From a virus (lineage: Duplodnaviria; Caudoviricetes): a stretch of 56,417 nucleotides of DNA. Within the stretch, counting starts at the first letter, position 1. Each line of letters starts with the position of its first letter. A model generated the notes under the pieces. It had not been told where the DNA came from. It worked only from the letters and a program-made list of their open reading frames with translations, and searched no databases. The stretch spans positions 1 through 56,417 of IMG/VR virus record IMGVR_UViG_3300049783_000966; one strand, given 5' to 3'. Below, in pieces: positions 1-56,417 of the stretch. Position numbers and translations under genes: made by a program.

Positions 1-277
1 GTAAAATATCCAGATCGTAAAGTTGCGCAGTCCGAAGCTGACACGTTAAATGGCAAACCGTTCAGCGTGTTTTTCTGGCGCGTCCTGCCATCCACTGCGC
101 TTCCTCTGACATCCACTGCGTCCGCTGCGCTTCCTCTGACATCGTTCGACACGTCGCAGTCCCTTGACGTAATTTGGGAAGCGTTGAGCAGTTACCGTGA
201 CGACTGCATTCCGGCTGGTTTTGATGAAAATGACAAAACTTGGGATGACGTCACCACTGCAATGGCGTGGATTACCG
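1..277. repeat. Terminal direct repeat, left copy (circular-assembly overlap)
   Basis: Matches 56162-56417 except for an extra 21 bp (atccactgcgcttcctctgac) and 2 SNPs. Confidence 0.95.
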
Positions 278-303
278 AAGCACTTGGGGTGGATCCATTA
301 TGA
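1..303 (+). CDS. 3' part of a hypothetical protein spanning the circular junction (starts at 55754)
   Basis: Frame is continuous from ATG 55754 through the repeat (VKYPDRK...) to the stop at 303. Confidence 0.75.
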   Translation, partial: VKYPDRKVAQSEADTLNGKPFSVFFWRVLPSTALPLTSTASAALPLTSFDTSQSLDVIWEALSSYRDDCIPAGFDENDKTWDDVTTAMAWITEALGVDPL

Positions 304-542
304 AACCAGCAACCAAAGCCATGATGGATGAGATTGTAGAACACGCGAACGCGGGTAACGACATCATCCCAATGTTCTTTCAGCCACGCAGGGGCGGTAT
401 TGATGCCACTGTATCAGCTGCAATCCGCTGCGCGAAGGCGCGCGGTCTGATTGTTCCGGCTGGCTTGGATGGTGTGGGTAATCCCATGTACCGCGCGCCG
501 GTCAAGTTACAGACGCACGCGGCACATATGACGATTAACTAA
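300..542 (+). CDS. Hypothetical protein
   Basis: ATGA overlap with the upstream stop; MKPATKAMMD... Confidence 0.7.
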   Translation: MKPATKAMMDEIVEHANAGNDIIPMFFQPRRGGIDATVSAAIRCAKARGLIVPAGLDGVGNPMYRAPVKLQTHAAHMTIN

Positions 543-548
543 TCGTGC

Positions 549-602
549 ACCCCTGTCAAAACCCCTGTCAAAACCTGTTGGAGGGTTTTGACAGTTTTGA
601 CA
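549..602. repeat. Iteron-like cluster: 2 direct CCCCTGTCAAAA units followed by 2 inverted TTTTGACA units
   Basis: acccctgtcaaaacccctgtcaaaacc tgttgga gggttttgacagttttgaca, intergenic. Confidence 0.8.
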
Positions 603-626
603 CCCCCTCCAAAAAAAGGAAAACCA

Positions 627-1343
627 ATGCCTGAATTCAAAGCTAGAGTAGCCATGAACGCCCGAGTTTACGGGTCCGTCACAATCGAAGCCAACACGCT
701 TGAAGAGGCGGGTAAACTGATTGATGCACAATATGTGTCTGATAATTTCACGCCACACGGTGGCAATAATGATATCGATTATTCGCACCCATCCGCTATC
801 TGGGTGGAATGTGTTCAAGATGAAGATGCCGACGATGATGCTGACAGTCTTACTGAATTTGATGTACCTGACGGGCCATGGATGAGGCATTCAGCCGTTT
901 CTCACGTTGAATCGCAGTCACCAGCAGAACAGCGCATTATCGATCAGATGACAGCCATGGCCTACATGCCGCAATTCTCGGACATTTCCGGTGTCTCGCT
1001 GCCGGATCCTGACATTCAAAAGATGCCGAAACGGCAAGTTAGGTTTGAATGCCAATACTGCCTTGAGGATGTATACTTTGACACAACTGCATATTGGGAT
1101 GCCGATATGCAGTGTTACCGTTTCAGCGATGATTTTAACAGCAATTATGCCTACTGCGGTGATTGTGGCGGGGAGGATTGTCTAAAGGTTGTTGATATTA
1201 CAACTGGTGATGTCTTGGGATTAAGCACGGATCAAGAGACGTGGATCCCGCTTGATCAGGCAAAGGCTGAACGCGACACCCAGCAGAAAGCCTATGACCA
1301 CAAATTCGCCAATTTGACGGCGCATAAGGAATCTCAATCGTGA
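627..1343 (+). CDS. Hypothetical acidic protein with a C-terminal zinc ribbon
   Basis: AAGGA RBS before ATG 627; CQYC...CGDC motifs. Confidence 0.75.
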   Translation: MPEFKARVAMNARVYGSVTIEANTLEEAGKLIDAQYVSDNFTPHGGNNDIDYSHPSAIWVECVQDEDADDDADSLTEFDVPDGPWMRHSAVSHVESQSPAEQRIIDQMTAMAYMPQFSDISGVSLPDPDIQKMPKRQVRFECQYCLEDVYFDTTAYWDADMQCYRFSDDFNSNYAYCGDCGGEDCLKVVDITTGDVLGLSTDQETWIPLDQAKAERDTQQKAYDHKFANLTAHKESQS

Positions 1344-2863
1344 ATGATCTGGGCCCAGAACAATTCAACATCCCGTTTGCAGTGGACCCTACCCCCCGAC
1401 AAGAAGGCGAGGCACTGATCATCGATAATTTTGCAGGCGGGGGCGGTGCCTCAACCGGCATTGAGCGCGCCTTGGGTCGTTCCCCAGACTTTGCAATCAA
1501 TCATGATCCAATCGCGCTTGCCATGCATGAGGTAAATCACCCAGCAACAACGCACCTGACGTCGAGCGTGTGGGCCATAGATCCGCGCGATCTTGTGAAG
1601 CGCGGCCAAAAAGTTGGCTTGGCGTGGTTCTCGCCTGACTGCAAACACCACAGCAAAGCGAAAGGCGGGAAACCAGTAGAAAAAAACATCAGAGATTTGG
1701 CGTGGGTGGTTATCTCGTGGGCCGAATTGGTGTCGCCCGACATCATCATGTTGGAAAACGTCGAGGAATTCAAAGATTGGTGCCCCTTGACCGATGAAAA
1801 CAGACCGGATCTATCCCGTCGCGGCGAGACCTTCCGCGAATGGCTCAAGAGGCTGCGTGCACTTGGCTATAAGGTTGAACATCGCGAATTGCGCGCCTGT
1901 GACTATGGCGCACCTACTATTCGCAAGCGTCTGTTTGTGATAGCGCGGCGCGATGGTCGACCAATCATATGGCCCGAAGCCACACATGGCGCTCCGGATA
2001 GTCCGGACGTGGTCAATGGGACGTGCAAACCATGGCGCACAGCGGCCGAGATTATCGACTGGTCCCTGCCTTATCCGTCGATTTTCGACACGAAGCAGGA
2101 AATTTGGGACAAGTATGGCCTGCGCGCTATTCGCCCATTGGCTGACAACACGTTGCGGCGCGTCGCGGCAGGCATCAAGCGCTACGTTCTGGACGCTGAT
2201 GAACCATATTTTGTGACATATGGTCAGCATGGCGGGGTGAACAGATCCGCAAGTGATCCAATGCACACCATCACAGCCAGCCGAAAGGACCAAAACGCGG
2301 TTGTTGCGGCGTTTCTAGCCCAACACAACACCGAGCGCAGGGGTGTGAACCCCGGAAAGGATGTGCGGTTGCCTTTGGCGACGCTGACGACGCGTGCGAC
2401 GCAGATCAACGTGGTAGCGGCGCACATTCAGTCGATGCACGGGACAACGCGCAGGGATCGCCCATTAAATGCCCCCCTGCAAACTCTGACAGCCGGGGGC
2501 GGCCATGCTGCTTTGGTTGCGGCGTTTCTCACCAAATACTACGGCAGCGGTGATAATGGTGCAGATATGAATGATCCAATGCACACATTGACGACGCCCG
2601 ACCGGTTTAATTTGGTGATGTGCAGCGTCGCAGGCGTGCCGCATTACATTTATGACATCGGAATGCGGATGCTTTCGGCGCGGGAAGCCTTCAACGCGCA
2701 AGGATTCCCGCCGTCTTACATAATCGACGTGGGCCCAGACGGGCGCGTGTTCACCAAGACCGAGCAAACCAGAATGTGTGGCAACAGTGTGCCCCCTGAT
2801 TTATCAGAGGCATTGTGTCGCGCGAACGCGGGGCATTTGTCCCGCCTTGAGGTGGCGGCATGA
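1340..2863 (+). CDS. C5 DNA cytosine methyltransferase (phage type)
   Basis: Motif I FAGGGG, catalytic SPDC, ENV motif, R-x-R (TIRKRLF), C-terminal GNSV. Confidence 0.95.
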   Translation: MNDLGPEQFNIPFAVDPTPRQEGEALIIDNFAGGGGASTGIERALGRSPDFAINHDPIALAMHEVNHPATTHLTSSVWAIDPRDLVKRGQKVGLAWFSPDCKHHSKAKGGKPVEKNIRDLAWVVISWAELVSPDIIMLENVEEFKDWCPLTDENRPDLSRRGETFREWLKRLRALGYKVEHRELRACDYGAPTIRKRLFVIARRDGRPIIWPEATHGAPDSPDVVNGTCKPWRTAAEIIDWSLPYPSIFDTKQEIWDKYGLRAIRPLADNTLRRVAAGIKRYVLDADEPYFVTYGQHGGVNRSASDPMHTITASRKDQNAVVAAFLAQHNTERRGVNPGKDVRLPLATLTTRATQINVVAAHIQSMHGTTRRDRPLNAPLQTLTAGGGHAALVAAFLTKYYGSGDNGADMNDPMHTLTTPDRFNLVMCSVAGVPHYIYDIGMRMLSAREAFNAQGFPPSYIIDVGPDGRVFTKTEQTRMCGNSVPPDLSEALCRANAGHLSRLEVAA

Positions 2864-3150
2864 CTATGAGCAAGAGGTCCAATGATATGACAGATGCGGA
2901 ATTTTTCAACACAATGTCACCAGTTGAACGCCTGCGCGAATTTAACGATTTGTGCGGGATGGTTTTTCCGGGCGACACGCAAAAACGGATTGCGTGCAAA
3001 ATTGGTGTCAGTCGAAAGACTGTTTCCGAATGGCACAGGACATCAATCGTTCCTACGTGGGCACTTCTGTTGGTTCTTGCGTGGTCAACAATTGGCAGCC
3101 ACCAGCTGCTCCCAATTGGGTCAAGACAAAAAACGTCTCCTGCACCTTGA
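2860..3150 (+). CDS. Small helix-turn-helix DNA-binding protein
   Basis: TQKRIACKIGVSRKTVSEW HTH pattern. Confidence 0.7.
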   Translation: MTMSKRSNDMTDAEFFNTMSPVERLREFNDLCGMVFPGDTQKRIACKIGVSRKTVSEWHRTSIVPTWALLLVLAWSTIGSHQLLPIGSRQKTSPAP

Positions 3151-3508
3151 TAGGCAGCAGGCGCAACAGTTCGGGCGCGGGATGCCAGTCAGTTAAGACG
3201 GCCCCGCGCTTGTTGTTACATCCAGCACACGCGGCCACAAAATTGGCCTTATATTCGGAACCGCCGTGGCAAAGTGGGATGATGTGATCAATGGTTGCCT
3301 TACGTCTATCCAGATCTTGGCGCGATAATTCCTTGCCGGTTTCCAAATAGATCAGGTTTGCCGCTGCCTTGTATGACATGCGGCGCGGCAACCACATCAT
3401 TCCCATACACCAAATACATTTACTGTGTTGTGTTCCAACGCGCACTTCTAAAATTTGACGGCGTTTTCTATCCCGCTGAATGGCGCGGGCACGTTTCTGC
3501 TCACTCAC
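3053..3508 (-). CDS. HNH endonuclease
   Basis: CIWC...TIDHIIP..GG...N...AC..CN..R. Confidence 0.9.
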   Translation of the reverse strand: MSEQKRARAIQRDRKRRQILEVRVGTQHSKCIWCMGMMWLPRRMSYKAAANLIYLETGKELSRQDLDRRKATIDHIIPLCHGGSEYKANFVAACAGCNNKRGAVLTDWHPAPELLRLLPIKVQETFFVLTQLGAAGGCQLLTTQEPTEVPT

Positions 3509-4047
3509 TTAGACGTTCTCCCGACAAACTCAATTGGACCGCAATGCCTGACGTCGAACAGATACCAAGCAACGTTATCTTTGCCTGTGTGCGGAGAGCC
3601 TTCTATCCAGCGCATGCGACCAACAGACAATACGCGGACCAGGCGCGTCAAGTATGGGGCAGCTTGCACGGTGTGGATCCAGTCGGCATCGAACAACAGC
3701 CAAGTAGGGCGCATATCCGAGAAGTGAATTATCATCTGGTGCAACAGATCGCGCGACCAGACGGGGTTGGTGATGATGTGCGTAGCGGGGGTGGTGTTGA
3801 TATCCTCGAATGTCACGCCCATAGCGTCTACACGGTAGATGCCTTCGGCGTCGGGGGTGATATCGCTTGCCACGACGCATTCAGCGCCATGTGACTGCAA
3901 TCCATCGACTAGATGGCCCGCGCCCGCGCATGGCTCCCAGAATTTGCACTGAACCGGCAGATGCGGTGCGAGGGCATCAACGGCCTTGGGATGCCAAGTC
4001 AAATATTTGTCTTGCGGCCTGCGGGTGAAATTGCTGCGCTTACCCAT
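3505..4047 (-). CDS. Phage N6A/N4C DNA methyltransferase-like protein
   Basis: WEPCAGAG SAM-binding motif I; IITNPVW motif IV variant; N-terminal D-x-Y-x-T. Confidence 0.8.
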   Translation of the reverse strand: MGKRSNFTRRPQDKYLTWHPKAVDALAPHLPVQCKFWEPCAGAGHLVDGLQSHGAECVVASDITPDAEGIYRVDAMGVTFEDINTTPATHIITNPVWSRDLLHQMIIHFSDMRPTWLLFDADWIHTVQAAPYLTRLVRVLSVGRMRWIEGSPHTGKDNVAWYLFDVRHCGPIEFVGRTSK

Positions 4048-4940
4048 CAGAAAACCACCCTTACGTTCGATAGGTCTTCTTTTGTCACCAAGCCAGCGTT
4101 CAGCATTTCAGATGCCATACAGTGATTTATGGCGGTGACGGGAATGTTGTGTTCTAGTTTCACTTCGTTGGCCCAGAATTCCAGCACTTCGCGGCGGCCG
4201 CTTTTGCTAGGCGGGGCTTTGGGTTGGTTTTCCTTCCACAATCCGCGCTCTGGGTGCAAAAAATTATCCGATTGTTGGATTTTACCGTCTGTCCAATTTT
4301 TTGTTTTCTCAGCATATGCCCTTGCCGACGCCACAAGGGTTTCGGGTGGTACACCAGACTTGATCAAATCATCCCAGCGCTGATTGCCTTGGGGACTGCC
4401 TGATGGGTTGGGGTGTGCTGTCATAAAACGTTCGTAGTCTCGCGCGTCTTGAGTAGAAGAAGATTTATCTTCTTCTATATGGTATATGGCTTCTGGTTTC
4501 TGGGTGTTAACCTTGGGGTTAACCCTCGTTGGCGGTTTTTCCTTTGTTAATAAGGCTGGGTTGCCACCAGTTCGACCGTTTAAAATGTCACGTTCGGCCT
4601 TTTCAAAGTCTCGAACAATGCGTCTACAATAGAGGAACCCGCGATCATCACGGCTTGAAACGCCTGCCCCTTCAATCTCTGATAACAGCTTTTTGGTGGT
4701 TCTCGGGTTGTCTCCAAGGATACTTGCCAACTCCGCGATGGTCATCGGACGGGGCACCTTGACCACGGTAGCAAGGTCCACATCAAACATTTCGGAATAC
4801 ACCTCTAGGCGACCTGTACCCTCATCAAACATCAATCCCATGATGTCGAACCACAGCGAACGCGCAGCGCGGGAAATTAGCTTGAGCTTTTTTTCAGCCC
4901 GCCAATCCGAGAAATACAACTTCATAAACCGGTTAGCCAA
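4047..4940 (-). CDS. Replication initiator / replisome organizer (YdaU/DUF1376-like)
   Basis: MKLYFSDW N-terminus, winged-helix-like region, G.TGGNP linker; lies downstream of the Cro-like gene. Confidence 0.75.
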   Translation of the reverse strand: MANRFMKLYFSDWRAEKKLKLISRAARSLWFDIMGLMFDEGTGRLEVYSEMFDVDLATVVKVPRPMTIAELASILGDNPRTTKKLLSEIEGAGVSSRDDRGFLYCRRIVRDFEKAERDILNGRTGGNPALLTKEKPPTRVNPKVNTQKPEAIYHIEEDKSSSTQDARDYERFMTAHPNPSGSPQGNQRWDDLIKSGVPPETLVASARAYAEKTKNWTDGKIQQSDNFLHPERGLWKENQPKAPPSKSGRREVLEFWANEVKLEHNIPVTAINHCMASEMLNAGLVTKEDLSNVRVVF

Positions 4941-4982
4941 GTTGCATCACCGACACGCCGACATGGCACCATACAACAATCA

Positions 4983-5312
4983 TCAATCAGTGACCGGAGA
5001 ATGGTGGTGATCGCCATCAACGACATTGATCAACTGGTTGATTTCTACGTGGGGAATTGTGGCATCATTTGGCCATAGTGTTCGGATTGCTTCTGTTGCC
5101 AATATCAGGCGTGCGGTGCTTAGATCCCCGCCCGCGCGCAGCATTGTGACTTTTTTGCTGTCTTTGAATATCCGCATGCTGGCGGTGATGTCTTTCAAAT
5201 CGCCAGCACATTCAACGCGATATCGGTCAACCAGCGCCAAAAAGGCGGTGATGTAAGGCGACGCTACGCCTTTGGTTTCTGCGGGTGCGATTTTCGCTTT
5301 TTGATTGGTCAT
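4983..5312 (-). CDS. Cro-like transcriptional regulator of alphaproteobacterial phages
   Basis: FLALVDRY...SMRIFKDSKKVTMLRAGGDLSTAR...WP pattern; first gene of the leftward operon. Confidence 0.6.
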   Translation of the reverse strand: MTNQKAKIAPAETKGVASPYITAFLALVDRYRVECAGDLKDITASMRIFKDSKKVTMLRAGGDLSTARLILATEAIRTLWPNDATIPHVEINQLINVVDGDHHHSPVTD

Positions 5313-5319
5313 ACAACCG

Positions 5320-5348
5320 GACCTAGCTGCATTTATTTTCAAATGCAA
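5320..5348 (-). promoter_or_regulatory. Leftward promoter TTGCAT-17-TAGGTC overlapped by the palindrome TGCATTT-N6-AAATGCA
   Basis: Inverted repeat 5328-5347; ATG 5312 lies about 7 nt after the -10, suggesting a leaderless transcript. Confidence 0.5.
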
Positions 5349-5362
5349 AGGTTAACTGACCC

Positions 5363-5377
5363 GTTCCCCTTATGTTC
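5363..5377. promoter_or_regulatory. Alphaproteobacterial LexA (SOS) box GTTC-N7-GTTC
   Basis: gttc cccttat gttc, exact consensus, in the divergent intergenic region. Confidence 0.65.
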
Positions 5378-5395
5378 CTGCCTGCATCCGGCTTA

Positions 5396-5423
5396 TTGAC
5401 TTGGGTTAATTAACCTGTATTTT
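5396..5423 (+). promoter_or_regulatory. Rightward sigma70-like promoter with a palindromic operator in the spacer
   Basis: TTGACT-16-TATTTT; perfect palindrome GGTTAATTAACC at 5404-5415. Confidence 0.55.
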
Positions 5424-5457
5424 GATCCATGTATTATCCCTTTTAGAAAGCGAGATT

Positions 5458-5637
5458 ATGTCACCAGAATTTAGACCAGCTAAGTGGATGTTGGACGCGA
5501 CGAAGCGCGATAGGCGCAAGGAATTATTCACCAAGGTGTTCGATTTTTTTGCTTTTTTGGTTTGCTTTGGCTGGGTGGCTTTAAGTTCGTTTATTGTCAT
5601 TTATCTCATTGCATGGGGGTGGGCAAACTATGTCTGA
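5458..5637 (+). CDS. Small membrane protein
   Basis: Hydrophobic C-terminal helix FFAFLVCFGWVALSSFIVIYLIAW. Confidence 0.6.
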   Translation: MSPEFRPAKWMLDATKRDRRKELFTKVFDFFAFLVCFGWVALSSFIVIYLIAWGWANYV

Positions 5638-5645
5638 TACAAGAA

Positions 5646-5668
5646 GCGCTGGGCATGAAGCCCAGCGC
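5646..5668. terminator. 9-bp GC hairpin (terminator-like on the minus strand, or an RNA element)
   Basis: gcgctgggc atgaa gcccagcgc; minus-strand tail ttctt. Confidence 0.45.
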
Positions 5669-5691
5669 CCCGAAACTGAAAAGGAATATCA

Positions 5692-6057
5692 ATGGGTTAT
5701 CGTCAGGAATTCCCCTTGCGGGTCAAAGAGGCAGCGTTTGAGCGATCCAACGGCGTGTGCCAGTGTGGGTGTGGTGTTAAATTTGGGACCCATCCCAAGG
5801 AACGGCCACACTATGACCATGTCTTGAACGCGAGGATGGGTGGCAAGGGCACGCTGGATAATTGCGAAGTCTTGCGCGTGTCCTGCCATGAGGCGAAGAC
5901 CCTGCGGGATGACACACCCAAAATTGCCAAAATAAACCGCGAAGTGAAGCGTCAGCGCAACATCAGCGCCGTTAAGGTGCCAATGCCGGGGTCTAAGGGA
6001 TCCGGCATGCGCAGGGGTTTTGATGGAGTTGTACGTTTTGAGGGGCGCGATCAGTGA
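5692..6057 (+). CDS. HNH endonuclease family protein
   Basis: CQCGC...YDH.....GG..TLDNC..L...CH..KT. Confidence 0.85.
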   Translation: MGYRQEFPLRVKEAAFERSNGVCQCGCGVKFGTHPKERPHYDHVLNARMGGKGTLDNCEVLRVSCHEAKTLRDDTPKIAKINREVKRQRNISAVKVPMPGSKGSGMRRGFDGVVRFEGRDQ

Positions 6058-6410
6058 ACAATACCCATATCCCGCCATTACGGAACCGCCCTCCCAATCG
6101 TCGACCAGCTGTAACCCGCATGATGACTTGGAAAACAGAGGTTTCGAGCCATAATTTCCACATCACCATTGGCTACGACCACAATAGCCTCAAGCCCGTG
6201 GAAGTTTTCTACGCAGACGGGCAGACTGTTGGATCGCAGTTGCAACACGCCATTCAAGACGCTTGTGTTTTGATCAGCCTGTTGCTGCAACACGGTGTGG
6301 ATCCCATTGTTATCGCCAAGAGCCTTTCTACCACGCCCATCTTTGGTGAGGTTCTGCCCTCTACGGTGGTCGGTGTCATCGCATCGGCTGTTCAGGACGG
6401 CGAATTATGA
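6054..6410 (+). CDS. Stand-alone TSCPD domain protein (NrdJ C-terminal / NrdJb-like)
   Basis: PNRRPAVT...HITIGY...PVEVF...LISLLLQHGVDP..IAKSL. Confidence 0.75.
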   Translation: MNNTHIPPLRNRPPNRRPAVTRMMTWKTEVSSHNFHITIGYDHNSLKPVEVFYADGQTVGSQLQHAIQDACVLISLLLQHGVDPIVIAKSLSTTPIFGEVLPSTVVGVIASAVQDGEL

Positions 6411-6562
6411 GTGATCGGACAATCAAGATCATCAATAGTCGGACGGCAGAGGATCTGTATTGGCTGTTGCATGCTTGGGCCGAACGCAAAGAAGACCTCA
6501 CCCCTCACGAGAAAATTGCAGTGGAGAGGCGCAATGCGTCGTTCCGGAACGGAAAAGGATAA
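6407..6562 (+). CDS. Small hypothetical protein (51 aa, absent from the ORF track)
   Basis: ATGA overlap with the TSCPD gene; MSDRTIKIINSRTAEDLYWLLHAW... Confidence 0.55.
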   Translation: MSDRTIKIINSRTAEDLYWLLHAWAERKEDLTPHEKIAVERRNASFRNGKG

Positions 6563-6566
6563 TAAT

Positions 6567-7262
6567 TTGGAAGATCAACGTGCCGCACAGACAGCCCACA
6601 CCATGAACACCGCGCGCGAACTTTTGGCCGGTGTTGAAACGCCACACTCCATGCGGTCACGTCCTATCGATCACAGGGGGTTTCCTGTGCCTTGGTTTGT
6701 CACCCAAAAAACGCCGGATGACCGTTGGGACTTTGTCGACATCAAGCAAACGCGGGCAATGGAAGCCGTGAAGCATGAAAAGTGTTGGGTCAGCGGCCAA
6801 CGCCTTGGAACTTACAAGGCCTATTGCGTTGGGCCCATGTGCGTCATCAACCGGACGGCAGGGGATCCACCCACAACAAAGGAAATCGCCCTTTGGAGTG
6901 TGAAGGTCTGCCCGTTTATGTCTCGACCATTGGCGAGGCGTGAAAATCACAGCGATGATGCGGTGGCAGAGGGCGCAGGGCTTGGTGGCATCGGAATTAT
7001 GCGCAATCCGGGCGTCACCGCTGTGTGGGTGTCGAAAAACAGCAGATTTGAGAGCCATAGGCGGGGTTTCAATCTTGGGGATCCCGAAGAAGTGACGTGG
7101 TGGTGCAAGGGTCGCCCCGCGACGCGCGAGGAAGTCGATGCGTCAATCGCGTCAGGCATTCACCACCTTCAAAAGATGGCGGCAGAAGAAGGCTGGTTGG
7201 CGCAGCAAGAGTTGCTTGACTACATCAAACGCGCGCAGCCGTTGTTACCTGCACCACAGTAA
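6567..7262 (+). CDS. Conserved-looking phage hypothetical protein
   Basis: AAGGA RBS before TTG 6567; GFPVPWFV...CWVSG...GPMC..NR...CPFM. Confidence 0.75.
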   Translation: MEDQRAAQTAHTMNTARELLAGVETPHSMRSRPIDHRGFPVPWFVTQKTPDDRWDFVDIKQTRAMEAVKHEKCWVSGQRLGTYKAYCVGPMCVINRTAGDPPTTKEIALWSVKVCPFMSRPLARRENHSDDAVAEGAGLGGIGIMRNPGVTAVWVSKNSRFESHRRGFNLGDPEEVTWWCKGRPATREEVDASIASGIHHLQKMAAEEGWLAQQELLDYIKRAQPLLPAPQ

Positions 7263-7300
7263 TAATTATCACCAAAACCCAACAGAGAAAGTCACATTCC

Positions 7301-7741
7301 ATGATACTTACTGCAACTGCTTTTACAGCAACCGCGCCCGAAGGATCCGGCCTTTCCATTGCCCTCGCAGAATCCGGCAAGGCAAAACGCCAGTACATGC
7401 GTCTCGGGATTACAGCGGCAGCGCAACTTGAACACTTTGGGCGGATGTTGACCGACGATGATGCCGTGGCGCTTGAAATTGATAACGCTGCGGGAAAAAA
7501 TCATGCCTTAAAAATCAAGATCGTCGGCAAAATGGTTAACAGTGCGATCATGTTGTCGGGTGGCATCAAGGATAGTCGGTATTGTAAAGTGGTGCCATGG
7601 AACCAAGTCGCGCCCGGAAAGCGTCCCGCCGAGCGGATGATTATTATTTCAAACAACAGCGACATGGCAGTAATTTGCCGTCTGCCTGATTGGGCGCGAC
7701 CTCGCGCGCTCAAAATAGGGGAAGGTGAGGCTATGTCATGA
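7301..7741 (+). CDS. Hypothetical protein
   Basis: 146-aa ORF in operon. Confidence 0.7.
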   Translation: MILTATAFTATAPEGSGLSIALAESGKAKRQYMRLGITAAAQLEHFGRMLTDDDAVALEIDNAAGKNHALKIKIVGKMVNSAIMLSGGIKDSRYCKVVPWNQVAPGKRPAERMIIISNNSDMAVICRLPDWARPRALKIGEGEAMS

Positions 7742-8001
7742 CGTTGGCAGGCACCCTTGCCCTAACAGCGGTCATCACCCTTTCTGGGGGTGATGATAGC
7801 GCGCCGCCGTCGATGGTTCCGGGTTGTGTCAAAACAATACCGTTTCTGGAATTGAACGCTGTGGAAAACGACGAAGGCTTGGTCCCTCTCTTCAAAATGA
7901 TCGATCTTTGCGTTGAATTTGGGATCATATGCCGTCCGGCTGGGGGCGACTATGCGGGGCCCCTGACGTGTGCAGGCATGTTTGCCGCGGTTCCTGTGTG
8001 A
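7738..8001 (+). CDS. Hypothetical protein with a hydrophobic N-terminus
   Basis: ATGA overlap; hydrophobic N-terminus; 4 Cys. Confidence 0.6.
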   Translation: MTLAGTLALTAVITLSGGDDSAPPSMVPGCVKTIPFLELNAVENDEGLVPLFKMIDLCVEFGIICRPAGGDYAGPLTCAGMFAAVPV

Positions 8002-8999
8002 CACGAGAGTTACCCCCTCACGTGACGCGTTTGCGTGGCGTGCTCTATTATCGTCGCCGTGGGTTTGGGACAGTTAGGTTTCAGACGCAGATTGCCGATG
8101 ATAGACGCCTGACGGGCGTTTTCTATGAAGAGTACGCACAGATGATCAAAGGGCTGCGGGATCCGGCAGCGGTAACGACGAACGCGGATCTGATCGCCAG
8201 TTACAAGACATCAGAGGCATATTCGAGCAAAGCCCAGCGCACCAAAGAAGACTACGACAAAATCATGGCGTTCCTCGCCACGCAGATAGGGCACCTACCA
8301 GTGGCCGACATTCAGCGCAGACACGTCATCAGCCTGCGCGACAGCAACCGAACCCGCGTTAGGTTTGCAAACTACATCGTTCAGATGACGCGGATCCTCA
8401 TGGAACACGCAATCGACATCGGGATACGTGAACACAATCCCGCGCGCGGGGTTTCAGAACTGAAAAGCACCACCCCAGCGCGCCAACCATGGCCACAGGA
8501 CCTTGTGCACGTGTTTCGTGACACCTTCCTGCATGATCAGCGTGTGAGACTGTTGTTTGAACTGTTATTGGGCACCGGCCAGCGGATCGGTGACGTTCTG
8601 GCCATGCAGTGGGGGCAGATCAGCGATGGCGCGATCGATGTCATCCAGAACAAGACCAGGCGCAGGCTTGTTATTCCCCTGACACCGCACCTTCAAACCT
8701 GTCTGGATCTGGCACCGCGCCAAAATTTGACCATCCTTACCAAGCTGAACGGATCCGGGCCATGGAAGTATCGCGGCGCAGCTGACGCAATGATGGCCGC
8801 GCGTCGCCGGATTGGGGCTGCTCCCTACCCTATCCACAGCTTGCGACACACCACGACATCAGAACTGGCCGGATTGGGCCTATCAGACGAGTTAATCCAA
8901 TCCGTGACAGGCCACACATCGACGGCATCCGTTCGCCGGTATTCAGACGCAGCGCGCCAGAAGGCACGCGCGATCATCGCACAGGAGAAGCGAAAATGA
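7998..8999 (+). CDS. Tyrosine recombinase / integrase
   Basis: Catalytic R (GTGQRIGD), K (QNKT), HSLRH, GH, Y (VRRYS). Confidence 0.93.
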   Translation: MTRELPPHVTRLRGVLYYRRRGFGTVRFQTQIADDRRLTGVFYEEYAQMIKGLRDPAAVTTNADLIASYKTSEAYSSKAQRTKEDYDKIMAFLATQIGHLPVADIQRRHVISLRDSNRTRVRFANYIVQMTRILMEHAIDIGIREHNPARGVSELKSTTPARQPWPQDLVHVFRDTFLHDQRVRLLFELLLGTGQRIGDVLAMQWGQISDGAIDVIQNKTRRRLVIPLTPHLQTCLDLAPRQNLTILTKLNGSGPWKYRGAADAMMAARRRIGAAPYPIHSLRHTTTSELAGLGLSDELIQSVTGHTSTASVRRYSDAARQKARAIIAQEKRK

Positions 9000-9394
9000 C
9001 GCAATTGAGTATATTTAAGCATATGGAATTGGTTTTGGGGCGGCAGATCGACAAAAGGTTGAGGCTGGGGCGCATTGCATTCTATGAAGTGGACGCGGAT
9101 CGCGAAATGCAACGTCATATAACACCTGACAGGATCTTGGATTTCCGTCTTTCAGTGGGTGCGCGGGTGCGAACAAGTGACAGCCCGCGTGCCATTCAAG
9201 ATGCCGAGCGCGATATAATCAAACTTTTTTCCCGCGAAATGATGGGAGACCTGACCGACGAGTTGATCAAACTCGATGAGTGGCTGCTTGAGCAAGGCAT
9301 AGGCGAGGATGTTCGCATACGTGTGCGACGCTTGATCCAAATGACGCGCGGCGAAAACACTTTTGACATCCCAGAAATGGAGACAGAACAATGA
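8996..9394 (+). CDS. Hypothetical protein
   Basis: ATGA-coupled ORF. Confidence 0.7.
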   Translation: MTQLSIFKHMELVLGRQIDKRLRLGRIAFYEVDADREMQRHITPDRILDFRLSVGARVRTSDSPRAIQDAERDIIKLFSREMMGDLTDELIKLDEWLLEQGIGEDVRIRVRRLIQMTRGENTFDIPEMETEQ

Positions 9395-9846
9395 CTAATA
9401 TACCCCTATCAATAGCAGATCCAACACTGGTCGATTATGCCCAAAACGTGTGTGACGGCAAAATGCCGGGTGCTGTGTTCGTGAAAGACTATGGCGACGG
9501 TAAAGGCATCTGCGCACATATGTGGCTTATGGACATGGAGTTTGATCCGGTTCGCGTGTCGTTTGACATCTTCGGTTTTGTCTCAATCCACGCAGACAAA
9601 AGCAACTACTGGATATTTAGTGCCACACAGCTTGGGTGGATCGCGGCGCGGTGCTCACAGGGGCAAAAACTTTCTAAGAAGGTGTTTGATTTGCATGAGG
9701 ATTCGGAAAACCCCAAAACCGACGAACGCGCATCCGAGGCGATGATGACGCGTGCAGACTATGTGCAGAAACAGATCGACCTTGTGAACTCGCGCGTCGT
9801 CTACAGCCTTTCAAAACAGCCTCTCGGCCAACCCGACGCACAATAG
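9391..9846 (+). CDS. Hypothetical protein
   Basis: ATGA-coupled ORF. Confidence 0.7.
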   Translation: MTNIPLSIADPTLVDYAQNVCDGKMPGAVFVKDYGDGKGICAHMWLMDMEFDPVRVSFDIFGFVSIHADKSNYWIFSATQLGWIAARCSQGQKLSKKVFDLHEDSENPKTDERASEAMMTRADYVQKQIDLVNSRVVYSLSKQPLGQPDAQ

Positions 9847-9905
9847 CGCAACGGATGGTATATCCGTTGCGCTTTGAACCAATTAGATAAAGGAAGACTG
9901 ATGAT

Positions 9906-10136
9906 ATGCAGAACCCCTCACCCGTAAATATCACGACGCCAGAAGACATTCGCGCAAAGGGATGGGCATCAGAATCCCGTGACCAAGACGGCCATCTTTG
10001 CAGCACACATGCGTCGTTCGATGATGAAAGCCACTTGGTCCACTATGTCAGAGAATGTATCGAAAGAGGCCAGACGGTAACGATCTGGCCTGACCCAATC
10101 GGAGGCGAACCGATGCTTCCAAACCCTTATGAATGA
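9906..10136 (+). CDS. Hypothetical protein
   Basis: AAGGAAG RBS upstream. Confidence 0.6.
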   Translation: MQNPSPVNITTPEDIRAKGWASESRDQDGHLCSTHASFDDESHLVHYVRECIERGQTVTIWPDPIGGEPMLPNPYE

Positions 10137-10148
10137 AAGACCGATGAT

Positions 10149-10514
10149 ATGGATGATGACGACAAATGCTACCGCTTAAAATGGATGAGCGACGATCAAT
10201 GGGAGTGCGCCAAAATGTTTGCGCGCATTCGGGGCGGGTTCCACCATGTTGGAGGTGATTTCTCGAAATTTGGGCACGGGGTTTGCGTAAATGAGCCATA
10301 TGGAAATTGGGCAACATTTGACTTTAGCGACCTTACTCGGCTTGTGGTATTTGCTCACGACGACATGATCCGCGTCGAGGTAAAACCATCCGTCTCAGGC
10401 AGGTTAAAATTCTGCATGTGGAAGCGGCACACTCGTGTTGGCGAAATGTTCGAGAGGCACCCCACACTTGAAGACGCAGCGGCAACAATTAGAAACCAAA
10501 GATTGGATCAATAA
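10149..10514 (+). CDS. Phage hypothetical protein
   Basis: GGFHH...ATFDFSDLTRLVVFAHD..IRVE motif typical of phage hypotheticals. Confidence 0.75.
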   Translation: MDDDDKCYRLKWMSDDQWECAKMFARIRGGFHHVGGDFSKFGHGVCVNEPYGNWATFDFSDLTRLVVFAHDDMIRVEVKPSVSGRLKFCMWKRHTRVGEMFERHPTLEDAAATIRNQRLDQ

Positions 10515-10518
10515 GCCA

Positions 10519-10731
10519 ATGGCCAGCAAGCACGAACGACACGTAAGGGATGCGCGACTGTTAGCGGCAACGTTACCCCCATTCGAGCGCGATACTGTGC
10601 TGCGCTTGTGTCGATCAAGCGAGGGATCCATGGCCGAAAATCGCAGGGCAAACCGCGAGTATCGGGAATTGCTTATAATTGCGCATAGGGCGGCTGTTGA
10701 TCCGCACAAACCTCTACCACCAAAATCATAA
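10519..10731 (+). CDS. Hypothetical protein
   Basis: ORF in operon. Confidence 0.55.
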   Translation: MASKHERHVRDARLLAATLPPFERDTVLRLCRSSEGSMAENRRANREYRELLIIAHRAAVDPHKPLPPKS

Positions 10732-10749
10732 CAAATCGGAGACGATACC

Positions 10750-11232
10750 ATGAGCGACTTAATGCGACAGCTTCCACAATATCAAAGCCATAAAAAAGTA
10801 TGGGCACTCAAAATCGCGAAAATCGTACACAACATTTCACCAGATCCCGACATTGACGGAACCGTGTATCTCATACCCGAAAATGACCTCTATGGCCCAA
10901 TCACACTGCCGCGCGACTATGTTGTAAAGCACCAGCCCGATGTTGGCGGCTACTATGTGCAATTTGCTGATGGCTATAAGGCTTTCGCGGACGCCGACGC
11001 GTTTGAGGAGGGCTATACTCAAATCAAACATCAGAAAATTCCAGTTGTGGATTCATACACCGCCGCAGATGCCACCGCAGAAAGTATTGCAGATGCGATG
11101 GTAACACTCGACCAGATGCCACCAAGCCGCGAGGCGTCACTGGTACAGACTAAACTTGAAGAAGCCATGATGTGGCTTAACTGTGCCAGACCAAAGCGTG
11201 GCTTAACGCCCAATCCATTTGGGGACATATAA
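10750..11232 (+). CDS. Candidate anti-defence sponge fusion protein with a C-terminal Acb2/Tad1-like hairpin
   Basis: C-terminal PSREASLVQTKLEEAMMWLN; N-terminal YQSHKKVWALKI...GGYYVQFADGY..F....FEEGY. Confidence 0.65.
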   Translation: MSDLMRQLPQYQSHKKVWALKIAKIVHNISPDPDIDGTVYLIPENDLYGPITLPRDYVVKHQPDVGGYYVQFADGYKAFADADAFEEGYTQIKHQKIPVVDSYTAADATAESIADAMVTLDQMPPSREASLVQTKLEEAMMWLNCARPKRGLTPNPFGDI

Positions 11233-11447
11233 TGGCAGGATCCAGTAATGACGGGTTCGAGTTGGTTATAGAAACAAACGAACAGAATTCGTTACGTCGA
11301 TTGCGCGCTATCTTGGGAGACGCGCTGGGGGCCAAAATACGCGATATGTCGCGCGAAATAGACAGCCTGCGCTATGCCCGCGCCATCGATAGGGAACGGC
11401 TGCGGCAATTGAGGTCTCAACGCACCAGAAAGGCGGCACGCCAATGA
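11232..11447 (+). CDS. Hypothetical basic coiled-coil protein
   Basis: TAATG-coupled ORF. Confidence 0.6.
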   Translation: MAGSSNDGFELVIETNEQNSLRRLRAILGDALGAKIRDMSREIDSLRYARAIDRERLRQLRSQRTRKAARQ

Positions 11448-12127
11448 GTGACAAACCAATCCTTTTCTCGGGTCCGATGGTCCGAGCGTTGCTTGAAGAC
11501 AGAAAAACCCAGACGCGCCGGATCCTTACCCATGCGCCGGCCAAGTGGGATTTTATGCCTGAAGGCATGATTTCACGGCTGGATGGCAAGGGGGCATGCT
11601 TTCGTTGGCGGGCCAAACTGCACAAAGGTGATGAAATCCACGACTGCAACATCCCGATCGCGCCGGGGGATAGGTTGTGGGTCAAAGAAGCCCACTACGC
11701 CTATGGATTTTGGCGCACGACAAAGGAAATCACGAAGAAGACTGGCAAGTTTAAGCGTGAGTTTGTTAGGTATCCGGTGAATCCGGTGATATTCGATGCC
11801 CCGCCCGACTTGTTGTCTGGTCGACTAGAAAAAAAGCCCGGATTTTATAAGCGATCAAGTCTGTTTATGCCAAAGGCAGACAGCCGACTGTTTCTGGAGG
11901 TTTTGAACGTCCGCGTTCAGCGATTGCTTGATATCGATGAGGTCGACGCGAAGGCGGAAGGGCCGAGCCAACACCCAATGTACCCATCAGAATACTATGT
12001 ATCGTGGCGGGAGGCGTTCAAACACCTTTGGGACAGCATCAATGAGCCCAGCGCGCCATGGTCTGATAACCCTTGGGTGGTGGCTTATCGCTTTAAAGTG
12101 GTTTCATCTAACATCAGCACCGCCTGA
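11444..12127 (+). CDS. ASCH/PUA-like phage protein
   Basis: PILFSGPMVRALL..RKTQTRR...GDRLWVKE...VQRL.DI...AKAEG...W..NPWV. Confidence 0.85.
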   Translation: MSDKPILFSGPMVRALLEDRKTQTRRILTHAPAKWDFMPEGMISRLDGKGACFRWRAKLHKGDEIHDCNIPIAPGDRLWVKEAHYAYGFWRTTKEITKKTGKFKREFVRYPVNPVIFDAPPDLLSGRLEKKPGFYKRSSLFMPKADSRLFLEVLNVRVQRLLDIDEVDAKAEGPSQHPMYPSEYYVSWREAFKHLWDSINEPSAPWSDNPWVVAYRFKVVSSNISTA

Positions 12128-12261
12128 CACATCACTGTGCCACAGCCTTCTTCATCGATAGCTGTGAGCACGGCTTCATATATGCCTGCTTGGATGTCTG
12201 GTAGGGCATCCATGACCTTTCCGTAGACGGCTTCTATCAGTGGTGCAAATTCAGGCGCCAT
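12085..12261 (-). CDS. Small hypothetical protein
   Basis: Last ORF of the leftward cassette, translationally coupled. Confidence 0.45.
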   Translation of the reverse strand: MAPEFAPLIEAVYGKVMDALPDIQAGIYEAVLTAIDEEGCGTVMCQAVLMLDETTLKR

Positions 12262-12508
12262 CGTTCTGCCTTCTTGTTTTTTTGTTTTCAACTGCCCAAC
12301 TGGCCTCCCTATCCGGCCAATAGTTTTTAGCCGCCCAACTCACTGCTTCGCGAATGATGTCGACAACCGCGATCCCGACGCGGCCCGTCCCGCCACAGAA
12401 GTTGCAAGGCACTGCTTGGTCCATGGCGTGCTGGGCTCTCAACTCATCGCGGCGCAAATTACAAGCAGGGCAGTCTTCCCCGTTCCCGTGTAGCGTTTTA
12501 TCAACCAT
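12251..12508 (-). CDS. Small zinc-finger protein
   Basis: CPAC...CNFCGGTG. Confidence 0.65.
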   Translation of the reverse strand: MVDKTLHGNGEDCPACNLRRDELRAQHAMDQAVPCNFCGGTGRVGIAVVDIIREAVSWAAKNYWPDREASWAVENKKTRRQNDGA

Positions 12509-13154
12509 TTTCGGTGCCGCATATTTTTGGGATAATTTGATCCAACGCCAGTCTTAGGCGATATTGCGGTATTGTTTCCCACTGTGTTGCCCAAGATCCA
12601 ACCAGAAGATGCGCCTCGCGCGGATCACCAGGCAAAATCTCTGACGGTTGGTTTATGGTGATTGTTGGGTCAACGCTTGTTCCTTCATAAAATTGATCTA
12701 TTCGTTCTGCCAAGGCACGGGTTTCAGACGCCGCCTGCCTCATCTGGTTACAGCGCACCGCCGCGCCCCTGACGTTTTTGGACTTCCACTGGTCGCGCAT
12801 TTCATCATCGGCCGTGTTGTCCAGCATGTCAGCTTTGTTTTGCAACTCTACGATCCGGACGATGGCACGGTCACGATCCGGCTTGGGATCATCGGCCTTA
12901 TCGGTTGTGTAATTGTTTCCACGCCACTGGAACTGCTCAACACCGGCACTTCTTGCCTCTGCAAATGCCACGTCAAAGGATACGTCAGGCCGGATGTGTG
13001 CTAACAGGCGGCGTGTTGAGATTGCGGATTGCGCGCGAAATAATTTCACGTCATCAGGCAGGCCAGCAGCCTCCATTGAACCTGAAATACCTGCCTTCTC
13101 ACAAAACTTACGGATTGCGTCTGATCGCAAGGCCGTCTTACCAAGATCATCCAT
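12501..13154 (-). CDS. Hypothetical protein
   Basis: 217-aa ORF containing SFDVAFAEAR..G...F.WRG..YTT. Confidence 0.7.
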   Translation of the reverse strand: MDDLGKTALRSDAIRKFCEKAGISGSMEAAGLPDDVKLFRAQSAISTRRLLAHIRPDVSFDVAFAEARSAGVEQFQWRGNNYTTDKADDPKPDRDRAIVRIVELQNKADMLDNTADDEMRDQWKSKNVRGAAVRCNQMRQAASETRALAERIDQFYEGTSVDPTITINQPSEILPGDPREAHLLVGSWATQWETIPQYRLRLALDQIIPKICGTENG

Positions 13155-13410
13155 TCAAACTCTCCAATACAATTTCACTTTGGCCAGCGTCGATCTGATC
13201 CTGCCACGTATCCCGCCCCTTTTGATAGCGCGGGATCCCCGTCACACGGTGAACCTCTCGTATGAGTTCCTTTTGATATGCGAGAAGACGAAAGACGGTT
13301 TCGTCAGGCAAGGGCGCATAGTCGATACCTATCGTGGAACGCACGGGCACAGGAATAATGGGCGCAATTAGTGCCCAACCGGCCGTCGCAAGAAAATGCC
13401 TTCTATCCAT
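13147..13410 (-). CDS. Small protein with a twin-arginine-like N-terminus
   Basis: MDRRHFLATAGWALIAP. Confidence 0.6.
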   Translation of the reverse strand: MDRRHFLATAGWALIAPIIPVPVRSTIGIDYAPLPDETVFRLLAYQKELIREVHRVTGIPRYQKGRDTWQDQIDAGQSEIVLESLNG

Positions 13411-13732
13411 CTTTCGGCTCCCCATCTTTGGTTACGATGATATTCTGCATCTGATACATTGCAGCGATCTTCTCATGCTCCAACTTGACCCGCTCCGATG
13501 GGGTCCACCCCAAACCGTCACGAGGCTCTAGGCCAAAATCTGCGCGGTCTTGATCGGTCATTATGTGTGCGCCGTTCTCATGCAAAACAGTCTCAAGCGA
13601 ATGGTGCAAAAACCGATGAAACTCAGGCGGAATATCGTGGGTGATTTCACGCATGATTGCATAAAGAAGTTGGTCCATGCGGCGACGGCGAAGGTCGATC
13701 AACGTGGATTCCTCCATTGCTGTGCGGCTCAT
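13403..13732 (-). CDS. Hypothetical protein
   Basis: AAGGAG RBS, ATGA overlap. Confidence 0.7.
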   Translation of the reverse strand: MSRTAMEESTLIDLRRRRMDQLLYAIMREITHDIPPEFHRFLHHSLETVLHENGAHIMTDQDRADFGLEPRDGLGWTPSERVKLEHEKIAAMYQMQNIIVTKDGEPKDG

Positions 13733-14265
13733 TCCGAAGTCTCCTTTAAGTTTGCTTTGTGCAGAATGCGAAGATCGTGAAAATGTCGGACACCCGCATT
13801 TTGATTGTGTCCAAATTTCATAGTGATTGTCGTTCCGCCTCCATAGGCCGCTGATACATCAGATGAAGCGATCACGGCATCAATTACGCCGATCTTTGCT
13901 TGCTCGTAGCGATCACAATTGCGGAAATTACGCTGCCCACAGTCATCACAATCCCACGTTTTTCGCGATCTGGAATTGTCTATATCGTCACCGTGCAGGT
14001 CAGTCCTGACACCCAATCCGCAATGGTCGCAGCAAGTAGCTGCACGTAATTTCCACTCCTCTTTGATGTCGTCTGACATAGCCCATGCAATTTGCTGTGC
14101 TGTTGCCAGCCACTCTTTGCCCTGCACCAATCTAGGGGCAGCACAAACCGCCTGCGATCCAGACCCAAATGACGCACGATCCTTAAAACACAAAAGCGTT
14201 GTATCGCTGCGATGAACCATATCCCAGCCCTTTGGGAAGCCATCAGAATAGACAACGTCACCCAT
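13729..14265 (-). CDS. Hypothetical protein with a zinc ribbon
   Basis: CDHC...CDDC. Confidence 0.7.
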   Translation of the reverse strand: MGDVVYSDGFPKGWDMVHRSDTTLLCFKDRASFGSGSQAVCAAPRLVQGKEWLATAQQIAWAMSDDIKEEWKLRAATCCDHCGLGVRTDLHGDDIDNSRSRKTWDCDDCGQRNFRNCDRYEQAKIGVIDAVIASSDVSAAYGGGTTITMKFGHNQNAGVRHFHDLRILHKANLKETSE

Positions 14266-14316
14266 CTTTCGGCCCCCTTTTGCGTGGCGGCGGCGCTGGC
14301 GTCGCGACTGTTGCTC

Positions 14317-14529
14317 TCATTGCTTGCCCTCTGCCCGGCGCATCCTGCGGATCGCGGTGTTCATAATCTTGCTCTTTTCTTTGTAATTTTCGTTCGCAGT
14401 CACAGCGGCACGGCCCAAACGGTCCTCAAGAACCTTAATGCGCTGTTCTTCCACATGATTTAGGTGAGCACGCCAACGGCTAATTGTTTTGTGGTGTGGT
14501 GCCTTGCGCTGCACAAAAGCCTTGGCCAT
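14317..14529 (-). CDS. Basic hypothetical protein, first gene of the leftward cassette
   Basis: AAAAGGA RBS upstream. Confidence 0.65.
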   Translation of the reverse strand: MAKAFVQRKAPHHKTISRWRAHLNHVEEQRIKVLEDRLGRAAVTANENYKEKSKIMNTAIRRMRRAEGKQ

Positions 14530-14556
14530 AGTCTATATCCTTTTGTTTGTTGGATA

Positions 14557-14595
14557 CTAGTACAGTTGACATAGCTACACAGTCAAGAATAACGT
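14557..14595. promoter_or_regulatory. Overlapping divergent sigma70-like promoters
   Basis: TTGACA (14566, +) and TTGACT (14586, -) form the inverted repeat TTGAC-N11-GTCAA between divergent genes. Confidence 0.55.
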
Positions 14596-14642
14596 CCATC
14601 CAGATGCCACCGGATTTAACCATCAACAACAAGGACACTATT

Positions 14643-15020
14643 ATGAAACCCAAAAACGGATATCTGATTTTCAAGAGTGGCGGTGGTTACTATCGCGCCA
14701 AAGCCCGTGGGTACACGATTGAAGCCAGTGAGGCGGGGCGCTTTTCCTATGATGATGCCGTGGCATATTCACACCCGAACGGCCCTAACGGCCCTCGTGA
14801 CGGGATCACGTTCAAGCACGAGAGCGAGGTGCGGTCAGACGAAACTTGCGAGAAAGACCTCCGCATTCACGCGCTCACAGTTGAGCGGGATATTATGCAG
14901 GAAGGGCAGAACGTGTTGGTCCAAGATCTGAACAAAGCGATGCAGCGCATTCAGAAACTTGAGGCTGAAAAGCGCGGGTCAGAGTACGCCCTCGAATTCA
15001 TCGCCAAAACTTACGCATAG
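14643..15020 (+). CDS. Phage hypothetical protein with a C-terminal coiled coil
   Basis: AAGGA RBS; YYRAKARGYT....AGRF motif. Confidence 0.75.
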   Translation: MKPKNGYLIFKSGGGYYRAKARGYTIEASEAGRFSYDDAVAYSHPNGPNGPRDGITFKHESEVRSDETCEKDLRIHALTVERDIMQEGQNVLVQDLNKAMQRIQKLEAEKRGSEYALEFIAKTYA

Positions 15021-15045
15021 AAGGACACAGTGGGGACAGGCTTAT

Positions 15046-15369
15046 TTAAGGCTGTGCTGCCACGCTTCGGTCAATCCTGCGCCGCGTCGCACCGACCACC
15101 TGATCCCCGACGCCTGCGACTGCTACTTGAACGTGAATAGTCGCCTCGCCTTCTGATAATGCCCACTTCGCAAACGAACATCTGACCAACGTGGGATCGG
15201 CGCCATCGATCGCGCCGGATCCTGTCACAATATTGCCTTCACCATCTTCTGCCGTGACGGTGACAACGCCCCCTGTCAGATCCGATATTGATGATCCCGC
15301 GCCAAAAGCGACTTTTACCGCCAACTTGATTTCTTCCGAGGTATACAGCTTCTTGATTTCAGTCATCAT
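15046..15369 (-). CDS. Small beta-rich virion-associated protein
   Basis: End of the late operon; beta-strand-rich sequence. Confidence 0.6.
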   Translation of the reverse strand: MMTEIKKLYTSEEIKLAVKVAFGAGSSISDLTGGVVTVTAEDGEGNIVTGSGAIDGADPTLVRCSFAKWALSEGEATIHVQVAVAGVGDQVVGATRRRIDRSVAAQP

Positions 15370-17060
15370 GCCCTCCAATATCCGGCAATGGCCAGATCAG
15401 CCCAAAGGCCAGTGATTTCTATGTCGCCACACCAATACCCGTTGATGGTTTCCGCATCATTCCAATGGCCCGGTATCACGAACATTGGCGCGATTGGCCT
15501 CAAGATTTCAATGTCGGCAAGGTAAACAAGCGCCGCTGATTGCACACTATCGCCCGAGATACCGATAGTCACGGCTACATCAGCACTATCAACTTCCACG
15601 TTACTGACGATTGCGTCCCCATAGATTGCAGTCACAACGCCAATGTCAGCAACTCCAACATTGGATATTGAGGCTACAGGGCTTCCAACGATCCCCGCTT
15701 CGGATGCCACATCGCCTAGAGCGACGGTAGAAACCGAATGAACGGGATCCCCATTTACCCCAACGCTGGCACCCACATCAGCAACGCCCACGGTAGAGGC
15801 TGAATGAACGGGATCACCAGAAACCCCAACGCTGGCACCCACATCAGCAGCGCCCACGGTAGAGGCTGAATGAACGGGATCACCAGAAACCCCAACCGTA
15901 ACACCCACATTGGCAGCGCCCACGGTAGAGGCCGATGCTATCGGCGCACCCGCCACTGCGATTTTTGCGCCGACTTCTGCTTCCGAAACAGACGCGGCAA
16001 TTTCAATGTTTTCACCGAGAATGCCGCCAACGGATCCCACATCGCCCAGCGCTGCGTTGGCCTGAACTGATATTGGGCTTCCGATGATCCCAACGCGGGC
16101 ACCCACATCAGCTTCATCAATTAAGGCACCAGATTGTACCGAACTGCCGATGATCCCGACGCCCGCGCCGATGTCAGCTTCTTCGAGCGTCGCTACAACG
16201 GTCAAATCGTCGCCTGTGAGCGCAACTACAGACGATAGGGAGGCTTGGGCCACAGTTGAGGGTGATTGGACCGCATCACCAGCAATAGCTGCTACAACGC
16301 CGACATCAGCACTTTCAACAGTGGTCGCGGATTCAACGGGATTGCCATTGGCCGCAACAACTAGGCCGACATCAGCACTTTCAACGGTGGCTGCGGATTC
16401 AACGGGATCGCCATCAATATCGGCAATGGATCCACCTGCGGCAGCGCCTTTAATCGCCCACGTGATAGCCCTCCAGCGACGATTGCCACCCATAGTTACT
16501 GTGGGTGGGTCTTCCGGCGATGATGTTGGAGGGGTTGTCTTGGACCACGCAGCAAACCGCGCCTTGCCGTTGCTGACCTTGTAAAACTCTGTGTAGCCAG
16601 TCGGGGTTCCCGTTATCGCAACGTCGTCACCCGTGACAAAACCGAACACCTGCGTAGCACCTGCCCAACCATAAGTGACCGATGGAGGATTTGCAGGGCT
16701 ACTTGAGGCTTTGGTCTCTGCTCCATAAGTAATGGCCTCAGCCGTGTCCACGCCGTCTAGTCGGTAGGCTTCGGCTATAGCAACCTTGCCGTTATCCGTA
16801 AAAGCTAGGTTGACCGTTAATCCTTCGGACCCGTCAGCAACCCGCCGATACAGTGCGTAGTTTGTATAGTTCGCCTCATTTGAACTGCGTTCTTTAGACC
16901 AGCCCGTGATGTTGCCAGAGGAAGGGTTATTCTCAAAGGCCACATCAATACAAAGAAGCTCACCGATAACAATACCGGTGGGCAGGTCAATGTTTGAGCC
17001 GCCACTAGATGTCGTGAAACTAGTGACGACTTTTGTGCCTATGAGTACGGGTGTGGCCAT
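15366..17060 (-). CDS. Fibre-like virion protein with 20-aa tandem repeats
   Basis: N-terminal globular domain followed by about 15 repeats like VGVSGDPVHSASTVGAADVG. Confidence 0.7.
   Translation of the reverse strand: MATPVLIGTKVVTSFTTSSGGSNIDLPTGIVIGELLCIDVAFENNPSSGNITGWSKERSSNEANYTNYALYRRVADGSEGLTVNLAFTDNGKVAIAEAYRLDGVDTAEAITYGAETKASSSPANPPSVTYGWAGATQVFGFVTGDDVAITGTPTGYTEFYKVSNGKARFAAWSKTTPPTSSPEDPPTVTMGGNRRWRAITWAIKGAAAGGSIADIDGDPVESAATVESADVGLVVAANGNPVESATTVESADVGVVAAIAGDAVQSPSTVAQASLSSVVALTGDDLTVVATLEEADIGAGVGIIGSSVQSGALIDEADVGARVGIIGSPISVQANAALGDVGSVGGILGENIEIAASVSEAEVGAKIAVAGAPIASASTVGAANVGVTVGVSGDPVHSASTVGAADVGASVGVSGDPVHSASTVGVADVGASVGVNGDPVHSVSTVALGDVASEAGIVGSPVASISNVGVADIGVVTAIYGDAIVSNVEVDSADVAVTIGISGDSVQSAALVYLADIEILRPIAPMFVIPGHWNDAETINGYWCGDIEITGLWADLAIAGYWRA
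15720..15932. repeat. Near-identical 60-bp tandem repeats within the fibre gene
   Basis: cggtagaggctgaatgaacgggatcaccagaaaccccaac recurs at 60-bp period. Confidence 0.85.
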
Positions 17061-17061
17061 A

Positions 17062-18354
17062 TTAGTCGATCAGCTTGATCGCCTCCAACCATGTCGATGC
17101 CGCGCCCTTACCCTTAATTGTAAGTTGCGGACCCTTGTGTAGCTGCCGCATGGAAAGCTGCACAGTGATTTTTGATACAACATTCGCCATCGCTTCAATT
17201 TCTTCGATGGAAAGGCCAAAGCCAATCAAAGTGATCTGGGGTGTTTTTCCACCGGCCGTTTTTATGGTTTCCTTCTCTTCACCGCCCTTACGAAAGGTGT
17301 TTTCTGGGTCTTGTGGGGCGGGTGCTGGCGGCGCTGGCTCCGGCGCTGGCTCCGGCGCTGGCTCCGGCGTCGGATCCGGGTCTGACGGTTCTGGGTCGAT
17401 TGGATCAGTGGGTTCCGGGGTCTGTGTTACCGGCCGGTAGGCATTTTCATCTGCCGGATAGTCGTCAGGAACAACCAACACACCATCAATTGTCACGTTA
17501 GAACACTTGTGGTTTGGTGAGCCATCCTGTCGGCTGTCATCCCATCGGATAGGTCCGTCAATGACATTTCCTTCTGCCAATACGTTCTTCGCGCCCATAC
17601 CGCGCAACGCGGATTGATTGCTCTTATCCGTGCAGATCAAGGTGTTGTTTTTGACAAGAGCGTCTTTGGCTGCCCAATTTCCAAAGAATTGATCGCTTGG
17701 GCCCGTGCCTTTGTGTCCACCGACCTCAATCGGCTTGGGCGCGGTGACGTGGTTGTCACTGAATTCCAAACCAACACCACCACCTTTGAAATTAAGGCCA
17801 ATGTGACGGTCAACAAAATGGTTCCCTTTGATAACTGCATCATCGGACTTGTTGCAGTCGATAGACGCCTCTTTGGAATCAGGCGGGCAAGAACCGCTGT
17901 CAAATTCACAGTTGATCACTGTGGGACGAATAACCTCCGACAATTTCAGCCCATCGCCGCGGCGGCGCAGGAAACGACATGAATCATATGTGATGTCAGA
18001 ACTGCGGAATTCGTCAGTCAGTCCCTTTCCGGGCTCCGCATGAAAGTGGCCACATTGGCGGCTGGCATCATTTGGACCTTTGAATTTGATCCCTCTTACA
18101 TAAATGCCCTTCGCAGACAGGCCGTGGATTGGATCGTCAGATGACCCGTTATAGGTCCATTCACAACCGAGGTGGCTGGCGCCAATAAAATACATCGGAT
18201 TTTCGCGTGTTCCGTTGTGTTTTGGGTTGCTTCCGGACAAGCGCAAAGACTCGTCGCGAAGGCCATCTGCAATGATAAACGTGACGCCTGGTCCCCCATG
18301 GGCATCAACGGCATCTTGTACTTTCTGATCGGCGGCTACATGAATTTCGGTCAT
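17062..18354 (-). CDS. Right-handed parallel beta-helix protein (pectate-lyase-like; possible depolymerase) with a Pro-rich linker
   Basis: Repeated I.GN.F / F.DN.V / V.NNTL rungs; PEPAPEPAP linker. Confidence 0.75.
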   Translation of the reverse strand: MTEIHVAADQKVQDAVDAHGGPGVTFIIADGLRDESLRLSGSNPKHNGTRENPMYFIGASHLGCEWTYNGSSDDPIHGLSAKGIYVRGIKFKGPNDASRQCGHFHAEPGKGLTDEFRSSDITYDSCRFLRRRGDGLKLSEVIRPTVINCEFDSGSCPPDSKEASIDCNKSDDAVIKGNHFVDRHIGLNFKGGGVGLEFSDNHVTAPKPIEVGGHKGTGPSDQFFGNWAAKDALVKNNTLICTDKSNQSALRGMGAKNVLAEGNVIDGPIRWDDSRQDGSPNHKCSNVTIDGVLVVPDDYPADENAYRPVTQTPEPTDPIDPEPSDPDPTPEPAPEPAPEPAPPAPAPQDPENTFRKGGEEKETIKTAGGKTPQITLIGFGLSIEEIEAMANVVSKITVQLSMRQLHKGPQLTIKGKGAASTWLEAIKLID

Positions 18355-18417
18355 ATTTTTGCTCCTAGCGGACCCTGTGTGTCGGGCGCAGTGTTATATC
18401 AACGGTTCATTCAACGT

Positions 18418-18801
18418 TTAGGCGGGTGTGACGGCGTCTGGGAAGTTGATAATAAGGGCCGTATTTAGCTTAAAGTCATCGCCGGGGGCAAAGGCACGGT
18501 TAACTGCCAACGTGTTCGATGCCACAATCGTATCTGTACCGTTCGTCAAAACCCAATGGGTGGCTGTTACTGTTGATCCAGTGGTGACTGTTCCATCCGC
18601 GAAGACCGGGATGGTGAGAGAACGGCCGCTAACAGCACCATCCGCGTTGGCGGTTAACACCAATCCGGTTTTGTTGGCCAAGGTCACGGCGGCAAGGCCT
18701 GCATAGTTGGCGGGATCTGCGCTGCACGCATGCAGAACAGTGCCATCAGTGCGGATTTTGTCGAGGGCGGCGTCAAAGGCTGCGTCATAAATTTGGGTCA
18801 T
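18418..18801 (-). CDS. Small virion structural protein
   Basis: Thr/Ala-rich beta protein of the type found ahead of fibre genes; good RBS. Confidence 0.65.
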   Translation of the reverse strand: MTQIYDAAFDAALDKIRTDGTVLHACSADPANYAGLAAVTLANKTGLVLTANADGAVSGRSLTIPVFADGTVTTGSTVTATHWVLTNGTDTIVASNTLAVNRAFAPGDDFKLNTALIINFPDAVTPA

Positions 18802-18811
18802 TGTTCTGTCC

Positions 18812-19066
18812 TTATTTCTTTTCTGTTTTTACGGAAATATCCGCAATTGCTACGATTTTTGCAACATTGCAATCGTTAGCGGTTCGGTTGGCGATGTCGC
18901 GCGCGGCAAGATCTTGAACAGTCACCACGACGCGTTCGTCAGTTAGGCATGGGTCGAGTAGGTCCGCGGGGATCTGGGCAGAAATCAGGACGGGCGGGGC
19001 CGTCCGTGGATCCGCACACGCTGCGGTTAAGAATATTAGCAAGACGGGGATCAATAATCTGGTCAT
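18812..19066 (-). CDS. o-spanin (Rz1-like lipoprotein)
   Basis: Lipobox LTAAC, Pro-rich, overlaps the i-spanin. Confidence 0.8.
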   Translation of the reverse strand: MTRLLIPVLLIFLTAACADPRTAPPVLISAQIPADLLDPCLTDERVVVTVQDLAARDIANRTANDCNVAKIVAIADISVKTEKK

Positions 19067-19325
19067 TTCCAAGCCCTTCCTTATAAATATCTGCCAAATC
19101 ATCACGCATTAACGCGTTTGAGGCGGCAATGTCAGCACGGGCCAGCTGGGCGCGGCCCTCTGCCTCTTTTGCTAGAACAGCGATAGCACGCTCTACGGCC
19201 AGTGCATCATTTAGATCGATCACCTCCAACCGCAGCGCTTTGTTTTCAGAGACCGTATGCATCAACCACAAGCCACCACCGGCGCCCAGCGCCAGTATGA
19301 TGAGATATGGGGCAAAGCGGAGCAT
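18939..19325 (-). CDS. i-spanin (Rz-like)
   Basis: N-terminal TM helix plus coiled coil, downstream of the endolysin. Confidence 0.8.
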   Translation of the reverse strand: MLRFAPYLIILALGAGGGLWLMHTVSENKALRLEVIDLNDALAVERAIAVLAKEAEGRAQLARADIAASNALMRDDLADIYKEGLGNDQIIDPRLANILNRSVCGSTDGPARPDFCPDPRGPTRPMPN

Positions 19326-19942
19326 TACTGTTTGCCACGCGATCCGTCGACCAGCATGGCGCGCGCCTGTGCGCCCCACGGCTTCTGGTCCGAATATTTG
19401 TATGTCCACAACATGCCGCCCCCGCTGGGTGGCGTAGTCCACTCATCGAGGTGGATCCCGCCCGTGGCCATTTCCAAACCGCAAGCGCCGTATGCATTGG
19501 CCAGCCAATACTGCCCAAGTTTTGCAAGTTCCAGACCGGAGATTTTGCGACCACCCACATAGATGTAGCAATCTGCGGCACGGCCACCTTTGCCATAGTC
19601 ATCATGTCTTACCGAACCAGTGCGACGACTGCCGAAGCCCCGGCGATCCTGACCACCGGAATAGACCGCAACCTTGCTATCTGGCCCGTAAACGGCTGTC
19701 ACCGCGCTGATCAGCTTTTCAGTCAGGTTGGCGGTGATAGGCCGGTTGCGCGTCGCTTGATTATTGACCATGACGAGCGCAGCCTTACCGTCTTCGCGGA
19801 TCCCAACGCGGGCCTCTACAAGGTTTGCGGATTCAAAGGATGCCCGCTTTGTACCATCGCCAAACAGCCCATCGATAGCGCCGCTGTACGCGCCAGCCGT
19901 TGCGAGTGCGGTCTGCCATGTTTTAATTTGTGCTTTACCCAT
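19325..19942 (-). CDS. Modular endolysin: peptidoglycan-binding domain plus M15-like Zn peptidase
   Basis: WQTAL...YSGAIDGLFG.GT; R.GS.RH...G.AAD; GIHLD. Confidence 0.8.
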   Translation of the reverse strand: MGKAQIKTWQTALATAGAYSGAIDGLFGDGTKRASFESANLVEARVGIREDGKAALVMVNNQATRNRPITANLTEKLISAVTAVYGPDSKVAVYSGGQDRRGFGSRRTGSVRHDDYGKGGRAADCYIYVGGRKISGLELAKLGQYWLANAYGACGLEMATGGIHLDEWTTPPSGGGMLWTYKYSDQKPWGAQARAMLVDGSRGKQ

Positions 19943-19957
19943 TGGAACAATCCTCTT

Positions 19958-20530
19958 TCAGTCTAACATTTCGGCCCATAGGCCGGTTGCAAAAGTGTTG
20001 GTCTCAAACTTTAATCGCGGTTCGCCGGTCGCTTGGTTGATTGCAGGTTGGCCTTGCTCATCAAAAATAGGACACAGATGGCCCGCGTCTACGCGCCAAC
20101 CGGCTGGCGTGGGATGGGTTAGAGGATATTGAAGAGACCACGGCCCCCAGGTTTCAGCGCTACCGAACGGTATGCGATTTCCTGTCACGCCCATGGCGTC
20201 CTCAATGGATGTATCAACAGGAACACGCACTGATGGTGCATCAGAGAACAGAGCCCAGCCGGTTAACTCTACAAAATCGCAACGTCTTTTTTCCATTTCT
20301 CCAAAGGTTATAAGCCTATCTTCCAATATCTGGACATCATAAACTTTGACGGAGTGAAACGGAGTCAGCCCGTGATAGTCGCGGTAAAATCGGGTTTCCT
20401 TGAAGTCCGAAAACTGTTCGGCTGTGTGCTCGGCCGCGTACAAAAAACCAAGTCCCACAAACAAAACATAAACCAAATTGGCTATGGGTTTGATGAACAA
20501 GTCGGATAGAGGCCTCATACGCGAATTCAT
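19958..20530 (-). CDS. Single-pass membrane protein in the lysis cassette
   Basis: N-terminal TM helix plus soluble domain, between holin and endolysin. Confidence 0.65.
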   Translation of the reverse strand: MNSRMRPLSDLFIKPIANLVYVLFVGLGFLYAAEHTAEQFSDFKETRFYRDYHGLTPFHSVKVYDVQILEDRLITFGEMEKRRCDFVELTGWALFSDAPSVRVPVDTSIEDAMGVTGNRIPFGSAETWGPWSLQYPLTHPTPAGWRVDAGHLCPIFDEQGQPAINQATGEPRLKFETNTFATGLWAEMLD

Positions 20531-20889
20531 TGGTCATTATCCTTTCGTACAGCAATTGACACTTTTCTTGCCTCAACCGTGTCCATGATAAGCCCTACTA
20601 TGATCACTCCCGTAAGACCCATTAGAAAACCACCTACCTGTCCCGTTTGATCATCAATCTCGACATCAAACCACTTTGCATAAAGCGAGAGGGCAAGTGG
20701 ACCTAAATATTGGGCGCAGATCCCCCCCGTCAGGACAGCGGTCAAGGCTGCATTAAAGCCACCACCTGTGCGCGTCCAACGAATGAAACCACCTGCCATA
20801 CCAGCTACAAATACGCTGGCTAAAACGTCGGAAAATGCGACCTGCATGGCAACACCAGTTCCAGCGGCTACTACAGAAGAGGCATCCAT
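20527..20889 (-). CDS. Holin
   Basis: About 3 TM segments, charged C-terminus, head of the lysis cassette. Confidence 0.7.
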   Translation of the reverse strand: MDASSVVAAGTGVAMQVAFSDVLASVFVAGMAGGFIRWTRTGGGFNAALTAVLTGGICAQYLGPLALSLYAKWFDVEIDDQTGQVGGFLMGLTGVIIVGLIMDTVEARKVSIAVRKDNDQ

Positions 20890-20988
20890 TATGAAGCCTC
20901 GCGAAAAACACAGCCCATCGGGCATGTTTTCATGAAGTTAATTTGTGGAAGCATTAAGCGGATCCTTGCAGTCGGGCGTTCATTCCAA

Positions 20989-21003
20989 CGGCACATCCTG
21001 CGC
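20989..21003 (-). promoter_or_regulatory. GGA-loop hairpin (CsrA-site-like) in the lysis leader
   Basis: mRNA GCGC-AGGAU-GUGC-CG; 14/15 identical to 48076-48090. Confidence 0.6.
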
Positions 21004-21044
21004 TCATGCGGTATTGTTGATATATCCCATTGTTTGGCTTGGCG

Positions 21045-24000
21045 TCAATTACTGACCATAGGGGGCTGTTCTGCGCGAATGCGTGCATTTAGCCGCGGAT
21101 TCAACTGGACCCCGAATTCGTTACGGCCACTTGCGGCCAGTTTGGATCGGATCGATGCGCTCAACGTGTCGTTCGTGATCGGGTATTCAGGGAATTCTCG
21201 GTTAAATTCCATCATGAGGTCCATGTCGCGCGAGGAAATACTGTCCCCTCCGATAATGGCGTCACGAATGCTTTGCTGAATGCCTGACCGGCGATCCATG
21301 ATCGATGACTGACGGTTCATCAACCGGCTGTTGACGTCATACCGTTCGGCAATCTCGGCTGGGGTGAAGCCAATCAATTGCGACATCCCCTGCCACAGTG
21401 AAATGTCTTCCAACAGATCATCGCCCCGCCTAGTGGTAACACCGTCCAGCGTGTAGCGACCGGCGCGCATGGCGTCGCGCAGGACCTTCGGCACAGCGGT
21501 TTCAACACCACGGATAATATCGCCTTCCATCGCATATTTCACGCCGCGCGCAGCACCGGCACCAATACCAACCACTGGCCCAAGCATTTCTTCGATCATG
21601 CGGGAATACCATTGATCAGCGTCCATGCGCCGGTTGTTTTCTCTGAACCAAAGAGTTGGCATGCCTATACGTTCGGACAGGGACCAACCCGTAAGCTGAC
21701 CCGGAGTGCCGTTGAGGACCATACCCATACCAAAGTTCCATGATGCGGCACCGGCGCCGTCTCCTTCGAGCAACAGGGCGTGCTGCAACCATGCATCAAG
21801 GTCATCATCGTCACCGGGCACCAACAGTTTGAACACTGATTTGATGATGCCATATCCCCAAACGCCGCGAATACCGGCGTGGGCGAACATGGACAGGGTA
21901 ATTCCCAAAAGTTGGTCACGGGCTTCGCGGCGCAGAACCGCGTCATCGCTGTGCAACATCGCGTGCATGTCTTTGGTCAAGCGATAGATCATGTTCACAG
22001 TGAACTGGCGAAACACGGTCAGGATCTTCATTGTGTCGTTTTGCATGATGCGTGGGCGCGACGTGTTTTGATAGTCAAAGTGTGATTTCCACGTCACATC
22101 TGCGGCAACTTCTATGGCTGCATCAGGTGCCATTTTTTCGGCTTTAGCCATGCGATAGGCTGCTAGGAACGTCACCTCACGGTTTGCACGCTCGGCGTGG
22201 TGGAAGAAAAACGACACGGCACGCATAACTTTTTCGCGTCTGTCAGAGTATTCAACACCAGTTTCAGCGACGGATGCCAATTCGTGCGCTTGTGTCTTAT
22301 CGACAGTGCCACGGCGGTAGGCTTCGATCAGCGCCGCCTTTTCATCGGCGGTAACACGGGATCCCTTACTGGCGTCAGCACGGCCCTCGACAAAGTCGCG
22401 CGCGGCCTTGCCTATCTCTTTCAGGGCGCCCAGCGCGCCAAAGGTGCGGAACCTTGCGCCAAGGATGGCGGGGGCCACAACGGTGGTCTGTGACAGGTTC
22501 ACTACGGCGGCTGCCGGCGTCATGCCCAAATACCAAACAAAGGCCATCGAAGTCGCAGCTGTAGCGATCGGTCCACCGGTAGGTGTCATGGTGAAATTGT
22601 GGCGTTTTTCCATTTCACCCACAACAAACCCGGCACGTTCTGGGTTTTTGTCGCGCTTTGCCTCATCGCGGGCATCATCAAGTGCATCTGACATTTTAAG
22701 GCCATACTTCAAACGCGCCAACTGGTGGGCCCCGTGGAACGTGTGGGAGGTGAAGGCACGCACAGCATCGCCGGTGTAGCCTTCTCGGCCCTTGCGGTGA
22801 ATGCTATTGGTCCGAATGCTTTGATCTGGCAAGGTTTCAAGCCAGCGCTGCCAGATTGCATCCATCAGCAATGGATCTGCGTCAAAATCGCCCATCAATT
22901 CCTGAACATCTGCCACAAAGGCGGGATCGATCATGCCTTTCAGGTCTGTAGCCTTGTCGCCCAACACACCATTTTCAACAGACATAGCCTTGTCTTTGCT
23001 GGCGCGCGCAATCTCTTTGCGCTGTTCGGCCTTCTTCTCAAATCGCGAGAATGACACAACGCTGCCGGACGCATCCCGAACGGTCACAAAATAATTGCCA
23101 AAGCGTGCCAGTGGAAAATATGGACCCTTGAGGCGGTTGCTTTCAAACTCACTGCGCAGGGATGCCAAACGGGCTTGCAACGCCCAACCGGCTCGGGCAC
23201 TGGCCCGTGTCAGCTTGGCATCGGCCTTCGCTTTGGCTTCGGTGCGCGCTTCTCCCTTTAGGCCATCGTCTTCGATCTTGCGAATGTCAGCCTTGTGATG
23301 GCGCTTGGCACGTTTTAGCGCGATCTGGGCGGCGATCTTCATGTTGTCGACCACTGCCGCTTCAAACGCATTGCCTAATTCGGTGTAGGTTTTGGCAATG
23401 GTGCTGAACATCTTCTTAAATTCAGGGGGCAGCGCGTCATACTTGGCGCGCAGTTTGGCATAATCTTCGCGGCGCTTACCATCCGTCTCAATGACGTCCT
23501 GTGCCCACTGATACATCGAACTGTCCGGCCCATAGCGCCCTATTTCCATCTTTGCGTGGGAGAGGCGGCCATCGGCGTCATAGTCTTCGCTGGGGTCAAA
23601 ACCGGCGATTGTGGAACTGTGCATCAGATCCATGAGGTCTTCGTTGGCAGCGGGATCCTTACGGGCCAATTTCAACCAGTCTGACGTAGTGTCGGCGGAT
23701 CTGGCCTGCCAGTCTTGGCGTAGAGCGTCCATTTCCTCTTTGAGGCGAACATAAACACGCGCTGACGAGAGATTGCGGCCCAATTCGGTAAACAGGGCTC
23801 GACCAGGCACCAGCGAAAGCAATGCGCCAAACTTATCTGTCATCACATCGGATATCGCGGTGGCTGCAAGATCCTTCTGGGACTTCACCCAGCCCTTTGC
23901 ATTGATCGGCACATTGCCAAACTGGTTGCCGGATTCGTTGAACATATTGGGCGTGTTGGGATCAAACGTGCCACGATTGTTGACGGATTTTATGTTGGCA

Positions 24001-27000
24001 GGATCGAACACAGCAATTGTTTCGACTTCCGCGAACGGGTCATCCATCGAATAATCATTGTCAAACGCCGCACCGTCAAAGCCTCGCTCCTTAAGGTGGG
24101 CAATAACGCGTTTGGCATCGGGGTGCATTCCAACACTCACCATCAACCAGCCTTGGTGTACGTCCGTTCCATCAATTCCAAGTGCTTTTGCCGTTACATC
24201 GATGTCGGCATCGGTCGCGAGTTTTTTGATAGAAAGGTAGGCCGCAATAACGTTGGATTTACCGTCACCCCAATGGGCGCGATCTTCGGCATAAGTTGTT
24301 GCAACTTCGGACGTGCTAAAAAATGCAGCCCCATTAAAGCTATCGAATGTGGTATCTGTACCGTGATAAACAACCTTGGGATCGCCGTTCTCATCGACAA
24401 CCTTGCTATCACCAAACCACTTTTTGAAGGCGGGTGTGCTTGTTTGTTTTTTCTGTGCAAAGCGGGACTCGGATTCCTCAAACCCTTTGGCTAAGGCGGC
24501 CTTTGTGTCGAATGTCGGCAGCATTTCCCCTGTGATCATGCGGGCTTCGTCTTTGTGGGTGCTGACTTGGAACTTTGCGCCTAACTGGTTGATCCACTCT
24601 TGCAGCGCTGCGCCCACGTCTGTGCGGCTGTCAGATCGGTTGTCCATGGTTTTACCGCTGCGGCCGTCAAAATCACCCAGCAATTCACGCACGGATTTGT
24701 TGAGATAGTACGCCTTGCCATTTTTCTTCATCACGGTGATGACATATCCGTCACCACGACGCGCTATAGCCGCAATTTTGTCGTCGCTCGTGACGAGACC
24801 CCGTGGAACGGCATCAAGGAAGCGCACCACCTGTTCGCCGGTCTGGAACACAACAGCCTTTTCATCCACGGCTTTGTTAAGATCAAAGTCTTGCGGCATC
24901 AGAATGCCGGGGGTTACGACGCCCTTGTTGGTGGTGAACATAACAACCTGACCGGTCCCAAAGCGGGCAAAGCCGTCGATCATGTTGCCGCTGATAATGG
25001 TCCGGTCCTCACGGGTTTCCGACTGACCACTATCAAACGCGATGCGTGCCTGCCCTTCTGGGATGATGCCCAGCGTGACATCCGGCGCCAATCCATAGAG
25101 GCGAGACATCGGGATTTTGATTTCACGCGATGCATCGGCCACGGCCAAGCGCATCTTCAACATGGAACCTGCGGTCGGGTTATCCGTCATGCGGGATAGG
25201 TCAACACCCAGAATAACAGCTTCGGTGTTCATCAGCGGGCTTTCAAATTGAACGATTGTGCCGATGGACGCTTGCAACACGCGCTTTTTCAGCCCTTCAA
25301 ACCTGATTTCCTCACGCTCCAACGCCTCTTTGGCATTGGTTACGCCCTTGGCCGCGTTGGTCTTCTGAACGTCTGTTGCGTCCTCTTTGGCAGCAACAGA
25401 CGCAACCATCTTTTCAGCGGCGGCGATGCGGTTCTTATATCGCAACAAGTAGTCATCACGGCGGCTGTCAAACATTTCAGCGGCTTCGGCGTTAATCTCT
25501 TCATCCGTGCGCCCAGCGCGCGCCTTATCAGCTTCGGCCATGGCTTGATCAAACGTCATCGATCGCCCCAGCTTCTTGACTGACGCCAGCGTCACAGTGG
25601 TGTCCTGATCTAATGGGCTGCCAGTACCACCACCTTCGCGCAGCACGGTGCTGCCCATCGGCCGTGCATCCAGATCCAGCGTCTTTGCCTCAAGGGGGTT
25701 TTGTCCAAGGCGGTCCAATTCCGCGATAACATCCTCATACCGGCTTTCAATCTCGGCATAAATTTCCTCGGCCTTCGCGGGCTCCAATACGACCAAGCGT
25801 CCAGTGATGCGCTGCGCGAGGTTTGCGATGCCGTCATCCTTGCCATATTTGACATTGAGCACGGCGTTAATTTCGGTGTTCTCATTCAAGTATTCGGCAG
25901 TCACCTTATCCCCAACAGAATTGAGGAAATCGACCACGTTTTCGAGCGATACAACGCCTTTCTTGGATGCGGTGGTGTTGGCGTTCAAAGACGCCATTTT
26001 GCGCATAAGAACGGCGGCAGGGCGGCGTTCTACGGCCATATCTGTACCAACCAACTCATAGGTTGGATTTTTAATTTGCCCGGTGCGGTTCACACGTCCA
26101 AGCATCTGCATAAACACGTCGATGTTGGGATCTGCCTGCATGACAATCATATGGCGCGGCTTGCCATCGTTGTTGGGGGCTGCTGTTGCGTGTAGCGAGA
26201 AGCCGGTCGATCCCGACTTGTTGATCAACAGCGCATCCATCTTGCCGGAATTGTATGCCTGCATGGTCTTTTTCTTAAACGCTTGCGATGAATCGCGTGC
26301 GGTGACGACGCCACTTACCAAGACACGTTGACGTCCAGTTATCTCGCCCACGTTCATGCCTGCGGCGCGCATCTTGTCCAGTATGGCATCTAACGGGTTG
26401 CCGCTCATGTCTCCAAGGTCAAGATCGCGCAATTCTGCTTCCATATCCTTGAACATCTTTGCGGCCGTGGTGCCAATCTGTTCATCATTTAAGCGGATCT
26501 TGGTGCTAACACCTTCGATGGTTTTGACGTTCACCATCCGCAAACGTTCCATGTAGCGGATCAACAGGGTGTTGAATGGCACGGTCATTTCATCGCCCAG
26601 AACCACGCCTTCATCTGCCATCTGTTGCATCAGGATTGCTTCGTTTGTGTTGCTAACGGCAATTATTGGCTTCTTACCGGCCTTATGGGCTTCAATCGCT
26701 CGTGCGGCAACTTCGTTCACTTTTAGGCTGAAAAGCATCTGTGATACGATATTGTGAAGGCTGGATGCAAAGTTTGTCGATGACACGGATGACATGCCTA
26801 CCGAACCATCTGGCATCATTGTGGCGCCATCTTCGGCAACCTTTTCGCCCACTTTTTTGCGGATATCAGTCATAAACGTTTCGTCAAATTCAAAGATTCC
26901 GCCGATGGCTTTTGATAGCGCCGCGGATCGCTGTGTTTCTACCTTTATGGTATGGGATTTGAACTCAATACCCTCGTATGACCGCTCACGGCGGGCAAAC

Positions 27001-30000
27001 TGGCCCGCTTCGACCAACTGGTTAGCAAGAACCTGTTGCAGCGGGACGCCACCCTTTTCGATCGCTTCGGCCAGATCCTCAATGTCGTCGACGGTCAGCG
27101 CTAGATCTGTTGTCCCGTAGAGAGACATTACAGAGGGATTTTTTGCGTAGGTCGCAGACGAAAACACCGAACCGGCTGCCGCCTGCGTCAAATCACGGAA
27201 AAATTCAGCCATGTTCTCCGGCGTAGAACCTTTTTCACGTTTGCCACCCCAGCCAATTGGGCCAGAACCGCCTGCTGTGTGGCTTTCATCCAGAACGGGG
27301 AACATATTTCCTCCACCTGCAAGTATCGCGGTCGCGCGCAGCGGCCATTTACCGGATGAGGTTTTCATTTGATCATAAGTGGTGAATAGGTATTTTATGC
27401 CTTCTGGCAGTCTACCCGTGCTGGCTAAGTTTCGCAGCATCTTTTGGTTTTTGGCTTTGGTCAGTGAAGTGATTTTCACATCTGACCCTTCCTCAAGTGG
27501 AATAGCGTTCATCCCGGTCAGGTTGTCGTTAGTGACCACCACCTCGTTGATAGCGTTTTCCTCACCGATGTCGTTCAAATCTCGGATCATGTCGGCATAA
27601 AGGTTGGGTTTTTGTGTCACAAATAGGGGGATATAGCCCTTTAGGTGAGCATAGCGCAGCATGCCAGCAACAAAGCGACCTTTGCCAACACCGGTTTGAT
27701 CACCAATGATGAAGCCCTTGCCTTGCTCGGCGTTGTAGATCGCCATTGCTGCGGCGTCGACTTGCTCGGCAGAGAAATAACCCGGCACATCATCGGTGCC
27801 CAACAACTGATCACGGGTCCAACCAAGGGACGCGGCCACAAAGTCATCAATATCGCCGTGCGTTTCTTCAATGGTGTCCAATGCGCTCTGAATAGCGGAC
27901 TGCATGTTGTTCGGAACCAGCGTGCCAACAGCAAACTTCGCATTTGAACGCGGGACATAATGCTTTTGCAGGTTTGTTTCGATTTCAGTGCTGTCACGGT
28001 CTACGCGCGTCCGGGCTGATACAGTCCTGTCAGGAACATTTCGAGGTCCGTTGACGATATCAGTGCTTTCAATTCCGGATTCCGCGTCAGCTGCGCCCGT
28101 TGGATCGGCCATGGCTGGCTCAACGTCTGGGCTTCCGCTTGCAGGGTTTCGCTCGTTTCCACGAATTCCGCTGCCATCCCCGCTGTTGTCGGTGACATCA
28201 GTTTGACTTCCATCCCCGTCAATTCGTCCATCATCGCTACGGGATCCGTCACGTTGTCCATCATCTGTTGGACGCGCGTCGTCAGGGCGTCGAGATACGC
28301 TTCCAGCGTCAGGGGCAGAAAGGAGGTCAAGTTGACCGCTGTTAGCATCGGGTTGCTGTTCGGCGGTGCCCACTGTGGGTGCGTCTTGCTGTCCATCTTC
28401 CATTTTCCTTTTCAGATCGGCCCATGTGGTCAAAACCGCTGGGGCTTGGGCCATTGGCATAGGTAGCGATGATTTGCCACGACCCTTGATAACGATAACA
28501 TCGACCGGCCACGCAGCGCCTTGGCGCTTATATAGATCCCCGTCGACAGTGAAGTGATCCACCACATTATATAGGTCATACAACTGTTTGTAAAACGCGC
28601 GCTTGCTTTTGGACTGGTAGCCCTTCTTGCGCGCATCACCATCCATCTGCTTTTTAACGCCACCTAGCAACAGAACAGCGCTGCCATCCTCTGCCAGATT
28701 GTCCAAAGCGCGCCATGCAATGGCGTGGTCGACCTCTGTGGTGGTTGTGACGCCCAGCGGCCAAGATACGCGCTTGCGGCCATCAAATACCGCCCCAAAC
28801 GGCGGGTTGGCGATGATGGAAGGTACGTTCGTAGGCATTTCCATCGTTGTGGCGTCGGATGTGGTCAATGTGATGTCGGGCCCGAACGTTTGCGAGATTG
28901 AATTTGCCCGGTCGGCGTCCAACTCATTGGCTACAATTTTAGACGCATCGGCTTCGATCAACAGCATGCCGGTGCCTGCGGTAGGTTCCAGAACCATGTT
29001 CGCGTCAGCCACACCCGCGCGGCGCGATGCAATATAGGCCAACGGCGCAGGGGTTGAATAGGCTTGGCGCTCAATGCTTCCGGATGTGCGCTGCCCAAGG
29101 ATCGGCTGTGCGGCGTAAAGATCCACCAACGCATCATAAATCACGTCAGGCGTGTCACCACTGGTGGCGATGTCGCGTGCATGCTGCACAACGGCCACCT
29201 CAATCGCTTCTTCGATCATCTTGTGGTCATCAACCGTGATATCGCGACCTAGTGCCTCTGCGGCCAGTTTTCGGGCTTCAACGATGGTTTTGAAGCTGTC
29301 ACCAGCTGCAAACGCGCGCAGGAATTCAATCGTGATCTTTTCGGCCTCAACGGATCCGCTTGGCGTAGTGTCGGTTGGTGTTTCACGAGAAACATCTTCG
29401 TCGAGGTATCGGGTAAAGAACGGTTGCAGCGCGGTGACGTCCTCACGGGTTAGGCCTGCTGTGACCAATGGCTTCATCATTGTGCTGAATATGGTTCGGC
29501 GGTCCATGCCGGTGGTGTCGACACCGCCCAGCGCCTCGGCAAACAAGGGTTTCAGCTTGTCGTATTGATCATTGCTGAACTGATCCGGGCTTTCCTTCAA
29601 TCCGCGCAGGATGTCCTGCATATCCTTGGCGATGTCCTCTGCGGTGCGCTCCGGTGCGCCAAACATATCGTCTAGGGCGCCATCAAAGTCAGGATCGCTA
29701 TCGGGGGCGGTATTCGGTGTTTCTGTCACTTCTGTTTGGGCGGGGTAATTTCGGCCAATCCAACCTACGGCCTTTTCAACGGCTTCGGCGTCTGTGTCGC
29801 CATAGAAGTCTCGACCTACAACGGTGCCTTCATTCGTAATGACAATTCTGAACGCGCCACCTTTGACGCGGATCAAATTTTCGTCGGACAATTTAGACCG
29901 GCTTTTGATACTGAAACCTTCAGGAAGGGCGGCGCTGCGCGCGGTAGGGCTGCGCAAATCCAATTCCCCGATAGATCCAAGGAACGTGTCGATGATCCTT

Positions 30001-33000
30001 ACAAGACCGTCCTTATCAGTCCAAACCTTGTCAGCATTTAACTTTGTCTGGCGGCTGACATCGGGCAAAATATTACTAAAGGCGGATCGTGCCTTTATCA
30101 GTGTGTTCCACCATTGATCAAGAAATTGGTAGGTCGGGGCTGTTACGCCTTGATCGGGCTGATTTGCCCTTTCTCTATCTGCAAGATCTTGAGAATCCAT
30201 TTCAGCATTTTTTGCTGCCCTAACCTCTAAAAATGGATTTTCGCTTGCCCAGCGCGCAGCGGCACTGGCATCAGGGAAACGAATATCAACAGATAATTCT
30301 GGGTTCATAAGACGGAAGGTGTTTATGATTTCATCATTAAAGATGGTCCAACCTTTAGTTTTACCCACCTTCCGAACGTTTTTGGTCCAGTTATTAAATA
30401 GTTTGCGGCCAATGATAGTGATTTGGGCAAGGTCTACGCCTTGATCTAGTATCCGCCCTGTTCCGTCGCCATCGGCAACGACTCTTTCAGCGTCTTGAGG
30501 CGTGTCGCGTCCAGATCCGATAGGTTCCGCGCTGCTTCCAGATTGGCTATCTCGGTCTGTATCTCCGCTTTCGGTGACATCAGATCCGGATGGTCGAAGG
30601 CTAGTTTCTGCGACTGTGGTGGCTTCGGTGACGATAGCTTCTGCATCGTATCCCTCATCAGTTATGGCGAGATAATCTCGCGCGGTTCCAGTGTATTCAA
30701 TGAGGCCTGCACGGTCCATTGCCAGATTTACAAGCGCATAGTGGACTTTGTTGGCATTCTCACGTGTGACGGTGCCTGCTTTAACAAGCGGGGACATGGC
30801 TTCAAAAACGTACTGTTGGGTAACATGGAAAGCCGTGTGCATTTGCACTGCGTTGGCCTTGGTTTTGCCCCTGATTGCAGTGTGATAACTTCCAGCGTTG
30901 CCAATTGCGACCACTTCCATGTCAGCGCCAGCATTTGCCAAGATGGTTACATCTGCGCCGGAAAAGGCGCTGTTGTTGGGGTGGTTGTGCGTGCCATATG
31001 TGACTTCACCATTGACAAGACCAGCTACGAGATAGTCAGGGAAATCTAAGCGATGACCTTCGCTTGCTGATCCAGACTTGCCCCTGATAATCGCAATAGG
31101 CATTCCGTTTTGATCAAGAAAAACGCCTGTTTCGCGGTTCGGGCTTTTTTCGATCATTTCGCGGACAAAGTCATCGGCCAGCTTGGTACGTGCGGCAAAC
31201 GATGTCGCCTTACCGGCGCGGTTCATATACCGGATCGCAGGCGCGGTTTTGCTCAGGTCATCAACCGTTTTGAAGTGCAAAAATCGGTCATGAGCGTTGG
31301 GGCCGTTGGTCGGTTCCAATACGCGGTCGATAAAATCAACCATAAGGGCGCGAGGATCGTCCACTACGGCCAATAGGGCATCATCTGATGGTAAAACATC
31401 GGGCGGCGGCGTGTCGTTCTCGGTCAATGCAGGCGCGGCGTCGTCATCAAGAGCGTTCCAGCGTTCAATCATCTTGGTACGGATGCCGTCTGATAGATCC
31501 GCCCATTTCTTTGATGCGGCGCGCGCAGATGTTTTGTTTAGAGTGCCATCACCTTGCTTGGTGCCACTCATACGCAACATCAGTTCTCGGCGTTCAGCTT
31601 CGGACATACCGTCCCACGCTTTAGCTTGATCCAATGATGGAGTTATCTCGCCATCCATTATTCGGCGGACTTCTTCCTCACCTTTTTCAGTTAGGGCTTT
31701 AAAATCACCGCGCTGACGTATCAGTTTACGTTCAAAAAAGTCGATCTTGATATAGATGGTATCCGCGCGCGTATAAGGCTCAACCCCTGTCGCTTCGAAC
31801 GCTTCGGTATTGACTTGAACAAATTGCAAGTCATTACCCTGTTGGGTTCCAGAAATTCGTGCGGCAGCCAGCAAAATTTCGTCCATGCGGGGACGCGATG
31901 GCGCAGACATTCCGGCCTCTTTCAACCTAACTCGTGCTTCATCCGGTTTTAACTTTTTGAATTCCCAATCCATTTCAATTTGGGAAATAACTCTGGATGT
32001 GTCTACTGCGGCAACGGCATCTGCTTCGGGGGCAGGCTCATCTATTGGCTGTTCGAGGTTGGCTTTGTCCCAGCCTCTATACCATGCGTTCCCTGCAACA
32101 GAGTCCGTAGGGTCAATGTATGAAGGTAAGCGACGCTCCACGCCATTGGCGTGATCTTTGCGGCCTTGCAGTTCGGCTTCTTTTTCATTGCCTTCCAGTT
32201 TGTCAGCAAGCGCGGTCTGGATTTCAGCATCATCGCCGTCACGGCGCAGTTTTCCAACAGGCTGCTTCATGTCGCCGGTTTTGATCCAATCGTTCAAATC
32301 GGCCGTTGTCATCGATGTGATGCCACCCAAGCGGTCGGGCCCACGATTGTCACTGAAACCATCGGTGTAGATCTGCACCGCTTCGCCTTCGGTATTGGTG
32401 CCAAGGATCACCTTGTGTTCATCAAAGAGACCGGTTTCGGCGTCCACCTGATCTACGACAAACACTTTCTCGGACTCGGGGCTTGGGCCCATGTAAACAT
32501 CGATGTTATCGCCATCCGCGCCAACCGTGCCTTTGATGTCGCCATAGTCGGCAGGCATGACAACAGACCAGCCGGTTCCATCTTTAGCCTTCTTGGATCG
32601 CGTGGATCCCTTGGCGTTCTCAATGGAGATATCCAGACCTCCCCACTTGAAGTGGCCCTTCTTGTAGTTTCCGGCAATCTTCTGCGCTTCCGTTGGATCG
32701 GTATCTACATCAGCTGCGGCAGCGGTGATCGCGGCAACGTCAACCATAGGTGCGGCGTTGTTTTCGATAACATCCGGCTTTGGCTGCATGTCCCGGCGAG
32801 TACGTCCTTTGAAAAGGTCGTTCATTGCATTGCGCGTGAACGCTTGCTTGTTCTTTTTTCCTTCGCTGGCTTGGACAATAGCATCCATTTTACGCACATC
32901 ATCATTTGTGACGTCAAAGCCCAATTTTGTGGCTGATCGCAGCATGCTTTCAAGTCCAGTAAGGTCAGCGTCGGACTTACTGCTTGCTGCGGTTCTGCGC

Positions 33001-35165
33001 GTGGCATCTATGATTGCCTCACCCATTTCAGACCCTACTTCACCCAGCGTGCGACGCATGTCTTCGATTGAATTTGCCTCAACCACGCCACGCTGTTCTT
33101 GAAGTTTTTGCAGGCGTCGTGACATCAGGGGGGACATGCCACCATTTTCGATTGACGCTTGTTTGCGCAGATTTGATATCTGTTGGTCGATTTCCTCAAC
33201 TGTTGACGGCATGGCGGCCGCATCTGCGGGGCGGTTGCCACGGGCCTCCACTGCATCAAAAAGACGGTCTGCAAACGGTCGCGCGTCCATTTCGATGACA
33301 TCGACATCACCATCGTCAATGGGCGGGGCTTCTGGCGCCTGTACGTCCGCTGGGCGGGGTGTGTCTGCGCCTGGTGCTGCGGCATCTGTTGAACCGGTGC
33401 GCAGATCGCGTGCGATGTCGAATTCGCTGGCATCAATGGCGATTTCCTCACCTTGGAAGCGAATAATGGCAGTTCCGTCTTCTTCACGTTGGAATACCGC
33501 TGTGATGTCTCGTCCATCAGGCGTGCGCAGATCCACGGATTGTCCGGGCTTCATGTCGGGGAACATCTGCGTTTGGGGGATTTCAGGCTCTACAACCGGC
33601 GCTGCGGCTGCCGCTTGAGCGATCGGCCCCATAGGGGGAACCGCTTGAGCGCTTTCGGGGTTTGCCGGATCCCCTTGAAGGGTTTCAGCGACTCCTTGAG
33701 CCATTGGGGACATTGGATCCCCAGCGGCAGCGGGGCTTGCACCCAAAGGCTGCTCGGCGGCAGCATCAGCCCCAGCGGCAGCCGCGGCAACCGGATCTTC
33801 TGCACCATCGTCTTGTTCATCCTCACGTCCTGCACGAGGGCGCATGCCCAATACACCAACAGGACCACCAGCCACGGCACCCATAACAAAGTTGCCCAGC
33901 GCCTCATCTGTCAAATCAACATCAAGGCCAGTCTGATTGGCGGTGACGGCGCGGGAGGTCACACCCTCGGCAACCTCTTGAAGGCCTTCTTCGGTGCCAG
34001 CAATCGCAACAGTTCCCAAAAGACGGGGCACAACGTTCGCACCGGCCAGAACGCCAATGCCACGATTGGCGATGTCAGACGTAATTCTGCCACCAACGGC
34101 ACCGATAGGGGCAGTGAATACACCCGACATATCGCCAGCATTTTCGGCAACACGGTCGCGCGCTTCCATGGGGGCCAAGCCACTGTTGACATATTGCTGA
34201 TAGATTTGGGTTTCTTGCAGTTCGCCGCTTTCAAACGCTTCGCCCACGATCTGTTCAGCGGTTTCTTTACCGCCTGTGTACGATTGACCGGCACCAGCTA
34301 CCATCGCGCCTGCGCCGCCAGTGAAATAACCAGCGATGATGATTGGTGCCAAGTTGCCAAACAGCGAGGTCATCGCGTGCCCAGCGCCGTTTAAGGTGAT
34401 TTTATCCCAATCCACCTCATTACCATCAAAGGCAGACATCATAGTTTCGGCGGCGGCAACGGCTGAATCCGACTGTTCGTCTTTGATGCCTTCACCCAAG
34501 CTGCGGATCCACGAACCCACGCCTTCGGTCGCTGCGCCTACACCTTCGGTAACTGCGACGGCGGTATCACCAACGCGTGCGCCAATTGTTGCGTCATCTT
34601 CGCTGTAACGGGCAGGGCGGGCAGCATCTACGGCTATGTCAGCACTGCCAATCAGGCCACCAATGCCTTCAACGGCCATTCCTGCGCCTTCAATGACGGA
34701 TCCGGCAGCGTTCGCCGCATAGTCAGTGATACCCCAATTGTTGTTCCGGCGTTCGCGCTGTGCTGTCTGACCTTCGGAGGGATAGACTTCGTCAGCAATC
34801 GAATAGGCCGCCTCAAGGATCTGCTTGGCCTCACCTTCGTCAGACGTCAGAACAGCGAGGGCTTGTTCGGGCGTGTCTCCGTTGGCGATGCGGGATGCAA
34901 AGAAGTGTGCGTCTTGGACGATTGATTCCTGTGTGATGTTGCCACCAACGGCGGCGCGGTCGGCCAGCGCCCAAACAACGTTGGCGGGTGCCGTTGTTTC
35001 CGTTGAAATCTGGTCGATGAAGTCTTTTGCGGTGGGTGCTGTGGCCTCAACGGGCGATTCCGCGCTGTCAGGACGTAGACCCAAAGGCGATGACGTGGCG
35101 CGGCGTGCGGCGATTTCCTCGGCGGCAGTGATGCGGGGGTCAGTCGAAAAAGCGTTTTTGGTCAT
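21045..35165 (-). CDS. Giant DarB-like polyvalent ejected protein: iPPase-like, Rmf-like, JAB/MPN, N6-MTase, strawberry-notch-type SF2 helicase, ART-PolyVal and PLxRFG domains
   Basis: GNYKKGH..DYG...GADGD.IDV..DEHKV; HNHP..S.FS..D; LEPTAGTG and NPPF; GDQTGVGKG, DESH, Q..GR.NR.GQ; VVYHGT...IKSV.N.GTFD; YFPLARFG. Confidence 0.9.
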   Translation of the reverse strand: MTKNAFSTDPRITAAEEIAARRATSSPLGLRPDSAESPVEATAPTAKDFIDQISTETTAPANVVWALADRAAVGGNITQESIVQDAHFFASRIANGDTPEQALAVLTSDEGEAKQILEAAYSIADEVYPSEGQTAQRERRNNNWGITDYAANAAGSVIEGAGMAVEGIGGLIGSADIAVDAARPARYSEDDATIGARVGDTAVAVTEGVGAATEGVGSWIRSLGEGIKDEQSDSAVAAAETMMSAFDGNEVDWDKITLNGAGHAMTSLFGNLAPIIIAGYFTGGAGAMVAGAGQSYTGGKETAEQIVGEAFESGELQETQIYQQYVNSGLAPMEARDRVAENAGDMSGVFTAPIGAVGGRITSDIANRGIGVLAGANVVPRLLGTVAIAGTEEGLQEVAEGVTSRAVTANQTGLDVDLTDEALGNFVMGAVAGGPVGVLGMRPRAGREDEQDDGAEDPVAAAAAGADAAAEQPLGASPAAAGDPMSPMAQGVAETLQGDPANPESAQAVPPMGPIAQAAAAAPVVEPEIPQTQMFPDMKPGQSVDLRTPDGRDITAVFQREEDGTAIIRFQGEEIAIDASEFDIARDLRTGSTDAAAPGADTPRPADVQAPEAPPIDDGDVDVIEMDARPFADRLFDAVEARGNRPADAAAMPSTVEEIDQQISNLRKQASIENGGMSPLMSRRLQKLQEQRGVVEANSIEDMRRTLGEVGSEMGEAIIDATRRTAASSKSDADLTGLESMLRSATKLGFDVTNDDVRKMDAIVQASEGKKNKQAFTRNAMNDLFKGRTRRDMQPKPDVIENNAAPMVDVAAITAAAADVDTDPTEAQKIAGNYKKGHFKWGGLDISIENAKGSTRSKKAKDGTGWSVVMPADYGDIKGTVGADGDNIDVYMGPSPESEKVFVVDQVDAETGLFDEHKVILGTNTEGEAVQIYTDGFSDNRGPDRLGGITSMTTADLNDWIKTGDMKQPVGKLRRDGDDAEIQTALADKLEGNEKEAELQGRKDHANGVERRLPSYIDPTDSVAGNAWYRGWDKANLEQPIDEPAPEADAVAAVDTSRVISQIEMDWEFKKLKPDEARVRLKEAGMSAPSRPRMDEILLAAARISGTQQGNDLQFVQVNTEAFEATGVEPYTRADTIYIKIDFFERKLIRQRGDFKALTEKGEEEVRRIMDGEITPSLDQAKAWDGMSEAERRELMLRMSGTKQGDGTLNKTSARAASKKWADLSDGIRTKMIERWNALDDDAAPALTENDTPPPDVLPSDDALLAVVDDPRALMVDFIDRVLEPTNGPNAHDRFLHFKTVDDLSKTAPAIRYMNRAGKATSFAARTKLADDFVREMIEKSPNRETGVFLDQNGMPIAIIRGKSGSASEGHRLDFPDYLVAGLVNGEVTYGTHNHPNNSAFSGADVTILANAGADMEVVAIGNAGSYHTAIRGKTKANAVQMHTAFHVTQQYVFEAMSPLVKAGTVTRENANKVHYALVNLAMDRAGLIEYTGTARDYLAITDEGYDAEAIVTEATTVAETSLRPSGSDVTESGDTDRDSQSGSSAEPIGSGRDTPQDAERVVADGDGTGRILDQGVDLAQITIIGRKLFNNWTKNVRKVGKTKGWTIFNDEIINTFRLMNPELSVDIRFPDASAAARWASENPFLEVRAAKNAEMDSQDLADRERANQPDQGVTAPTYQFLDQWWNTLIKARSAFSNILPDVSRQTKLNADKVWTDKDGLVRIIDTFLGSIGELDLRSPTARSAALPEGFSIKSRSKLSDENLIRVKGGAFRIVITNEGTVVGRDFYGDTDAEAVEKAVGWIGRNYPAQTEVTETPNTAPDSDPDFDGALDDMFGAPERTAEDIAKDMQDILRGLKESPDQFSNDQYDKLKPLFAEALGGVDTTGMDRRTIFSTMMKPLVTAGLTREDVTALQPFFTRYLDEDVSRETPTDTTPSGSVEAEKITIEFLRAFAAGDSFKTIVEARKLAAEALGRDITVDDHKMIEEAIEVAVVQHARDIATSGDTPDVIYDALVDLYAAQPILGQRTSGSIERQAYSTPAPLAYIASRRAGVADANMVLEPTAGTGMLLIEADASKIVANELDADRANSISQTFGPDITLTTSDATTMEMPTNVPSIIANPPFGAVFDGRKRVSWPLGVTTTTEVDHAIAWRALDNLAEDGSAVLLLGGVKKQMDGDARKKGYQSKSKRAFYKQLYDLYNVVDHFTVDGDLYKRQGAAWPVDVIVIKGRGKSSLPMPMAQAPAVLTTWADLKRKMEDGQQDAPTVGTAEQQPDANSGQLDLLSAPDAGSVSRRPDDARPTDDGQRDGSRSDDGRIDGDGSQTDVTDNSGDGSGIRGNERNPASGSPDVEPAMADPTGAADAESGIESTDIVNGPRNVPDRTVSARTRVDRDSTEIETNLQKHYVPRSNAKFAVGTLVPNNMQSAIQSALDTIEETHGDIDDFVAASLGWTRDQLLGTDDVPGYFSAEQVDAAAMAIYNAEQGKGFIIGDQTGVGKGRFVAGMLRYAHLKGYIPLFVTQKPNLYADMIRDLNDIGEENAINEVVVTNDNLTGMNAIPLEEGSDVKITSLTKAKNQKMLRNLASTGRLPEGIKYLFTTYDQMKTSSGKWPLRATAILAGGGNMFPVLDESHTAGGSGPIGWGGKREKGSTPENMAEFFRDLTQAAAGSVFSSATYAKNPSVMSLYGTTDLALTVDDIEDLAEAIEKGGVPLQQVLANQLVEAGQFARRERSYEGIEFKSHTIKVETQRSAALSKAIGGIFEFDETFMTDIRKKVGEKVAEDGATMMPDGSVGMSSVSSTNFASSLHNIVSQMLFSLKVNEVAARAIEAHKAGKKPIIAVSNTNEAILMQQMADEGVVLGDEMTVPFNTLLIRYMERLRMVNVKTIEGVSTKIRLNDEQIGTTAAKMFKDMEAELRDLDLGDMSGNPLDAILDKMRAAGMNVGEITGRQRVLVSGVVTARDSSQAFKKKTMQAYNSGKMDALLINKSGSTGFSLHATAAPNNDGKPRHMIVMQADPNIDVFMQMLGRVNRTGQIKNPTYELVGTDMAVERRPAAVLMRKMASLNANTTASKKGVVSLENVVDFLNSVGDKVTAEYLNENTEINAVLNVKYGKDDGIANLAQRITGRLVVLEPAKAEEIYAEIESRYEDVIAELDRLGQNPLEAKTLDLDARPMGSTVLREGGGTGSPLDQDTTVTLASVKKLGRSMTFDQAMAEADKARAGRTDEEINAEAAEMFDSRRDDYLLRYKNRIAAAEKMVASVAAKEDATDVQKTNAAKGVTNAKEALEREEIRFEGLKKRVLQASIGTIVQFESPLMNTEAVILGVDLSRMTDNPTAGSMLKMRLAVADASREIKIPMSRLYGLAPDVTLGIIPEGQARIAFDSGQSETREDRTIISGNMIDGFARFGTGQVVMFTTNKGVVTPGILMPQDFDLNKAVDEKAVVFQTGEQVVRFLDAVPRGLVTSDDKIAAIARRGDGYVITVMKKNGKAYYLNKSVRELLGDFDGRSGKTMDNRSDSRTDVGAALQEWINQLGAKFQVSTHKDEARMITGEMLPTFDTKAALAKGFEESESRFAQKKQTSTPAFKKWFGDSKVVDENGDPKVVYHGTDTTFDSFNGAAFFSTSEVATTYAEDRAHWGDGKSNVIAAYLSIKKLATDADIDVTAKALGIDGTDVHQGWLMVSVGMHPDAKRVIAHLKERGFDGAAFDNDYSMDDPFAEVETIAVFDPANIKSVNNRGTFDPNTPNMFNESGNQFGNVPINAKGWVKSQKDLAATAISDVMTDKFGALLSLVPGRALFTELGRNLSSARVYVRLKEEMDALRQDWQARSADTTSDWLKLARKDPAANEDLMDLMHSSTIAGFDPSEDYDADGRLSHAKMEIGRYGPDSSMYQWAQDVIETDGKRREDYAKLRAKYDALPPEFKKMFSTIAKTYTELGNAFEAAVVDNMKIAAQIALKRAKRHHKADIRKIEDDGLKGEARTEAKAKADAKLTRASARAGWALQARLASLRSEFESNRLKGPYFPLARFGNYFVTVRDASGSVVSFSRFEKKAEQRKEIARASKDKAMSVENGVLGDKATDLKGMIDPAFVADVQELMGDFDADPLLMDAIWQRWLETLPDQSIRTNSIHRKGREGYTGDAVRAFTSHTFHGAHQLARLKYGLKMSDALDDARDEAKRDKNPERAGFVVGEMEKRHNFTMTPTGGPIATAATSMAFVWYLGMTPAAAVVNLSQTTVVAPAILGARFRTFGALGALKEIGKAARDFVEGRADASKGSRVTADEKAALIEAYRRGTVDKTQAHELASVAETGVEYSDRREKVMRAVSFFFHHAERANREVTFLAAYRMAKAEKMAPDAAIEVAADVTWKSHFDYQNTSRPRIMQNDTMKILTVFRQFTVNMIYRLTKDMHAMLHSDDAVLRREARDQLLGITLSMFAHAGIRGVWGYGIIKSVFKLLVPGDDDDLDAWLQHALLLEGDGAGAASWNFGMGMVLNGTPGQLTGWSLSERIGMPTLWFRENNRRMDADQWYSRMIEEMLGPVVGIGAGAARGVKYAMEGDIIRGVETAVPKVLRDAMRAGRYTLDGVTTRRGDDLLEDISLWQGMSQLIGFTPAEIAERYDVNSRLMNRQSSIMDRRSGIQQSIRDAIIGGDSISSRDMDLMMEFNREFPEYPITNDTLSASIRSKLAASGRNEFGVQLNPRLNARIRAEQPPMVSN

Positions 35166-35188
35166 ATTGGGCTCGCATCAAAAGGCGG

Positions 35189-35209
35189 GCCCGCAATTCC
35201 TTTGCAGGC
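35189..35209 (-). promoter_or_regulatory. GGA-loop hairpin in the DarB leader
   Basis: mRNA GCCUGCAA-AGGAA-UUGCGGGC, 8-bp stem. Confidence 0.6.
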
Positions 35210-35216
35210 TAATCGA

Positions 35217-35247
35217 TGTTTACCGCACTTTAACTCTCCGCGACAAG
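35217..35247 (-). promoter_or_regulatory. Putative late promoter CTTG...GTGCGGTAAAC upstream of DarB
   Basis: 11-bp exact match (35218-35228) to 48105-48115, with the same spacing to an upstream CTTG. Confidence 0.55.
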
Positions 35248-35251
35248 GATA

Positions 35252-37297
35252 TTACCGACGCAAGACATTTGGTTGTGGTGTGGGGGCGGTTGCGGCTGGA
35301 TCCACACCGGCAGACGCGGGCCGTCCGGACGTGGCAGCTTCGGCATCACGAACAAGCTGAACCTGTTCAAGAATGGCAGCAAGTTTGTCGTCGTTGCTCA
35401 TCGCGCTCCATTGACCGGGCAACAAACTGTCTTGCACTGCTTCTAGGGCATCTGCGACGGATGTTTCGTCATCTTTTGACAATCCTTCCGTGAATATCTC
35501 GCGGCGCATGAAGTCCATGAATTCGACATCACGTTCAGTGTCATCAGCAATGCTTTGCGCTTTAGACGCTGCGGCCGCATCGCCGCGCTCAAGTTGCAAT
35601 TCAAAGGCGCGTTCTGGGGCAAACATCAGCATAGCCTCTTCAACAATCTCATTGAGGCTTTCCCATCGGCGGGTGAAGGAATTTCCATCTGCGTCGTTGA
35701 ACGTGATTTCGGCCCCAAGGATGTTACCTTCGCCATCGCGAATGAAATCAGAGTTTTCTTTGTCGATCTGCAATCCGTCGCCAAAATATTCCTCGTTGTT
35801 GTAGAGGTCCAAGATTGAAGACCCGAACAGTTCAAAATCGCCGGTCGTTGCACCCATGGCTGCGCGGGCATAATCGCGCATGCCAGCTTCAACCGTCTCT
35901 TTATCGATCCACGTTTGATATTGTTCGGCCTCGGCTACCATGCCGCGACGCATCAATTGTTCGACAATATGGGGGGCACCGATTTCACGATATTGGTCAA
36001 TCCAACGTTGGGCGGATGTCTCAACTTCTTGGGATTGCGCACCAGTTCGGGTGCCTAAACCAGTAGGGCGCGCATCTGCCTCGTTGATCGATGTGTCAGG
36101 GACGGCGGCGGCAATCTCTGCGGGATCAGCGGAAAGTGCTGCGGCGTCAGGTACATTCGGCGCGCCGTTAGGCTGCGTGTAGGGTGCTCCGCGTTCCGCG
36201 TTCATAAAATCAGGCGAGGCGTCTTGAGGTGCAGGGGTTTGCATCTGTGATGGTTGGCGGGGTGCTCCGATAGGTTGGACTGCGGCGGGCGGGGCCGGTG
36301 CGGCGTCGGGATCGGGGCGGCGTGCACCAAGGGATGTTTGAGCGCTGACTTGGTCGTTTGCTGCCCGGTCGGCCATTTCACGGTCTGTTGGCATTACTGT
36401 GCCGTCTGCATTTACCGCTGTGCGCTCGTTGATCAAGGTGCGCAAACGTTCGGCATCACGGGGTGTAAGCGCGGCTCCGGTCGGATCCGTGCCAGCGTCA
36501 AGCATTCTGGACGCGTTTGTCACAACACGTTGATCAAATTCCATGTCCGTCCCAGCGTCGGGGATGGCGGGGCCGTCACTTTGTCCCGCAACGCGGTCGC
36601 GGTGGCGCTGTTGGACTTCGGGCGGCAGAGTTTGCCAGTATTCGGCGGGTTCCATCCCCTCACGTCCGGCCATTGTTACGAACGCGGGATCCTGCATTGC
36701 TGCGGCATCAGCTGCGTTACTAGATGTTCGGGAAGGGATGTTGCTGGGCTGCACACCGCGCGCTGCCGGATCTTGAATTTGTGGCGGTGCTTGGCGATCC
36801 AATGGCATTTCGCCACCGGGTACGGCAGGACGCATACCCAGAACGGGTGCAGAAGGCTGATCTGGGGCTGAATTGCCGATGCTGGGTGCCGGTTGAGCGG
36901 GGTCAGGCGTCAATCGGTTGGGGGCGGGTGGAGAGTTGGGTGTGGGTGAAGGAACGCGACCCACGGATGCATCAGTGGGGGCACCAGTGTTTGGGGGCTG
37001 CGCACTGGCAGGGGCGGTGCCAGTCAGCGAGTCGTCAGTCAGATCGGCACCATCTTCATAGATACCGCGGATCCACGCGCGATCAGCGGCTTGGCGTGCG
37101 CGCTCACTTTGAAGATATTCTTGATCATCGCGTGCCCATCCGTCGCTTTCGTCTTGGCGACGATTACCTCGGAGACGTTGTTCTTCGTTTATTTGATCCA
37201 AACGTTCTTGGCGCGCGCGATCAGCGGCGCGGGAATCTCTGCCCTCGCGAAAATTTGCACCTTGCTGTAGTCCACCTATAAAACCACCAACCGTCAT
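35252..37297 (-). CDS. Internal virion / DNA ejection protein
   Basis: GGFIGGLQQG N-terminus, disordered Pro/Ala-rich middle, position before DarB. Confidence 0.7.
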   Translation of the reverse strand: MTVGGFIGGLQQGANFREGRDSRAADRARQERLDQINEEQRLRGNRRQDESDGWARDDQEYLQSERARQAADRAWIRGIYEDGADLTDDSLTGTAPASAQPPNTGAPTDASVGRVPSPTPNSPPAPNRLTPDPAQPAPSIGNSAPDQPSAPVLGMRPAVPGGEMPLDRQAPPQIQDPAARGVQPSNIPSRTSSNAADAAAMQDPAFVTMAGREGMEPAEYWQTLPPEVQQRHRDRVAGQSDGPAIPDAGTDMEFDQRVVTNASRMLDAGTDPTGAALTPRDAERLRTLINERTAVNADGTVMPTDREMADRAANDQVSAQTSLGARRPDPDAAPAPPAAVQPIGAPRQPSQMQTPAPQDASPDFMNAERGAPYTQPNGAPNVPDAAALSADPAEIAAAVPDTSINEADARPTGLGTRTGAQSQEVETSAQRWIDQYREIGAPHIVEQLMRRGMVAEAEQYQTWIDKETVEAGMRDYARAAMGATTGDFELFGSSILDLYNNEEYFGDGLQIDKENSDFIRDGEGNILGAEITFNDADGNSFTRRWESLNEIVEEAMLMFAPERAFELQLERGDAAAASKAQSIADDTERDVEFMDFMRREIFTEGLSKDDETSVADALEAVQDSLLPGQWSAMSNDDKLAAILEQVQLVRDAEAATSGRPASAGVDPAATAPTPQPNVLRR

Positions 37298-37301
37298 TGT
37301 G

Positions 37302-38021
37302 TTATCTCCGTTCAAATTCTTCGATTGCGCGGCGCAGATCTGCGTCACTCACATTGTGAAAACCTTCCCACTCTGCGCGTAGACCGGCCATTTTACCGGT
37401 CATCGTATCAGAGGATCTAAGTCGTTGGCGGGCTAGATGGTCGGCCATCTGTAATTGTGTTTGCTCATTGAAAACCACGTCATCGGCCAAGCCCAGCGCG
37501 TCTGCTGTGTTGCGCATCGTAGTGCCTACGATCTGAAATCGCCCCATGGGTGTGGCGACGCGTGCGCGCTGTCCATTTCTGTCCAATTCGCCGCGGACCC
37601 ACTGTCCATATTCGCCAGACGGGTTCGAGAAATCGCGCAGGTCGCCCAATGTCATCTGTGACACACGGGTATCTGCAAATTGTCCTCCATTGTTAGAGAA
37701 CCCAAACAATGTGTCATAGCCACCACCACCTTCGTGGTTGTCTACAAGATCCCAAAGACGGCTGGAACCTCGTGTCGATCCGCCGTGCCCTGAATCCGCG
37801 GCGTTAGGGTTAGGGCGCGTGCCAAGGCCGCTGCGTCCAGTATACGCATCGCGGTCCATGGGTTGATATTGTGGTTGATCATAAGCCCCAGCGGAAACGC
37901 GACTTTCTTCAATATCGAGCGCGCGATCTTGCTGACCGTACAAACGTTGGCGTTCATCCCGGTCTTTGCCATCCTGCAAAGAGTTACCAAGGCCACCAGC
38001 AAAGGCTCCAAGCGCACTCAT
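37302..38021 (-). CDS. Virion-associated lysozyme/transglycosylase (lambda-R-like fold) ejection protein
   Basis: HEGGGGYDTLFG...TPMGRFQI..TT...F...TQ...EW.GF. Confidence 0.75.
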   Translation of the reverse strand: MSALGAFAGGLGNSLQDGKDRDERQRLYGQQDRALDIEESRVSAGAYDQPQYQPMDRDAYTGRSGLGTRPNPNAADSGHGGSTRGSSRLWDLVDNHEGGGGYDTLFGFSNNGGQFADTRVSQMTLGDLRDFSNPSGEYGQWVRGELDRNGQRARVATPMGRFQIVGTTMRNTADALGLADDVVFNEQTQLQMADHLARQRLRSSDTMTGKMAGLRAEWEGFHNVSDADLRRAIEEFERR

Positions 38022-38938
38022 GCTGCTAACTGGTCAATTTTGGCATCAAGTTCTTTGATTGCGCCCAATGCCACGCCGGTAATGTCGATCAGGTCGATTG
38101 TTTTACCGTCGCCCATGCCAGTGGCTTTGGTAAAGTCTTGGGCATAGGTGCCAATATGCGACTTCTCGTCACCGGCACCCTTTTTATAGTCCCACTTCTC
38201 GACGCGCATTTTGCGAACAGCGCCCAGAACATCGTTTACGGGCTTTTTGTTTTCCTTGACGTTTTCATCAGACATGAGCGCATAACCGGCGAGAGTTCCC
38301 AAGCCTCCCCAAAGTTGGGTTGAAGAATCCTGATTGGCTTGCCATGTTTGCATTTGCTGATTGTGCATGCTGCCAAGGATGTTGGCTTGTCCTTGATAGC
38401 CAGCTGATGCGGCCGCAAAGCCTGAATTGCCGGATGCGGTGGCCATGCCAAGTGAAGTACCCGGATTGACCGCATATTTATTGCCAACGTTGATTGCATC
38501 AGCTTTGCGTCGATACCCATCGTCTTCAACCTTACGGGATGCCATGTTGCGTGCGCCTGCGACTGCGAGACCGGTATCTGTTGCTGTGCGGCGCGTACCC
38601 TCATCACTGCGCCCCGAACCCGGACGAACGCCCATAGCGGCCTGTTGGCGGGCGCGTTGGCCTGTAGCTGACTGCATGGACTGCTGGACATCAGCCTGCG
38701 CCTCATTGGACGCCTGATTACGTCGCTCGGCGGTGTCGTAAGTGGATGCCTCGTTAACAAAGGCCGTTTCCATAGGTTCGTATATTGTTTCCCAACGTTC
38801 GCGATCAGCGGCGGCCCACGCATTGGAAATTCCAGCTTGTTCTTTTGCAAACGCAAGGGCGTCCTGACCTGTCTGCGCAGTCATCGTAGCTGCGATGCCC
38901 TGTGCTGGGTCTGCTGTTGGTGCTGCTGATCCACCCAT
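38018..38938 (-). CDS. Ejection/pilot protein with a C-terminal peptidase S74 (ICA) domain
   Basis: Ala/Gln-rich body; SDENVKEN...W.YK....HIG..AQD. Confidence 0.75.
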   Translation of the reverse strand: MGGSAAPTADPAQGIAATMTAQTGQDALAFAKEQAGISNAWAAADRERWETIYEPMETAFVNEASTYDTAERRNQASNEAQADVQQSMQSATGQRARQQAAMGVRPGSGRSDEGTRRTATDTGLAVAGARNMASRKVEDDGYRRKADAINVGNKYAVNPGTSLGMATASGNSGFAAASAGYQGQANILGSMHNQQMQTWQANQDSSTQLWGGLGTLAGYALMSDENVKENKKPVNDVLGAVRKMRVEKWDYKKGAGDEKSHIGTYAQDFTKATGMGDGKTIDLIDITGVALGAIKELDAKIDQLAA

Positions 38939-38955
38939 GTCAGTCTCCTTGTTCG

Positions 38956-39441
38956 TTATACCGGCGAACGGTTTTCGTCGCGCTGATCGTTTATAGGAGA
39001 GGGTTCAAGCCAACGGCACATATTGCGCGTCATTGACATCGTGATAGCAGGCTCTTGCATCATTACGCCAGCCCCTACGACACCGGAGATAAGCGCGCCA
39101 CTTTTTAGGGCGATGATCTGGACGGGGACATTTGTGATTGCAATCGGGAAAATGAGTTGCGGATAACGACGATATTCAAACGCCACCTTGAATAGAGTTT
39201 TTAGAATTTGACTGGATGCCCAGCCAGTTTCTCCGCCAAAATGGATTTCAGCGCCAAGCGTTGTGGCTTTCTGCATGACCATCACGGCGATGAGCCTGTC
39301 CCCCTTGAGCACCCCGATTGCCTTGGCGTCAGGTGCCCAACCTTCTGATTTTGTCAGGACCAAGCCAGCGGCAAGCAGAGTATCTTGATTGGCGCGGGTG
39401 TATTTGGTGGGTTCTGTCATCGGGATCGCTGTATTTTCCAT
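38956..39441 (-). CDS. GNAT-like acetyltransferase (podovirus internal-virion cluster)
   Basis: EIH....WAS...LK.LF..AF...N......K.G pattern; synteny. Confidence 0.65.
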   Translation of the reverse strand: MENTAIPMTEPTKYTRANQDTLLAAGLVLTKSEGWAPDAKAIGVLKGDRLIAVMVMQKATTLGAEIHFGGETGWASSQILKTLFKVAFEYRRYPQLIFPIAITNVPVQIIALKSGALISGVVGAGVMMQEPAITMSMTRNMCRWLEPSPINDQRDENRSPV

Positions 39442-39486
39442 TGGCGGGCTCTTTTGTTGTGGAGAGTGTTATCGGTTATTACGGGT

Positions 39487-39888
39487 TTATGCACTAGAAT
39501 TAGCTTTGCTCCTAATAATCTCATCAATGGCCCTGTATCTGTCGCCAAAATGAAAAGATGACCAACCGAATGCTGCAACAGCGCCAAAGAAAACTACTGA
39601 CAGAAACAAGGCAAAAGGAACCTTCAAGGTGCTGCTCTGAGAGAGCGCGTCACGGGTCATCGCTTTGTAAAATTTCCAATCATACTCGAAACGGTGTTGC
39701 CACGTGAACCCTCGCGCATACCCAAAATCATGATGGCGCCATGACGCTTCCTTGAAAAACCAAGATGCAGTTTTCGTGATCACATTTCTGGCCCAATCAG
39801 GCAGCCATTCCGGCCCGACACCATTCCCAAAGAACAGTTTTTGGTCTTCTGTTAGATCCTCAAAGGATATTTTCACACTATCACCCAT
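39487..39888 (-). CDS. Phospholipase A2-like / DUF1353-like HD protein
   Basis: NGVGP.W...A...HDFGY...R...D..F. Confidence 0.55.
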   Translation of the reverse strand: MGDSVKISFEDLTEDQKLFFGNGVGPEWLPDWARNVITKTASWFFKEASWRHHDFGYARGFTWQHRFEYDWKFYKAMTRDALSQSSTLKVPFALFLSVVFFGAVAAFGWSSFHFGDRYRAIDEIIRSKANSSA

Positions 39889-40361
39889 AAAGCTGCGTCA
39901 TCCGGATCAGTCGTCTGCGGGTTCATTTCCTTGATGGCCCACGATAGCGCATAGATTTGCGACATAAAACTTGCGCCTTTAATCCATAGGTCAATGACTT
40001 GGGAAGGGGTTAAGGTGTGTTGTACATTGCTGCGATCTAGGAAATTTGTAGGCGTAGTGGATCCCATGCTGATTTGGATTTGCGCGGCAAAGGCCAGACC
40101 GTGAAGTGTTGCCTGATCTTCGGGTCGCCCCTGTAGGTCAACAAGACCATAGCCAGTCACATCGACGGTCGTGCCTGCGACAATCAGCTTGGCTCGTTTG
40201 GTGTTGACCGACTCTCTAAATTTCAGCGTGATTTCATCTATATCGTCATCCAACAAAACAGCGTATGATGCCAAGGGGTCGGTCATTGCGGATGTTTCGT
40301 TGGCCGCGCGAACAAGGTTTATCTGTACAGCACTGGCATTAAAGACTGCATAAGTTGGCAT
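39873..40361 (-). CDS. Tail fibre assembly protein (DUF4376-like)
   Basis: Follows the fibre gene; F.DR.N..H.LT..Q pattern. Confidence 0.7.
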   Translation of the reverse strand: MPTYAVFNASAVQINLVRAANETSAMTDPLASYAVLLDDDIDEITLKFRESVNTKRAKLIVAGTTVDVTGYGLVDLQGRPEDQATLHGLAFAAQIQISMGSTTPTNFLDRSNVQHTLTPSQVIDLWIKGASFMSQIYALSWAIKEMNPQTTDPDDAALWVIV

Positions 40362-42709
40362 TAAACGATACCTCTCTCGCCATAATACACCACAACTATA
40401 AGACCGGGACCACCTGCATTTCCAGTGGCATAGCTTGCGTTATCATCGTTGTTTATCCCACCCCTACCACCGACTGCATAGTCACCGTCTCCGGCAAAAT
40501 TACTGCCATTAAAACCTATAAATGCTGGCACTGCGCCCTGCATGGTTAGCAATCCGGCGTCCATTGGTCTCGTGACAGCATTGGGAATTATCATGCCATT
40601 AGGTCCGTCAATATCTGCGGAAGCCGCGCCAAAATCCATGCAGCCACCTACCGATATTTCATCACGGGCATCGGTATTACCCCCGCGACCGCCTGTATAA
40701 TTGAAGTTACCTCCCGTTGCGGCACCGCCTAATCCGCCAAGAGCACTAGGGGTGCCACTTGACAAGTCGGCGTTTCCACCACTTCCGCCAGAACACTGGA
40801 TATTAATGCCAGCGCCTACCATTGAGGTGTTGCCTCCGTCATTGCCACTTTTGAGAAAACGGTTGTTGTTTTCTAAAACTTGAGGGCCACCGGCACCAAT
40901 CGTTATAGTATAAAGTTCTGCCATATCAGGATCTTTTAGTAGCAGGCTTGCAAAACCGCCTCCACCACCGCCAGTTGCCGTAGGGCGTTGATCCCAAGAT
41001 TTTGCACAGGCTCCACCTCCACCAGCGCCTATTGCATAAATAATTGCGAACCCAGCATGCTTGAATTGGAACGTAGTAGTGTTTGCTGTTATACCTTCGG
41101 CGTCGATTGCGCCAAGTGGCGCTTTGACAGATCCCGCCTCAAACATCCTCGCAGTGATAAACCCGTCAGCGACCATGTTCCCTGTTATCAATAACTCATT
41201 AAATTGGGCATATCCTGTGTTGTCGATTCTCCAGCCTGCCGTATCTACAGCGTAATCGTCGCTTTGCAGCACAGCGTCCTTGAACAACAGCATGCCACCC
41301 TCGAACGTATATTGGTTGGCCGAAAACGTCAGGCCTGACACGGCGGTGCCGTTCAGATCATCCCACGCATATACCTCTAGGTAGGAACTGGCCCCACCAG
41401 CCACAACTTGCCATTGAAGCGTGGCGCCCAGCCCTGCGTCTATTGCTGCAACTGCCGTTGTGGTTTCCCTGACCCTCGCTTCCAATACAGTGATCGGAAC
41501 AACAGTGATTTTGTGGAAAACAATCTGCTTTGATACCGGCCCTGCAAAAAGAGACGTGCTGTCTGCCACAAGTGTGAGGTTGAATTCCTGCACCGCATTA
41601 TAAGCTAAGTCGGATGGTCGTTCTATGATGACATTGGCGGTATATCGACGTCCCGAGACAATATCGGCTGCGGGATCTGGCAGAATATCTTTAAGTGGGA
41701 CGTTGATTTGGACGCCTAGACCGTCTGATAGTTTCAACCAAGTGGCAAAGATGCCAGCGCCGTCAAGGCTTGCCCCAGACACCCAATCAAACTCTACCGT
41801 GACTGAATAGCCAGCGTGATGGTCGGATCCTATCCATGTGGCGGGTATGTCTGATGCCCATTGGATGCCGACCTCGGCCGCTACAGTGGAAGTAAGGTCA
41901 AAGTCGACGGATTGCCCATAGCTGTAGACGTCATTGACCCTGACAGTGCGCCCCGTGGCCACACCCCACGTATTGAACGTTCCTGCTTCAAAGAATGGGC
42001 TTTCAAGCACGTTTGCGCCTGACGTAAGAAGTTTTGCGGCAACGTCCGTAACGGCTACGGCAGCATTAAACGCATTTGACGCGCCTGACTCCGATGTTGC
42101 TGCTGCCTGTTGGCTGACACTTGCTTCACCAGCGGCCGTTTCGGCAGCCACCTTGTCACTTTGGGCAGCGGTAGCACTCGTTGCACTGCCTGTCGCGGAT
42201 GTTTCAGCCGCGGTCTGTGCTGTCGCGGCTGCGGATGCTGCACCAGCGGCAGCACTTTCGGAATCCGCGGCGGCTTGCGCAAAGGTTGCTGCTTGTGAGT
42301 TGGCCAATCCAGCGTCCGTTTGGCTTTGTGCTGCGGCGCCGGCCGATGTTGATGCGTTACCTGCTTCTGTCGCTGCGGTCTGTGCGGATTGTGCCGCTGC
42401 GTCGCGCGCTGTCTCTGCGGCTTCGGCAGCAACCAATGTAATTTCGTAATCGACGGCTAGTGAATTTGATAATGCCTCTAGGCGTGAAACTGTTGCTATA
42501 GGCTGGGTGACTTGACCGGGTGTGCTGGCGACCTCAATAAACGTTTCAATAAATGACGTTGAGGATCCTAATTGTTCAGCAAAAGTGACGGCCAGCGTTT
42601 TTTCATCACCAACGGTAAGTGCTTTTCCAGTACCATCGCCACGTATTCCCAATAACACTTCTAGGCGTTCAAGCGCAATTTCAAACCGCATTTCCAACGG
42701 GGTGGTCAC
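40361..42709 (-). CDS. Tail fibre protein
   Basis: Ala/Ser-rich coiled-coil shaft, carbohydrate-binding-like middle, glycine-rich C-terminal domain. Confidence 0.85.
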   Translation of the reverse strand: MTTPLEMRFEIALERLEVLLGIRGDGTGKALTVGDEKTLAVTFAEQLGSSTSFIETFIEVASTPGQVTQPIATVSRLEALSNSLAVDYEITLVAAEAAETARDAAAQSAQTAATEAGNASTSAGAAAQSQTDAGLANSQAATFAQAAADSESAAAGAASAAATAQTAAETSATGSATSATAAQSDKVAAETAAGEASVSQQAAATSESGASNAFNAAVAVTDVAAKLLTSGANVLESPFFEAGTFNTWGVATGRTVRVNDVYSYGQSVDFDLTSTVAAEVGIQWASDIPATWIGSDHHAGYSVTVEFDWVSGASLDGAGIFATWLKLSDGLGVQINVPLKDILPDPAADIVSGRRYTANVIIERPSDLAYNAVQEFNLTLVADSTSLFAGPVSKQIVFHKITVVPITVLEARVRETTTAVAAIDAGLGATLQWQVVAGGASSYLEVYAWDDLNGTAVSGLTFSANQYTFEGGMLLFKDAVLQSDDYAVDTAGWRIDNTGYAQFNELLITGNMVADGFITARMFEAGSVKAPLGAIDAEGITANTTTFQFKHAGFAIIYAIGAGGGGACAKSWDQRPTATGGGGGGFASLLLKDPDMAELYTITIGAGGPQVLENNNRFLKSGNDGGNTSMVGAGINIQCSGGSGGNADLSSGTPSALGGLGGAATGGNFNYTGGRGGNTDARDEISVGGCMDFGAASADIDGPNGMIIPNAVTRPMDAGLLTMQGAVPAFIGFNGSNFAGDGDYAVGGRGGINNDDNASYATGNAGGPGLIVVVYYGERGIV

Positions 42710-44400
42710 TGGACTATCTCGGTGTGCGATCCTGCGATGATGACGCGTTCTACCTTCATGTTGGTTAATATCTCAACGCGCCATTTTGTGTACATATTGT
42801 CCCCGGTAAGGCGCGACACGGCGTTGGGCTCGAACGTCTGTCCAACTAAAACGTCATCGCCATAAACATCAACGCGGAGATAGTCGTCACAACCAAGGGT
42901 TTGAGCATCTGCCTTGACGACACCGAACGATATAGGGTGGTCAAGCTGCAAGGTGCCGGATGTCCATTCCGCATATGTGTCGATTGGCTGTGAAGGGTCA
43001 TCGTAGGTTTTTACTGTCAGCCCATCGGCCTCAAGGTAGAAGATATTAGATGATGTGATGTCGAAAAACAGATCAATTGGATCAAAACCGGCTTCCTCAA
43101 TAAAGGGCTGTGCGCCGTTTGTGTTGAGAATAAAGACACCACTGGCAGTCTTGAACAGATACTTGCCGTCGATTTGTGCTGCGCGGATTGTTTCGGGCGC
43201 GAGGTTGACCCACTGGTTTCGAGTGTACAGGTTTGCAGTGACAATTTGTGGGCCCGCCTGCGACATTATCACGAGTCCGCGCTGTGATGCGTAGGCGGCG
43301 GCATATCCTAGATCCACTACAGATCGGGCGGATACGCAAGGCAGGTTCACTTCCATTTTTTGCATGACCATGCTGTCGGGGGTCTGGCCTTGCACCATGT
43401 AAGGATTGCCTGTGGTAAGAACGCACAACGTCATGCCGAACGCAGCGAGGCCAACAATATCATATTCCGTTGTCAGTTCGTATTTTAGCGGCCACGCGTG
43501 GGGAATGTATGGTTCACAGAACCGAAGTGACCGGCCATCAAAGGCGGCCATCATACCATTTGGAAGCGTCACAATTCCGCTCATAGTGTCGGATGGAAGG
43601 TCATAATCGCGCGATGTGATGAATTCACCTAATGGCACAGCGACAATGTCGTGGTTGTAGTTTGATTGAGCAACGGGAATTTCGACCACAAAATAGAGGT
43701 CTGTGACGCCCAGCGCAGAGGTTTGTGACCGGTACAGACGTATCCTATCGATATTGCGCCCTACGGACGGTTCAACAAAGCCTGTGACGGTCAATCCTTG
43801 GCCCGACTGCCAATTAATGTTGTCAGATAGTGCGCTGGGCGGCGATTCCTCGTCAAAGACGGTCACATAGGTGTATGCCGCTACGATCGATGTCAGCGCT
43901 GGGCTCGGATTTTCGTTCAGTGCGGTGGCTACGGGAAGAACCGCATCTACCGACGCCCCACCAGCTGCGGCAACCAAGCGATCATATTCGGCGGTTGCGG
44001 CTGTTTGTGCATCGGCGGCCGCGATAGATCCGACTGTTGATATATCGCCGGTGGCGGTGATTGTGAGTTGACCAACAGGCGCGGGCAACTTGAGGTCAAA
44101 CCGCCCTACGCCTTCCACAAACATGGATGGAACACCGTCACCCGTCAGATACAGGCGGTCGCTTGCAATAGGCCCCGGTGCGGCGTTCACATTACCAGCA
44201 AAACCGCGCCATGTGTCGTTGTGCAAAATGATGGTGGAAACAGCGTCCGAGAACGTGTGTGCGGTGGCACTGCCATTGATTGGCACAATGCAACCATCTT
44301 CAAAGCGGGCATTTTTGGCGGATGCCGCAACGCCTGGTGGGATATCTCGGGCGTTCAGCTTAGGAACGATGCCTTGGAATGATTGGAGTGTGACTTTCAT
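42706..44400 (-). CDS. Podovirus tail / head-closure (nozzle-like) protein
   Basis: F.GI.P..; YTYVT...EESPPS; FCEPY.PHAWP; LPCVS.RS. Confidence 0.8.
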   Translation of the reverse strand: MKVTLQSFQGIVPKLNARDIPPGVAASAKNARFEDGCIVPINGSATAHTFSDAVSTIILHNDTWRGFAGNVNAAPGPIASDRLYLTGDGVPSMFVEGVGRFDLKLPAPVGQLTITATGDISTVGSIAAADAQTAATAEYDRLVAAAGGASVDAVLPVATALNENPSPALTSIVAAYTYVTVFDEESPPSALSDNINWQSGQGLTVTGFVEPSVGRNIDRIRLYRSQTSALGVTDLYFVVEIPVAQSNYNHDIVAVPLGEFITSRDYDLPSDTMSGIVTLPNGMMAAFDGRSLRFCEPYIPHAWPLKYELTTEYDIVGLAAFGMTLCVLTTGNPYMVQGQTPDSMVMQKMEVNLPCVSARSVVDLGYAAAYASQRGLVIMSQAGPQIVTANLYTRNQWVNLAPETIRAAQIDGKYLFKTASGVFILNTNGAQPFIEEAGFDPIDLFFDITSSNIFYLEADGLTVKTYDDPSQPIDTYAEWTSGTLQLDHPISFGVVKADAQTLGCDDYLRVDVYGDDVLVGQTFEPNAVSRLTGDNMYTKWRVEILTNMKVERVIIAGSHTEIVQ

Positions 44401-44403
44401 GGC

Positions 44404-45054
44404 CTAGAACCATATCGTTTTGCTGCGCGTGCGTGGCCGTGTCTGGTTCTTAAATTCCGACGCGCTCAGGTTCGAGAGGGACTGGTTAAACATCGCGCTG
44501 TGGTAGGCGACAATCTCGGGGTTGGAGTATTCTTGATTGGGCATAGCAGAAATTGCAGCAATAGCGCCGTCTGCAATCACATCACCATGATTGCGGTGCA
44601 GGAAGTCGGGGACGCGATCATAGGCGTCCTGCATTGCGGTATCGCCTGCCATCGTGCCAAATGACTGGCCTTGGCGGGGCTTTAATGTGCAGCGGATCAC
44701 AAGTTCGCCCTCGGTATAGGGCGCGATGTGGATCTTGTCGGTCTCCGGCGTGGAATAGAAATACGGCGTGCCTACGTCCTCTTCACCAAATAGATCATCG
44801 TGAACGGCCGCAGTGAGCAACTGCCCCTCCCAAGTCACTAAGCGAATAGTGTGAAGTGCGGCATATGTGGGTATGTCGATAGCCGTTTCGGCCGCGACCA
44901 CTGATTGAGTGATGGTTTCGCGCCATAGCCTTGTGCGTTCGCAAAAAATAATAGCGGCTTGCCGGATCTGGTTGGTGATAACGATCTTTGGGCAGGCACC
45001 CACATAGGGCTGAACCAAGGGCAGGAACGCATCAAGGTGTATCGTGGTGGCCAT
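44404..45054 (-). CDS. Head-tail adaptor protein
   Basis: R.AAI.FCERT..WR motif; synteny. Confidence 0.75.
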   Translation of the reverse strand: MATTIHLDAFLPLVQPYVGACPKIVITNQIRQAAIIFCERTRLWRETITQSVVAAETAIDIPTYAALHTIRLVTWEGQLLTAAVHDDLFGEEDVGTPYFYSTPETDKIHIAPYTEGELVIRCTLKPRQGQSFGTMAGDTAMQDAYDRVPDFLHRNHGDVIADGAIAAISAMPNQEYSNPEIVAYHSAMFNQSLSNLSASEFKNQTRPRTRSKTIWF

Positions 45055-45065
45055 GATGAATTCCT

Positions 45066-45752
45066 CTATACGGTCGGATCAGGCGCGGGGATTTCCGGGC
45101 GAACGGTCTTTTCAGCTGATACCTCAACACCCATGCGCGTGGCAAACGCTTGATAGTGAAATGTGGCTCGGGCTGACATACCCGGCAGATCGATGTCTTT
45201 GTTGGTAGCGCGGAAACAGAGGTAGTCTACGAGTGCATCGCCTTCGGCATCCTGCAACGGGCTGTCTACAGCGGCATAGGATGCTAGATGGTTGGGGTTT
45301 TTGGGGTCTTCTACAATGACTGCAATGACGGTTTCGACCAAAGCGCGGATGGTGCCTGTGCCATCATTTGCCGGAAATACCATAAATGTTGTGATGTCGG
45401 CTTCGTCAACAATGACGTGATCGACAATTGCATGGGAACCAAGCGTGGCAGCGTTGCGCCAGTTTGGAATGTACGAGTCCAAAAGCTGAACGGACGTAGG
45501 TGTGATGGCTGGCCCGTTTACATTGCTTTCAAATTTCACGACACGTTTGATTGTGTCTGGGATGGCCTGCTCCACACCGGCCACAAGGGGTAGCGTGGAT
45601 CTGCGGATTGCAAGGTCGGGTTTTAAGGCTACTGCGGCGCGCACACCCTCATTTAACCATCCTACCAACTCGCTTACGGTCCAACGAACAGCGCGCCTAT
45701 CCTTTAGCAGGATAAGCGCGCTTTCGATGATGGCTGCGACTGTTTTGGTCAC
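45066..45752 (-). CDS. Head-tail adaptor (DUF6682-like)
   Basis: L.D...VRW...EL..WLNEG; ALVDYL.FRA..KD. Confidence 0.75.
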   Translation of the reverse strand: MTKTVAAIIESALILLKDRRAVRWTVSELVGWLNEGVRAAVALKPDLAIRRSTLPLVAGVEQAIPDTIKRVVKFESNVNGPAITPTSVQLLDSYIPNWRNAATLGSHAIVDHVIVDEADITTFMVFPANDGTGTIRALVETVIAVIVEDPKNPNHLASYAAVDSPLQDAEGDALVDYLCFRATNKDIDLPGMSARATFHYQAFATRMGVEVSAEKTVRPEIPAPDPTV

Positions 45753-45758
45753 GTTGAA

Positions 45759-46358
45759 TTACTCGCTCGTTCCGTTGGCTTCGTTGGCGAGTGCTTTCGC
45801 ATCCTCAACTTCTTTATCCATCAGTTGAAGTTGAGCGACGACTGCGGCTTCAATCGTTTGGCGTTTTGAATTGTGGTGCGGTTTTGTTTCCAAAAGTTCA
45901 AAGTGAGCCAAGGCGAGTTCTTCATCAGACAGGTTCTTTACATTGAATTCTGTCAGGACATCCAACTCGGTACCGGGATCCGGTTCAGGCTTGGGCTCCG
46001 TCTTGGTCGCTTCTTTAGGGGTTTTGGGGGTAAGGCCCTCTCCTTCCTCACCCCCAATTCCCTTACTGGCAGCAGCGTTGTCTCCGGGATGGGTGATCAA
46101 GGTGCTGTCGGTAAGGCTTGTATCATCATCGTCCTCATCGCCGTCTGGGGCGGCGTCTGGGTCAAACATAATGAAGGTGGGGATCTTGAGGAACATCTGG
46201 ATGTGTGTGGTGTCGGCACATTCACAAATATGTGCATCATCGGACTCTTTGGTCGGCCCAAATTGATAATCCTTGCCTCGGGGGCTTTTCGTGCTGGGTG
46301 GCATATTGATTAGGGTGCCACCAACACGGCGGATTGTGTGTTCAATTTTCAGTTTCAT
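45759..46358 (-). CDS. Hypothetical virion-cluster protein
   Basis: RBS CAGGAG; I.R.GGT...Y.F.P...H.C....HI..FL.I. Confidence 0.7.
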   Translation of the reverse strand: MKLKIEHTIRRVGGTLINMPPSTKSPRGKDYQFGPTKESDDAHICECADTTHIQMFLKIPTFIMFDPDAAPDGDEDDDDTSLTDSTLITHPGDNAAASKGIGGEEGEGLTPKTPKEATKTEPKPEPDPGTELDVLTEFNVKNLSDEELALAHFELLETKPHHNSKRQTIEAAVVAQLQLMDKEVEDAKALANEANGTSE

Positions 46359-46419
46359 CGGTCTTCTCCTGTGGAGGGTGAGGGAAAGGTGAGAGGGTAA
46401 GAGGGTATCGCCCTATTTT

Positions 46420-46848
46420 TTAGGCGATATATTTGATGGTCAGCGTGACGTACTTTGTGCCAGCGGCTTCACCAGCAACCAGTTTGACACCAATACCGCG
46501 GGCAGTGTCGCTGGGCGGAATGGCGGCGGCAGCGATACCGTCAAGTGTTTGAACGGCATTACGGGCTACGCCGTCAAACAGTTCATCAGCAGATGTGCGG
46601 GTGTCGCTTGCATCTTTGTAGACGCCAGTGACAAAACCGACATCAAAGGTTGCTGCTACAGCATCGGTAAACACTTCTGCGCCGACAAGTTGGCATCCAC
46701 CCGGCAGCGCGCCGATTTCAACGATATCAGTGCCATCATTAGTGGCAGCGCTGTAAATGTGGGTGAAGGTTGCGGAATGGACAGCCCCGGCTGTTTGCGG
46801 GACGGGAATGCTTTGGGTTTTGACGTTCTTGGCGATAAATAGGGTCAT
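46420..46848 (-). CDS. Capsid decoration/cement protein
   Basis: Directly after the MCP; D.VEIG.LP.G motif. Confidence 0.7.
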   Translation of the reverse strand: MTLFIAKNVKTQSIPVPQTAGAVHSATFTHIYSAATNDGTDIVEIGALPGGCQLVGAEVFTDAVAATFDVGFVTGVYKDASDTRTSADELFDGVARNAVQTLDGIAAAAIPPSDTARGIGVKLVAGEAAGTKYVTLTIKYIA

Positions 46849-46905
46849 GACGTGGTTTCCAGTTCAGTAAATGGGTTTTGACAGGGATCAGGATCAGAAA
46901 GTAGT

Positions 46906-46930
46906 GCGGGGCCCTAGAGGAGAGCCCCGC
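46906..46930 (-). terminator. Putative terminator after the MCP
   Basis: gcggggc...gccccgc stem followed by actacttt on the minus strand. Confidence 0.55.
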
Positions 46931-46938
46931 CTAATTGC

Positions 46939-48045
46939 TTATGTGACCGGTGCGGCCGCTGTATCAACTGCCATGACACCAAAGTCAGAACCGATTCCAG
47001 CTTGGTTTTTGTAGCGCGTCTTCTTCACACCGCAAATCATACCAGCCGCAATGGACACTTGGTTTTCATAGTCTGTGGACTCTTCGACCCATGACATACG
47101 GGAAGACGAACCACGTCCGTAGGCTTTGACACCGGCTTGACGCCCAAGGAACAACGCGCGGGATACGTTGACGTTACCGCCTGCACCATAGTCAGAGAAC
47201 CGGCGAATGTTGTTGTGCGAGTGCAGCGAGACGTTGCCGATTGTGCCCATTTGATCTGTAAAGATCGGGTTGTCGGATCCGCGAGAACCCGCGGCCTTTT
47301 GGATTTCAAGCCAATCGCCTGCGGCACCGCTTGTGCGGAGGTCATGCTTTTGCCAATCGTTCATCAGCATAACAAAGTGGCTTTTTGCGCCATCTTTGAT
47401 GGGCTGCATGTTTACAACATCAGGGTTCGTAGCGTTGAGCATGCCGACCTTGGCAATAACCCGTTCGATCAGCGCAACGGACATTTTATCCGCGGCAGCA
47501 AGATCAGCTTTTGAAGTTGCATCGCCGCCATATGTGATGTGGGCTGCGTCGGGTGCTTCGATTGGGTTGCCAGCAAAGTTTGCTTCGGTGAAGATTTTGT
47601 CTTCATTTTCCGCGTTGTTGCCCAAATCGCCGGACAGATAGCAGAATGTCGCGTCATCGTCCCATTCAGCCATATAGTCGCCGGTACGGTCGCGCATCAG
47701 CTTGCGCATATCGTGGATTGTGCGCTGACGGGACATCCGACCACCACCAGAACCGGGCTTACGGACTTGGTCGATCTTGATTTCGTCTTGCAGGAACGTG
47801 AGGGCTTCTTCATTTCCTTCGGCGCGGTTGTCGCCATAGACCGGCTTCTCACGGAAACGCATGTTCAGGTCAAAGAAGATCGTGTCGCCTGCGTCTTTGG
47901 TCAGGTCGACCTTTTCTTGAATGATCGCGTTTTCGGAGGTGTTGGTGAATTTTTTGAAGTACGACTTCTTTGCCATGTCGATGGCAAGGGCGGTCGCCCA
48001 CTTCTTCTGGTTTTGGGCCGATGCGTTGGTAATGCGGGATTCCAT
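46939..48045 (-). CDS. Major capsid protein, N4-gp56 family
   Basis: L.KDAGD.I.FDL...GDNR.EG.EE.L....IDQVR...GG.MS.QRT.HD.R; C-terminal DFGV..VDT. Confidence 0.92.
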   Translation of the reverse strand: MESRITNASAQNQKKWATALAIDMAKKSYFKKFTNTSENAIIQEKVDLTKDAGDTIFFDLNMRFREKPVYGDNRAEGNEEALTFLQDEIKIDQVRKPGSGGGRMSRQRTIHDMRKLMRDRTGDYMAEWDDDATFCYLSGDLGNNAENEDKIFTEANFAGNPIEAPDAAHITYGGDATSKADLAAADKMSVALIERVIAKVGMLNATNPDVVNMQPIKDGAKSHFVMLMNDWQKHDLRTSGAAGDWLEIQKAAGSRGSDNPIFTDQMGTIGNVSLHSHNNIRRFSDYGAGGNVNVSRALFLGRQAGVKAYGRGSSSRMSWVEESTDYENQVSIAAGMICGVKKTRYKNQAGIGSDFGVMAVDTAAAPVT

Positions 48046-48075
48046 GGTTGTGCGTCCTTTGGAAGTAACAAATAT

Positions 48076-48090
48076 CGGCACTTCCTGCGC
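48076..48090 (-). promoter_or_regulatory. GGA-loop hairpin (CsrA-site-like) in the MCP leader
   Basis: mRNA GCGC-AGGAA-GUGC-CG, upstream of the AAGGA RBS. Confidence 0.6.
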
Positions 48091-48103
48091 ACTATGTGCT
48101 GAA

Positions 48104-48134
48104 CGTTTACCGCACATTGCGGCAATCGTGCAAG
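48104..48134 (-). promoter_or_regulatory. Putative late promoter CTTG...GTGCGGTAAAC upstream of the MCP
   Basis: TTGCAC-18-TAAACG; 11-mer shared with the DarB upstream region. Confidence 0.55.
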
Positions 48135-48136
48135 CC

Positions 48137-48427
48137 CTACGATAAAATACCCTTTTGAACAGCGATAGGGACACTTCGGGCGACGTCGACCATTATAACC
48201 AAACTCGACGTTGGGTTTGCTTCCTTCAAGAAGATTTTCCCAACATCTATTGATATTTCCACAAGGTCATTGATGTAGAGAGGCAAGGGAATCTTGCGCA
48301 CGACTTGATTGTGCCTCTCAACCGTCAACACAGCTGCATCAATGGAAAACACCATCGCTGCATCCCCAATCTGTATGACGAGGGGTTGGTCTATGATCCG
48401 GCTAAGAGGCGACTTGTGAACGAACAT
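48137..48427 (-). CDS. CsrA-like (carbon storage regulator fold) protein, apparently a tandem single-chain form
   Basis: LSR.I.Q.L.I.IGD resembles the CsrA N-terminus; C-terminal L.I.VDVARSVPI resembles VRIGVNAPKEVSV; scaffold-CsrA-MCP synteny as in Bcep22-like phages. Confidence 0.55.
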   Translation of the reverse strand: MFVHKSPLSRIIDQPLVIQIGDAAMVFSIDAAVLTVERHNQVVRKIPLPLYINDLVEISIDVGKIFLKEANPTSSLVIMVDVARSVPIAVQKGILS

Positions 48428-48445
48428 CCCGCGAAGATTCCCTGT

Positions 48446-49405
48446 TTAATCGCGCAAGTAGGCGTCTCGTTCGGCTTCCGACATACTCGCCATTGCTGCT
48501 TCTGCACTGTAAAGTTCTTGGGTGTTCGTCACGTTGGTGACTGCCTTGTCAATCGCGCCGAACCGGCTGTCATTTGGGCTGTTCAAATCGGCGGCCGGCG
48601 CTGTTTTCAACGTGGTGGGTGCGCCCGGTCTTGGTTCTGTGCTGACCTTCAATTTGCCTTCATCAGGATCGACTGGCGGTATCACTGGTGCTGCGCCTGT
48701 CAAAGGGATCCCCATGGCGTCTGCGGTGATTTTATAACGCTCATAGGCCAGCTTTATGTTTTGATCCATGTCACGGCGTGGAAATTGCGTATTAACGGCA
48801 CGCAGTTCAGCGTCCCAGCCTGCGTTGTGTTCAGCGGTTTGTAGGGCTGGGTTGATTGCGTGGAAGTTGTCCAGCTTTCCATACCATTGATCAGCTATGG
48901 CGTTCTGGCTTTGTTGCCGCATAGCATTGGCGGATTCAATGACAACGCGCGAATTCACAATCGTTTTATCAACATCCATTAGGCGTGTTGTGAATTCTTC
49001 GTCATCGATGTCGCCTGCCTTATATTCGTCCATCACAGCCTTCTTGGCAGCTTCGGCGGCAGTTAGTTCTTGCTGCGCTTTTGTGGTGTCGGGGATCTGC
49101 TCTTGTTTTGCCACTGGCGCAGGTTGGGCGGCTTCAATAGCTGCGGCATCTTCATCAGCCTTTGCTTGTTTGACGGATGCTTCTTCGGCTGCCGCTGCAT
49201 CTGTGATGGCCTGTTGATCGGCAATAATGGCATCGCGCTCGTCTTCCGGCAGCGCTTCAAGATCTTCAAGCGTGAATTCTTCCGGCAAGCCATCAGCATC
49301 CAGCGCGCGTTCTGGCGTTTCGACTTCGGGTGTTTCTACCGCGACATTAACGGCAGCATCTTTGTCTTCTTCTGTGATGGCGGCATCTGGGTTTGCAGTG
49401 TTCAT
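48446..49405 (-). CDS. Capsid scaffolding protein
   Basis: Acidic, helical, between portal and MCP; C-terminal MSEAERDAYL. Confidence 0.75.
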   Translation of the reverse strand: MNTANPDAAITEEDKDAAVNVAVETPEVETPERALDADGLPEEFTLEDLEALPEDERDAIIADQQAITDAAAAEEASVKQAKADEDAAAIEAAQPAPVAKQEQIPDTTKAQQELTAAEAAKKAVMDEYKAGDIDDEEFTTRLMDVDKTIVNSRVVIESANAMRQQSQNAIADQWYGKLDNFHAINPALQTAEHNAGWDAELRAVNTQFPRRDMDQNIKLAYERYKITADAMGIPLTGAAPVIPPVDPDEGKLKVSTEPRPGAPTTLKTAPAADLNSPNDSRFGAIDKAVTNVTNTQELYSAEAAMASMSEAERDAYLRD

Positions 49406-49417
49406 GGCGAGGGTTCC

Positions 49418-51751
49418 TTAGTTCATTGGGGGTTGTGGGGGCATCGCGTCTGGCGCTGCTTCTGGGTTTGGCTGTGGCTGTGGTTGCGGTTGTTGTTGTG
49501 TGGCCGGATCGCCGGGGGGCAGGGCGTTAGGATCTGCCATTGGTGGGCCGCCCTGTGGCTTGGTGGCGTTCAATCGTTGTTGAATCGCTGTTGCCATAAT
49601 TTGGTCGGCTGTCGCGGCAGCGTTGGGCACACCCATAAGTGAAATTGATGTTTCAATCGCGCTCTGGATGTTGGCGAGGTAGAGCCCATCCATTTCAGCC
49701 TCGCTAAGTTTGGCTTGAGCCATAGCGCGCATGCCTTCGCCTTGGGCTTTATTGGCTTTGCCCTCTTTTTCGGCTTTGTCTGCCATTGCCATTGACTGCT
49801 CGAACTCCGCCTTTGCCGCTTTTGACTTCTCCAGTGCCAACGTTTCTTCGTCGGGATTGTTTGGATCGGCGTCGGGATCTGCAACACCAGTGATTTGGCG
49901 GATGCGTTTGACAATTTCATCTTGCTTGGGAATATCCATGGCTTCGATAACCAAGTCAGCAATCTGCATAGCAAACATTGGGTTGGCCTGACCAATGACG
50001 CCAACAAGGGCGACAAGCTGTTCAACGGCTGCCTGTCGGTGTGTTGCGCGGTAGTCTTCCTCGGATACGATAAAGTCTGCCTTGGTGAGGCCAATGAAGT
50101 TGTTCTCTTCGCCGTCAATGCTGTCGTCGTTGATCCCCACATACTCGGGATTTCCGCGCTTATTGGTGATCCTAAAATTCTTCTTCTCGGTGAAGAACTG
50201 CTCGACGTTGGATAGAACCTTTTCGCCGTGGATCTTGCGGCAAAAACGCAGGTTTTCAAAGAAAGTGTTCGTTGTCAGTTGGCCTTGATCTTGTCGGGCA
50301 GTGATGGCCTTACCGGATGTGGCGTTGGATGACCGGCCCATATTTTCATTGGTAACGCCAGATGTCTGCTCAATCATGGAAATACCGCGCGACATCGCAT
50401 CACTTTGCGCGTTGGCCAGTGCTAGATCAGTCGTGGTTTGCGGCGCTTGTGAGCCCTCATTGTAAACGATGTACGCATCAGGTCGCAGAACTTCCTCACG
50501 CATCGCTTCGTGATCGTCGGTGGCGTTTTTGGAAATTACAGTCTTTTGCGCGGACAGGTGCCAAAGAGCCTTGCTGGCGCGCTTGTTAATATCGATCTGG
50601 ATACTTCGCACGCCACGGATCATTCCATAAGGGAAACCTGTTTCAGCATCACGATATCCCCACATAGGTGTGAAGGGGAAACGGTTGTGGCGATATGGGC
50701 TTTCAGTATCGATCAGCAAGCCCTGTTCACACATGATAGCGACGCGCACACGCTCCTTGACCTTACTGGCGATGGTTGCGCGGCCTTCGTTGATTTCTGC
50801 AACGTGGCCTTCTGACCATTTGTCGAAGATTTCGCCTGTAAAGTCACCTCCACGTAGAAATTCCGTTTCCTCCGGGACACGATACCAGACCTCAATCAAC
50901 CGAACGCGTTTCCGGCTAGACATTTCGGAATAGAGTGACGAGCCAGCAAAGTCGTTGATTGCCATTTCCTGCGCGTCCATAGCGTCATCGCCTGACTGCG
51001 ACGTTGCGTGGCGGGACTCATATGTGGTTTCGACGGATTGGCGTATGACTTCCGCGCGGTGTGGGAACATTGTGATAGCGCGATCAAGATCCAGCCACTT
51101 GGGGCGGAACATATAACGGCCATCTGATAGATCCCATTCCGTGGCTGCGGAATCATAGATGATATTGCGCCAGCTTTCGTGCCGCTCAAATACAATCTCG
51201 CGTCCATCTTCCGGATCCTGCACACCAGTTTCCATCCAAGACAGACCTGCTTTGACCTGCTCCCCGAATGATCGGCTTTCATGCATGGGGCGGTGACAGA
51301 CATCCGATAGATATTTCATCAACTCGGTCTTGCGTTCTGCCTGTGCCAGCCCTTCCTTGCGTCGTGGAAGGATTGAATAGTCCATGGGCTTCTGACGTTG
51401 AGAACCAAGGATCCAGTTAACGGACGTGAATGTGACGTTGTAGACCAATGGGACCTGACCACGCGATTCAAGGACGGCGATATCGGCTTCGTCCCATTGT
51501 TTGTGATCGTAGATTGCCTCGTCAGTCGCCATTTCCATCCGTGGGATGTAGTGAACATTCAATTCGCGCTGATAGTGCCCCATGAGGTTGCGGTGAACCG
51601 CCATCATGCTTTGGCTGTCGAGAGGATCTGGTTCTTCGTCTTCCTCGGGCTCCTTGCCCCATCCAGCATAGGAATCGCCGGGAACCTCGGACGAATGCTT
51701 GCGAAAAGCATCTTCGGGGCGGGTGTATTCGTCTTCTTCTCGCTCAAACAT
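49418..51751 (-). CDS. Portal protein (P22-like; alternative start at 51787)
   Basis: YD..QW......L..RGQ.PL.YN; SPY.HNRFPFTP.W; PYG.IR...Q.D.NKR.SK; SG.AI.ARQ.QG. Confidence 0.92.
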   Translation of the reverse strand: MFEREEDEYTRPEDAFRKHSSEVPGDSYAGWGKEPEEDEEPDPLDSQSMMAVHRNLMGHYQRELNVHYIPRMEMATDEAIYDHKQWDEADIAVLESRGQVPLVYNVTFTSVNWILGSQRQKPMDYSILPRRKEGLAQAERKTELMKYLSDVCHRPMHESRSFGEQVKAGLSWMETGVQDPEDGREIVFERHESWRNIIYDSAATEWDLSDGRYMFRPKWLDLDRAITMFPHRAEVIRQSVETTYESRHATSQSGDDAMDAQEMAINDFAGSSLYSEMSSRKRVRLIEVWYRVPEETEFLRGGDFTGEIFDKWSEGHVAEINEGRATIASKVKERVRVAIMCEQGLLIDTESPYRHNRFPFTPMWGYRDAETGFPYGMIRGVRSIQIDINKRASKALWHLSAQKTVISKNATDDHEAMREEVLRPDAYIVYNEGSQAPQTTTDLALANAQSDAMSRGISMIEQTSGVTNENMGRSSNATSGKAITARQDQGQLTTNTFFENLRFCRKIHGEKVLSNVEQFFTEKKNFRITNKRGNPEYVGINDDSIDGEENNFIGLTKADFIVSEEDYRATHRQAAVEQLVALVGVIGQANPMFAMQIADLVIEAMDIPKQDEIVKRIRQITGVADPDADPNNPDEETLALEKSKAAKAEFEQSMAMADKAEKEGKANKAQGEGMRAMAQAKLSEAEMDGLYLANIQSAIETSISLMGVPNAAATADQIMATAIQQRLNATKPQGGPPMADPNALPPGDPATQQQPQPQPQPNPEAAPDAMPPQPPMN

Positions 51752-52196
51752 CGTCCCAAATATCCCTCTGTTCGACAATTTTGCCATGTAGGCTCTTTGT
51801 CATATGGCCAGTTATTGAGAGGGGGCGTTTAGGCGCCGGTGGCATTCGTATTAAGTCGTCTAAGCGTGATCTTACAACTGACATAATTTGAAATATGTCG
51901 TCGTTATTCCCTTGGTTCTTACCCAAGTAGGGGCAAAAGTCTATCGCCAACAATGCGGCTTCGTATTCGTTACCGGTTTCTTCGGCCCATTTCCATGCGG
52001 ATGACAAGGGCACAACACAGGGTGTGACTTCTGCAAGCGATCGATGCGCGGGAACCAGCACAAGGCACGGATCGTTGTTTCCGATAAACAGCCACGTACC
52101 AATAACGCGGATGTCTCCAATCTTGTGATCGAAGTGCATATACATCAAATCGAGCGCTGGGCGTTCTTTGACTGGTGTGAATGATGTTGGTGTCAT
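51744..52196 (-). CDS. Hypothetical protein between TerL and portal
   Basis: Coupled to both neighbours; PCLVL...VVPLSSAW...L.DLI.MPP. Confidence 0.75.
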   Translation of the reverse strand: MTPTSFTPVKERPALDLMYMHFDHKIGDIRVIGTWLFIGNNDPCLVLVPAHRSLAEVTPCVVPLSSAWKWAEETGNEYEAALLAIDFCPYLGKNQGNNDDIFQIMSVVRSRLDDLIRMPPAPKRPLSITGHMTKSLHGKIVEQRDIWDDV

Positions 52197-53794
52197 GCGA
52201 CGAGTCCTGACCTTCTGTTTTTGGTGCGGCTGCTTATTGTCTTGCTGGCAGCTTTGTATCCCTGCGCCTTTTGGCGAAGTGCATCTGTTGCGTGGCTTGC
52301 GTCGTCGTGGCGTGGCACGTTTGTCCACGTTTGAAGACGGATGTTGTATTCGCGCGTGTAGTTTTCGACGTGTTTCAGACCTTCCTTGGTGGTCTCTTCG
52401 TTGAAACAGTAGGTTGCGAAGTCGTTCCGCATCAGGTCGATGCCATGTTGGATGGTGGACACGCGCGGGACCAGCTGCCAATCCCATGACGGCTTTGCTT
52501 CTCGCAGTTGCGATAAAAGAGACCGGACGTCCTCAATACCTTGGCGTTGTTGTGCCGCATCGTGTGGTAGGTACATCGTGCCGACACTGACCTGTAACGT
52601 GTCGATCCAGTTTATGAAGGCTACGAAGCCCTCTCCGGCTGCTTCACGATAATTTATGAAGTGATCCATTGAATTGACGGATTGGTGAAGCCAGCACACA
52701 CAGGTATCGCTTGCTCCAATATCCCAGAAACCGTTGACGGGCAGTCCGGGGCGATGGGGGAACATTCCGATACGATTTTCGCGACGCGCGGCAGCAATAA
52801 CATGGTGCATGTATTTGCCTTCGTTTCCGCTTTTCCAACATTCCTCGGGCGTCGACGGATATTCACGCCACATCAGTTCAGGTTCTACGCCAAAGTCTTC
52901 GTCGCGCTTATTAACGTACCAAGCGCGCTGTTCCAGATCGATGGCAACGTCCATCACACCTTCAATCAGGTTGAAGTATTTGTGATCGGCAGGGGATATC
53001 ACGACGCCATCCGGATCCATGCGATACGCCGGATCCATCCACCACGCGTAAAAGTGGAATTTGTAGTCTGCGATGGTCAGTTGTTTGTTTGACTTGTGCT
53101 TTGCCTCTGCGCGGCGTGCCATATCGTAGAAATATCCGGACTGACCTTCCGCGGTGGATTCGATGAACACAAATCCGTCACTTGGCACTGCTTGTAGCGA
53201 ACCGGTGGTTAACTCTTTCGCTTTATCGGGGTGATTTGCTGCAATCTTGCCCATTTCTGACACGTGCAGAAAGTGAACGGTGCCAGATCTTGCAGAGGTA
53301 ACAACGCGGATCTGTGAATTGTTGTGCTTGAATATCAGTTCGGACTGAGTGTCCTTTTTCAGTGGCATAACCTTGAGCAGGAACGTGGGAAGGCGTTCAT
53401 ATGCATACATGATCTTATCGCGGAACAGTTCGCCGGCCGCTAAGAGATCCTGTGCGATAACCACTACGTTCCGGTCTTCGTTGAACAGGGCAAAATCAAG
53501 CGCAAGTATTTCAATCAGTGTTGAAAACCCCATTTGGCGGGCTTTTAGGATCAGGTTTCGCCCATGCGCCTCCGCTAAGAACTTTCGCTGGGCAAGGTTG
53601 GGGGTGAATGGCTGTTCAAGTGAAACCTCTGCGCTGTCTTCTGTGGCGGCAGCTATCTTCACTTTGATTTTGTAAAGTCTGCCGGACGTGATGCGCCAGT
53701 ACCAATCATCGAGATTCCGTAGAACCTCTGCATCCTCTGGGTTGATGTCCAGCGCCTCTAGGGCTGCAATGGTTTGGGATAGACTATCGCTCAC
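52193..53794 (-). CDS. terL: Terminase large subunit
   Basis: ILKARQMGFST Walker A, LHVSE Walker B, ESTA motif, WDIG..D nuclease, HD.ASH..DA. Confidence 0.95.
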   Translation of the reverse strand: MSDSLSQTIAALEALDINPEDAEVLRNLDDWYWRITSGRLYKIKVKIAAATEDSAEVSLEQPFTPNLAQRKFLAEAHGRNLILKARQMGFSTLIEILALDFALFNEDRNVVVIAQDLLAAGELFRDKIMYAYERLPTFLLKVMPLKKDTQSELIFKHNNSQIRVVTSARSGTVHFLHVSEMGKIAANHPDKAKELTTGSLQAVPSDGFVFIESTAEGQSGYFYDMARRAEAKHKSNKQLTIADYKFHFYAWWMDPAYRMDPDGVVISPADHKYFNLIEGVMDVAIDLEQRAWYVNKRDEDFGVEPELMWREYPSTPEECWKSGNEGKYMHHVIAAARRENRIGMFPHRPGLPVNGFWDIGASDTCVCWLHQSVNSMDHFINYREAAGEGFVAFINWIDTLQVSVGTMYLPHDAAQQRQGIEDVRSLLSQLREAKPSWDWQLVPRVSTIQHGIDLMRNDFATYCFNEETTKEGLKHVENYTREYNIRLQTWTNVPRHDDASHATDALRQKAQGYKAASKTISSRTKNRRSGLVA

Positions 53795-54210
53795 GAGGAT
53801 ATCACGCGACTGACATCAAGGGCGGCTTCCCATTGGAATTGGTGTTCGGGTGTCTCGTCTAGGTGGTCTGAAATATAGATCGACATCCTTGCGCTTAAAA
53901 TTGCATGCAGGATTGATCTTGGATCAAGGAATTCTCGGAATAGTGACACAGTCAGGAAGTCGTTGGGGCGGTTGCTGTCTTCCATCCGCACTACCAGCAT
54001 GTCGGCAATCCATGGCTTGGGCGGCACCACTGCGAAAGCTGCATACGCGATCAGGCCATCAATTAGGCTTAGGTGGGGGCTGTTCGTCCGTTCCATGTTA
54101 TCGCGCGCGCCAGCCAGTGTCATGTTCACGTGATCTAAAAGCGAGACTTGCGGTTGTCCCAAGTGTCCTGTCGGGTTTGAAATTAACGGATTGGACGGAA
54201 TAAGTGTCAT
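53791..54210 (-). CDS. Hypothetical protein
   Basis: Coupled ORF between TerS and TerL. Confidence 0.65.
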   Translation of the reverse strand: MTLIPSNPLISNPTGHLGQPQVSLLDHVNMTLAGARDNMERTNSPHLSLIDGLIAYAAFAVVPPKPWIADMLVVRMEDSNRPNDFLTVSLFREFLDPRSILHAILSARMSIYISDHLDETPEHQFQWEAALDVSRVISS

Positions 54211-54962
54211 TCTACGACACCGTCTTGCAATCGCTTGTCTCCGAATGCCGGAGGCGATCCTTTCTTTCCCAAATCTTTCAGGAAGTTGGCGAACACGGTG
54301 GATATTTCATCACCAGGCTTTCGTTCATCGTCAAAGACGCCAAGGAATCGCGCGACTTGGTCGAGTGCATGCGTTTGGTCGTGGGTTTTGATTTCGATGC
54401 CATGCTGGGTCTGTTTTACGCCTGCATATAGCGCGCGTGAGGCAGGTGGCAGCTTGTTTGTATCCTTGAGCACAGTGAAGCTATCTCCACGTCCGTCACA
54501 GCGCTGACAGGTTGCGCAAGGATCGCCTTTGCGTCTGTATCCATATCCACCTTCGTTGGTTGGTTCATCGAAAGATGCGCGCTTTGCTTCGGGGATCTGT
54601 CGCCAGCTTTGGTGTGTCTCTTCAAACTCCGCCTTGGTGCGCCAATGGTACTGGCCTTTCTTGCCATAGCAGAACCGGCAGGGGGCGACTTCAAGGCTCA
54701 TGATGTCGTTAATGTCGGCTGTGGCGATCATCAGGTATCGGGAAGCGACATCCGCCACGGATATCATCGCAATCTCCATAGCCTTTTTGGTTAACTCTGC
54801 GATGCGGGATTTGACCATCGGCTCCTTCATCATCTTGTTCCCGTGAGTGCTTGCAGATGCCTTCGCATATCCGGCGCGTACCGCTGCCTTAGCAATGCTG
54901 CGGTCCTTCATATATTCGACGCAAAACGCGTCTTTTTTTGCTGAAAGTTTGCCTGTGGCCAC
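54207..54962 (-). CDS. terS: Terminase small subunit
   Basis: LSAKKDAFCVEY......AAVRAGYA; C..C.G zinc insert; LYAGVKQT..GIE; GTG start at 54962. Confidence 0.88.
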   Translation of the reverse strand: MATGKLSAKKDAFCVEYMKDRSIAKAAVRAGYAKASASTHGNKMMKEPMVKSRIAELTKKAMEIAMISVADVASRYLMIATADINDIMSLEVAPCRFCYGKKGQYHWRTKAEFEETHQSWRQIPEAKRASFDEPTNEGGYGYRRKGDPCATCQRCDGRGDSFTVLKDTNKLPPASRALYAGVKQTQHGIEIKTHDQTHALDQVARFLGVFDDERKPGDEISTVFANFLKDLGKKGSPPAFGDKRLQDGVVE

Positions 54963-55089
54963 GGTTCTAGCTTCCTGCCGGATGTGCGTTACGCGTCCAC
55001 ACTTCTGGTTTTTTTGATAACAGGTCAAGATTATTCGAGTTTGTTTGATAATCACGGCCATTATTTTGATCAATTGGCCCGATTTTACC

Positions 55090-55137
55090 TTGTATGTGTA
55101 ACGTTTTGTTACTATCCTATATGAACAGGCCAAGAAT
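55090..55137 (+). promoter_or_regulatory. Early promoter TTGTAT-17-TATCCT with a GTAAC-N5-GTTAC palindrome and a LexA-like GAAC-N7-GAAT site at the start site
   Basis: Read directly at 55090-55118 and 55123-55137. Confidence 0.55.
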
Positions 55138-55165
55138 TTTGGCAAAGCCACGCAAGGATCAGACG

Positions 55166-55522
55166 ATGAAAACTCAATATCCAAATCTTTTTAGCGCGAC
55201 CGAGGCAGCTATCATTTCCAAAGTTCAGGAATGGTTTTTGAGCCAGACTGACACGAGGTACGCAATTCGTGTTTTCGACGGCGAAGAAACATCCTGCCAG
55301 ATAACGCGCAACGTTGTTGAAATTAACGCTGCGGTCGCGATCACTGATGAAACATCATTTGTGATTTACGAGGAACGCGGTGAGCGGATTGGTTCAATCC
55401 TCTTCATTCATGGAAATGAAGGTGATGTTTTGTCCGATTTTGGTTGGGACAAAAACAACGCGAAGGCGGCAGAAACCATGGATGCAATGTGGACATCCAT
55501 TCAATCAGAGTTGGATCTGTAA
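55166..55522 (+). CDS. Hypothetical early protein
   Basis: AAGGA RBS; G.I.FI.GN..DV.SD motif. Confidence 0.75.
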   Translation: MKTQYPNLFSATEAAIISKVQEWFLSQTDTRYAIRVFDGEETSCQITRNVVEINAAVAITDETSFVIYEERGERIGSILFIHGNEGDVLSDFGWDKNNAKAAETMDAMWTSIQSELDL

Positions 55523-55523
55523 A

Positions 55524-55754
55524 ATGACAAACCAAAACACCAAATTTTTCTATGTCACAGCGATTGAGGGCGACAGCGTCTTCTATCTCGCCGGACCTTA
55601 CGTTGATCACCAAGTGGCTCTGGCCCGCGTTAGCGCTGCCGAGCGCTCCGCGAATGATCCTACATTGAATACCAATTGGGCCCGCGCGGCCTTCATGTCT
55701 TTCGGCACAGTCGGATCCAAGATCCGCAAAGCCACTGCATTGGGAGTAATCTAA
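55524..55754 (+). CDS. Hypothetical early protein
   Basis: FYVTAI.G....YLAGPY..H..AL motif. Confidence 0.7.
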   Translation: MTNQNTKFFYVTAIEGDSVFYLAGPYVDHQVALARVSAAERSANDPTLNTNWARAAFMSFGTVGSKIRKATALGVI

Positions 55755-56417
55755 TGGAACGTCCAAACAACATCATAAGCGCGCTGCGCACACCGGCACC
55801 AAAATCAAAGCTGCAAAATGCGGTGGGAATATCGCACTGGTTGAGCGTCACAACGGTTATCACAGAAGATGCCAAAATCTGGTTGGTGCGTGGGTATGAT
55901 CAAAGCAACCCCACTTTGTCTGCCTGTTCCCATGTTGCCGCTGTTGACCTTGATGACATCTACGGTGTGGTTGATCGCGACAACCCAGCTATCGATGACT
56001 TAGGCATCCGGTCTGAAAGCCACGTTCACTACACTGGTGATGGCCCTACTATAACAGAGATACCAACGCCTGTTGATGCGCCAAGCGTGACTTATCAACT
56101 TGAGCGCTCCTACATCGGTGATAACGAACAGTGGCGCGGCGATATGGTTAAGGTTGATTCCGTAAAATATCCAGATCGTAAAGTTGCGCAGTCCGAAGCT
56201 GACACGTTAAATGGCAAACCGTTCAGCGTGTTTTTCTGGCGCGTCCTGCCATCCACTGCGTCCGCTGCGCTTCCTCTGACATCTTTCGATACGTCGCAGT
56301 CCCTTGACGTAATTTGGGAAGCGTTGAGCAGTTACCGTGACGACTGCATTCCGGCTGGTTTTGATGAAAATGACAAAACTTGGGATGACGTCACCACTGC
56401 AATGGCGTGGATTACCG
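55754..56417 (+). CDS. 5' part of a hypothetical protein continuing across the junction to 303
   Basis: TAATG coupling; open frame to the window end. Confidence 0.75.
   Translation, partial: MERPNNIISALRTPAPKSKLQNAVGISHWLSVTTVITEDAKIWLVRGYDQSNPTLSACSHVAAVDLDDIYGVVDRDNPAIDDLGIRSESHVHYTGDGPTITEIPTPVDAPSVTYQLERSYIGDNEQWRGDMVKVDSVKYPDRKVAQSEADTLNGKPFSVFFWRVLPSTASAALPLTSFDTSQSLDVIWEALSSYRDDCIPAGFDENDKTWDDVTTAMAWIT
56162..56417. repeat. Terminal direct repeat, right copy
   Basis: See 1-277. Confidence 0.95.

What the first reader, a model, noticed from the sequence alone, without database searches (positions are those of the whole stretch)
48046..48427. Candidate self-contained phage Csr system: a CsrA-like protein plus AGGA(A/U)-loop hairpins in late leaders
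Seen: a 96-aa beta-rich ORF sits between the scaffold and MCP genes. Four late 5' regions carry a hairpin with an AGGAW pentaloop on the mRNA strand: MCP (GCGC-AGGAA-GUGC, within 48076-48090), holin (GCGC-AGGAU-GUGC, within 20989-21003, 14/15 nt identical to the MCP site), DarB (GCCUGCAA-AGGAA-UUGCGGGC, 35189-35209) and TerS (GGC-AGGAA-GCU over the RBS, 54969-54979). In the first three the GGA lies well upstream of the RBS position, so it is not simply a Shine-Dalgarno. Established: CsrA/RsmA binds GGA in hairpin loops (consensus like ACANGGAUGU); Bcep22-like phages carry a CsrA-annotated gene at this locus; most Alphaproteobacteria lack csrA. Inference: the phage supplies both the regulator and its sites to coordinate capsid, packaging, ejection-protein and lysis expression at the RNA level, independently of any host Csr system.
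Basis: partly seen in the sequence, partly recalled or inferred. Interest (0 to 1): 0.85.

Follow-up and report, generated by a model that had tools for sequence, protein, structure and literature searches.

The report
Conserved capsid/lysis mRNA leader switch
Upstream of the capsid gene, and again upstream of the lysis genes, this phage carries a short RNA leader element shared by the whole Bcep22-like phage group, which probably controls when these proteins are made; the small neighbouring gene sits where relatives keep a CsrA-like RNA-binding regulator but is only weakly like it.

Summary

**MCP and holin sites.** These are two copies of one element, GCGCA-NGA-(N)GUGC.
- It is in the MCP leader of 15 of 15 Bcep22-like phages examined.
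- A model built from it found further copies in the leader of a lysis gene in 5 of 10 genomes.
- The 4-bp hairpin is thermodynamically weak (z -0.7).
- The box is complementary to the translation initiation region, so the predicted ground state sequesters the GGA and brackets the SD.

**DarB site.** It is a real 8-bp AGGAA hairpin. It shares an exact 11-mer with the MCP leader but is not a box copy.

**TerS site.** It is an ordinary Shine-Dalgarno sequence.

**The 96-aa protein.** It occupies the slot where relatives encode a Pfam-positive CsrA-like protein.
- It has no Pfam CsrA match and only one homologue.
- It shows only weak, two-island profile similarity to phage CsrA-likes.
- Its fold is not found in the PDB, but it resembles a small set of viral proteins, one of them named carbon storage regulator.

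**Verdict.** The cis element is real and, in my searches, undescribed. The CsrA-type protein-RNA link is plausible but unproven.

The parts
48137..48427 (-). 96-aa all-beta ORF (P0003) in the syntenic slot of the phage CsrA-like gene
   Evidence: The ATG lies 18 nt after the stop of the upstream gene. Its one homologue, P0005, is 94 aa, 32/92 identical and gap-free, E 3e-16. AF2 pLDDT is 88.4 for the best model and 58-68 for the other four. There is no Pfam CsrA match.
48046..48136 (-). MCP leader (91-nt intergenic region)
   Evidence: Sequence read. A 56-nt stretch (48043-48098) folds at -14.9 kcal/mol, z -2.31, 5 of 200 shuffles as good.
48074..48098 (-). Box copy 1. Local hairpin 48078-48090, loop AGGAA 48082-48086.
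   Evidence: CM R1 scores it 26.3 bits, but it is a training sequence. It aligns with 14 other MCP leaders.
48050..48066 (-). Partner strand of the box. ACUUCC (48061-48066) pairs with GGAAGU, and CGCAC (48050-48054) pairs with GUGCG. The SD AAAGGA (48055-48060) sits in the internal loop between them.
   Evidence: RNAfold and duplexfold.
48105..48115 (-). GTGCGGTAAAC, an 11-mer shared exactly with the DarB leader; a promoter-like or other upstream element
   Evidence: There are only two exact copies in the window, both in late-strand leaders. The sigma-70 consensus scan does not call a promoter here.
46939..48045 (-). Major capsid protein gene
   Evidence: Pfam PF13252 2.3e-57 and phrog_334 2.8e-105.
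20987..21011 (-). Box copy 2, in the lysis leader. The 15-mer is at 20989-21003 and the loop AGGAU at 20995-20999.
   Evidence: CM R1 scores it 20.5 bits, E 0.0023, and it is not a training sequence. It is an exact pattern match.
20889..20954 (-). 21-codon small ORF preceded by the SD AAGGA. Its TAA overlaps the holin ATG by one base.
   Evidence: Read. It was not tested for conservation.
20527..20889 (-). Holin-like gene. An in-frame alternative ATG lies at 20925.
   Evidence: phrog_2359 holin 2.5e-8 and phrog_13918 3.6e-16. ORF list.
35189..35209 (-). DarB-leader hairpin: 8-bp stem, AGGAA loop (35197-35201)
   Evidence: -12.2 kcal/mol, z -2.43. It is not a terminator by the scan and is not found by R1.
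35218..35228 (-). Second exact copy of GTGCGGTAAAC, 16 nt 5' of the AGGAA loop
54971..54976 (-). AGGAAG, the Shine-Dalgarno of TerS (GTG at 54962)
   Evidence: The protein starting at 54962 hits phrog_51 terminase small subunit at 5.1e-28. Fold z +0.45.

Best explanation
The 91-nt MCP leader carries a conserved 5'-UTR switch of Bcep22-like phages. A box, GCGCA-NGA-(N)GUGC, lies about 12 nt after a promoter-like element.

The box can adopt two mutually exclusive structures:
- a small hairpin that presents A-GGA-N in its loop;
- a stronger helix with the region around the Shine-Dalgarno and start codon, which closes the translation initiation region.

A second copy heads the lysis cassette, so capsid and lysis expression share one control.

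The most likely trans factor is the product of the gene just upstream. In relatives this is a CsrA-like protein. Here it is a divergent 96-aa beta protein. Binding to the box would hold the open form and activate translation.

Shown: the element, its conservation, its second copies, and its complementarity to the TIR. Inferred: the promoter assignment in this phage, the switch itself, the direction of the effect, and any protein-RNA contact.

My odds: the cis element is a real RNA-level regulator, 0.8. The neighbouring protein is its effector, 0.4.
For: **Conservation of the box**
- It is in 15 of 15 MCP leaders, from phages whose MCPs are about 48-52% identical to the window's where I have a figure (8 listed; L003 49%). 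Columns C12, G15, A16, G18, T19 and G20 are invariant.
- In the relatives it follows clear sigma-70-type hexamers, read by eye.

**Local hairpin**
- The inner four pairs hold in 14-15 of 15 sequences.
- Pair 9-21 is G-C in 12 and A-U in 3.
- The covariation score is 0.217 against 0.127 in shuffles (7 of 500 reach it). It is 0.014-0.140 when the partner is slid by 1-3 columns.

**Box-TIR pairing**
- The MFE folds of 14 leaders run from -15.6 to -30.9 kcal/mol and, as I read the dot-brackets, join the box region to the SD/AUG region in most.
- Cognate 5'/3' duplexes average -17.5 kcal/mol against -12.6 for non-cognate pairs.
- In 11 of 15 sequences, at most 28 of 300 shuffles do as well.
- In Itty13, PEp14, Parlo and ZX1, different flanking sequences keep complementarity to the spacer before the AUG.

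**Second copies**
- Model R1 was run on 10 genomes. I checked 10 of the 11 non-MCP hits with E <= 0.05; the eleventh (Skulduggery 34047) I placed inside SKUL_28 from that gene's coordinates.
- Five of them lie in the sense-strand leader of a lysis gene: the window's holin, PBC5 amidase (26.5 bits), Parlo endolysin, the Itty13 PG-binding protein, and Skulduggery lysozyme.
- All five of these leaders also fold back onto their TIR.

**The protein**
- It occupies the same slot as Pfam-positive CsrA-likes (32.2 and 29.1 bits against a cut-off of 27).
- A phage-CsrA HMM scores it 3.6 bits (25 of 2000 shuffles as high). It scores the homologue P0005 7.2 bits (2 of 2000). In both, residues 15-26 match the first half of the profile and residues 76-93 the second half.
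- hhalign gives E 0.0019 and 0.00095.
- Two independent AF2 models give the same strand pattern.
- Both models hit the same BFVD set at probability 0.99-1.00 and TMq 0.48-0.64. The set includes a 114-aa protein named 'Carbon storage regulator'.
Against: **The protein**
- No Pfam CsrA match was listed at E up to 10.
- An HMM of alignment A2 finds nothing in the window at E up to 1.
- hhalign probabilities are only 14-22%.
- No PDB chain has E <= 0.001, the best TMq among the 50 rows shown is 0.39, and none of them is a CsrA.
- Four of the five AF2 models of P0003 have pLDDT 58-68.
- By the profile alignment, the residue at the position of what I recall as CsrA's key Arg is V in both proteins.

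**The RNA**
- GGA is not invariant. It is AGA or UGA in Itty13, Parlo, ZX1, PEp14 and PBC5.
- The local hairpin is weak (z -0.7). In the MFE fold the GGA is paired rather than in a loop.
- DC1 and L003 show no better-than-shuffle box-TIR pairing.
- Bcep22's own lysis and DarB leaders show no box by eye. In 5 of 10 genomes no lysis-leader copy was found.
- No sigma-70 promoter is called in the window's three leaders.

**Sampling**
- All carriers belong to one phage lineage, so co-occurrence of box and CsrA-like gene is not independent evidence.
- No close relative of this phage was found, so its own sites cannot be tested for fine-scale conservation.
Confidence: 0.42

Rival explanations
1. The element acts in cis only or depends on the host. 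The leader helix sets mRNA stability or basal translation of capsid and lysis genes, or it is opened by a host activity. Candidates are RNase III cutting the long helix, the ribosome itself, or host CsrA where one exists. The 96-aa protein would then have an unrelated role, for example in assembly.
For: - Long helices of -15 to -31 kcal/mol span the leaders.
- The box-TIR pairing needs no protein to explain it.
- P0003 fails every direct CsrA family test.
- In JC1, one CsrA peptide was found in virions (section 3.8 passages of PMC9144972). That would also fit a structural role.
- In PBC5 the CsrA-like ORF is about 30 kb from the MCP gene.
Against: - The box sequence, not just its pairing, is kept across phages of Burkholderia, Ralstonia, Pseudomonas, Erwinia, Serratia, Klebsiella and Sinorhizobium. 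This points to a factor that travels with the phage.
- A closed TIR on the most abundant virion protein calls for an efficient opener.
- A CsrA-like gene was found in 14 of the 15 phages that carry the box; the window phage is the exception.
Confidence: 0.33
2. The box works at the DNA level, as an operator or promoter-proximal site for a phage or host transcription factor that controls late promoters.
For: - It sits at a fixed distance, about 12-15 nt, after the -10-like hexamer in MCP and lysis leaders.
- Its sequence conservation exceeds its structural covariation. One G-U pair is kept in 14 of 15 sequences.
- In the window, an exact 11-mer is shared by the MCP and DarB leaders.
Against: - Each box has a complementary partner next to its own SD/AUG, at variable spacing and with different sequences in MCP and lysis leaders. 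A DNA site would not need that.
- All copies lie on the sense strand of the gene downstream.
Confidence: 0.12
3. The four AGGAW hairpins are coincidental SD-like strings in purine-rich leaders and have no shared function.
For: - The genome-wide frequency is at chance.
- TerS is a plain SD, and the two 4-bp hairpins have z -0.7.
Against: - The box is conserved in 15 of 15 MCP leaders and recurs before lysis genes in 5 genomes.
- In intergenic regions, 3 of 6 AGGAW have stems of 4 bp or more.
Confidence: 0.05

Closest known systems
CsrA/RsmA family (Pfam PF02599) and its GGA-containing mRNA leaders
   Same: - A small beta-rich protein gene sits next to leaders that hold an A-GGA-N motif in a potential hairpin loop.
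- A second GGA lies in the SD, 28 nt downstream in the MCP leader and 33 nt downstream in the lysis leader.
- The relatives' proteins pass the Pfam cut-off.
- From recall, not from a call: CsrA can activate translation by opening an SD-sequestering hairpin.
   Different: - The window protein is 96 aa with 9 predicted strands, has no Pfam match, and lacks the Arg by alignment.
- The loop triplet is AGA or UGA in a third of the MCP boxes.
- No sponge RNA was seen. Rfam finds nothing in the window at gathering scores.
CsrA-like 'moron' genes of Lessievirus, Gervaisevirus and related phages (Bcep22 gp54, JC1 gp47)
   Same: The gene order is the same: portal, scaffold-like gene, small gene, MCP. 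The MCP leader box is the same.
   Different: - The passages I read treat the gene as a moron that acts on the host, or as possibly virion-associated (PMC9144972, PMC8450108, PMC11879866).
- None of those passages names a phage mRNA target.
- The window's protein is not detectably a member by sequence.
Translation-initiation-region sequestering leaders opened by a protein or by processing
   Same: A 5' segment pairs with the SD/AUG region, and an alternative local hairpin competes for the same bases.
   Different: Here the 5' segment is conserved in sequence across genera and is duplicated on two late transcription units. The opener is unknown.

Membership tests
CsrA (PF02599) | Match to the family HMM above the gathering score (27 bits) | tested here: not met
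   No CsrA hit is listed for P0003 or P0005 at E up to 10. Bcep22 and UAM5 proteins score 32.2 and 29.1 bits. PF02599 finds nothing in the window's six frames.
CsrA (PF02599) | About 60-70 aa with five strands and a C-terminal helix (recalled) | tested here: not met
   96 aa. AF2 gives 9 strands and one short helix at residues 8-13, in two independent models.
CsrA (PF02599) | Fold likeness to solved CsrA/RsmE structures | tested here: inconclusive
   Foldseek against the PDB gives no hit at E <= 0.001 and none of the 50 rows shown is a CsrA. A chain-wise search may miss an interleaved dimer. BFVD gives TMq 0.58 and 0.63 to a 114-aa viral protein named carbon storage regulator.
CsrA (PF02599) | Remote sequence homology to phage CsrA-likes | tested here: inconclusive
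   HMM of 120 phage CsrA-likes: 3.6 bits (25 of 2000 shuffles as high) and 7.2 bits (2 of 2000). hhalign E 0.0019 and 0.00095, probability 14-22%.
CsrA (PF02599) | Conserved Arg in the last strand that contacts RNA (recalled) | tested here: not met
   In the profile alignment...VPIAV and ...IPIKV place V at that column. The alignment itself is weak.
CsrA (PF02599) | Homodimer; binding of GGA RNA | not testable with these tools
   No dimer or RNA-binding prediction was run.
Bcep22-like phage CsrA slot | Small gene downstream of the portal and scaffold-like genes and upstream of the MCP | tested here: met
   The gene directly precedes the MCP in 10 of the 12 relatives with this layout. RPZH6 and YL4 have one extra ORF between. 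8P and Dartukuta have a different context.
MCP/lysis leader box (defined here, model R1) | Box GCGCA-NGA-(N)GUGC on the sense strand in the leader of the MCP or a lysis gene | tested here: met
   Window 48074-48098 (26.3 bits, a training sequence) and 20987-21011 (20.5 bits, E 0.0023, not a training sequence).
MCP/lysis leader box (defined here, model R1) | The same, applied to the DarB and TerS sites | tested here: not met
   R1 reports neither 35189-35209 nor 54969-54979 at E up to 10.
Any Rfam family | Match at the gathering score | tested here: not met
   0 matches in the whole window.

The most novel reading that the evidence does not exclude
Bcep22-like phages run a self-contained post-transcriptional late switch. 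A phage-borne, CsrA-derived protein opens a conserved leader that otherwise sequesters the ribosome-binding region on both the capsid and the lysis mRNAs. This ties them to prior expression of the portal/scaffold operon. In this phage the regulator has evolved into a 96-aa form that lacks the canonical Arg, which would make it a new structural variant of the CsrA RNA-binding module.
Probability: 0.3. Interest if true: 0.8.

Novelty: new variant of a known kind. Interest (0 to 1): 0.62.

Why it matters
CsrA-like genes in phages are usually read as morons that manipulate the host. The passages I saw name no phage target and say the role in the phage life cycle is barely tested.

A conserved box on the capsid and lysis leaders, next to the gene itself, gives a concrete and cheaply testable target. 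It also offers a reason why the gene is fixed in the structural module, including in phages of hosts reported to lack csrA.

It adds a candidate RNA family with no Rfam match in this window. It also describes a timing mechanism for late proteins that would work without a dedicated late transcription factor.

Tried and rejected
**Tandem-duplicated, single-chain CsrA.** hhalign of alignment A1 against itself gave no off-diagonal repeat (E 0.74). I do not claim it.

**The ORF as a homologue of the other small genes that some relatives hold between scaffold and csrA** (Bcep22 gp53 type). BLASTP and phmmer against 7 such ORFs gave at most 2.6 bits. Rejected.

**DarB hairpin as an intrinsic terminator.** The scan does not call it on the minus strand.

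**Sigma-70 promoters in the window's leaders.** None was called. The promoter assignment rests on positional analogy with relatives and on the shared 11-mer.

**Searches for relatives of the 96-aa protein**
- Word search: only itself.
- Profile search with A1: only the two known proteins.
- tblastn against phages at E 10: none.
- Viral contigs and metagenome contigs with A1: none.
- The full HMMER search gave P0005 plus three long repeat proteins. I took these as spurious; I inspected only P0006, and its BLASTP E was 0.1.
- ESM Atlas: no usable hit by features; by structure, only beta-meander and propeller look-alikes.

**Close relatives of the phage, searched by MCP.** The nearest is 49% identical. 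Genome contigs gave none.

**R1 hits inside coding sequence, taken as chance**
- Parlo 52105, JC1 45970 and UAM5 52942.
- G001 24199 and 22070.
- Skulduggery 34047. I placed this one inside SKUL_28 from that gene's coordinates and did not inspect it.
-.

**Limits of model R1.** It missed the 4-nt-loop MCP box of UAM5 and scored PBC5's MCP box at only 13.3 bits.

**Literature.** I saw only search listings and 'find' passages of PMC9144972, PMC8450108, PMC7366521 and PMC11879866. Gill et al. 2011 (PMC3187461) is not held, so I cannot say whether it mentions the leader. My statement that the box is undescribed rests on searches and on Rfam. Supplementary files were not opened.

Full report
**What is there**

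The window is a whole virus record of 56,417 bases, estimated 96% complete. Its late genes run on the minus strand:
- TerS, 54207-54962 (phrog_51)
- TerL
- portal, 49418-51787
- a 319-aa scaffold-like gene, 48446-49405
- the 96-aa ORF, 48137-48427
- the MCP, 46939-48045 (PF13252 2.3e-57)
- virion genes
- a 4706-aa ORF, 21045-35165 (called DarB-like only by its size and position before the lysis genes; I did not scan it)
- a holin-like gene, 20527-20889 (phrog_2359)

**Is it more than chance?**

Genome-wide it is not. On the minus strand, 7 of 120 AGGAW have 3 or more flanking pairs, which is about the number expected.

Within the 746 nt of late-strand intergenic regions the picture differs. 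There, 3 of 6 AGGAW have stems of 4 bp or more (binomial 1.5e-4; a post hoc test).

Thermodynamics:

| Site | Energy (kcal/mol) | z-score | Comment |
|---|---|---|---|
| MCP 4-bp hairpin alone | -4.0 | -0.7 | weak |
| Holin 4-bp hairpin alone | -5.4 | -0.7 | weak |
| DarB 8-bp hairpin alone | -12.2 | -2.43 | notable |
| TerS region | -10.9 | +0.45 | the SD, 8 nt before the GTG |

**The comparative result**

The MCP is about 50% identical to those of Bcep22, the Ralstonia Gervaiseviruses, Sinorhizobium phage PBC5, Erwinia PEp14, Pseudomonas Skulduggery and Klebsiella SopranoGao.

I fetched the region in 14 relatives. In the leader of every MCP gene, 15 of 15 with the window, there is one box: GCGCA-NGA-(N)GUGC. 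It lies about 12 nt after a sigma-70-like promoter. In the relatives that promoter is plain by eye, for example TTGCAT-17-GATAAT in PEp14.

The local hairpin:
- Its inner pairs hold in 14-15 of 15 sequences.
- It shows some compensatory change (G-C in 12, A-U in 3).
- Covariation is modest: score 0.217 against 0.127 in shuffles, 7 of 500 shuffles as high.

The loop triplet is GGA in 10 sequences and AGA or UGA in 5.

**The box pairs with the start region**

The MFE folds of 14 leaders run from -15.6 to -30.9 kcal/mol. As I read the dot-brackets, most join the box region to the SD/AUG region.

In the window:
- GGAAGU pairs with ACUUCC just 5' of the SD.
- GUGCG pairs with CGCAC just 3' of the SD.
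- The SD is left in an internal loop (-14.9 kcal/mol, z -2.31).

Across the set:
- Cognate duplexes average -17.5 kcal/mol against -12.6 for non-cognate pairs.
- In 11 of 15 sequences, at most 28 of 300 shuffles do as well. DC1 and L003 do not stand out.
- In Itty13, PEp14, Parlo and ZX1 the bases 5' of the box differ between phages, yet each stays complementary to its own spacer before the AUG.

The small hairpin and the long helix use the same bases. The element therefore looks like a two-state switch whose predicted ground state is closed.

**A second transcription unit**

I built covariance model R1 from 11 MCP boxes and ran it on 10 genomes.
- As expected, it returned its own training sites.
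- It gave 11 further hits with E <= 0.05.
- Five of the 11 lie on the sense strand, within 17-110 nt of the start of a lysis gene:
  - the window's holin leader (E 0.0023)
  - PBC5 amidase (26.5 bits, and this genome was not in the model)
  - Parlo endolysin
  - the Itty13 peptidoglycan-binding protein
  - Skulduggery lysozyme (with 89 for PBC5)
- The other six lie inside coding sequence.
- All five lysis leaders again fold the box onto their own TIR.

Bcep22 itself shows no box in its lysis or DarB leaders by eye.

**DarB and TerS**

R1 does not find either site. The DarB leader does share an exact 11-mer, GTGCGGTAAAC, with the MCP leader. These are the only two exact copies in the window. 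Each lies 16-18 nt 5' of an AGGAA loop. DarB may therefore share an upstream signal and a loop motif with the MCP in this phage, but this could not be tested in relatives. TerS is an SD.

**The protein**

The ORF is probably a real gene.
- It is tightly spaced after the scaffold-like gene.
- It has a gap-free 35% identical homologue of 94 aa.
- Both proteins give consistent AF2 models.

It sits where 12 relatives encode a 60-70-aa CsrA-like protein; the two I scanned (Bcep22, UAM5) pass the Pfam cut-off.

| Direct family test | Result |
|---|---|
| Pfam CsrA | no match |
| A2 profile on the window | no hit |
| Foldseek against the PDB | no match |
| Internal repeat | none |

The weak signals agree with each other.
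- An HMM of 120 phage CsrA-likes matches two islands in both proteins..IGD.. near residue 20 and ..D(V/A).(R/K).(V/I)PI.. near residue 85. The scores are reached by 25 of 2000 and 2 of 2000 shuffles.
- hhalign gives E about 0.001-0.002 at low probability.
- Both AF2 models hit the same nine or ten small viral proteins in BFVD (TMq 0.48-0.64). One of these is named carbon storage regulator.

My reading is that the gene is a much-diverged descendant of the CsrA-like gene, with about 40 extra residues between the two islands. I give this odds of about one half. Against canonical GGA recognition, the column that I recall as the RNA-contacting Arg holds V.

**Mechanism proposed**

The box-TIR helix keeps the capsid and lysis mRNAs closed. 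A box-binding protein made from the portal/scaffold operon holds the local hairpin or the single strand, and so opens the TIR. Capsid protein and lysis functions would then follow the assembly nucleators.

Repression by bridging the box and the SD is the mirror alternative, and I cannot exclude it. Nothing here shows binding.

**Comparison with what is known and novelty**

Phage csrA genes are known. In the passages I read they are discussed as morons or host manipulators. One knock-down, in phage PTXU04, gave smaller plaques.

No phage mRNA target is named in those passages or in the listings of searches. Rfam has no match in the window. I could not read Gill et al. 2011.

The element is therefore, as far as I could check, an undescribed cis-regulatory RNA. 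It is attached to a known kind of regulator, with an atypical protein in this phage.

**Limits**

- There are no close relatives of this phage.
- All carriers belong to one lineage.
- Promoters in the window are inferred, not called.
- The host was not determined.
- There is no experimental evidence.

Noticed in passing
window 20889-20954 (-) and 20925: A 21-codon ORF with a good SD (AAGGA) lies between box copy 2 and the holin. Its TAA overlaps the holin ATG by one base. The holin frame also has an in-frame ATG 12 codons upstream. This could mean translational coupling or a dual-start holin.
   Followed up: no
window 46849-46938 (-): Just after the MCP stop there is a GC-rich inverted repeat (GCGGGGC...GCCCCGC) followed by a U-rich stretch. 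It looks like a terminator, so the MCP may sit between its own start and stop signals, as annotated in Bcep22.
   Followed up: no
alignment A2; L032 (PBC5): The residue at the column that I recall as CsrA's RNA-contacting Arg is R in five phages whose MCP box has GGA: Bcep22, UAM5, JC1, Skulduggery and L003. It is G, K, C or L in four phages whose box has AGA or UGA: Itty13, Parlo, ZX1 and PBC5. PEp14 (UGA) keeps R, and the window (GGA) has V. This may be protein-RNA co-variation, but it has not been corrected for phylogeny.
   Followed up: partly
L022 (PEp14) 1727-1798, L023 (Parlo) 1725-1787: In these MCP leaders the 6-bp box hairpin is followed directly by five or six U, which looks like a terminator. 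This raises the possibility of attenuation in the enterobacterial branch. ZX1 lacks the U-run.
   Followed up: no
L031 (PBC5) 2300-2370 (-): The annotated start of PBC5 orf5 (amidase) lies inside the box. An ATG 33 nt downstream has a strong SD (AAGGAG) and seems the likelier start. The annotated orf6 overlaps the MCP gene on the opposite strand and looks spurious.
   Followed up: no
window 51744-52487 (-): A 247-aa frame with a DNA methyltransferase PHROG match (phrog_10057, 5.7e-29, residues 109-237) lies between TerL and portal. It overlaps both as listed, so its true start is probably internal.
   Followed up: no
L014 (Bcep22) 400-420, L001 (Bcep22) 5430-5450, L002 (UAM5) ~4985-5005: The Bcep22 MCP and DarB leaders and the UAM5 MCP leader share a TATAGAATCG(G/A)ACCA string. 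It is probably a common late promoter and start region, which parallels the shared 11-mer of the window's MCP and DarB leaders.
   Followed up: no
BFVD hits: A set of 81-160-aa viral proteins, most without names, shares the predicted fold of P0003 and P0005. It may be an unrecognised family of long CsrA-like or other small beta proteins.
   Followed up: partly
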